The notes beneath the pieces are model-generated. The model saw only the letters and a list, made by a program, of their open reading frames with translations, ran no database searches and had not been told where the DNA came from. From the NCBI GenBank assembly GCA_043818055.1, contig JBDRGF010000076.1, positions 1 through 31,416 on the forward strand: DNA of 31,416 nucleotides. Reading direction: 5' to 3'. The number at the start of each line of letters is the position of its first letter. Position 1 is the first letter of the stretch. This document shows positions 1 to 31,416 of this stretch, one piece after another. The position numbers were made by a program, and so were the translations under genes. Source of the DNA: Pseudomonadota bacterium (GTDB lineage Bacteria > UBA10199 > 2-02-FULL-44-16 > JBDRGF01).

Positions 1-273
1 TTTAAAGATAAAAATGGAAATGATTTGCGCAATGTTGAAAGAAAAATCTTCAAAGAAGATGTGATATATGAGCAACTCACGAAGATGAGGGGCAAAATTG
101 AAGACTTCCTGCGTGGCTGGACTGAGGTCGATGATACGAAGGTGAAAGAAGCTATGGACACATACAACATCGGACATGGCAAAATCACACAGGGGATTAT
201 AGACGAAATGAACTCATTTTTTGATGTTTTCGACGGAGAAAATAAAGATATCTTAGAGGAGAACTTCTCATGA
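1..273 (+). CDS. 3' end of a hypothetical protein (5'-truncated by window edge)
   Basis: Frame is open from base 1 (FKDKNGNDLRNVERK...) to TGA at 271-273, which overlaps the next ATG (ATGA), suggesting translational coupling. Confidence 0.75.
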   Translation, partial: FKDKNGNDLRNVERKIFKEDVIYEQLTKMRGKIEDFLRGWTEVDDTKVKEAMDTYNIGHGKITQGIIDEMNSFFDVFDGENKDILEENFS

Positions 274-2204
274 GTATAACAAAAGTAAACAACTACACAA
301 AAGCAGTCCCCAATAGCGATGTGCCGCCGGATCCGAAGGCTCAAGGTTCAGCGCAGGATGATCGCATAAAGACGGACCAAAAGCGTATCGAAGATGTCCT
401 CGATCGCCTCTCAAAGCTTAAAAAAGATTCGAACATCTCTGAAGAGGACTATCAGGAGATCGAAAAATTAGAGTGTCTCTTAAAGGCTCAGGACGCAGCA
501 CTCGAGAGCTTCGATGCACTGCATGACAAATGGGGTCAGGCCGCTGCCGATGCAGCAAAGGATGCGGAAAAGAAACTCACAGATGACGCGGCAACACTCA
601 CAGAGGGTTTTACTCAGGCCCCGTATGAAGACAAGACTGGAGAAGATCAGAAGAAGGTCAAGGATAGCAAATACATGGGGACATTCGTGATCCCCGCAGG
701 CGGGGAGCTTGGATTCAAAGCCGGCGAGGAATCGGGCGTATATAAAGTGACGGCAAAAAACGATGGCCGCGACATCATCCTCACAGTCTATAAAAGGGAC
801 AAGGATGGCAAGGAGACGAAGGAATCATATGTGATCAAGGATGGCGCTGTGAGAACAGCCGATATCACATTAATCGTCCTCTCAAAGGTAGAGATCGATC
901 TCACAGATGCAATGAGAATCAGCAACGGTACCGACAGTCCGGCCGGAACAAGAGGCGGCTTCAGGGTCTATACAGGAAAGAATGACGATATAGTCAGAGG
1001 TTCTCAGGGAAATGACATCATAGTAACAAATGCAGGAGATGACATTGTATATGGAAACGCCGGAGATGACTTTATCGGAACAGGCAGCGGTGATGACAAG
1101 GTCTGGGGCGGCGTTGGTCACGATACCATAAACATGGGCACCATGGGAACAATGGGTGACGAGGCACACATCGATAAAGATGAACAGGCATTCAACGCTG
1201 AAAGAATCTTCTATGATACGAATGCACCAAAGACGCTTCCAGGCAAGGACAAGGTTTTCGGAAAGAATGAGGGATGGAATGTTACAGAGAACAAAGATGG
1301 ATCGGGATACACAGTTACAAAAGATCCAGCCGATAAAAGCAACAATATCGAGATGAATATGCCTGCCGGTTACAAGATGGCCTTTGCAGAATATGATGCC
1401 GACACCCGCTCCCTCATCGTCCATCTGATCGACAAAGATGGCAAGGAGATCATCGTAAAATTCGAAGGTTATTTCAAGGGATCGATGACGCCGGGAACAT
1501 TCACATTCAAGGGGAACCAGGAGGATAATATAATCGATTTTTCAAGAGTTATAAGAGAGAGCGATATGAGCTCGCCCGTCTTCAATATAAAAGGTGGCAG
1601 CGGTGATGACATCATCTACGCCCCACCACCACCTATCGATCTCTCCAGATCAGATCTGGAATCGAGTTCGGCAAAGGAGTCGGATATCAATGCAGTTGGA
1701 ATTGCAGAGGGTAAATATCCACTCAAAGACAAGGATGGAAACATTTTAGATGCACCATACGAAACTAAAGTGGGAAGTGATGGCAAGGTAAGGGTTAGTA
1801 AGGGCAAAGGTGAAGATAAAAACAAGCAGCTTTACATCAAAGTCCCAGAAGGATTCACTGGAAAGGTCTATTATTATACGGATCCGAAGACAAAAGAATT
1901 GAATATCGTCTTCGTCTGTAAGGATTCTAAAGGTGAAGTATCGACCATCGTCGTTGTGGTGGACAACTCAACAAAAATAAATGACATCAACGACATTCAC
2001 TTTGGCTTTGAAGATGGACTGAATCTAGACTACAAAGAAGAGGCAATAGCTGCTATCGCAATTCATGACCCGGAGACCCTCTTCAATTCTAAGAATGTCT
2101 ATGATGGCGAAGACGGATCAGACACCTTCATTGGCAACAAAAACTTCTACAAAGGTGACGCCAAGGATACTGTGATAGATATCGATTACGGGAAGAAAAA
2201 GTAA
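270..2204 (+). CDS. RTX/hemolysin-type calcium-binding repeat protein, probable type I secretion substrate
   Basis: 644 aa with no N-terminal signal peptide. Tandem nonapeptides GSQGNDIIV-TNAGDDIVY-GNAGDDFIG-TGSGDDKVW-GGVGHDTIN, plus GGSGDDIIY and a C-terminal GEDGSDTFI. D/K/G-rich. Confidence 0.8.
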   Translation: MSITKVNNYTKAVPNSDVPPDPKAQGSAQDDRIKTDQKRIEDVLDRLSKLKKDSNISEEDYQEIEKLECLLKAQDAALESFDALHDKWGQAAADAAKDAEKKLTDDAATLTEGFTQAPYEDKTGEDQKKVKDSKYMGTFVIPAGGELGFKAGEESGVYKVTAKNDGRDIILTVYKRDKDGKETKESYVIKDGAVRTADITLIVLSKVEIDLTDAMRISNGTDSPAGTRGGFRVYTGKNDDIVRGSQGNDIIVTNAGDDIVYGNAGDDFIGTGSGDDKVWGGVGHDTINMGTMGTMGDEAHIDKDEQAFNAERIFYDTNAPKTLPGKDKVFGKNEGWNVTENKDGSGYTVTKDPADKSNNIEMNMPAGYKMAFAEYDADTRSLIVHLIDKDGKEIIVKFEGYFKGSMTPGTFTFKGNQEDNIIDFSRVIRESDMSSPVFNIKGGSGDDIIYAPPPPIDLSRSDLESSSAKESDINAVGIAEGKYPLKDKDGNILDAPYETKVGSDGKVRVSKGKGEDKNKQLYIKVPEGFTGKVYYYTDPKTKELNIVFVCKDSKGEVSTIVVVVDNSTKINDINDIHFGFEDGLNLDYKEEAIAAIAIHDPETLFNSKNVYDGEDGSDTFIGNKNFYKGDAKDTVIDIDYGKKK

Positions 2205-2210
2205 GAAGCA

Positions 2211-2239
2211 GTATGTGGCATGTAGCATGTGGTATGTAG
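2211..2239. repeat. Single arm of 7-bp tandem repeat (G[CT]ATGT[AG] x4)
   Basis: gtatgtg gcatgta gcatgtg gtatgta g; same unit as the arms of the palindrome at 26871-26959. Confidence 0.8.
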
Positions 2240-2330
2240 ACAAAGTCTCGCTTAATCTGCATCAACATCAAACAAATCTTTCAGTTCAATCAGGCCTATT
2301 TCATTTTCATTGGCGAAGACTTTGGCACTC

Positions 2331-3650
2331 TTATGTTAACCGGTAAGAAACAGCAGCACCGCTGCCTTCCCGCAATACCAAGCCGGCTTTTATCAGATTA
2401 TTCAAACGTTTGATAACCGCCTGCCGGGTTAGTTTAACGTAGGCAGCCAGCTCAGAAGTTCTAAAAAAACCTTGTCCAAGCTTTTCCAAAAGCAACACAT
2501 CAACATTGTCCGGCAAATATGTAGATGATTTTTGAAAAATGACGGTTGTAGAAGTCGGATGCAAATCAAATTTTATGGAAACATTTGACTTTTCATTGCA
2601 AATAGAAAGCATCTTTTCTATCCCCCCGCCATATTTCTCAACTAATCCGACATCATAAAAATACTGTGCCAACAAAGGGTTTCTTGGCCTGTGTTCGGGC
2701 GCTTCCGGCGTCACACCCGGAGGAAATGAACCGGGATTTTTGATAAGAATTCTATCTGGCATGATGAATATCTTTATCTCCCCTGCGTCAAAATAGTTGC
2801 GATGTACAATCGCATTTAAAATTGCCTCCCGAAGCGCATCCAAAGGATATTCAAATTTTTCCACCCTCTTAAAACCAACTGTACCTCCTCCCGGCCTCTT
2901 AAGATTATGTCGCAAATACTCTTCAAGCTCTTCAACTATATTCCAAACTGAGCCTTCAAATATGCGCTGATCTGAATATTGTTGCATACCTGAATCCACA
3001 AAACGCACCAGATGAACCCTCGCAACATTTATCCAATCCTGAGGAGACTTTCCAAAAAACAAAAGTCCTCCGTTTGTTACGCCTGTTTTTTTTTCATATT
3101 TCCTTAAAATTCTAAGTTTTATTGATAAGCCTTCGTCGATTTTTTTTGGTTTTTTTACTCCCCTGACAGATTCGCGGCGATCGAGATAAGACTGCACAAG
3201 GCCTTTGTCGATGGAATCTGTTTTAGCATCGGATAGAAGTTCATCAAAAAAGAGGCTCAATCCTTCTCCTGCCTTCTCAATAACTTCATGAATAGAAAGT
3301 GGACGATTGTTTTTTCCCACGCGGATATAGACGATATGTTTATATGAAAAAAGATGATTTCCTTTCTTCACTTCAACAATTGCCAGTAGCTTATTTTCGA
3401 CGCGAAATTTTGACACCTTGACATCAGGCGCAGGCACTACAGCGGAAAAGGCATCTGATATCTCCTGAATTTTCTTTTTCCCGGACAACCCCAAAATTTC
3501 TCCATTGTCGCTGACCCCCACAAGAATCATCCCTCCCTGAGTATTGGCAAACGAAGCAACAACCTTGCCCAAATCAGTAACATCTGCTTTAAATTCAAGC
3601 ACTTCGCTTTCCCCAATTCCAACAAGCTGAATCAATCTCTGAATATCCAT
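2331..3650 (-). CDS. AlbA_2 (Schlafen-like) domain + HATPase_c_4/RecG-C-like domain + C-terminal wHTH protein
   Basis: N-terminal GESEVLEFK...VASFANTQGGMILVGVSDNG; central YPLDALREAILNAIVHRNY...NPG...RNPLLA...VEKYGGGI; C-terminal HTH (TSELAAYVKLTRQAVIKRLNNLIKAGLVLREG). AGGAGG RBS upstream. Confidence 0.85.
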   Translation of the reverse strand: MDIQRLIQLVGIGESEVLEFKADVTDLGKVVASFANTQGGMILVGVSDNGEILGLSGKKKIQEISDAFSAVVPAPDVKVSKFRVENKLLAIVEVKKGNHLFSYKHIVYIRVGKNNRPLSIHEVIEKAGEGLSLFFDELLSDAKTDSIDKGLVQSYLDRRESVRGVKKPKKIDEGLSIKLRILRKYEKKTGVTNGGLLFFGKSPQDWINVARVHLVRFVDSGMQQYSDQRIFEGSVWNIVEELEEYLRHNLKRPGGGTVGFKRVEKFEYPLDALREAILNAIVHRNYFDAGEIKIFIMPDRILIKNPGSFPPGVTPEAPEHRPRNPLLAQYFYDVGLVEKYGGGIEKMLSICNEKSNVSIKFDLHPTSTTVIFQKSSTYLPDNVDVLLLEKLGQGFFRTSELAAYVKLTRQAVIKRLNNLIKAGLVLREGSGAAVSYRLT

Positions 3651-3716
3651 TTACGATCCTCCTAAAAAGTGACAAGCAAATATTTACATTTATAGGTTTA
3701 AACGTCAACCACAAAA

Positions 3717-3735
3717 TGACAACTTATAGTTGTCA
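3717..3735. promoter_or_regulatory. Inverted repeat TGACAAC-N5-GTTGTCA upstream of the AlbA_2 gene, candidate operator
   Basis: Perfect 7-bp inverted repeat just upstream of a TTGACG -35-like hexamer on the minus strand (3703-3708); a related half site TGACAAG lies at 3670. Confidence 0.45.
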
Positions 3736-3756
3736 GTTTTGAGAATCAAAAAAACA

Positions 3757-3836
3757 GCATTTGGCATATAGTATATGGTAAAAGCCCATCTAAACAAGCT
3801 TTTGACCATATGCTATATACTATATGCCATATGCGC
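3757..3836. repeat. Heptamer-armed palindromic element (family H)
   Basis: gcatttg gcatata gtatatg gtaaaagc...caagcttttg accatat gctatat actatat gccatat gcgc. Lies directly after the truA stop and is followed by a T-run on the minus strand. Confidence 0.85.
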
Positions 3837-3838
3837 CT

Positions 3839-4591
3839 TTAATATTTGACTTCCACCAGATACAATCCACCAGCCGGGGCGCAGAGGAATTTGAAATTGC
3901 GGTTTTTGGCGTTTAGTATCTTTTCGACATCGCTGAGTTCAATTTTGGAAAGTCCAACTTCGACGAGGAGCCCCACAATATTTCTGACCATGTTCTTCAA
4001 AAATCCCTCTCCGCTGACTGTGACAGAGATCAACTCCTCCCCAGAGATCTCATCGTTGATCATTTTAACTGAGATATCATAGAGCCTTCGTACAGAGGTT
4101 TTAATCGAGGACTTAGCCCCTTTGAAGCTCGTGAAATCGTGCTCCCCCAGAAGCCTTTTAGCGCTGCTGCTCATCTTCTTAATATCAGGCTTTTTTCTCA
4201 TATGCCAGACGCGGTTTATGAGCAGCGGGTGCAGATAGGTCGAGCAATATATAAGATAGCGATAAGATTTTCGTTTAGCGTTGTACTGCGAATGGAATTC
4301 CTTGTGAACATCCTCTGCGCCAATGATTTTAATCTCAGCCGGCAGAAGATTATTCACCGCCAGCTTTATCCCCTCACAAGGAATCTTCGTGTCTGTAAGA
4401 AAATGGGCGACCTGTGCCAATGCGTGCACGCCGCTGTCAGTTCTCCCCGACCCCATGAGCTTCACCTTTGAACCTACGACCTTCGTGAGCGCATTTTGCA
4501 CGATCTCCTGAACGGTATTCTTCTCGCGCTGGATCTGCCAGCCCCTAAATGGAGTGCCATCGTATGCTATTGTTAGTTTGATGTTTCTCAT
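3839..4591 (-). CDS. truA: tRNA pseudouridine(38-40) synthase TruA
   Basis: MRNIKLTIAYDGTPFRGWQIQ, GSGRTDSGVHA catalytic motif, GEHDFTSF, GFLKNMVRNIVG, APAGGLYL. Start moved to ATG at 4591 (250 aa). Confidence 0.97.
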   Translation of the reverse strand: MRNIKLTIAYDGTPFRGWQIQREKNTVQEIVQNALTKVVGSKVKLMGSGRTDSGVHALAQVAHFLTDTKIPCEGIKLAVNNLLPAEIKIIGAEDVHKEFHSQYNAKRKSYRYLIYCSTYLHPLLINRVWHMRKKPDIKKMSSSAKRLLGEHDFTSFKGAKSSIKTSVRRLYDISVKMINDEISGEELISVTVSGEGFLKNMVRNIVGLLVEVGLSKIELSDVEKILNAKNRNFKFLCAPAGGLYLVEVKY

Positions 4592-4599
4592 AAAAAACC

Positions 4600-4664
4600 C
4601 GTGAAGCGTCCACCCGTGAAACGTAAAAATGCTTTTGTTGCGCTTCACGGGTGGACGCTTCACG
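4600..4664. repeat. GTGAAGC-family palindromic element, copy 1
   Basis: cgtgaagcgtccacccgtgaaacg-taaaaatgcttttgttg-cgcttcacgggtggacgcttcacg; the arms are near-perfect inverted complements. Confidence 0.9.
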
Positions 4665-4680
4665 CAATCGTTGCCCCACA

Positions 4681-5076
4681 CTACTGTGTGTAATCGACCA
4701 TCAGAGTTCCTTCGCAGAGCCCACAATCAGAAATCTGCAATATAAACTGGGATGTCGAGTTGCAGGTCGTATCTCCACCTATCACTGTCACGATGCAGTT
4801 GAAGTTGTTTCCCGACCATGTGCCGTTCGTCGTACCGGGAGGGCCATCTGCAATAGTCCAGGTAGTATCATCGGTGGCATATTCCTGTGGCGTGCACGTA
4901 CCACTTGCATATATCCCATTAGAATCGCTCGGAAGCCCGATGCCGGTACAGACTCCAACTTGTGTAAACATCCATCTTATGGTCGTTGTTCCATCAGCGT
5001 TTTTATCGCTCCCGCAGGAGAGCAGAGCAACAAAAAGAGATGTTAGAAAGATAAAACGAATAATTTTTGAGTTCAT
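4681..5076 (-). CDS. Cys-rich lipoprotein of unknown function
   Basis: Start MNSKIIRF at 5076 with GGAGGGG RBS; hydrophobic stretch and lipobox LLSC; six further Cys in the mature part; 131 aa. Confidence 0.75.
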   Translation of the reverse strand: MNSKIIRFIFLTSLFVALLSCGSDKNADGTTTIRWMFTQVGVCTGIGLPSDSNGIYASGTCTPQEYATDDTTWTIADGPPGTTNGTWSGNNFNCIVTVIGGDTTCNSTSQFILQISDCGLCEGTLMVDYTQ

Positions 5077-5168
5077 ATCCCCCCTCCGATTTAAGTTTCG
5101 GCCCACTTGATACTCAATTTTTATCAAGATATCAAGATTGACCACTCAATGACGATTTGAGCGAGCCA

Positions 5169-5897
5169 TTAAATCCCGCTATCAGTTGCGGAGAGCGTCC
5201 ATGTTATTGTCTCTGACATGTTCGGCTGTATCTGTCCCAGTCCAGTGTTAAGATCTATGGCCACGAAAAAACCACCATTTGCTTCAACGGTATCGAGGCC
5301 ACCAAAAAATATCTCCCCGTTTGCCGTCCCGTCCGCGTCATCCCCATCCAAAAGATTGGCGGCGACGATCTGACCGGTTGCAGGAGCACCATATGCTACA
5401 TCTCCCCATAGCTGCTCTACCTGAGTTGTGTCGATTTGTATGGCAACGCTGTACCCTCCACTTGCAGGGCCATTCTGCGCCATCACCATCATCGTACTAT
5501 CTGAGTTGACGCCGTTGGCGGCAATTGCGCCTGAGTCGTAAGTGGTGCAGAAGAGTCCCTTCAGGGCGATATACTCCATCTTTTTTGAAAAGCGGATAAT
5601 GGGAAGATTTAAAAGACAAACGCGTTGATCGGATCCATAATCAGGAGCTACAGGATTCGAAACCGAAACATTGCTTATCATGCACGTTGATCCTCCCATC
5701 CTTTCAGGTGGACTGATTTCTACTGTGATATCGATGGTGTTAGGGGAATATGCAACCATCGGCGACGGCGTACATTCAGGATCGAGTGGGATATCATCGG
5801 CTAAAGCCTCATTGGCTAATTCGGCCTCATGATGGTTTAAAAAAACCCCTCCCAGGAGGAGGCTGATTGCTATCGTTATGAATATTCCAAATTTCAT
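5169..5897 (-). CDS. Secreted pilin-like protein, paralog A
   Basis: Signal peptide ending ANEALA, 4 Cys, GLFCTTYDS, DGDDADGTANGEIFFGG, C-terminal ETITWTLSA. Clearly alignable to the proteins at 15093-15818 and 17192-17839. Confidence 0.7.
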   Translation of the reverse strand: MKFGIFITIAISLLLGGVFLNHHEAELANEALADDIPLDPECTPSPMVAYSPNTIDITVEISPPERMGGSTCMISNVSVSNPVAPDYGSDQRVCLLNLPIIRFSKKMEYIALKGLFCTTYDSGAIAANGVNSDSTMMVMAQNGPASGGYSVAIQIDTTQVEQLWGDVAYGAPATGQIVAANLLDGDDADGTANGEIFFGGLDTVEANGGFFVAIDLNTGLGQIQPNMSETITWTLSATDSGI

Positions 5898-6026
5898 CTT
5901 GGATATGTTATATCATCATTCTCAATCGCTGTCTATCGCTGTGAATGTCCATTCGAGACAAGTGATCGAAAGACCGTGAACCTGACAGATCCCGATTGTG
6001 GCACAGTGGGAGAGAGACCACACTCT

Positions 6027-8648
6027 TCACTCTGTTGCTCCATTGCCATTGCACTTATCTGTTATCCGGATATCCATTTGCTCAATAAAAGATTTCTCCG
6101 GCACTTTGATATCAAGATTGGTTTTATCACTTATACACATTTTCGGAGGAAGATTTTTGATGATCAGTTTGAATTGACCGGGAATTAGATCTTTGATCCA
6201 GTAATAGCCTTCACTATCAACATTTGATTCATGCTCTCCCAGCATAACAATGAGCGGCTGTAGTTTTACTTTGATATCTCCCTCAATAGATACCTTCCCC
6301 CTCAATGAACGGATAGGCTTAAACAAGAAGTTCACCACATATTCCTGATAATCTGAAATTTCGATCCTCTTCTGAATATCACTCACTGGCTCTATGTCAT
6401 CGGGAATGTCTGCAGAATCCAGCCAAAGCGAGGCCTCCCCCTTCTCAACCCCCTCGAATATCGCTCCATCCCTGACATTATGGAAAGTTCTTATACTGCC
6501 GCTTGAGTCTTTAAGATTGAGTTTCGGAAGCGAAATGGAATAATCCCCCTCATCAGATATGCCGTTATCATTCACATCCATGATGAGTTGAACTCTCAAA
6601 GTCGCCCTGGGTAATATAAATGGGAAAAAAAGATTCTCGGCATTATCACCCGTTATTGTCAGACTCTGATCCGGCACCCCACTCAACAGCTTGAGCGCGT
6701 CAGAGCTGACTGTCACATCATGATCGCCAACGCTTACTCTCGAAAATATAAACCTCCCATGGGCATCCGTAACCTCCCGGTTCTTTCCATCGATCCTGAC
6801 GTTGACACCGGTAAGGGGCACATCGCCTTCATCAAATCTTCCATTGTAATTATTATCTATAAAAACCATCCCCTCGACCTTTTGATTTTTGCTCCCTGTA
6901 AACAATCCTTTAATAAGAGAATCGCTTTCGATTCCGGGGCCAAAGTACTGCCGATAAGAGATTCTCAAACTGCCGATGAATCTGCTCACCCCTGTATATG
7001 AATATGAATTGGAAGCTGAGAGTGCGAGGCGATGCAGTGAGGTGACTTGGAAATCCAGGGAGGGCGAAAAGGACAATTGATGATTATTGCCTCTAAATCC
7101 CTGCTTTGTGTAAGTCAGGTTAAAACGCAAACTCATCCTTCGAAAATAAAAATCGGTCGATGCGTTTAACCTCGCGCCATCTGAATTATTGCTTCCTCTG
7201 CTATACCAGGCGTTTGCTCCGATATCCAGATATCTTCCTCCAGTTTCAATCCTGAGATCACTGGTCCAATCAACCCTGTTTAAGGAACCCTTAAGATCCT
7301 CTCGATTATATGTGACGTTATTCATAAGGTATGAATTCATGCCAATAGGTTGATTAAAAAAAAGTGTAGTATAGTTTGCAAGGAGAGTGCCATCGGCCGT
7401 CCTTTTTGATACCGATTGTCTTAAGCCGTAGCTGTTTTTAAATGCGGGTCTGCGCTGATATCCCAAACTAAAAGTCAGGTTGTCGGTGCTTCCGAACGCG
7501 GCGACATCGAGATTAATATCATGTAACAATGACGCAGATAAAAAACTAATCTGATCCTTCAGTTCCTGTTGAGTAGAAAACTCGTAGTGATGACGGTCGC
7601 TGGTCGTCCGCGTCCCTGAAAAATCCATCAACCCCTTCTTTACAAAATAATATTTGGCCGAAGTATAACCCTTCTCATTTTGAAAAAAAGGCAGCACCTG
7701 TGCCGCAAAACCCCCTTTGGAAACGTACCCCCCTGCGCCCAATGAGAAAAAGTCCTCGTAGAGATAATTCCCCTCGAGAGAACCTGCAAAATTGTAATCC
7801 TTACGATCTGTCGGTTGAAATGTGACAAAACCCACATTTATCAAATTGGGATAGCGCACATCAGCTCTAGGCCCCTGCACAAAATAGTTAAATCCCGCCA
7901 CCCTTCCCTCATCCTTTATCTTTGAGAGATCCGGGGGCTGATCCACACCTCCAAAAATTTCGAAGGTCGCTTTATAATCATCATCGAAAGGATGATAAAA
8001 ATCCTTAAAATAGAAATTCGTACCCAGAAACGAAACACCGGAAAGGACCACAGACTGAAACCGGTTCATAGAAAAAGATGAGTTTCCAAATGTAAATCTC
8101 ACCTTGTCATTGATATATGTTGATCTGACCGATGTCACCTTTCCATCATGCAAACCGCTATGTGTAAAGACAGTATTCCCCGTAAAGCTGGCCTTTCCAG
8201 AACTCCACTGCATTCCCATGTTATGTGTATATTGGGGATTTAAAAAAAAATAATCGTTTGAATAATTTGAAGTATTTGAAAAATCGTAGATAAAATATGG
8301 CTTTCCAAGTTTAAACCTTGGGCTATCCATCCTGAACCCTAATGTCTGGGGGGGTAACACAGCAATTTCGACGGCATCCAAAAGGCCATCTTTCCAATAG
8401 AGGAGCTGTGTTCTTCCGATCTGCAGGGCCAAAATCGTTACAGATGACGATTTTTCACTTAAAATCTTAATCACTGTATCGTCAGCAGCAAAAAAACCCG
8501 ACCCTACAACAGATATCTTTTTCTTCTGGCCGAGACCAAGCTGAACCTCATTCATCTCATCTTCTATCTTATCTTCAGCTGAATAGAGAGTGCTCGAAAT
8601 TCCGAGAAGAAATGAAAAAAAAACAATCAGGACAACAACACGGATCAC
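6027..8648 (-). CDS. Usher-like outer membrane protein: N-terminal pilus-formation (T2SS/T3SS pil_N-like) domain, beta-barrel region, C-terminal SdrD-B/carboxypeptidase-regulatory-like domains
   Basis: Signal peptide; VQLGLGQ...ADDTVIKI...VTILALQIGRTQLLYW; long aromatic amphipathic beta-strand region; VEGMVFIDNNYNGRFDEGDVPLTGVNV...TDAHGRFIF; MDVNDNGISDEGD; DSEGYYWIKDLIPGQF. Start overlaps the stop of the chaperone-like gene. Confidence 0.6.
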   Translation of the reverse strand: MIRVVVLIVFFSFLLGISSTLYSAEDKIEDEMNEVQLGLGQKKKISVVGSGFFAADDTVIKILSEKSSSVTILALQIGRTQLLYWKDGLLDAVEIAVLPPQTLGFRMDSPRFKLGKPYFIYDFSNTSNYSNDYFFLNPQYTHNMGMQWSSGKASFTGNTVFTHSGLHDGKVTSVRSTYINDKVRFTFGNSSFSMNRFQSVVLSGVSFLGTNFYFKDFYHPFDDDYKATFEIFGGVDQPPDLSKIKDEGRVAGFNYFVQGPRADVRYPNLINVGFVTFQPTDRKDYNFAGSLEGNYLYEDFFSLGAGGYVSKGGFAAQVLPFFQNEKGYTSAKYYFVKKGLMDFSGTRTTSDRHHYEFSTQQELKDQISFLSASLLHDINLDVAAFGSTDNLTFSLGYQRRPAFKNSYGLRQSVSKRTADGTLLANYTTLFFNQPIGMNSYLMNNVTYNREDLKGSLNRVDWTSDLRIETGGRYLDIGANAWYSRGSNNSDGARLNASTDFYFRRMSLRFNLTYTKQGFRGNNHQLSFSPSLDFQVTSLHRLALSASNSYSYTGVSRFIGSLRISYRQYFGPGIESDSLIKGLFTGSKNQKVEGMVFIDNNYNGRFDEGDVPLTGVNVRIDGKNREVTDAHGRFIFSRVSVGDHDVTVSSDALKLLSGVPDQSLTITGDNAENLFFPFILPRATLRVQLIMDVNDNGISDEGDYSISLPKLNLKDSSGSIRTFHNVRDGAIFEGVEKGEASLWLDSADIPDDIEPVSDIQKRIEISDYQEYVVNFLFKPIRSLRGKVSIEGDIKVKLQPLIVMLGEHESNVDSEGYYWIKDLIPGQFKLIIKNLPPKMCISDKTNLDIKVPEKSFIEQMDIRITDKCNGNGATE

Positions 8649-9604
8649 TTTAATACCACTGTCCTCTCGATTGGCGGTAGTTTGATTTTAGTGCTGACTA
8701 CGGTTAGAATTGCCTTATAACTTCCTGCCGGGATATCTTTCACGACCGGTTGAAAATTCACATCGTTGATGCCACCGGGAATAACAGTTACATTCCCTTC
8801 CGTCTTCATCCTTGCCACCACATTACCATCCTTCATCAGTATCAAAAGTGGAGAAAACTTAAGTTCCGCGTTTCCTGTATTCTGAAATACAGCCCGAGCG
8901 CTCACAGGGAGATTCCCTTTCTTGGAAAGAAGCTTCAGATCTTTCAAAGCCAAGGCATAATTCAATGTTCCCTCCACATTGAGCAGTACCCTCACGTCAA
9001 TAGCTGCCTGCATACCCACGCCGACGCTCTTAACATATTCTGTGGATTTCAGCGCTTCACCGCTTGGAGCCTCTCCACCCGCACTAAAACGCAGCCTCAT
9101 ATACTGGCTTCCTTTTAACGATGAAGGAACAACAAAGCTGATTGTCATATTCTTATGACTTCCAGCAGGAATTATGAGAGTTTTCGCTTCCAAAGTGATA
9201 TTTCTGGCGATATTATCAGGTGGCAACGAGGGAATCGGTTTTATCTGTAATTTTCCATCGCTTCCGAGCACAACGCCGACGGGCGTGATGAAGGCCTGAA
9301 GAGGATATTTTCTGCTAGGGTTGTCAACCTTGACCGTAGTCGAAACCTGAGTGCCCGCTTTTCCCGAAATCTCTATTGAAGGAGGAGAGACCCCGATCGC
9401 AGCCATACCGAACTGCGCTGCTTCGGGTGTAGCTCCTTTCGACGCTTCCTTGGGAGCTTCGGCTTCACCCTTAACAGAACTATCAGCCGGCGTTCTTCCT
9501 TTTCTCTTCGGACTCTTCGCGAAGGCATCCATGCAGCCAAATACAAGAAGTAGCGTCAATACCAACGACAAAGACAAAGACAAAGACAAACATCTGTTTT
9601 TCAT
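8645..9604 (-). CDS. Periplasmic two-Ig-domain pilus chaperone-like protein (PapD-like or DUF916/DUF3324-like)
   Basis: Signal peptide; IGVSPPSIEI...VKVDN; IIPAGSHKNMTISF; second domain FQNTGNAEL...TVIPGG...IPAGSYKAILTV. Lies between the pilin-like and usher-like genes. Confidence 0.6.
   Translation of the reverse strand: MKNRCLSLSLSLSLVLTLLLVFGCMDAFAKSPKRKGRTPADSSVKGEAEAPKEASKGATPEAAQFGMAAIGVSPPSIEISGKAGTQVSTTVKVDNPSRKYPLQAFITPVGVVLGSDGKLQIKPIPSLPPDNIARNITLEAKTLIIPAGSHKNMTISFVVPSSLKGSQYMRLRFSAGGEAPSGEALKSTEYVKSVGVGMQAAIDVRVLLNVEGTLNYALALKDLKLLSKKGNLPVSARAVFQNTGNAELKFSPLLILMKDGNVVARMKTEGNVTVIPGGINDVNFQPVVKDIPAGSYKAILTVVSTKIKLPPIERTVVLK
9567..9590. repeat. In-frame hexamer repeat (GACAAA)x4 encoding Leu-Ser repeats in the signal peptide
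   Basis: gacaaa x4 seen directly. Confidence 0.9.
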
Positions 9605-9613
9605 GTCATCTCC

Positions 9614-10216
9614 TTAAATTGCGCTTGTGGTTAAACGAAACCTGTCTGTTATCTTTCCGCTCTGCTGCGGCGAAATCTCAAGCAACATCCTCAGGGTTAT
9701 AGTATTGGCACCGGAAAGCACATCTACTCTGTTAAACTGAGGATATGTATATATCACATCTCCGATGTCAGATCTGTTTGTGGAAAGGGAGTAATAGCTG
9801 TTGCTGAACGAGCTGGGAGAGGCATAGAGTCTGGTAAGCTCAACCCCCACGGAATCGATACCGCTGAAGATGATCGCCACGTTCAAAACAGCCTCCAGAA
9901 CAAGATTCCCTTTGTCATTTAAAAAAGCGTCTCCATTTGAAACTAATTCAGGATGTGTGAATGCTACATTTCCAAAATCTACCGCGTCGCCCGTTAAAAT
10001 CGTCGACTTTCCAAACTGGTTTGATCCTCCGGAAAGAGTTATCTGTATTGTCGGGTTGACCGTAGCACCCATTTCAACTTGTGAGTCATTTGCCGTCTGC
10101 CCGAATAAAACGATAACAGATTTCGGAAACAAAAACGAAATAGCGATAAACAATATCAAACCCGAAACTCTTTTTAAATTTTTTATTGAAAAAGAAAATT
10201 TATGTAGACAATTCAT
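9614..10216 (-). CDS. Secreted pilin-like subunit (Csu/spore-coat-U-like pattern)
   Basis: Hydrophobic leader; SQVEMGATVNPTIQITL (donor-strand-like alternation), AVDFGNV, C-terminal SGKITDRFRLTT. First gene of a tightly packed three-gene operon. Confidence 0.55.
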   Translation of the reverse strand: MNCLHKFSFSIKNLKRVSGLILFIAISFLFPKSVIVLFGQTANDSQVEMGATVNPTIQITLSGGSNQFGKSTILTGDAVDFGNVAFTHPELVSNGDAFLNDKGNLVLEAVLNVAIIFSGIDSVGVELTRLYASPSSFSNSYYSLSTNRSDIGDVIYTYPQFNRVDVLSGANTITLRMLLEISPQQSGKITDRFRLTTSAI

Positions 10217-10251
10217 AGTTGATATATATAAATGTATATTAGATTTTATTC

Positions 10252-10334
10252 AAGTTTTAAATTGGGGGCTTCGAAAAATAGGGAGATGTTACAGCTCTTT
10301 TGTTAAAAATTTTTCAGAAGTTTTAAATTGGGGG
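10252..10334. promoter_or_regulatory. Two 17-bp direct repeats (AAGTTTTAAATTGGGGG) in the divergent promoter region
   Basis: Identical copies at 10252-10268 and 10318-10334, 66 bp apart; the second overlaps the likely RBS of the ABC ATPase. Confidence 0.6.
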
Positions 10335-10339
10335 ATACC

Positions 10340-11245
10340 TTGATAGAAGTCAGTGCGCTTGATCATTACTTCGGCAACTTCCACGCACTTAAGAATATAA
10401 GTTTTTCTGTTCCATCCGGTCAAATCACAGGTTTCATCGGACCGAACGGAGCAGGAAAATCCACCACTCTTAGAGTCTTGTCCGGTTTTTTAGTACCGAT
10501 GAATGGTGAAGTTATTATAGATGATATTCCATTATTTAAAAACCCGATGGAGGCGAGAGAACGAATTGGCTATGTGCCAGAAGTTCCGCAACTTCACAGG
10601 GAGATGCAAGTCGATGAATATTTAAACTTTGTGGCGAATCTAAAAGGCATCTCCAAAAAAGTTTTTAATATACAACTAGATGAAATCACAACGAAATGTG
10701 GGCTCTCTAAACTCAAAAAACAGCTTATCGGCAACCTTTCCAAAGGAAACAGGCAGAGGGTAGCGCTTGCTCAGGCTTTTATAGGAAAACCAACAGTTTT
10801 ATTGCTCGATGAACCGATGTCCGCAATGGATCCCGTTCAGACTATGAGCTCAAGGGAGCTGTTAAAAAATCTCTCTAAAAACACAACGATACTGATATCT
10901 TCCCACATCCTCTCCGAGATATCGCAATTGTGTGACCACCTGATTTTAATCTCCGATGGTGAGATTAAATATCAGGGCCCTGTAAGTGAGATCTATGCAA
11001 CTTCAAAAAATGGCAAAATTGTGGAATTAAACTTCTTTTCAATGAACGACGATTGGGCAGATAAGGTCAAAAAACTGCCCGAGTGCACACTTATAAGCAG
11101 AGAGGGCTCAACACTTCAGGTTGAGATTTTCGATGAAGCGGTATTTCTACAGAATCTTTTTGAATTAACAGCGAAACACCATATACCGCTTAGAGAGGTT
11201 GCATCCAAGATGCACAAACTGGAATCGTTTTTTAGGGGGAATTAG
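10340..11245 (+). CDS. ABC transporter ATP-binding protein (GldA-like)
   Basis: Walker A GPNGAGKST, signature LSKGNRQRV, Walker B LLLDEP, SSHIL. Start probably TTG at 10340 after GGGGGA; the ORF track starts at 10328. Confidence 0.93.
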   Translation: MIEVSALDHYFGNFHALKNISFSVPSGQITGFIGPNGAGKSTTLRVLSGFLVPMNGEVIIDDIPLFKNPMEARERIGYVPEVPQLHREMQVDEYLNFVANLKGISKKVFNIQLDEITTKCGLSKLKKQLIGNLSKGNRQRVALAQAFIGKPTVLLLDEPMSAMDPVQTMSSRELLKNLSKNTTILISSHILSEISQLCDHLILISDGEIKYQGPVSEIYATSKNGKIVELNFFSMNDDWADKVKKLPECTLISREGSTLQVEIFDEAVFLQNLFELTAKHHIPLREVASKMHKLESFFRGN

Positions 11246-11248
11246 CCG

Positions 11249-12016
11249 GTGAAGAGCAAGACATTTACAATCGCATGGAATGAATGGAAGATATTCTTTC
11301 ACACACCTTTTGCCATGCTTATCATCCCGCTCTTTATAGCCCTTTGCAGTATTTATTTCTACGCAAAGCTCGACAGTTTCCTCTCCCTTTTAAACCCAAG
11401 CGACGCTGCGACCACTGTAAAAGGGCTCAATATCAACTCCTTTCTTCTGCTTCCATTCTTCAAGGATATGTTAAATGTCTTCATCTTCATCATACCATTG
11501 ATAACGATGAGAACTTTTGCTGAAGAGAAGAAGATGGGGAATTTTGAACTTCTTATCAGCTATCCTGTCAGACCTGAAAAAATACTTTTCGGAAAGTACC
11601 TCGGCGTTTTAACGATCATCCTTCTACTTTTATTATTGAGTTTTATCTATCCCCTCATCACGATAATCTTTGGCGATCCTTATCTTCCTCTGATACTTTC
11701 CACATATTTAGGTTTTTTTCTCTTCATACTGATGTACTCTGCTCTCGGGGTTTACGCATCCCTTCTAACTGAGAACCAGATCATCGCGGCCATCATCACT
11801 TATGGAGCATTTTTCGGCACATTTCTCCTGCGTTGGCTTGCTTATGTATCATTTTCACCGCTGGATAAATTTTTTCAAAATTATCTATTTGTGGTGCATA
11901 TCAACAATCTGATGAACGGCTTCATGTTCACCGGCGATATCGCCATGTATCTCTGTACTACAGGAATTATCTTAACATTGGCTTATTGGAGAATAAGGAG
12001 GCATTACGTAAGATGA
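11249..12016 (+). CDS. ABC-2 type permease (GldF-like)
   Basis: About 6 TM segments; IPLITMRTFAEEKKMGNFELLISYPV...GKYLG; SLLTENQIIAA. Confidence 0.9.
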   Translation: MKSKTFTIAWNEWKIFFHTPFAMLIIPLFIALCSIYFYAKLDSFLSLLNPSDAATTVKGLNINSFLLLPFFKDMLNVFIFIIPLITMRTFAEEKKMGNFELLISYPVRPEKILFGKYLGVLTIILLLLLLSFIYPLITIIFGDPYLPLILSTYLGFFLFILMYSALGVYASLLTENQIIAAIITYGAFFGTFLLRWLAYVSFSPLDKFFQNYLFVVHINNLMNGFMFTGDIAMYLCTTGIILTLAYWRIRRHYVR

Positions 12017-13464
12017 TTTGGTTAGGATCCATAGGAATTTTGGCATGTCTTGCGGTCATTCTGTTGAGAATTGAGCCTCAGTGGGTTCAATATCTCGCCT
12101 TTGCTGTGAGCATCTCCCTCTTCTCCCTCATTTTAATAAAGGAGATCAAATTGCCGGGGAACTTTAAAAACTGGATAAAAACAAAAACGCTATTGTTAAC
12201 TCTCATTCCTTTTTTCCTCATCACCAATCTGATCATCAGAAAATATGAGCCTGTATGGGATGTTTCCGAATACAAGAACTACTCATTCCGACAGGAATCA
12301 ATCGATTGGATTTCAAAAGTGAATGAACCTGTTGAAATAATGATCTTCTTAAAAACCGACGACAAGACATCTACCTATGCCTTGTGGCTACAGGACCAGC
12401 TGGATAAACACACAAGCTTTGTTAATGTCAAAACTTTGAACATCAACAGGGATGTATCACTTGCAAATCGCTATGGAATAACAAGCCCTAACCAGGCGGT
12501 ACTGATTTCCGGAATAAACTGGGTCAAAGTCGATAGTTTTAAAGAGGATGCTATCATCTCAGGCATGATCAAGCTCTTATCAAAACAGGATGTGACGATA
12601 TGTTTTTTGAGCGGAGATGGAGAACCCGATGTAGATGATGATTCACCTTCAGGGTTATCGGTGGTTAAATCAACCTTAACCGATATGGGTTACAAAACAA
12701 GCATCGTAGCCTTAAAAGATAAAACCAACATAATGAGCAGCTGTTCTTTGCTGATAATTATAAATCCAAAAACCTCTCTTCTCCCCTCCGAAGCAAAAAA
12801 CTTTAATGAGCTTTTGAACTCTGAGACACCCATCCTCTTCGCAGCTGGCCAGCTGGTTTCACCAGAGATGAAAACGTTGCTAAAATCTGCAGGAATCACC
12901 CTTTCTGAAGAAATCGTCATTGAGCCAAACAATGTGGAGGATAAAACTTCAGTCACAGATATCGTCCTCGAGAGATTTGAAAACCATCCAGTCAACGACA
13001 ATCTCAGTGGACGCCTGTACATGCCGGATGTTCAGCAGATACTGACAGGTACCAGCAACAAATTTCAACTCTCTAAATTGCTCACCACCCCCTTTTCGAA
13101 AGAGTATGCCCTGCTCGATGAACAAAACAGATCGAAAGAAGATACAAGCCAATCCTTCATATTAGCTGTAACGACTCAAACTGCTGAAAAAGAACCAGCG
13201 ATGGTGATATTCGGCAGCGCTGGAGCATTTCTTAACAAAAATTTGAATTTTGGAGTCAACAAGGGTATCTTTATCAATGCCATTCGCTGGTTGATAAAGG
13301 AAAATCAGGTTTCGTTGATCGCGCCAAGGGAATATTCCGAGAGGCTGATTCGCCTCGATGAGTCAGAGTCAGAATGGATTAAACGCTTATTGGTGTACGC
13401 CCTGCCCGGCTTCTTGCTCATCGTGTGCGGCTTGATCTTCATTGGCCACAGGAAAACAAGATGA
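12013..13464 (+). CDS. ABC transporter auxiliary component (GldG-like)
   Basis: N-terminal TM segments, WDVSEYKNYSF, A-x-x-YGI, FLSGDGE, IINPKTSL, NKGIFINAIRWL, C-terminal TM. ATGA overlap with the permease stop puts the start at 12013. Confidence 0.85.
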   Translation: MIWLGSIGILACLAVILLRIEPQWVQYLAFAVSISLFSLILIKEIKLPGNFKNWIKTKTLLLTLIPFFLITNLIIRKYEPVWDVSEYKNYSFRQESIDWISKVNEPVEIMIFLKTDDKTSTYALWLQDQLDKHTSFVNVKTLNINRDVSLANRYGITSPNQAVLISGINWVKVDSFKEDAIISGMIKLLSKQDVTICFLSGDGEPDVDDDSPSGLSVVKSTLTDMGYKTSIVALKDKTNIMSSCSLLIIINPKTSLLPSEAKNFNELLNSETPILFAAGQLVSPEMKTLLKSAGITLSEEIVIEPNNVEDKTSVTDIVLERFENHPVNDNLSGRLYMPDVQQILTGTSNKFQLSKLLTTPFSKEYALLDEQNRSKEDTSQSFILAVTTQTAEKEPAMVIFGSAGAFLNKNLNFGVNKGIFINAIRWLIKENQVSLIAPREYSERLIRLDESESEWIKRLLVYALPGFLLIVCGLIFIGHRKTR

Positions 13465-14336
13465 AAAAAAATCTTTTTTACATGATTTTCTTTTTTACTG
13501 TGCTCGGCATCTCCACTCTGATTTTGAACATCAGTTTTAAGAAGAAGTTGCCGAGAGTGGTGACCTGCAATCCTTTCAAAGTAATTTCCATAACGGTTGA
13601 AAATGAACAAACTCTGCCAATAGTTATCAATAAGGATTTAAATGACGGGAGATGGATAGTCTCTCAGGGTGATTTTTCTAATCTCGCAGACCAAAAGACC
13701 ATGGATATTTTTCAGAATGTGATTTGCTATATCCCATATATTGAAAAATTCGAACCCTCTGACCCCTCTCAGAATGTCAGCAAAGAATTTGGTTTTGAAA
13801 AGCTACGAAAACTCACAGCCCGGTTTGCGGATAAAAAGGACCCTGTCACGCTATCTTTCGGATCCGCAACCCCCACAGGGACTGAAATTTATACCGCTTC
13901 TTCAGTTACTCCAAAATACATCTACACGATACCCAATACCCTCGAAAACCAGATAATACCAAGCTTTATGGACATACAGTCACGCCATCCATTTGACATT
14001 GCAGAAGGGGATACAGTTACATTCGAATTTCAGGGAAGGAGATTTTTATCTGATGATATCATCCCTGTTTTAAAGGCTTTTACATGGGTCAATTATCATG
14101 GCCCGATGAAGGAGGAGGATCTCTCTGAGTACGGTTTTTTTCTCCCGGATCTTCGAATTAAAATTGAAAAAAAGAACAATTCTCAACAGGAATTTCTTCT
14201 CACAAGGCAGAATAAGAGATATTACCTAACGCTCAGAATGAATGACTATTATTACGTCCTCATCCTGTCGCCACAAGCGCCAAAACTTTTACTCGACACA
14301 CTAGAAAAAGGTATAACGCACCAGACTGCTTCCTAG
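13461..14336 (+). CDS. DUF4340-like periplasmic protein of the Gld-type ABC operon
   Basis: N-terminal TM anchor, W...ADQ, EFGF and EYGF repeats, LSFGSATPTGTEIY. ATGA overlap with the previous stop; usual fourth gene of such operons. Confidence 0.7.
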   Translation: MKKNLFYMIFFFTVLGISTLILNISFKKKLPRVVTCNPFKVISITVENEQTLPIVINKDLNDGRWIVSQGDFSNLADQKTMDIFQNVICYIPYIEKFEPSDPSQNVSKEFGFEKLRKLTARFADKKDPVTLSFGSATPTGTEIYTASSVTPKYIYTIPNTLENQIIPSFMDIQSRHPFDIAEGDTVTFEFQGRRFLSDDIIPVLKAFTWVNYHGPMKEEDLSEYGFFLPDLRIKIEKKNNSQQEFLLTRQNKRYYLTLRMNDYYYVLILSPQAPKLLLDTLEKGITHQTAS

Positions 14337-14915
14337 CATTGCTGCTTTGACCGGAATAGACATCTGTAGCCAATAGTGATCTAATACCCCTTTCCCTGCT
14401 GGATAAATATTCAGAAATTCGCCTGTCGGCAGCACATCTACATAATTTGAAGGTAATACATCAGCAAATGAATTGAGCTCATCCTTTGTAAAATCGCCAT
14501 CGCGACTCAGATAAATTTTAAATTTGCCGTAATGCTCGTACGCCAGATTCAGACGCTTTGCTCTGCCGCTCTCCTGACAGAAAAATTCCCCGGTAATCGG
14601 AGGGCCATCAAATATACTTGAAATATATCCCTCTATCGGAAAGGATATCTGATTTTTGATGGCCGTATATTGCTCTGTATAATCACCTTCGACAATCATC
14701 GTAGCGCTGTAAAGTGGCTCACTCCCCCTCTGGGGCGTGTAAAAAAAATGTACCCTTAACGCCCTCGGACCGGTAATCCTGGAATGGGGCTGGCATTGGG
14801 CGGAGATATTCCACTCTATGGATTCTGAAAGGGCTGATTTGGATTCGGATGGAAGAATAAAGAGAGAGAGTAAAATAAAAAACATCGATACAAAAATAAA
14901 AAAGTTCCTCTTCAT
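14301..14915 (-). CDS. Secreted hypothetical protein
   Basis: 204 aa with a clear signal peptide (MKRNFFIF...SKS-A) and two Cys; 36-bp convergent overlap with the DUF4340-like gene. Confidence 0.65.
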   Translation of the reverse strand: MKRNFFIFVSMFFILLSLFILPSESKSALSESIEWNISAQCQPHSRITGPRALRVHFFYTPQRGSEPLYSATMIVEGDYTEQYTAIKNQISFPIEGYISSIFDGPPITGEFFCQESGRAKRLNLAYEHYGKFKIYLSRDGDFTKDELNSFADVLPSNYVDVLPTGEFLNIYPAGKGVLDHYWLQMSIPVKAAMLGSSLVRYTFF

Positions 14916-14967
14916 CCTTCCATTATTAGAACAGCATCAATCTTGTTGCAAGATAAGAATGTGAAAT

Positions 14968-15005
14968 AAAAAACAACCCCCTCCTCATAACTCAGGAAGG
15001 GGTTG
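14968..15005 (-). terminator. Rho-independent terminator downstream of paralog B
   Basis: Minus strand reads CAACCCCTTCCT-gagttatg-AGGAGGGGGTTG followed by TTTTTT. Confidence 0.75.
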
Positions 15006-15092
15006 AATTCTGAACTTCTGAATCTGTCACTCCCTCTCTCCCCCCCAAGCTGGCCCTCATGAAATCATGCCAGCTTGTTGAGAACCTTCATC

Positions 15093-15818
15093 CTACGGAA
15101 TTGCATCAATCGCAGTAAACGTCCAGGTAATCGCCTCAGTCAGGCCATCAACGACCAGGTTGTACGCATTAAGCTCTAACCCCAGGTAAAATCCTCCATT
15201 GTCTCCATTTTCAGCATAACCGCCGAAGAAAATCTCACCATTAAAAAGACTATCACCGTCACTACCATCAGCCAGATTGAAAGCTCTAATGAGTCCATCT
15301 GCTGGAGCTCCAACTGCTAGCTCACCAAAGAGCTGCGATCCAGCCACGCTGTCTATCTGGGCAAAAACTGTTGCATCACTGCTTATGTTATCCTGGGCAT
15401 TAACTACCAAGTCTGTTGCATTCGCCCCGCTACCCTTCAAAGCAGCAGAATCATATGTTGTGCATAGCAACCCAGCCAGCTTCAGATATGGCATTTCGGA
15501 CGAGGCTTTGATCATGTCCACACCATCAAAGTAGCACTCCGTTGAATCAACTCCACCTTCACTTTCAACAGGCGTGCCAACTACTACAGGGCCAGTCACA
15601 CTACATAAGGGAATTTGCAGAATGGCCGGAGGACTTATTGTCAACGCATACGTGACACTTACAGGGGCAAAAGCCACTGGTATTGCTCCTTCGCAGCCGA
15701 CGATGATATTGGTATCAGCTGTCTCTGCAATCGCATTGTTTGCCACATCGATGTTAAGAAAATACCCTCCTACACCAAGGCAAATCGCCATCAATGTCAA
15801 TAACCATAATTTCTTCAT
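15093..15818 (-). CDS. Secreted pilin-like protein, paralog B (candidate major subunit)
   Basis: Start MKKLW at 15818 with AAGGAGGT RBS; GLLCTTYDS, DGSDGDSLFNGEIFFGG, EAITWTFTAIDAIP; has its own promoter and terminator. Confidence 0.72.
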   Translation of the reverse strand: MKKLWLLTLMAICLGVGGYFLNIDVANNAIAETADTNIIVGCEGAIPVAFAPVSVTYALTISPPAILQIPLCSVTGPVVVGTPVESEGGVDSTECYFDGVDMIKASSEMPYLKLAGLLCTTYDSAALKGSGANATDLVVNAQDNISSDATVFAQIDSVAGSQLFGELAVGAPADGLIRAFNLADGSDGDSLFNGEIFFGGYAENGDNGGFYLGLELNAYNLVVDGLTEAITWTFTAIDAIP

Positions 15819-15925
15819 AAAAACCTCCTTCTTTCTCCTACTCGTTAAAATCTGTTGGATTGGTTCCCTTCCACCTCCTTTCATCCAACCCATACTTCCT
15901 TCCAAAATCACCACTGCTCTTTAGG

Positions 15926-15942
15926 TGCATATCGCGTACCAA
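15926..15942 (-). promoter_or_regulatory. Sigma-54 (-24/-12) type promoter for paralog B
   Basis: Minus strand TTGGTACGCGATATGCA gives GG-N10-GC; IHF-like site TTTCAAGTGGTTA at 15985-15997. Confidence 0.65.
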
Positions 15943-16262
15943 AGATAAGGTGTGTGTTTTTTGATAACGGGTTTTATTGAGATATTTCAAGTGGTTATAG
16001 ATTTTTTCCAGATTTTGAATTTTTGATCTCTGCCGAAAATCTAACAGGTGGGTGAAAATGATATTTTCCACATCTTGCAACTAATTAAAATTAAGAAACA
16101 ATTTTGAGAGGTAAGTTTGGCGAAAAATTTCTACTGCCGGATCCATAGCAATTTTTTTCGAGTGTATGTATGATATTGCGACAGAGGAGTCAAAAGAGTG
16201 ACAGGAAATGAAAAACAAAAATCGGATGTAGCATGTGAGCCTGTTTCCGAACTCAGTTTACT

Positions 16263-16354
16263 CTCATCGCGGGGAGCTTTGCTACGAAGCAATCTGGCAG
16301 AAATAATTGAACTTTCTTGATCGCCACACTCGCCTTCGACTCGCTCGCGATGAC
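16263..16354. repeat. REP-like palindromic element of the GTCAT(C/T)GCGAG...GAAGCAATC type
   Basis: ctcatcgcgggg...cgaagcaatct ... gatcgccacactcg...ctcgcgatgac; imperfect inverted arms just upstream of the MNT gene. Confidence 0.7.
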
Positions 16355-16436
16355 AAATCCACTTCAACTGTTTTAAAAAAAAGATCAGAAATAGTATTTG
16401 CGCCTTAATGCAAATACATGTTACTGTAGCAGAACT

Positions 16437-16790
16437 ATGAACAAATCAAATAGAATTAAAAACCTCCTTACCGGTCAGGAACTGCGGGCAGTTTCTTTGT
16501 TTTGCGACAGATTAAAGAAAGAAACCGGGAAGCAGACACACACAATCGTGTTGTTTGGTTCCAGATCACGCGGCGAAGGCCATGAGGATTCAGATGTCGA
16601 TATATTGATCATCCTGAAGAAAGAAGATCACATAATGAAGGTCAAAATATGGGACCATGCATACAAAATCTTCGATGAAACAGATATCATGATCTCCCCT
16701 TTAGTGTTGAGCGTTGAACAATTCGAAAAACTTTTAAAACATGAAAGGCTGATTGCTTTGACTATCCGGAAAGAAGGGATCAAATTATGA
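16437..16790 (+). CDS. Minimal nucleotidyltransferase (MNT), antitoxin-like
   Basis: VLFGSRSRGEGHEDSDVDILI (GS-X10-DXD). ATG at 16437 preferred; ATGA overlap with the HEPN gene. Confidence 0.9.
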   Translation: MNKSNRIKNLLTGQELRAVSLFCDRLKKETGKQTHTIVLFGSRSRGEGHEDSDVDILIILKKEDHIMKVKIWDHAYKIFDETDIMISPLVLSVEQFEKLLKHERLIALTIRKEGIKL

Positions 16791-17179
16791 ACAATGAAAA
16801 CAAGCTTGGGAATTCAGGATTGGAAATGGAAAAAGGAAGCTCAGCGCTTGAAGAAGCTCAGATATTATTTGATAACGCAAAATACGATGGTGCGGTTTCA
16901 AGGGCTTATTACGCGGCTTTTCATTATGCCTGCGCAGCTCTGTTGAGCAAGGGACTTGAGGCGAAATCTCACCAGGGAATGCAGCGTCTTTTTCATCTAC
17001 ATTTTATCCGCACAAAGATTTTTAATAATAAGGCGGGAGTCATATTGAGTCATGCCCAAAAGGCGAGAGAAGAGGCTGACTATTATCCTGAGATCTCTTT
17101 TACTAAAGAGATAGCTGAAGAACGGTTGAATGAGGTCAAAACATTCGTAAAGCAATTACATGCCTACCTTGAATCATAA
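16787..17179 (+). CDS. HEPN domain protein (UPF0332/COG1895-like)
   Basis: SRAYYAAFH, KSHQG, FHLHFI, REEADY motifs; coupled to MNT. Confidence 0.88.
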   Translation: MNNENKLGNSGLEMEKGSSALEEAQILFDNAKYDGAVSRAYYAAFHYACAALLSKGLEAKSHQGMQRLFHLHFIRTKIFNNKAGVILSHAQKAREEADYYPEISFTKEIAEERLNEVKTFVKQLHAYLES

Positions 17180-17191
17180 AAATGTCGAAGC

Positions 17192-17839
17192 TCAATTTAT
17201 CGACACTGTCCATGTCAGGTTTTCGGTGAGACTTGCGGTGGGGGCATTGAGATTTGCCTTGATAAGACTTAATCCTCTGCTTGGAAACTCGACCGATCCG
17301 TTCTTCATGCCGTCTCCGTCCACATCATCGCCATCGCTGATCGATTTTCCAAGAAATCCATCTCTATTGCTGAATTCGGAAACACCTTCTAAAGAATCGG
17401 CAAGACGTGTTGCGTCAAACCTCTTCGAATTTGATTTTCCAACTGATATATCCAAAACTTCGTCCGGCAATTCGTCGTCACCGGATATCTTTGAATCAAA
17501 TGCCATCGGCCCTCTGCACAAAAGCCCAGTGATGCGCTTTGTAACATCCTTCACTGCTACAATTATACGATCATCATTGCGACTCAATATTTTGCATCCC
17601 AGATTTGACTCACATTCGCCTAGCTCAGCCCCTATATCGTGTTGTGTTGACAAGATAGAAATTTGCATGTCTTCGATATTATGAACAGAGATTGGTGCGG
17701 GTAAACAGCTGACAGATATTGATGTTGTCGCAGTCGCTGCATAGGCCTCTTCACCTATTTCCAAATTCCTCGATTCATACATATAATAGAATGAGAAGAT
17801 CAAAAGCATCATCGTTATCATTATATATATCTTTTTCAT
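17192..17839 (-). CDS. Secreted pilin-like protein, paralog C (more divergent)
   Basis: Leader ending IGEEAYA, TTSISVSC, GLLC, DGDDVDGDGMKNG, TENLTWTVSIN; GGGGGG RBS-like stretch. Confidence 0.65.
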   Translation of the reverse strand: MKKIYIMITMMLLIFSFYYMYESRNLEIGEEAYAATATTSISVSCLPAPISVHNIEDMQISILSTQHDIGAELGECESNLGCKILSRNDDRIIVAVKDVTKRITGLLCRGPMAFDSKISGDDELPDEVLDISVGKSNSKRFDATRLADSLEGVSEFSNRDGFLGKSISDGDDVDGDGMKNGSVEFPSRGLSLIKANLNAPTASLTENLTWTVSIN

Positions 17840-17887
17840 CTTAACCCCCCTGACAACTTTTTAACATTTTCTCATACATTTAGGATA

Positions 17888-17904
17888 TGCATATATCATT
17901 CCAG
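17888..17904 (-). promoter_or_regulatory. Sigma-54 (-24/-12) type promoter for paralog C
   Basis: Minus strand CTGGAATGATATATGCA gives GG-N10-GC; IHF-like TTTCATTAGGTTA at 17941-17953. Confidence 0.55.
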
Positions 17905-18141
17905 CAAAAATCAGGAAAAGTTAACTAAATTAACATTGTATTTCATTAGGTTAGCCGGATAAATCAGAGACGGTTTTTGGGCACGCTAAAAGTAAGGGTA
18001 AATTGCGTATTTGCAATCCGTTGATATGCCCCATCTTTTTCGTGTGAGCTTTTAGTTGATATTTTAAAACTGCCAGGTTTTGGGCGATATTTTCCAGATT
18101 ACACCCGTTTGAGTAAATAAACACCCACAGCATAAAAAACC

Positions 18142-18219
18142 CGTGAAGCGTCCACCCGTGAAACGTGAAACGTAAAAATGCTTTTTTGGCGCTTCACGCT
18201 TCACGAACAACGCTTCACG
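18142..18219. repeat. GTGAAGC-family palindromic element, copy 2
   Basis: cgtgaagcgtccacccgtgaaacgtgaaacg-taaaaatgcttttttgg-cgcttcacgcttcacgaacaacgcttcacg. Confidence 0.9.
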
Positions 18220-18223
18220 TCTT

Positions 18224-20749
18224 TCAAAATTCCACCATAAATCCGACTGAATAAAGGGGACCTGATAGATTCAAGCCCTTTCTGCCAAAGTCATCTATCC
18301 AGTTATATTGAACCTCAATGACAAAGAAGACATCCTCAACATCGAAGTCGCTATCCGAGCCGACTAAGCTCAAAAGCGTGCCTCCTCCGCCCTGCAATCC
18401 CATTTTATGCCCTGTGATGCTACCGCTCGTCGTCCTCTCATGATATATCACGCCTCCAAATCCACCTTTGATGAATGGAATAAAATATCTCACGCCTAAA
18501 TAATCAAGCCGCCACAGAGCGTTGATCTCGAAAGGAAAGGCGAAGAAATCATAATGATCCCTCGATCTTGTGTGATCGATCTCCCCCCGCGCGATGCCGC
18601 TTTTCCAGAAAATTCCACTGCCGGCCTGAATACCATATTTTCTCTTATACAGATATGTAAAATCGAGTCGCGTTATCACATTCGTATATTGGCCGAAATA
18701 CTCCCGGCTCTCGTTCGACACCGGCATCCAGAGCCCGCTTTTAATTTCAAAACCGTATGTATGATTATCCTTGTCGATTGCAAAGGATGTGCTTGAGATG
18801 AGAATGGAAAATGTGACTATTAAAAATAAAAAACTTTTTTTTTGAAATGATTTCAAACGCTTGTGCAACAAAACAATTAGGGCTATCAGAATTACTCCTA
18901 TACTCAATCCACTATGCACTACACACTTATTCACTACAAGCTGATTTAAGGTGCACCCTTTCTCCCCCGCTCCCCCTGCAGGGCCTAACGTACGCTGCGG
19001 AGTCGCGCTGGCGGCCACGCCGCTCGAAAGAGTCCCTGTGCGGGTGAGGCTGACATTTCCCGCCTCATCCACAGCATCCATGGCGATATAATAGAGCAAT
19101 CCGTTAGTAAGCCCACTGACACTTGCTTCAACAGTCGTTCCTGAAGATGGCTGGCTCACAGTTGAACTCACATCCGTCTTCGTGAGCACAATTGCAGGAT
19201 CTGTATCAGTATAGATGTTGTAGGAACTCATATCCGCTTCTGTAAGCCTGTTGAAATTTATATAGACCCTCTGGTATCCGTAATCGGTGCTGTTGATCGT
19301 CACAGCTGGAGGAGGCGTATCGACGACGAGGGTCGTCGCCCTCCGACCGCGTTCGGCTACGGTCGTCGTGGAATCGGTGACAAAAAAGAAGATCGAGTTA
19401 TTACCCTCTATGAAGGAGGTGCTGTTGTCTGCGTAATTGAATGTCAGAGTAATATCGGTATCGGCTAATGCCGCACCCGAAGTATTTCCGTTGGAGTCTG
19501 TCATGAGTGAACCGCTGGCGTTGACATCTCCATTCGACCTCACCTCATATGTCCCGGCTGTGTCGCTTTTGAAAATGATATCGAAACTCTCTCCCAACCC
19601 AAGCTTTGAATCCCCTCCCGAATATGTTGAACCTGATGTTATTGTGATCCATGGATTGGCGGTAAAAACTCCAACGGTGAGATCGGCGTTGATGGAATAG
19701 AGATATCCGTCGCTCTTGGAGCTTGCCATCAAAAGATTTGGCGTAACCGTGGTGGGGAGCGGTTCCTTGTCCTTCGTGGGATCGGTGCCTAAGTCGAAAA
19801 CCTGATCATTTGGCGTGTTGACGATGGAGAGTCCGCCGATGCCTGCCGCGTACGCATATATGGCGCCAGTTCCTCCACCGATCGGGTTTGAAACTTCAGT
19901 GACTACGACAGATGTCGGATTCGAATTGAGCGAAATGTCGATGTCAGATTTGACTATCGAATTATTGGAAGGGTTCACGTGCACAAGATACTTGCTGGTC
20001 TGATCGACGATATAAATATTGTTGCCATTCGGGTCTGAGGCGATCGAAACGAGATTGAGCTCAGATGAAATCCCGATATTTATCATCTGTGCCTCTATGG
20101 CGCTATCGGGGATAAAGAAGAGAGCGCCGACATTTGTTGTAAAGTACGCTCCATTCACCTCTTTCACATAGACGGCATCCGTGATCGTGTAGCCGGTCTT
20201 GTCCTGAATTGTGATTGGAATTGTCGCTGTGACTTTGTTTTGAAGATAATCATAGCGGTGAACATTACGCATCGTGTTGTCCGCGATCAGCGCAATCGTC
20301 CCGTCATCATTGAGCACAACAGGGCCAAGCGAACTGCCTGCCGATATCTCGATTGAAATAGGCAGTGCAGTAATGTCGTCCATTGTATATATGAGAAGAT
20401 CCCCGTCATCCTGAGAGGCGTAGATCTTGCGGTTTCTCGAATCATAGGCGAGTCCCATGATGTTGCCATCGGTGCCATCGTCTTTCGATAAAGCCGGTGG
20501 TTGATCATCGTAGAGTGCAAATTTTCCCATGTCGATTAGTTTGAGACTTTCGGCATAAGAGATCATCATCGTGCGATCGCTTTGCAAAACCGCATCAGTC
20601 ACAGAGGATGCGATGGAAAATGAAAATGGAGGGCCGCCGGAAAATACGAGATCGGTATCAGGATAGGCGAAAGATGCCAGAGGAAAGAGAAGAAAGAATA
20701 ATAAAATCACCTGCAGAAAAAAAAGTTTTTTATATTCAGGTTTGAGCAT
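18224..20749 (-). CDS. Surface protein: beta-propeller-like + FN3 + MYXO-CTERM-like segment fused to a C-terminal outer-membrane beta-barrel
   Basis: Start MLKPEYKK at 20749 with signal peptide (ASFA); YVTN-like blades; VSGLTNGLLYYIAMDAVDEAGNVS (FN3); GAGEKGC-x-TM-HKRLK; second signal-like segment ending STSFA; barrel strands ending VGFMVEF. Confidence 0.7.
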   Translation of the reverse strand: MLKPEYKKLFFLQVILLFFLLFPLASFAYPDTDLVFSGGPPFSFSIASSVTDAVLQSDRTMMISYAESLKLIDMGKFALYDDQPPALSKDDGTDGNIMGLAYDSRNRKIYASQDDGDLLIYTMDDITALPISIEISAGSSLGPVVLNDDGTIALIADNTMRNVHRYDYLQNKVTATIPITIQDKTGYTITDAVYVKEVNGAYFTTNVGALFFIPDSAIEAQMINIGISSELNLVSIASDPNGNNIYIVDQTSKYLVHVNPSNNSIVKSDIDISLNSNPTSVVVTEVSNPIGGGTGAIYAYAAGIGGLSIVNTPNDQVFDLGTDPTKDKEPLPTTVTPNLLMASSKSDGYLYSINADLTVGVFTANPWITITSGSTYSGGDSKLGLGESFDIIFKSDTAGTYEVRSNGDVNASGSLMTDSNGNTSGAALADTDITLTFNYADNSTSFIEGNNSIFFFVTDSTTTVAERGRRATTLVVDTPPPAVTINSTDYGYQRVYINFNRLTEADMSSYNIYTDTDPAIVLTKTDVSSTVSQPSSGTTVEASVSGLTNGLLYYIAMDAVDEAGNVSLTRTGTLSSGVAASATPQRTLGPAGGAGEKGCTLNQLVVNKCVVHSGLSIGVILIALIVLLHKRLKSFQKKSFLFLIVTFSILISSTSFAIDKDNHTYGFEIKSGLWMPVSNESREYFGQYTNVITRLDFTYLYKRKYGIQAGSGIFWKSGIARGEIDHTRSRDHYDFFAFPFEINALWRLDYLGVRYFIPFIKGGFGGVIYHERTTSGSITGHKMGLQGGGGTLLSLVGSDSDFDVEDVFFVIEVQYNWIDDFGRKGLNLSGPLYSVGFMVEF

Positions 20750-20790
20750 CTTATTAATTTTTGTTGGGAATACCACCCCAAGTCTCCCCC

Positions 20791-20817
20791 GGGCAGCCAC
20801 GAGGGGCTACCCCTACA
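20791..20817. repeat. GTAG-family REP, single unit
   Basis: Minus strand TGTAGGGGTAGCCCCTCGTGGCTGCCC, a variant of the arm at 22010-22036. Confidence 0.75.
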
Positions 20818-20834
20818 CGTAAACAGCATGAAAA

Positions 20835-21125
20835 TCATTTCTTAAATAGCTCTTCAAGTTTCTTTTTTGTTTTTTCAATACTATGATCAATTCCTTCCAC
20901 AGGCTCCCCGCCCATGCTGAAATAATTGCAAAAATTGGAGGCCTCTTTATCAACAACCCTCTCCGCCATGATCTCGTGGCATTGGTTGTTGCACGATTTA
21001 TCGTGAAACTTGCACTGAAGACAGCATCTTAAGTTGTGTCTGCATTTAGGACAGGTATCTCCCCTGCCGACAACGCCCATTACCTCTATCTGCTCTCCGC
21101 AGAATACGCAGGGTATCAGTTTCAT
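20835..21125 (-). CDS. Small Cys-rich (zinc-ribbon-like) conserved hypothetical protein
   Basis: CVFC, CPKC, CCLQC, C-H-E...VVDKEASNFCNYF; overlaps the pssA stop. Confidence 0.8.
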   Translation of the reverse strand: MKLIPCVFCGEQIEVMGVVGRGDTCPKCRHNLRCCLQCKFHDKSCNNQCHEIMAERVVDKEASNFCNYFSMGGEPVEGIDHSIEKTKKKLEELFKK

Positions 21126-21916
21126 AGAATAGTAGCCTCATCTTCATCAGTATCTTTTCCCATGATCCATCTGAAAAAGCCCCTGCTCTTTTTGAGCGTG
21201 ACAAGCTCCTCTATTATTCCCGTCAGGACATACCCACAGACCAGAAGAAAGAGTGTAACCTCCGGACGAATCGCAATAACGAAGATGACCACGACCATCA
21301 GGACGAGTGCAAAAAAGGAATTACGGCTCCTAAGATCAAGGAGCTTCATCGATCTGTACCTGATCGTCGTCACCATCAGGAGCGCCAAAATCACGACCAT
21401 AGAGAGCACCCACCAGTTCCCGACAGGGGGAAAGACGTTGAAGTATTCATGGAAGATGACGAAAGTCGCAAGGACATATGCCGCTGCCGGAATGGGGAGC
21501 CCCTCAAAATCCATCTTTTCAAGATTGTCGTGTTGGACATTGTAACGGGCAAGCCTCAACGCCCCGCAGGCGAAGAATAAAAATGACGCGAGCCAGCCAA
21601 ACTTATGCATGCCGTAGAGTGACCATGTGTAGATGAGAATTCCGGGTGCTAACCCGAACGAACAAAGATCAACAAGTGAATCATATTCGACGCCGAACTC
21701 GCTCTGCGAACGTGTCAGGCGCGCAAGCCGTCCGTCGAGAAGATCAAAGACGCCGGCCAGAAGGATCGCCCATGCGGCTGCTTTGAAATCCCCTCCCCAC
21801 GACTTGACGATAGAAAAAAATCCAAAGAAGAGGCTCCCCGTCGTGCACAAATTAGGCAGGAGATAAATTCCCCGTCTAACGCCCTCTTTATTCTTTTTTC
21901 TTCTTCTGAATTTCAA
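21122..21916 (-). CDS. pssA: CDP-diacylglycerol--serine O-phosphatidyltransferase
   Basis: LLPNLCT, DLLDGRLAR...SEFGVEYDSLVDLCSFGLAP, ALRLARYN, FEGLPIPAAA; adjacent to psd. Confidence 0.96.
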   Translation of the reverse strand: MKFRRRKKNKEGVRRGIYLLPNLCTTGSLFFGFFSIVKSWGGDFKAAAWAILLAGVFDLLDGRLARLTRSQSEFGVEYDSLVDLCSFGLAPGILIYTWSLYGMHKFGWLASFLFFACGALRLARYNVQHDNLEKMDFEGLPIPAAAYVLATFVIFHEYFNVFPPVGNWWVLSMVVILALLMVTTIRYRSMKLLDLRSRNSFFALVLMVVVIFVIAIRPEVTLFLLVCGYVLTGIIEELVTLKKSRGFFRWIMGKDTDEDEATIL

Positions 21917-21968
21917 GTTATCTCCTTTTTTATGAACCTGTTGTCGAAAACAGTTTTTTTAATGTTTT

Positions 21969-22036
21969 TGCAGGGGCAGACCCCCGTGTCTGCCCGTTTT
22001 CACTGAAGAGGGCAACCACGGGGGGTTGCCCCTACA
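21969..22036. repeat. GTAG-family REP doublet (REPIN-like), copy 1
   Basis: tgcaggggcagacccccgtgtctgccc-gttttcactgaaga-gggcaaccacggggggttgcccctaca; contains the psd stop codon. Confidence 0.9.
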
Positions 22037-22691
22037 TCCTTCCCACAATCGTCTCTCCCCCTCTTACCTTATCGCCGACTTTCACAGTCACTACGATCTC
22101 TTTTGGCATGTAAAGGTCGACTCTTGAACCGAAACGTATCAGGCCGGCACGCTCTCCCTGCTTAAAATTCTCAGTGCCTTTGAAATAGCAGACGATGCGG
22201 CGTGCGACGTATCCTGCGATCTGAATCATTTTGTAATTTCGTCCCATCTGATCTTTAAATTCGATGCAGTTCTGTTCATTGTCGAGCGATGCTTTATCGC
22301 AATGGGCAATATGAAATTTCCCCTTGTTATAAGCGACATCAGTCACTGTTCCAGCACAAGGCATTCTGTTTATGTGAACATTAGCTACAGACATGAAGAT
22401 CGAGACTAAATTAAAATCGCCATTCTCGCCGGCACTTATCACCCTGCCATCGGCCGGTGAGAGAAGGATCATCTCTCCCCTGGGAAATCTTCGTGGAGGA
22501 TTTCTAAAAAAGAGCGCGATCGAGATAGCTAAAACAAAAAAAGGCAAAGCTAGATAGATGGCAGAGAGATACCAGAACATGAGGGCTAAAAGAAGGACGA
22601 AGCCGATAAAAGGAAAACCTTCGAACGCTACGGGAAGCTGAACAGGCCTTCTTTTATAAGCATCAAGATTGTTATCGTTAAATTGCTTCAT
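22032..22691 (-). CDS. psd: Phosphatidylserine decarboxylase (short type)
   Basis: FFRNPPR, SPADGRV, SIFMSVANVHINRMP, QIAGYVARRIVC, IRFGSRVDLY self-cleavage motif. Confidence 0.96.
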   Translation of the reverse strand: MKQFNDNNLDAYKRRPVQLPVAFEGFPFIGFVLLLALMFWYLSAIYLALPFFVLAISIALFFRNPPRRFPRGEMILLSPADGRVISAGENGDFNLVSIFMSVANVHINRMPCAGTVTDVAYNKGKFHIAHCDKASLDNEQNCIEFKDQMGRNYKMIQIAGYVARRIVCYFKGTENFKQGERAGLIRFGSRVDLYMPKEIVVTVKVGDKVRGGETIVGRM

Positions 22692-22719
22692 AATATTTCA
22701 AGTACACCTGTACAATAAA

Positions 22720-22787
22720 TGTAGGGGCAGACCCCCGTGTCTGCCCGTTTTCACTGAAGAGGGCAACCACAGGGGGTTGCCCCTACA
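22720..22787. repeat. GTAG-family REP doublet (REPIN-like), copy 2
   Basis: 68 bp, two mismatches to copy 1, same orientation. Confidence 0.9.
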
Positions 22788-22811
22788 AAAATTCGTTAGA
22801 GACTCTCTTTC

Positions 22812-23045
22812 TTACTCCGTTTCCATCTCGCGATATTTTACAAGCAAGCCCTCAAGCTTGTCCTTGCCGACTAGCTTCTGCTTCTGAAGGGTCTTTCTTT
22901 CGAGCTCATCTTGAGGAGTCAGATAGGATCGATTGTTGAACTCCTCTAGCTTTTGCTCAAGCTCCAGATGCTCCTCATAAAGGGCATTCAAATCCCTGTC
23001 GTCACCACGACGTTTTTCGATGATTTTAAGATCTCTCTTTTCCAT
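22812..23045 (-). CDS. DUF465/YdcH-like small coiled-coil protein
   Basis: LYEEHLELEQKL...YLTPQDELERKTLQKQKLVGKDKL; GGAGG RBS. Confidence 0.8.
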   Translation of the reverse strand: MEKRDLKIIEKRRGDDRDLNALYEEHLELEQKLEEFNNRSYLTPQDELERKTLQKQKLVGKDKLEGLLVKYREMETE

Positions 23046-23116
23046 TGGTATTCCTCCATTTTATTTTTACAAAACCTATCCCTTTTATGTGCGAGATGTC
23101 AAGAACTCGTTGAAAT

Positions 23117-24661
23117 TCAATGTGTTTTCAGCTCTCCGACTCGTTCCTCCACAACTTTAACAATCTCATTATTTTCTATCAACCCGGCGATCTTTGCTAT
23201 ATCGAACCTGAATTCCCGATCGACTTTAGCAAATGAGACATACTTGCGGATCTTCTTATAAGCCTCGTTAGTCCCTGAGCCTAAATTATTCCTCTTTGGA
23301 TTGAGATCAATCGCCTGAGCTGCAGCCAGAAGTTCGATTGCCAATATCTGTTTGAGATTTTCGGTGACCTTCAATGCTTTCCGGGCAGAGTGCATGCCCA
23401 TGCTGACATGATCCTCCTGATCCGCGCTCGTCGGAATCGAATCGACAGATGAGGGATTACTTAAAGTTTTGTTCTCTGAGACTAAAGATGCCGCAACAAC
23501 ATGAGGAATCATCATACCCGAACTTAAGCCTGCATCCTCTATGAGAAACATCGCGGGGATCTCTCCTTCGAGCGGCGCGTTAAGAAGAGCTATCCTTCTT
23601 TCAGAGATCGAACCCAACTCTGAAAGCGCTATGCACAGAGTATCCATCGCAAACGCGACAGGCTCACCATGAAAGTTGCCACCTGACAAAATCTCATCAT
23701 CGTCGACAAATACAAGGGGGTTATCTGTGCAGCTTACAAGCTCTCTCTCAATTACACCTTTTGAATATGCGAAGAGATCCTTTGTGGCACCATGTACCTG
23801 AGGCACACAGCGGAGCGAGTACGGATCCTGCACCCTCTTGCAGTTTTTATGGCTATCAAGATTTTTGCTACCGGAAGTCAATTTTCGAATATTTTCAGCA
23901 GTGATGATCTGTCCCGGATGGGGTCTAAGCTCATGAATTCGTTTATCGAACGGGGCTAATGACCCCATATCGCCCTCAAGAGAGGATGCTGCTGCTATAT
24001 CGGACACCTTGATGAGCTGTATTGCGTTTAAAATTGCCAAAACCCCTATCGCCGTCATCCCTTGAGTCCCATTTATGAGTGAGAGCCCCTCCTTCGCCTT
24101 CAAACGAATCGGCTTTAACCCTTCTTTTGAGAGGGCATCTGCTGATGGGACGATCTTTCCAAGATGATAAACCTCTCCCTTGCCAATCAGAGTTAAAGCC
24201 AGGTGCGCAAGAGGTGCAAGATCGCCGCTGGCACCGACTGAACCCTGAGATGGTATGACAGGCGTGATATTTTTGTTGATGAGTTCAATTAAGAGATTAA
24301 GGGTTTCTAAACGAATGCCTGAGAATGAATGAGCTAACACGTTGGTTCTTAAGAGAAGCATGAGCCTTGAGATCTCTTCGGAGAGTGGCCTTCCAACGCC
24401 GACGGCGTGTGAGATGATCAGATTCTCCTGCAGCTCATCGAGCTTTTCGATCGATATCCTCTTTTTAGCAAGCCTCCCAAAACCTGTATTGAGACCATAT
24501 ATCGGATGATCGGATGCGACCTTTTTGTCAACAAAGCTCCTTGTCGCATTAATTTTACCTGCAACCTCTGAAGAGATATCGACAGTTAAATCACCTCTCA
24601 AAAAGTCATCGATCGATTTGAGAGTAAGACTCTTGCCATCTATATATAGTTTGTTTTTCAT
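23117..24661 (-). CDS. hutH: Histidine ammonia-lyase
   Basis: IYGLNTGFG, SHAVGVG, GSVGASGDLAPL (MIO-forming ASG), KEGLSLINGTQ, VQDPYSLRCVPQVHG, GGNFHGEP, QEDHVSMG. Start at ATG 24661. Confidence 0.95.
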   Translation of the reverse strand: MKNKLYIDGKSLTLKSIDDFLRGDLTVDISSEVAGKINATRSFVDKKVASDHPIYGLNTGFGRLAKKRISIEKLDELQENLIISHAVGVGRPLSEEISRLMLLLRTNVLAHSFSGIRLETLNLLIELINKNITPVIPSQGSVGASGDLAPLAHLALTLIGKGEVYHLGKIVPSADALSKEGLKPIRLKAKEGLSLINGTQGMTAIGVLAILNAIQLIKVSDIAAASSLEGDMGSLAPFDKRIHELRPHPGQIITAENIRKLTSGSKNLDSHKNCKRVQDPYSLRCVPQVHGATKDLFAYSKGVIERELVSCTDNPLVFVDDDEILSGGNFHGEPVAFAMDTLCIALSELGSISERRIALLNAPLEGEIPAMFLIEDAGLSSGMMIPHVVAASLVSENKTLSNPSSVDSIPTSADQEDHVSMGMHSARKALKVTENLKQILAIELLAAAQAIDLNPKRNNLGSGTNEAYKKIRKYVSFAKVDREFRFDIAKIAGLIENNEIVKVVEERVGELKTH

Positions 24662-24671
24662 AATCCCCCAA

Positions 24672-24768
24672 AAAAGCGCATATGGCATATAGTATATGGT
24701 ATATGGTATATGGTCAAAAGCTAGATAATCAAGTTTTTCACCATATGCTATATGCTACATACGCTTTT
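24672..24768. repeat. Heptamer-armed palindromic element (family H)
   Basis: aaaagcgcatatggcatatagtatatggtatatggtatatggtcaaaagc...caagtttttcaccatatgctatatgctacatacgctttt; includes the tsaB stop. Confidence 0.88.
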
Positions 24769-25437
24769 GATTTTGGCATCACTCTTCCTTATATAATTCG
24801 GCTTCAACGTGACGAGCTCCGATGGAGCGCCACTTTTTAGCCTTTCCAGCGCAATCAAACCCAAGCCGGATGCATTGCTGTAGAGCATATTTTCATCTAT
24901 TATGAGACTTGGTTCCTTTTCAAAGGTGCTGCGATATCTCACCACACCATCGCCGACCAGGAGTATCTCACTCTTTATAGCTATCAGTCTAGTGAGCAAT
25001 TCATCAGGGTCGAATACACCCTCTTCCATCACCACATTGAGTTTCCTCTCCTCTATTTTATAAACCGCTGCAAAAAGCTGAGAGCGTCTCGCATCGATCA
25101 GAGGGGCGATGAAGCCACTCCGATCGATTGAGTTGTATGCAAATGCCTCGAGGGAAGATATGCCGATGAGAGGGATGTTGAGCGCGAGTGAGAGCCCCTT
25201 GGCTGTCGCCAGACCAATCCTGAGTCCCGTGAACGATCCAGGACCTTTAGCAACTGCGATTCCATTCAAATCTGCTGTCTGGAGCGAATTTCTTTTGAGC
25301 AGAATATCGATGTGCTTTAAGAGCCAGTCGGTGTGATTAGATTCATTATCCTGATTGATGAAATCCATCGCCCCCTTTTCATCTATCAGGGCAACCGAAC
25401 CTCTCATGGTCGATGTGTCGATGGATAGTAAAAACAT
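24748..25437 (-). CDS. tsaB: tRNA threonylcarbamoyladenosine biosynthesis protein TsaB
   Basis: LSIDTST, GPGSFTGLRIG, IDARRSQLF, LKPNYIR. Confidence 0.96.
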   Translation of the reverse strand: MFLLSIDTSTMRGSVALIDEKGAMDFINQDNESNHTDWLLKHIDILLKRNSLQTADLNGIAVAKGPGSFTGLRIGLATAKGLSLALNIPLIGISSLEAFAYNSIDRSGFIAPLIDARRSQLFAAVYKIEERKLNVVMEEGVFDPDELLTRLIAIKSEILLVGDGVVRYRSTFEKEPSLIIDENMLYSNASGLGLIALERLKSGAPSELVTLKPNYIRKSDAKIKSVCSI

Positions 25438-25438
25438 A

Positions 25439-25498
25439 GTGCTTAAGTGCTTGAGTGCAATGCATTAGTTATACTTACGCACTTAGACACTTAAGCAC
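25439..25498. repeat. Octamer-armed palindrome (GTGCTT[AG]A units)
   Basis: gtgcttaa gtgcttga gtgc ... gcacttag acacttaa gcac; fills the rseP-tsaB gap. Confidence 0.8.
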
Positions 25499-25503
25499 CT
25501 TCC

Positions 25504-26856
25504 TTAAAACAAGTGTTTTATAAACCCCTTAATATTCCACAAACGGTTGATGTCGTTGAATGTCACTACCGCCATAAGTGTGAGCAATAGCGCAAGCCCT
25601 ATCCGCATCGCATTCATTCTGATCTTCATGCTCACCGGTTTTCGTATTATCGCCTCTATTCCGAAAAAGAAAAGATGTCCTCCATCCAAAACCGGAATAG
25701 GCAATAAGTTGAAAATTCCGAGTTGAAGACTTATGAATGCCAGAAAATAGAGAAAATGGGTAAAGCCACTGGCTGCAGCATTTGCCGAGGCCTTGGCTAT
25801 CATGATCGGACCGCCTACCATCTTTATTGAAAGATTGAATGAGAGAAGGCGTTTTAATATGGTAAATGTAAGCGAGATCAGTTTTATATTTTCCCCAGCG
25901 CCTAGTTTTATAGCTTCAAAAAATGGATAGCGCTTTTTGACAGTCTTTAAATTGGCAAATCTGTCCTTGCTAACACCCACCAACCAGCGTTTATAGCCTT
26001 CATTATATTCAGGCACGATTTTAAGCTTTATGACCTCCTGATTTCGCTCGACTGTGAATTCAATCTCCTCACCTTTGAACTCCTGAATCCCTTCTGCAAA
26101 TTCTATCCAGTCGATGACGGGAGCTCCATTGATAGCTAAGATAAGATCTCCCTCCTTGATACCGGCATTGGCTGCGGGACTTTTTGGGACTACGCTATCT
26201 ATACTGGCCTGATTTTCCGTGAAGAGGTATGGCTCTATTCCCGTGTACCCACCCTTCATTCCGGAGAGTTCCATGACCTTGAGATGTTTGGTGAGGATCT
26301 CACCCTTTCGATCGACGGAGATGTTCGCCTCTTTTCCCATGTTGAGAGAGAGGAATTGTAGGGCATCGTTCCACGTCGCAACATCTTTGTCATTGACGCT
26401 CACAATTATATCGCCCTGCCTGACATCAGCTTCAACTGCCGGAGAATTAGTGCGGACATTTTCTATCACAGGAGGATTAGAGAGGAACTCAGGCTCAGTT
26501 CTTCCAAGCATGAAGACGACCGGCATTATCATAAAGGCTAAGATGAGATTCATAAGAGGGCCTGCGACTACAACTCTGAACCTCTTGAAGAGCGATTGAT
26601 TGCAGAACGCCCTTGGGTCTGAAGAATCTGTCTCCTCATCATCTGGATCTTCGCCCGTCATCTTGACATATCCGCCGAATGGAAGGATGCAGAGTTTATA
26701 CTCGGTCTCTCCCTTAGTAAATCCAATGAGCTTTGGCCCGAATCCGAGGGAGAATTCCTCGACCTTGATCCCCGCTCTCTTGGCAGCCAGAAAATGCCCC
26801 AGCTCATGTATGAAGATCAGAATTCCAAGAACAATTACGAAATAGATTATAGTCAT
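25504..26856 (-). CDS. rseP: RIP metalloprotease RseP (two PDZ domains)
   Basis: IHELGH, FSLGFGP, GGYVKM, AGPLMN, NLLPIPVLDGGH. ATG at 26856 follows GGAG; the track start at 26868 is an alternative. Confidence 0.96.
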   Translation of the reverse strand: MTIIYFVIVLGILIFIHELGHFLAAKRAGIKVEEFSLGFGPKLIGFTKGETEYKLCILPFGGYVKMTGEDPDDEETDSSDPRAFCNQSLFKRFRVVVAGPLMNLILAFMIMPVVFMLGRTEPEFLSNPPVIENVRTNSPAVEADVRQGDIIVSVNDKDVATWNDALQFLSLNMGKEANISVDRKGEILTKHLKVMELSGMKGGYTGIEPYLFTENQASIDSVVPKSPAANAGIKEGDLILAINGAPVIDWIEFAEGIQEFKGEEIEFTVERNQEVIKLKIVPEYNEGYKRWLVGVSKDRFANLKTVKKRYPFFEAIKLGAGENIKLISLTFTILKRLLSFNLSIKMVGGPIMIAKASANAAASGFTHFLYFLAFISLQLGIFNLLPIPVLDGGHLFFFGIEAIIRKPVSMKIRMNAMRIGLALLLTLMAVVTFNDINRLWNIKGFIKHLF

Positions 26857-26870
26857 AAATAACTCCAAAT

Positions 26871-26959
26871 GCGCATGTAGTATGTAGCATGTGGCATGTA
26901 GTAAAAGGCCTGTTTAACAAGCTTTTGCCTACATACTACATGCCACATGCTACATGCGC
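26871..26959. repeat. Heptamer-armed palindromic element (family H)
   Basis: gcgcatgtagtatgtagcatgtggcatgtagtaaaaggc...caagcttttgcctacatactacatgccacatgctacatgcgc; encodes the last residues and stop of dxr. Confidence 0.9.
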
Positions 26960-28087
26960 TTTTTCTCTTCCAAACCTGTCGGCTTCGAAGAGGGTCTCGA
27001 GTGAAGTGACCTCTTTCACATCGTGCTCAGACATCACTTTTTCAACAATCGTTGGTATATCGATAAATTTTATCTTATCATTTAGAAATGCCCCTACAGC
27101 AACCTCGTTCGCGCTGTTTAACACTGTGGGCATCGTTCCGCCAGAAGCGAGCGCGTCATATGCCAGCTTCAGAGATTTAAATACATTTCTGTCAGGTTTT
27201 TCAAATGTAAGATTTTGTATTTCAGCGAGGTTGAGTCGCTTCACCGAAGTATTGATGCGCTCCGGAAAGCTCAAGGCATATGCTATAGGGGAACGCATAT
27301 CCGGTTCTCCCAGCTCGGCAACAACGCATCCGTCGCAGTATTCGACGAGCGAGTGCACGATGCTCTGCGGGTGAATGACCACATCGATCTTTTCAGATGG
27401 AATTTTAAAGAGCCAGTGCGCCTCTATCACCTCAAGTCCCTTGTTCATGAGCGTTGCTGAGTCGATCGTTATCTTGCTTCCCATCTCCCATCTTGGGTGT
27501 TTGAGCGCCTGGGCCCTTGTGACCTTTTGAAGCATCTCATAAGTATATCCTCTGAATGGTCCGCCCGATGCCGTGAGAATCAGGCGTTCGACATCGTTTA
27601 CATTATGCCCTGTGAGGGATTGAAAAATCGCGGAGTGTTCGCTATCGACCGGCAGCAACTTCACGCCCTTCTCTTTTACGAGGTCCATGACGAGTTTTCC
27701 ACCCATCACGAGACTCTCCTTGTTCGCAAGTGCGACATCCTTGCCTGCGTTCAATGCTGCGAGAGTCGGCTTCAATCCTATCGAACCTACGATGGCAGAT
27801 ACTACCATATCCGCATCATCAATTGTGGCAACATCACAAGCTCCATCGATGCCGAATTTGATTTCAAGTGTTGAATCGGAGATGAGCGATCTCAATGTTT
27901 TTACAGCCGCTTCATCCCTCACCGATACGAGCCTTGGACAAAATTCCTTTATCTGCTCAGACAAAAGTTTTACATCGTGTCCCTCAGCCAGAGCAACAAC
28001 TTCGAACTTGTCGGGATGCTCTCTCACCACATTGAGAACATTCGTCCCGATCGATCCGGTGCTGCCTAAGATTGAAATTTTTTTCAT
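26936..28087 (-). CDS. dxr: 1-deoxy-D-xylulose 5-phosphate reductoisomerase
   Basis: [59 protein letters not shown]. Confidence 0.98.
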
Positions 28088-28090
28088 AAC

Positions 28091-28888
28091 TTATATTCCA
28101 ACTATGAACTTTAAATAAAAATAAACAAAGGGTCCAGAAAATATCAGTGCATCAAGACGATCGAGTATTCCTCCATGACCGGGAATGAGCTTTCCTGAAT
28201 CCTTCACACCTAAACTCCTCTTTAGCATCGACTCCACAAGATCTCCAAGTGGCGATACGATCCAGAGCCCGAAGGCAATAGCGATGGTGTGCCATGCGCT
28301 AAAGGTCGGAATGAATATCTGTCTTATCACAAAGGCGCCAACCAGACTTCCGAGCAGTGCACCGAAGAATCCCTCCCACGTCTTGTTCGGACTGGTCTGT
28401 GGTGCGAATTTTCTCTTGCCGATAGTTTTGCCAAATGCATATGCAAATGTATCGCAAAGGCATGCGGGGACGAGGGTGAGAAGCACCCACTCCCTTCCGC
28501 CCGGAAGATCCCTGAGCCATATCCAGATCGCCATCGTGATGCCGATATAGACAAGGCCAAAGGAACAAAATCCCAACTTCATCAGAACAGGAGAGGGATC
28601 GGCGGAGGTTTTCATGTAATAGAGTGCGAGAAAAAAGATAATTCCCACCAACAATATGAACGAGAGCTCAAGCTGATCGGCGAAAAAGATCATCGTGAGA
28701 TTTGTGGTAACGATAGCGATGACCAGAAGGATTCGCTCAAGCGGTTTGAATCCTATAAGATGCGAATATTCCGACGCGGCCAAAGCCGTAACCACCACGA
28801 TAAGAATTGAAAATAGCGTGATCGGCATGAACCAGATCGCAGAGAGTATAGCAAAAGCCAACACAATTGCAGTTATTGCTCGAACCAT
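28091..28888 (-). CDS. cdsA: Phosphatidate cytidylyltransferase
   Basis: DTFAYAFG, SPNKTWEG, GDLVESMLKRSLGVKDSGKLIPGHGGILDRLD. Confidence 0.97.
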   Translation of the reverse strand: MVRAITAIVLAFAILSAIWFMPITLFSILIVVVTALAASEYSHLIGFKPLERILLVIAIVTTNLTMIFFADQLELSFILLVGIIFFLALYYMKTSADPSPVLMKLGFCSFGLVYIGITMAIWIWLRDLPGGREWVLLTLVPACLCDTFAYAFGKTIGKRKFAPQTSPNKTWEGFFGALLGSLVGAFVIRQIFIPTFSAWHTIAIAFGLWIVSPLGDLVESMLKRSLGVKDSGKLIPGHGGILDRLDALIFSGPFVYFYLKFIVGI

Positions 28889-28898
28889 AATACCCCTC

Positions 28899-28979
28899 CA
28901 AATAACAAATTACAAAATACAAATAAACTTCAAATCACAAAAAACAAATCCCCAAAAATATGTTTGAATATTGTAATTT
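28899..28979. repeat. CAAAT-type heptamer array with a partial complementary arm
   Basis: caaataa caaatta caaaata caaataa actt caaatca caaaaaa caaatcc ... tgtttgaatattgtaattt. Confidence 0.75.
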
Positions 28980-28985
28980 CATCTT

Positions 28986-29687
28986 CTATATTTTTCCAAA
29001 CCTTCTCTCCCTCTTCGAATATTCTTCAAGGGCTTTGTCCAACTCATCATCGCCAAACTCAGGCCAGGGAACATCTGTGAAGAAGAGCTCTGTATAGGCC
29101 AACTGCCATAATAAAAAATTGCTGATCCTGTATTCACCGCTCGTCCTTATCAAAAGATCCGGGTCGGGAACATCAGATGTGTCGAGATATGATGAGACGA
29201 TTTCGGGTGTCAAATCGACACTGATATTTTCAGACACCATTTTTTTAATCGCCCTGATTAGCTCCTGCCTCGATCCATATGAAAGCGCAACAATCAGTGT
29301 TATATCTTTACAATCCTTTGTGAGCTCGATGGTTTTATCGATGCTCGCTTTGAGTTCTTTAGGCAATTTATCGCGATCACCTATCGAGAGAAATCGCACC
29401 CCCTCTTTGAGCATGCCGTCGCGCTTCGAGTCGAGATAGTGGCCGGCAAGTTGCATCAGAGCTTCTACCTCATTTGAAGGACGATCCCAGTTCTCCTCCG
29501 AAAAGGCGTAGAGTGTGAGATACGAGATGCCCCTCGACTTACAGGAGCGGACTATGCTCTCAATTTTGGAGGCGCCTTTGCTGTGACCTTCGAGTCGTGA
29601 AAGACCCTTTAGGCCAGCCCATCTGCCATTTCCATCCATGATTATAGCAACATGAGCTGGAACATTTTTTATGGAGGTGTTTGACAA
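28986..29687 (-). CDS. uppS: Undecaprenyl diphosphate synthase
   Basis: HVAIIMDGNGRWA, YAFSEENWDRP, PDPDLLIRTSGEYRISNFLLWQLAY, RERRFG. Confidence 0.98.
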   Translation of the reverse strand: MSNTSIKNVPAHVAIIMDGNGRWAGLKGLSRLEGHSKGASKIESIVRSCKSRGISYLTLYAFSEENWDRPSNEVEALMQLAGHYLDSKRDGMLKEGVRFLSIGDRDKLPKELKASIDKTIELTKDCKDITLIVALSYGSRQELIRAIKKMVSENISVDLTPEIVSSYLDTSDVPDPDLLIRTSGEYRISNFLLWQLAYTELFFTDVPWPEFGDDELDKALEEYSKRERRFGKI

Positions 29688-29692
29688 TTGGA

Positions 29693-30250
29693 TTAAACCT
29701 CCATCACATCTTTTTCTTTGTGGGAAACTGTATCATCGACCTTGGTGACATATTCATCAGTGAGCTTCTGGATCATATCGTGACCCTTTTTTTCCTCGTC
29801 TTCTGTAATGCTGGAATCCTTTTTCAACGTCTTCAGGTGTTCGTTTGAATCGCGTCTGACACTTCGGATGTGAACCTTTGCACCTTCTGCTTTGTGTTTC
29901 ATCTGTTTGACGATATCAAGTCTGCGCTCCTCGTTGAGAGGCGGAATCGGAAGGCGGACGACTTTGCCATCGCTCGTCGGATTGATTCCAATCTGAGCCT
30001 TCATTATCGCCCTCTCAATATCTGGAATCGCCTTCGTATCCCATGGCTGAATGACTATCAATCGGGGATCTGGCACAGAAAGTGTAGCAAGCTGATTGAT
30101 CGGTGTTGTGGCGCCGTAGTAATCGACTTTGACATCTTCCAGAATAGAAAGTGACGCCCTTCCCGTACGAATTTTTCCCAATTCGTGACGCAGCCCATCC
30201 AACACCTTATCCATTTTCGTTTTCGCGCTATTAAAAACTTCCTGTTCCAT
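29693..30250 (-). CDS. frr: Ribosome recycling factor
   Basis: KIRTGRAS, VDYYG, IQPWD, PPLNEERR. Confidence 0.98.
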   Translation of the reverse strand: MEQEVFNSAKTKMDKVLDGLRHELGKIRTGRASLSILEDVKVDYYGATTPINQLATLSVPDPRLIVIQPWDTKAIPDIERAIMKAQIGINPTSDGKVVRLPIPPLNEERRLDIVKQMKHKAEGAKVHIRSVRRDSNEHLKTLKKDSSITEDEEKKGHDMIQKLTDEYVTKVDDTVSHKEKDVMEV

Positions 30251-30295
30251 AGTCTACCTCCTAATTTTTTTGATAGTGACTCATATCTAATCGAT

Positions 30296-30323
30296 GTAGG
30301 GGCGGTTCGCGAACCGCCCTTAC
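30296..30323. repeat. GTAG-family REP, single hairpin
   Basis: gtaggggcggttcgcgaaccgcccttac, directly after the pyrH stop. Confidence 0.85.
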
Positions 30324-30328
30324 GCAAA

Positions 30329-31045
30329 TCAAGCGACAATAGTTCCAATCGGCTCGCCCAATACGATTTTTCTCAAATTTCCGGCTTTAAACATGTCGAA
30401 GACTACTATCGGGAGATTGTTATCCATGCACATGCTAACAGCGGTGAGGTCCATCACCTTGAGCTCCCTTTTTAAAACATCGAGGTATGAGAGCTTGTCG
30501 AACTTTTTAGCATTTTTGTTTTTCATCGGATCGGAGTCATAAACTCCATCGACCTTGGTCCCTTTGAAGATGGCATGAGCATCCACTTCAAGGGCTCTTA
30601 ATACGGCTGCTGTGTCGGTTGAAAAGAAGGGATTGCCTGTTCCACCAGCGAATATCACGACTGAACCGGCATCAATTTTTGAATAGGCAAGCTCTCTGTT
30701 GAGAGGAGGAACGATATTCAACATAGGTAGTGATGAGAAGAGCAAACTTTCAATTTTGATCTTTTCGAGCTCCTGCTGCAAAACCATGCTGTTGATCACT
30801 GTAGCCAGCATCCCCATCATGTCCGCTCTCGACCGCATAGTCCCTTTAGCGCTCACGGTATGACCGCGGATGATATTGCCTCCGCCTACGACAATGCCGA
30901 CTCCAACTCCAAGAGATGTGAGATCTTTTATCTCCTTTGCAACACCTGCAGCCTCAGTAAAAGAGATACCAGCCTTCGATTTAGGCGGCATCATAGTTTC
31001 ACCCGAGAGCTTAAGTATGATCTTTTTGAATTTCGGCTTTGGCAT
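30329..31045 (-). CDS. pyrH: UMP kinase
   Basis: LKLSGE, VVGGGNIIRG, ADMMGMLATVIN, GTGNPFFSTDTAA, KGTKVDGVYDSDP. Confidence 0.98.
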   Translation of the reverse strand: MPKPKFKKIILKLSGETMMPPKSKAGISFTEAAGVAKEIKDLTSLGVGVGIVVGGGNIIRGHTVSAKGTMRSRADMMGMLATVINSMVLQQELEKIKIESLLFSSLPMLNIVPPLNRELAYSKIDAGSVVIFAGGTGNPFFSTDTAAVLRALEVDAHAIFKGTKVDGVYDSDPMKNKNAKKFDKLSYLDVLKRELKVMDLTAVSMCMDNNLPIVVFDMFKAGNLRKIVLGEPIGTIVA

Positions 31046-31057
31046 ATCCCCCCCTAT

Positions 31058-31237
31058 TACGTGAAGCGTCCACCCGTGAAGCGTGAAGCGTGGGTGGATA
31101 AATTATTCTACGTGAAGCGTCCACCCGTGAAACGTGAAGCGTGGGTGGATAAATTATTCTACGTGAAGCGTCCACCCGTGAAGCGTGAAGCGTGGGTGGA
31201 TAAATTATTCTACGTGAAGCGTCCACCCGTGAAGCGT
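31058..31237. repeat. Tandem array of 3.5 x 51-bp units built on the GTGAAGC element
   Basis: Unit tacgtgaagcgtccacccgtgaagcgtgaagcgtgggtggataaattattc starts at 31058, 31109, 31160, with a partial copy at 31211; one substitution in unit 2. Confidence 0.95.
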
Positions 31238-31416
31238 TTATAGCTTTTTTATCAAATTTCGTAGCATTCTGGTTTCATGATTTAAAATTTCAAGTAATTC
31301 ATATTTATTTCTTTCTTCTATAAATTTCAGATTACTTGAAATCTCTACCTGCGTCTCCAATTCTGCACATGATCCCAGCGCTACATATAAAAATTGTTTA
31401 TATTCTTTGTTATGAA
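31238..31416 (-). CDS. Four-helix-bundle protein (23S rRNA intervening-sequence protein / bAvd-like family), C-terminal part; 5' end outside window
   Basis: Manual translation of the minus strand gives HNKEYKQFLYVALGSCAELETQVEISSNLKFIEERNKYELLEILNHETRMLRNLIKKL*, matching the family pattern F-L-x-x-A-x-G-S-x-x-E-x-x-T-Q. Not in the ORF track. Confidence 0.85.
   Translation of the reverse strand, partial: HNKEYKQFLYVALGSCAELETQVEISSNLKFIEERNKYELLEILNHETRMLRNLIKKL

Follow-up and report, generated by a model that had tools for sequence, protein, structure and literature searches.

The window analysed here comprises positions 1 to 31,416 of contig JBDRGF010000076.1 (assembly GCA_043818055.1) from an uncultured Pseudomonadota bacterium (GTDB lineage UBA10199). 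It carries a 13-kb cassette whose components, listed in Table 1, are three related genes (A, B and C) for secreted proteins, genes for a 204-aa secreted protein, a 200-aa protein, a chaperone-like and an usher-like protein, and a GldA/F/G-like plus DUF4340 ABC module encoded on the strand opposite to the other cassette genes. Cassettes of this kind hold between one and three A/B/C family genes. An earlier, sequence-only reading of this DNA had overlooked the ABC module, as well as the 204-aa gene, the 200-aa gene and the promoter of sigma-54 type.

Table 1. Genes and regulatory features of the cassette (positions within the window)
Feature	Position	Strand	Remarks
Paralog A, 242 aa	5169..5897	-	Sister of B; located after the usher-like gene
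Usher-like outer-membrane protein, 873 aa	6027..8648	-	N-terminal Ig domain, predicted barrel, three C-terminal SdrD_B/CarboxypepD_reg-like domains
Chaperone-like protein, 319 aa	8645..9604	-	No C-terminal membrane helix
Conserved secreted protein, 200 aa	9614..10216	-	No mature Cys; 42-50% identity in four other cassettes
GldA-like ABC ATPase	10328..11245	+	TIGR03522, E 5.7e-71, 239 bits (cut-off of 403 not reached)
GldF-like ABC-2 permease	11249..12016	+	Cassette-specific clade; TIGR03518, 95 bits (cut-off 289)
GldG-like membrane-anchored accessory protein (ABC_transp_aux)	11986..13464	+	TIGR03521, 23 bits (cut-off 390)
DUF4340 protein	13425..14336	+	PF14238, E 1.9e-9
Secreted protein, 204 aa	14301..14915	-	Two Cys; homologue in four other cassettes
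Terminator-like hairpin after B	14974..15005	-	12 bp, with T tail
Paralog B, 241 aa	15093..15818	-	Top-scoring promoter motif; has its own terminator; N-terminal strand intact
Sigma-54-type -24/-12 motif upstream of B	15926..15941	-	10/12 consensus positions
Paralog C, 215 aa	17192..17839	-	Divergent, shortened family member; long branch in tree
Sigma-54-type motif upstream of C	17888..17903	-	Weaker; 9/12 consensus positions

The three reading frames lie where they had been placed previously, and the motifs by which they had been grouped were all recovered in alignment: leaders ending in A-x-A, an N-terminal strand running into a Cys, GL[FL]C, an acidic DG-x-D-x-D...NG loop and a terminal E-x-[IL]-T-W-T, with CTTYDS, GAPA and NGEIFFGG common to A and B. 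The genes are paralogs, with similarity above chance for every pair (0/500 shuffles reaching each pair score); after removal of the leaders, A and B share 38% identity (z 45.8), and the A/C and B/C pairs give z values of 6.5 and 6.3, respectively. C is a distant member that tblastn from A or B misses at E<=1, and the family tree, a quick-mode run that leaves 29 of its 65 inner branches open, groups A with B (SH-aLRT 86) apart from C. The paralogs had been described as dispersed; all three sit in the one cassette. A 154-aa lipoprotein encoded at 4681-5145 was rejected as a further paralog (z -0.5 to 2.2) and had no homologue in the other cassettes read, and no match to the 858-aa gene at 18224-20800 was seen in the loci compared.

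Across its 71 clusters the family is without a Pfam name, and the earlier view of it as unrecognised held: A, B and C had no Pfam match, none was consistent among 73 members, and named pilin families (Fimbrial, SCPU, Fimbrial_CS1) were matched by 0/73 members at E<=0.1. PDB sequence searches with the family profile and with that of the 200-aa protein gave no match, and word-based homologue searches returned nothing but the query itself, both with A and, on two occasions, with the barrel protein. Just two cysteines are conserved over the 73 aligned rows (70/71 and 72/73); P0059 is the sole full-length row without either, both having been lost together. Four mature cysteines, proposed as a defining trait, are indeed present in each of A, B and C but do not mark the family (four in 28/73 rows, two in 40/73), and the inner pair of C (76, 82) does not line up with that of A (72, 94). 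The terminal TWT, likewise, is found in the window's own three proteins but in no other row (3/73). As judged from the alignment, what the family has at its core is an acidic D-x-x-D...[ND]G loop plus the two conserved cysteines; within the loop, D151 is present in 72/72 rows and D154 in 68/72. The signal peptide is followed by an N-terminal extension with alternating hydrophobics (cleavage site taken from the A-x-A pattern): position -4 relative to the Cys is large and hydrophobic in 65/70 rows, position -2 holds a large or small residue of the hydrophobic pattern in 69/70, and polar or small residues lie between. The invariant Cys is in register with this pattern.

A model of mature A built from the 73 rows (pLDDT 88, pTM 0.83) predicts a pilin-like beta-sandwich from which the N-terminal segment stays free, residues 1-14 being unpaired and forming no strand. 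The pilin-like fold postulated earlier agrees with the structure searches, which pilins lead at modest scores (Z 5-6). The best Foldseek row was CfaB (E 6.7e-3, prob 0.92, TM 0.32), with no row at E<=0.001, and the top seven rows of a VIA search against 48,161 chains were all chaperone-usher pilins (Z 5.2-5.7); all pilin Z values are under 8, which according to the tool may mean merely a common arrangement. The body of A, from model residue 11-14 onwards, aligns with the first residues of extension-less pilins, namely truncated FimG (Z 6.0, rmsd 3.4, 118 aligned) and N-terminally deleted PapE (Z 5.2, rmsd 3.6, 121 aligned). In the alignment of A, the invariant strand Cys falls 2-5 residues ahead of the pilin-body start. 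A, the sole modelled member, has an atypical N-terminus, and its free segment may not represent the family.

The low structural scores, together with integrin and complement domains at Z 3.9-4.7 and a size of about 210 aa for these proteins (about 130-175 aa for most matched pilins), would also suit proteins whose beta-sandwich is complete and that do not polymerise, namely adhesins or surface-layer units leaving through the barrel. We regard this as highly improbable: by alignment, the conserved alternating N-terminal segment lies outside the body, chaperone-usher pilins head both VIA lists, and a chaperone-like neighbour is always there.

Of 93 genomes from the phylum, five were found to carry the family, with all 11 of their family genes inside the cassette. 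The chaperone-like and usher-like neighbours, already noted from the window, adjoin it in 5/5 genomes carrying it, the five whose gene context could be read, two of them from one genus; the sequence-only reading had named homologs mostly in genomes lacking the usher-like gene as evidence against itself, and all five have that gene. Our proposal, to which we give a probability of roughly three in four, is that these three paralogous secreted proteins serve as subunits of a divergent pilus of the chaperone-usher type, in which donor-strand exchange would drive polymerisation. Besides the modest structural scores, further points argue against this proposal: the 319-aa protein is above cut-off in no family, and in three other genomes a similar pair of chaperone and barrel is present but the A/B/C family is not, so that the 200-aa type of protein could be the true client.

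The same three genomes, with chaperone, barrel and small secreted proteins but no family gene, would fit a chaperone-independent, cation-triggered donor-strand fibre resembling cannulae or TLP-1, with the 200-aa protein as the client of chaperone and barrel, which would just happen to be encoded at the same locus. The near-invariant acidic residues of the loop speak for it, as do TLP-1a/b, which aligned over 143-148 residues, longer than any pilin (Z 4.0-5.0), and the cannula and Hyper2 subunits (Z 4.7-5.2), both nearly at pilin level. We nevertheless find such a fibre improbable, given that the family was never found apart from chaperone and barrel (5/5 genomes), that a diderm requires an outer-membrane exit, and that cannula loci, in the accessible part of the report, are without a chaperone (PMC12518558). 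Moreover, at the three loci in question, which lack the ABC module, another secreted gene of 221-263 aa adjoins the barrel; its products showed no profile similarity to the A/B/C family and could themselves fill the major-subunit role.

The assignment of the 873-aa protein as usher-like rests on its model (pTM 0.51, from 12 rows), for which FimD/PapC made up all 10 best Foldseek rows (E 2e-16). VIA gave Z 17.0 against ushers (rmsd 4.9, 380 aligned); porins reached Z 15-16, but with about 270 aligned and an rmsd of about 8. As expected of an usher, the protein is predicted to form a large beta-barrel in the outer membrane, flanked on either end by periplasmic domains; PF00577 (usher) was matched by 0/6 barrel homologues scanned. 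Canonical ushers (FimD/PapC) have 24 strands and an inserted plug domain. The modelled barrel differs from them in having about 26 consecutive strands with a longest gap of 14 residues, no inserted plug, a secretin-type domain at the N-terminus and three domains at the C-terminus; in this model the missing plug is surer than the strand count.

Two further secreted proteins may contribute to the fibre. The 204-aa protein is possibly a fourth, very distant paralog, since hhalign against the family puts both Cys in register, but at E 0.071. The 200-aa protein, which had no profile similarity to the A/B/C family, is likely a minor or base subunit from another family, as far as its sequence indicates. 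Scans with its profile found four loci in genomes and four in metagenomes, none counted as an additional genome; one of the loci, L062, was set aside as unrelated, judged by its ORFs.

Among the paralogs, B is likely the major subunit, owing to its promoter motif, terminator and intact N-terminal strand (Table 1). A is likely a minor or tip subunit, as two prolines fall within its N-terminal strand; a Pro two residues ahead of the Cys occurs in 1/70 family rows. Among 13 upstream regions, five (one in each genome) reached a sigma-54 score of 10/12, vs 0.7% of 4000 random windows. Across the entire window such motifs are at chance level (6 vs 5.07 expected), so that position alone is informative, and sigma-70 promoters likewise equal chance (28 vs 28.0 expected). 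A metatranscriptome contig over B (15139-15912) had a depth of 42, vs 3.9-11.5 for seven other listed pieces of the same run, and its end is located below the promoter motif, at a distance of 14 bases; contigs show neither expression level nor start, and because the metatranscriptome covers the whole stretch, this contig was not counted as evidence.

None of the equivalog cut-offs for GldA, GldF and GldG (TIGR03522, TIGR03518, TIGR03521) was reached by the ABC module. GldG matches at E<=2e-84 occurred nowhere but in four other genomes, next to their usher-like genes, the next best being at 3e-20, and in the GldF tree all six cassette copies form their own clade apart from 11 others (SH-aLRT 100). 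The cassette is co-inherited with a dedicated ABC clade. The module could still be a passenger with an unrelated envelope function, held in place by overlapping opposite-strand genes in an otherwise correctly read pilus locus; related GldA/F/G genes are present at 12 other loci with no cassette gene near, the three barrel loci described above do without the module, and the GldA tree supports the cassette clade at just 89. We consider this somewhat unlikely, as the module stays in the cassette in six genomes of five families with differing flanking genes, including G001, where the cassette is rearranged, and as G076 and G077 hold a second, separate copy elsewhere in the genome.

In the pilus that we propose, subunits would be exported by Sec and cleaved after A-x-A, whereupon the soluble 319-aa protein would complete their incomplete fold in the periplasm, and the barrel with its C-terminal domains would pass them on. 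The N-terminal strand of each new subunit, about 11 residues with hydrophobics at -4 and -2 and then the Cys, would insert into the previous subunit. B would serve as the sigma-54-driven major subunit, with A, C and the 204-aa and 200-aa proteins as minor ones, and the acidic loop would probably bind a cation, calcium being one candidate. The ABC module would likely act on subunits in the periplasm, for example in membrane release, rather than pump a solute; this is the weakest step. As one invariant Cys lies on the predicted donor strand, the fibre is perhaps disulfide cross-linked. A fuller version, which we judge unlikely, is a covalently cross-linked pilus that has an ATP-driven maturation step of its own. 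In it, the donor-strand Cys would occupy the last pocket and form a bond with the invariant G-L-x-C Cys of the neighbour, while GldAFG-DUF4340 would release subunits with their long leaders to a WxLIP-like chaperone, soluble in this case, and to a 26-strand usher lacking a plug. In its favour are the register of the strand Cys with the alternating pattern, its place just ahead of the pilin body and the joint loss of both Cys in P0059. Mutual information over the 73 rows was too weak for placing the second Cys (top z 6.2).

Chaperone-usher assembly is generally described as ATP-independent and non-covalent and as proceeding through a plugged 24-strand usher. The cassette departs from that picture on up to three counts: the ABC clade, the Cys on the predicted donor strand and the plug-less barrel. 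It resembles chaperone-usher pili (FimA/FimG/FimD; CfaB/CooA; EcpA; Csu) in the predicted pilin body, the N-terminal extension, the alternating C-terminal strand and the chaperone- and usher-like neighbours, and differs in its larger subunits, which have an acidic loop and an extension Cys and no Pfam name, and in the ABC module of the locus. A literature search with thin coverage of subscription journals found no report that deals with the A/B/C family or its cassette, describes a chaperone-usher locus containing an ABC module, or shows a disulfide on a donor strand in nature.

As far as the accessible parts of the respective reports go, known donor-strand fibres share single traits with the cassette. 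Freshwater TLP-1a/b fibrils (PMC11494351) have 236-237 aa, a loop-rich Ig-like head and an N-terminal donor strand, but lack a sequence match, their closest models coming from Flavobacteriales. The archaeal cannulae CanA/Hyper2 (PMC12518558) are donor-strand fibres with conserved calcium ligands, whereas their core is a jelly roll and their assembly chaperone-free. Pam pili of CPR bacteria (PMC13278184) are likewise divergent donor-strand pili with chaperones known by fold only, yet are described with two-domain pilins, membrane-anchored chaperones and no usher. The three-part ABC architecture is that of Flavobacterium GldA/GldF/GldG, described as needed for the stability of the envelope proteins GldJ and GldK (PMC9127263); unlike it, the cassette module is sub-equivalog and lies within a pilus-like locus with DUF4340. 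With its subunits, the cassette supplies transporters of the GldAFG/DUF4340 type with a defined candidate client; one review, in its accessible portion, names no substrate for them.

A link between WxL clusters and chaperone-usher pili had been suggested from the TWT strand of the subunits. This argument failed, W-x-L near the C-terminus occurring in 1/73 members and PF13731 matching none; a weak link survives through the chaperone, as 3/9 homologues of the 319-aa protein match WxLIP_PGBD below cut-off (best E 9.4e-5). The homologues match EfmWxLIP1 at E 0.03, DUF916/DUF3324 stayed below cut-off (best 22.9 vs 27.3 bits), and PapD_N (PF00345) was found in 0/9 at E<=0.05. According to the accessible text of a preprint (bioRxiv 10.64898/2026.10.17.759780), WxL clusters have already been reported to build donor-strand pili, 96.7% of the chaperones of WxL systems have a membrane helix at the C-terminus, and the system is confined to Bacillota. 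WxL (Elr) pili of that description share with the proposed pilus the donor-strand fibre, four pocket residues and a weakly matching chaperone. The cassette differs from them in subunits without WxL motif or PF13731, a chaperone without the membrane helix (alignment A13 shows no hydrophobic C-terminal tail), a diderm host and a barrel in place of the sortase anchor. Coming from a diderm and having a WxLIP-like chaperone that is soluble, it bears on the relation of WxL and chaperone-usher pili; an Atlas feature score of 0.89 in this respect is a lead only. Barrels of the same architecture were found in several other phyla; usher-like systems may thus form a large group that annotation has missed.

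The putative system encoded in the window probably works like a chaperone–usher pilus, with predicted strand exchange (a probability of roughly 0.75). The core idea of the sequence-only reading stands; by the tests run, the components belong neither to PapD or WxL nor to any pilin or usher family with a name. The model of the 873-aa usher-like protein starts with an N-terminal Ig domain and ends in three C-terminal sandwich domains; between them are 26 strands separated by gaps of at most 14 residues. Its top ten Foldseek rows were all FimD or PapC. For VIA with the same model the values were Z 17.0, rmsd 4.9 and 380 aligned, with porins at Z 15–16. Closer unnamed barrels (TM 0.74–0.83) were found in the Atlas in Acidobacteriota, Bacteroidota, Synergistota and others, and an Usher cluster there reached TM 0.65; homologues of the barrel also match T2SS-T3SS_pil_N, a secretin N-terminal family, one of them above the cut-off.

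The presumed subunits A, B and C were recovered as open reading frames with all the motifs previously listed, and their likeness exceeds chance (z of 45.8 for A/B, 6.5 for A/C and 6.3 for B/C, 500 shuffles). They had rightly been called unrecognised: none has a Pfam match, NCBIfam gives two weak leader matches in C and nothing else, and none of 20 family matches looked up carried an informative name. A is the sister of B (SH-aLRT 86), its gene having relocated to behind the barrel gene, and a search of the host genome at E ≤ 0.001 yielded no fourth match. A six-row profile run against 1.84 billion proteins retrieved 71 clusters at E ≤ 0.001, the six queries counted. Mature A, 67 of these clusters and five locus proteins formed a 73-row alignment containing a few redundant rows, from which a duplicate of A and three fragments were left out. 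Conserved there are the Cys closing the predicted N-terminal donor strand (70/71), a second Cys in G-L-x-C (72/73) and, numbered as in mature A, D151 (72/72), D154 (68/72), P75, K78, G81, D123, N/D160 and G161; an optional further Cys pair occurs complete in 27 of the 29 rows having either member. The leader is long: the hydrophobic stretch and the strand Cys lie a median of 23 residues apart (62 rows), and about half of this distance precedes the A-x-A site. The C-terminal TWT, proposed as a family mark, is limited to the window's own proteins.

Modelled as an all-beta protein (pLDDT 88), mature A found its best structural matches among chaperone–usher pilins, at a Z of just 5–6, closely followed by subunits of the cannula type and of TLP-1. 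The body of the model starts at residue 11–14, the same place as in extension-less pilins, and residues 1–10, including Cys 9, thus match the pilin extension. The disulfide of Fim pilins differs in that its first Cys is part of the body, near model residue 14 of A. Only one full-length row is without the strand Cys, and the second Cys is missing from it too, so the two are probably bonded to each other. Were the strand Cys carried on a donated strand, this disulfide would link neighbouring subunits, a tentative proposal to which we give somewhat less than even odds; the bond may instead be an intrachain staple at the hinge.

With TWT confined to the window, the proposed connection to WxL proteins loses its subunit basis and shifts to the 319-aa chaperone-like protein, where it is still weak: the profile of this protein gave weak matches in the PDB, with E 0.023 for an entry called Flagellin and 0.03 for the next, EfmWxLIP1. 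On the Deinococcus plasmid CP058536.1, a barrel-like gene adjoins a weak WxLIP_PGBD match, which suggests that the wider system type also occurs outside this phylum.

The family is present in 5 of 93 genomes of the phylum, with 11 genes in total; these 11 were themselves in the search profile, and G025, then G076 and G077, were first found by profiles lacking them. In these three genomes, two or three family genes are followed by a 204-aa homologue, the opposite-strand DUF4340-GldG-GldF-GldA genes, a 200-aa homologue, and the chaperone-like and usher-like genes. G001 has the same parts rearranged, and in G091 the ABC, 200-aa, chaperone and barrel genes are present on a contig that stops in gldG, where family genes would come next. 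The flanks vary from one host family to another. The usher-like gene of G076 is broken across three reading frames, through assembly error or decay, and is intact in its congener G077. An insert of large genes in G001 lies among genes that by eye resemble sugar-modification genes, and the gene content would be compatible with possible subunit glycosylation. The 200-aa profile recovered four genome records, three labelled as Deltaproteobacteria MAGs, and the best-matching sequencing runs were groundwater and biofilm metagenomes.

The ABC genes of the cassettes form a dedicated clade. GldG matches split into those at E 4e-103 to 2e-84 (four cassettes) and those at 3e-20 or weaker elsewhere, the G001 cassette copy falling in the weaker group; of 14 non-cassette GldG places, 12 were inspected over a stretch of 10–13 kb each, and none of these held a cassette gene at E ≤ 0.001. 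The six cassette copies of GldF separate from 11 others (SH-aLRT 100, quick tree of 17 rows) and GldA shows the cassette split at SH-aLRT 89, related copies not being independent and the six covering five families. As a genomic pattern, the module thus tracks the subunit family rather than the barrel as such; its role in the cassette is inferred. The other GldA/F/G clade (L064–L075) mostly follows genes for an OmpA-family lipoprotein and a TolA-binding/TPR protein, a Pal-CpoB-like arrangement (domain scan of L070 alone), often with a VKOR-DsbA fusion downstream.

The barrel profile matched 13 genomes, nine of which were read (G002, G023, G038 and G067 were left out). A second subtype is present in three of the nine, G046, G066 and G085 (L052, L053 and L054). 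It consists of three small secreted genes, a chaperone, a barrel of ~910 aa and a convergent secreted gene (221–263 aa) with its own Cys pair, and we found no family or GldG match, ABC module or Pfam name in it.

A sigma-54-type motif, first noticed by eye upstream of B and C, scores 10/12 upstream of one family gene per genome in five genomes (5/13 regions; background 0.7%), at a threshold set after the fact. A hairpin with a T tail lies downstream of B. Next to the barrel gene of G077 are genes for a sigma-54 response regulator and for a kinase.

Features of the window and of related loci
Feature	Position	Strand	Description
RTX protein	270-2204	+	644 aa; calcium-binding repeats (PF00353)
AlbA_2 / HATPase_c_4 / winged-helix protein	2331-3650	-
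Cys-rich lipoprotein-like ORF	4681-5145	-	154 aa; no Pfam match
A	5169-5897	-	secreted family protein
B	15093-15818	-	secreted family protein
MNT (nucleotidyltransferase) and HEPN gene pair	16398-17179	+	inserted between C and B
C	17192-17839	-	secreted family protein
Short repeated DNA	18140-18225		many contigs' loose ends fall here
858-aa protein	18224-20800	-	propeller-like N-terminus, region weakly like MXAN_2561, C-terminal barrel resembling MXAN_2562; every match is sub-threshold
Short repeated DNA	about 31100-31240		visible as repeated peptide within an ORF
Split usher-like gene	G076:C1:2130420-2133122 (L024/L025)		three reading frames
G001 insert	L050 12239-18018		three large genes without Pfam match between ABC module and 200-aa gene; two membrane-protein-like
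CP058536.1 locus	L063 3241-8843		WxLIP-like gene, small unnamed genes, 1018-aa SdrD_B-containing protein

The MNT-HEPN pair is likely a toxin–antitoxin module and was not seen in the other cassettes read. The 858-aa protein has the appearance of a sorted surface protein fused to its barrel. Three further ORFs of the genome are clearly paralogous to the 154-aa ORF (E 5e-17 to 8e-13), and proteins of the AlbA_2 / HATPase_c_4 / winged-helix type are often mobile or defence-linked. Both stretches of short repeated DNA are likely dispersed repeat elements.

Follow-up and report, generated by a model that had tools for sequence, protein, structure and literature searches.

A candidate donor-strand-exchange pilus locus with an usher-like pore whose predicted barrel is 26-stranded and plug-less

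The usher, as defined in PMC4356140, is a 24-stranded barrel with an Ig-like plug in the loop between strands 6 and 7 and two C-terminal domains, and in the ushers studied so far this plug closes the pore and assists in recruiting subunits (PMC4356140; PMC3960871). FimD and PapC are represented in Pfam by PF00577, PapC_N (PF13954) and PapC_C (PF13953). For the chaperone EcpB, PMC4654587 defines the carboxylate anchor, Arg89 and Tyr169, and also the residue Arg148. Chaperone-guided donor-strand systems also occur outside the Pfam chaperone-usher families, i.e. the WxL/WxLIP (Elr) pili of Bacilli and the Pam pili of CPR bacteria (bioRxiv 10.64898/2026.10.17.759780; PMC13278184). In this paper, we describe a locus of an uncultured bacterium, in a window of 31,416 nucleotides (the whole stretch of DNA analysed), that probably builds a donor-strand-exchange pilus by means of a non-canonical usher; the predicted barrel of this usher is 26-stranded and plug-less. 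The pore is probably a distant relative of the ushers of known pili, and our best reading is that it works like the Pfam ushers but is not a member of their families.

The first-pass annotation had proposed a compact operon of a pilin-like, a chaperone-like and an outer-membrane protein, and the ORFs of 200, 319 and 873 aa confirm it; they are real genes that form a conserved unit on the minus strand, the first two separated by 9 bp and the last two overlapping by 4 bp (Table 1). The three paralogs counted earlier (A, B and C) are present, together with a fourth, more divergent copy. No Rfam family was found in the window at gathering score, and the only two matches within positions 4600-18400 were both at chance level, so that nothing indicates a c-di-GMP riboswitch here.

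Table 1. Features of the candidate pilus locus and the adjacent ABC module (positions in the window).
Feature	Positions	Strand	Basis
200-aa secreted pilin-like protein	9614..10216	-	ORF; first operon gene
319-aa predicted periplasmic two-Ig chaperone, soluble	8645..9604	-	ORF and EcpB profile match
873-aa usher-like outer-membrane protein, GTG start	6027..8648	-	AF2 model and Foldseek
Ig domain of the RcpA/CpaC-N-like type at the N-terminus (about residues 35-98), replacing PapC_N	8355..8546	-	PF13629 in family and model
Predicted 26-strand barrel, residues 118-569	6942..8297	-	AF2 model
10-residue strand 6-7 connector, the plug-domain site of ushers	7974..8003	-	Aligned rows; plug position from PMC4356140
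Three C-terminal SdrD-B/CarboxypepD-like domains, residues about 588-866	6051..6887	-	HMM matches and model
Paralog A (242 aa), candidate secreted subunit, next gene downstream of the pore gene	5169..5897	-	
ABC ATPase, GldA-like, divergent from pilin gene	10328..11245	+	PF00005; synteny
ABC-2 permease, GldF-like	11249..12016	+	PF12698/PF12679
GldG-like periplasmic ABC auxiliary protein	11986..13464	+	PF09822; TIGR03521 below cut-off
DUF4340 protein, last ABC-module gene	13425..14336	+	PF14238; synteny
Divergent fourth paralog, candidate minor subunit	14301..14915	-	
Paralog B, candidate major subunit; ORF of 273 aa, or about 241 aa when counted from the likely start	15093..15914	-	
Paralog C, 215-aa subunit candidate	17192..17839	-	

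The 873-aa protein was modelled by AF2 with pLDDT values of 87.6-89.1 in all five models (89.1 in the best), in the order of an RcpA-type N-domain, 26 consecutive barrel strands, counted from the model's secondary-structure string, and three beta-sandwich domains. With the whole protein as query, Foldseek placed FimD/PapC chains at ranks 1-9 and 11-13 (E 4e-16 to 4e-11, TM about 0.3), and the comparison with ushers proposed in the earlier annotation thus returned FimD and PapC as its top matches. The pore also resembles FimD/PapC in its size (about 870 aa), in the order of N-domain, large barrel and beta-sandwich C-domains, and in sharing an operon with a chaperone and subunits. A barrel of about 24 strands with a plug had been expected; an usher-like barrel is indeed predicted, but with 26 strands and without a plug domain. 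The connector between strands 6 and 7 is 10 aa long, and at most 15 aa across 37 family rows, compared with an insertion of 88 aa in FimD; the longest connector anywhere in any of these rows is 32 aa, and no plug-sized insertion is found in any homolog row (n=37), whereas EcpC has a plug in the form of a TcfC domain (PF16967, residues 283-350). On the evidence of the model, the missing plug and the 26 strands are the more important difference from expectation. As no built-in plug is predicted, the pore would need gating of a kind not yet described, and a literature search that covered few subscription papers yielded no account of an usher that lacks a plug or has 26 strands.

The Usher, PapC_N and PapC_C HMMs had no match in the 873-aa protein at E 0.1, and were absent among the 25 of 26 families listed for 40 family members; PF00577 had zero matches in genome G000. 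TcfC was found neither in the protein nor among the families listed for the 40 members, and CooC_C (PF15976) matched only two of the 40 (E 0.016). When the profile of the pore was compared with those of FimD and EcpC, the outcome was negative; a PDB sequence search returned pieces of SdrD, NOMO and secretin-N but not a single usher, and word-index searches recovered only the protein itself; the homologs were obtained by a full HMMER scan, and no relatives were found in viral contigs or plasmids. Distant family members may share with FimD the GD-x-RG motif of its strands 5-6, as the pattern lies on the same strand pair in all 11 members examined, a post hoc pattern in a set partly picked on seeing the motif, with three cluster-mates and a shuffle rate of 4-24% per protein. 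Both of its glycines are near-invariant across 40 aligned sequences, while the motif is degenerate in the window protein, and absent from EcpC by the identical pattern. The earlier proposal of a non-canonical usher class is supported, since none of the HMMs places the genes in a fimbrial clade already described, the model contains an usher-like barrel, and FimD/PapC are the top Foldseek matches.

The end domains also distinguish the pore from FimD/PapC, as it has an RcpA-type N-domain and three C-domains, two of them with calcium loops. The N-domain, which had been claimed to be Tad/CpaC-like, has no Pfam match in the 873-aa protein itself; the claim is supported by PF13629 (T2SS-T3SS_pil_N) in 27 of the 40 aligned family members, and by matches of the family profile to the N-terminal regions of two secretins of solved structure, namely 8jvb (E 0.0017) and, weakly, RcpA (8odn, E 0.21). 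No secretin domain is found in the protein, and its N-domain alone resembles the Tad/T2SS secretins RcpA and CpaC. At the C-terminus, three domains with DxNxNG loops had been reported; the model does contain three beta-sandwich domains, with SdrD_B/CarboxypepD_reg matches, but the calcium loop is present in the first two only (residues 598 and 691). A loop-like motif occurs in 22 of 38, 27 of 37 and 4 of 37 rows in domains 1 to 3, respectively, and the third domain has a conserved Cys pair. These domains are less foreign to ushers than had been suggested, as the alternative usher EcpC also matches CarboxypepD_reg at its C-terminus (E 1.2e-4).

The chaperone aligns with EcpB (probability 83%, E 9e-6, 162 columns covering both domains and the donor-strand region), and its profile has no match to FimC. 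This profile alignment suggests the two-Ig architecture with a G1 donor strand seen in non-classical chaperones. A proline invariant in nine of nine chaperones aligns with a proline of EcpB, and we take it to be the invariant proline of the chaperone superfamily. The carboxylate anchor of the EcpB type, on the other hand, is missing: Arg89 and Tyr169 are replaced by Met and Thr in the 319-aa protein. Arg148 aligns with a Lys. A chaperone homolog at E 7.7e-7 bears PapD_N. The PDB sequence search with the chaperone gave weak WxLIP matches only (E 0.03), and WxLIP_PGBD matched three of nine members below the cut-off (best 22.9 bits against 27.3), so that the combination of PF06030 and PF11797 that marks WxLIP (DUF916/DUF3324) chaperones was not found above the cut-off. 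Despite these weak WxLIP/DUF916 matches, the chaperone sequences stop at the second Ig domain with no C-terminal membrane anchor, and the locus combines a soluble chaperone with an outer-membrane pore, while WxLIP and Pam systems have membrane-anchored chaperones and no usher.

The 200-aa protein occurs once per locus in the close subfamily, and is 41-52% identical among four genomes, compared with 34-40% for the chaperone and 27-31% for the pore. Its nearest named Atlas clusters are SCPU (0.90) and WxL (0.89), and its match to a Csu-type pilin has a TM of 0.61 by target, which is under the tool's bar; we regard this as weak evidence that it is pilin-like. Although it lies nearest to SCPU/Csu-type clusters, no pilin-family HMM (SCPU and others) matched it, the paralogs or nine homologs, and a PDB sequence search with its family gave one weak match. 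It is a candidate initiator or separately encoded plug subunit. Paralogs A and B are 38% identical, and paralog B has an amphipathic N-terminal extension ahead of a conserved Cys. The paralog profile matched four of 93 genomes, every match being at the pilus locus, and the fourth paralog has counterparts in G025, G063, G064 and probably G001.

Of 93 related genomes, 10 have both the chaperone and the pore, and the chaperone profile, which was built from those same loci, matches none of the other 83. The pore search had matched 19 genomes; the nine dropped had short SdrD-B-domain matches only, of which six were read as unrelated proteins (G009, G031, G038, G066, G091 and G092) and three were dropped unread (G002, G023 and G052). 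The order pilin-chaperone-pore is kept in G025, G063, G064, G090, G001, G047, G049 and G078. Four loci carry 3-4 larger paralogs, and five lie opposite a distinct GldAFG-like ABC module, a feature that separates this locus from the ECP, CFA/I and Csu systems. The starts of the ABC ATPase and the pilin gene are 111 bp apart. The module has the same order as GldA/GldF/GldG plus DUF4340 modules (ATPase, ABC-2 permease, ABC_transp_aux, DUF4340), but among the 93 genomes this version is a separate clade found only head-to-head with the pilus locus. The permease is 49-54% identical across four loci. The GldG-like protein scores 283-345 bits in four genomes that carry the locus and no more than 72 bits elsewhere, which by sequence marks a locus-specific clade. 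The module is co-inherited and probably serves the fibre. In G047, G049 and G078, chaperone and pore are accompanied by three small pilin-like genes, and there is no ABC module within the 20 kb read.

It is unlikely, in our judgement, that the barrel is instead a single-protein translocon or anchor for individual Ig-like proteins (adhesins or a surface layer), with the ABC module for periplasmic handling and no long fibre. The known usher gating cycle cannot apply to a plug-less pore, and the paralog folds are only weakly pilin-like; furthermore, the chaperone-usher pathways known to us need no ATPase, so the dedicated ABC clade that travels with the locus counts for such a translocon. However, an EcpB-like chaperone with a donor-strand segment always adjoins the pore, the subunit candidates carry amphipathic N-terminal extensions, and the gene sets of G047, G049 and G078 argue in the same direction. 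We consider it improbable that the pore is a very divergent ordinary usher, a new archaic or alternative class member with miscounted strands, two of the 26 forming an inward hairpin or mini-plug. Its top Foldseek matches are ushers, hydrophobic alternation is weak in strands 5, 17 and 19 (0.32, 0.45 and 0.03), and the model was judged from its secondary-structure string; but a wall of 24 strands would still leave no place for a plug of Ig size, as the connectors reach at most 32 aa and plugs have about 70-90 aa, and the N-domain comes from another family. Also, the best barrel match among Foldseek's top 1000 chains, a set without CsuD- or EcpC-type structures, is MtrB, whose barrel is 26-stranded.

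A highly improbable alternative is an MtrB-like or LptD-like barrel sheathing a partner for electron or lipid transfer and unrelated to pili. Z follows barrel size at 8-11% identity, and neither MtrB nor LptD has sequence similarity to the pore or the same periplasmic domains and gene context. A porin-cytochrome conduit was rejected, as the CxxCH haem motif is found in none of the secreted proteins of the cluster, and the periplasmic domains and neighbours point to pilus assembly. There is hardly any likelihood that the protein belongs to a Tad or type IV pilus system and acts there as a secretin substitute, as its RcpA/CpaC-type N-domain might suggest: the locus genes scanned include neither a pilus ATPase nor a peptidase nor a class III pilin, and Tad/secretin membership was rejected because only the N-domain matches, while the rest is predicted to be a monomeric barrel.

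Under the preferred reading of a donor-strand-exchange pilus, Sec would export the subunits, namely the 200-aa protein plus 3-4 larger paralogs, and the G1-like strand of the chaperone (about residues 190-210) would complete the subunit Ig fold in the manner of EcpB. Chaperone-subunit complexes would dock on the RcpA-type N-domain and then pass to the C-terminal domains, which calcium would stiffen; the fibre would leave through the barrel. The variable paralogs may form shaft or tip, and the conserved 200-aa subunit may face the machine as initiator, terminator or free plug filling the resting pore. A bolder and rather doubtful suggestion is that of a separate pilus-machine branch with a plug-less usher gated in trans, in which the 200-aa protein would occupy the 26-strand pore at rest, either as a free plug or as the first subunit, and the GldAFG-like ABC module would couple ATP to opening, subunit delivery or remodelling. 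If so, a pilus of the chaperone-usher type would be served by an ATPase in the inner membrane.

The fixed ABC link in the close subfamily offers a lead on the job of GldAFG/DUF4340 modules outside Bacteroidota. The standard HMMs for ushers, chaperones and pilins miss these genes, and the number of chaperone-usher-like pili in uncultured phyla is therefore probably underestimated. Unnamed Atlas clusters with an identical domain set occur in Omnitrophota, Acidobacteriota, Gemmatimonadota and others, and, if the bolder suggestion of gating in trans is true, the machine together with its look-alikes from Omnitrophota, Acidobacteriota and further phyla would mark a large overlooked usher class. A plug-less family with its own chaperone and subunits would be a direct test of the need for a plug, and of how so large a pore stays shut.

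The compact operon proposed in the first-pass annotation, encoding a 200-aa pilin-like, a 319-aa chaperone-like and an 873-aa usher-like protein, was borne out by the ORF calls, with 9 bp between the first two ORFs and a 4-bp overlap between the last two. Each product opens with a hydrophobic signal-like segment, as judged by eye, and each gene is single-copy in the genome (G000). In Pfam, the 873-aa protein matches SdrD_B/CarboxypepD_reg alone, the 319-aa protein gives just a weak fn3_5 match and the 200-aa protein has no match; none of the three matches NCBIfam, and PF00577 has no match in the G000 genome (93.6% complete).

Positions of the operon genes and of other features in the window and related loci
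Feature	Sequence	Position	Strand	Basis
200-aa ORF	window	9614-10216	-	ORF call
319-aa ORF	window	8645-9604	-	ORF call
873-aa ORF	window	6027-8648	-	ORF call
644-aa RTX protein	window	270-2204	+
AlbA_2 / RecG-C / HTH protein	window	2331-3650	-
154-aa Cys-rich predicted lipoprotein	window	4681-5145	-
Nucleotidyltransferase + HEPN pair	window	16398-17179	+
858-aa ORF	window	18224-20800	-
51-bp repeat	window	~31050-31243
SurA/PPIase-like gene	L044	5564-6604
SurA/PPIase-like gene	L045	5636-6520
SurA/PPIase-like gene	L046	4226-5227
Locus with frameshifted pore gene (L013)	G063:C1	2115000-2134999
Second chaperone copy (L084)	G050:C16	5244-6017

In PapC the plug is an insert that interrupts a 24-stranded barrel between its sixth and seventh strands (PMC4356140). 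A barrel with a plug had been expected here as well, but the predicted 26-strand model has none: the strand 6-7 connector is 10 aa long versus 88 aa in FimD, and at most 15 aa among 37 aligned family sequences, in which no barrel connector exceeds 32 aa or holds a plug-sized insertion. In EcpC, the TcfC domain sits at the strand 6-7 position.

The register is supported by a strand 5-6 motif falling at the same strand pair in FimD, where LGD-x-FRG directly precedes the plug, and in distant members. The pattern G[DN]-x(7-16)-[LFVI]RG was found there in 11 of 11 distant members examined, although it was defined post hoc, with members partly picked for it and three being cluster-mates, and is matched by shuffles in 4-24% of cases; the 873-aa protein retains just its two glycines, both nearly invariant in the family. 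The earlier view that the C-terminal domains are unlike those of ushers holds only in part, as the last domain of the alternative usher EcpC also matches CarboxypepD_reg; CooC_C weakly matches 2 of 40 pore-family members. Profile searches of the pore family against FimD and EcpC gave no link, and its likely descent from ushers is suggested by modelled structure, motif position and context, without significant alignment. A single-protein translocon or anchor is an unlikely reading of the barrel, an ordinary usher with miscounted strands an improbable one, an MtrB/LptD-like conduit a very improbable one, and a Tad component the least probable of all.

The chaperone family profile aligns with both domains of EcpB (probability 83%, E 9e-6) and not with FimC, and residues ~190-210 of the 319-aa protein align with the EcpB donor-strand region. 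Non-classical chaperones are defined by the anchor residues Arg89 and Tyr169 (PMC4654587); the 319-aa protein, however, lacks this carboxylate-anchor pair, Arg89, Tyr169 and Arg148 of EcpB being replaced by Met, Thr and Lys in the profile alignment. WxLIP_PGBD matches 3 of 9 family members below the cut-off, the profile weakly matches a solved WxLIP structure (E 0.03), and homologs carrying PapD_N or PF06030 are found at E ~1e-6. WxLIP proteins were recently demonstrated to be pilus chaperones (bioRxiv 10.64898/2026.10.17.759780), and the same role has been proposed for PamC/D of CPR bacteria (PMC13278184); both are membrane-anchored, whereas the 319-aa chaperone has no membrane anchor.

Across the 93 genomes in the lineage (UBA10199 in GTDB; searching by class or by phylum yielded the identical set), close relatives of the pore occur in G025, G063, G064 and G090, and distant ones in G001, G047, G049, G050 and G078. 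The chaperone profile, which was built from the same loci whose co-occurrence it counts, matches G000 and these nine genomes and none of the other 83; the genomes are kin, so that such counts are not independent. The profile of the paralogs, the larger subunit candidates near the operon, matches 4 of the 93 genomes, each time at this locus, the matches independent of the profile being those in G063 and a fourth G025 gene only. The pore genes of G090 and G050 are divided between contigs, and G050 has a second chaperone copy. In G063 frameshifts break the pore gene into three pieces and several unrelated neighbours are frameshifted too, a pattern more suggestive of assembly error than of decay.

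The operon lies head-to-head with genes for an ABC ATPase, a permease and a GldG-like protein in G000 and its four close relatives, followed by a DUF4340-like gene in G000, G063 and G064, where the sequence read extends that far. The GldG-like protein matches 18 of the 93 genomes, scoring 283-345 bits only in the four relatives and ≤72 bits in the other 13; G063 and G064 carry an extra generic copy elsewhere, and G001 a distant GldG/DUF4340-like pair ~6 kb upstream. Block transfer could account for this linkage without a functional tie.

A second locus type, in G047, G049 and G078, comprises three small pilin-like genes, a chaperone, a pore and a convergent secreted gene, itself pilin-like, with no ABC module within the 20 kb read. 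In each of the three genomes, a gene judged SurA/PPIase-like from its sequence is found upstream in divergent orientation. Barrel length in this second type is 478-482 aa as against ~452 aa, a surplus of 25-30 aa that lies near strands 9-11, and these barrels may have two additional strands.

Elsewhere in the window, the 858-aa ORF combines in a single frame a region resembling a beta-propeller, a segment similar to MXAN_2561 (E 1.6e-6) and a C-terminal outer-membrane barrel resembling MXAN_2562 (E 1.2e-10), all below cut-off; the latter two are separate families in NCBIfam, and no counterpart was seen in the related loci read. The toxin-antitoxin-like nucleotidyltransferase/HEPN pair, between paralogs B and C, is not at the corresponding position in G025, G063 or G064. 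Downstream of paralog A, the Cys-rich predicted lipoprotein has no family match and was not seen at related loci; three paralogs lie elsewhere in the genome (two on contig C79, one on C159). The RTX protein carries calcium-binding repeats (PF00353) and no further family above cut-off, and the 51-bp unit, in about four tandem copies upstream of pyrH, shows up within an ORF of the plus strand as a repeat of 17 residues. Outside the window, at least six of the class's genomes that lack the pore encode a separate family of lipoprotein-like proteins, ~430-490 aa long with an N-terminal SdrD-B-like domain (L027, L029-L033).

Taken as a whole, the locus probably encodes a donor-strand-exchange pilus system, in which subunits would be exported by Sec, complemented by the chaperone, docked on the N- and C-domains of the pore and released via the barrel. 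The resting pore may be closed by the conserved 200-aa subunit, by the N-domain, or by the longer loops (5-6, 10 aa; 7-8, 14 aa; 13-14, 13 aa). By HMM, predicted strand number and plug, the pore falls outside the usher family; the literature searched holds no description of a plug-less or 26-strand usher, and a 2026 survey of predicted barrels gives strand numbers of 16 and 24, and no others, for Fim/usher types (bioRxiv 10.64898/2026.03.07.710327). In the Atlas, unnamed clusters with the domain set of the pore occur in Omnitrophota (0.98), with PF13629 carried by 51% of members, and also in Acidobacteriota and others. In the proposed reading, the locus would function like a chaperone-usher system.
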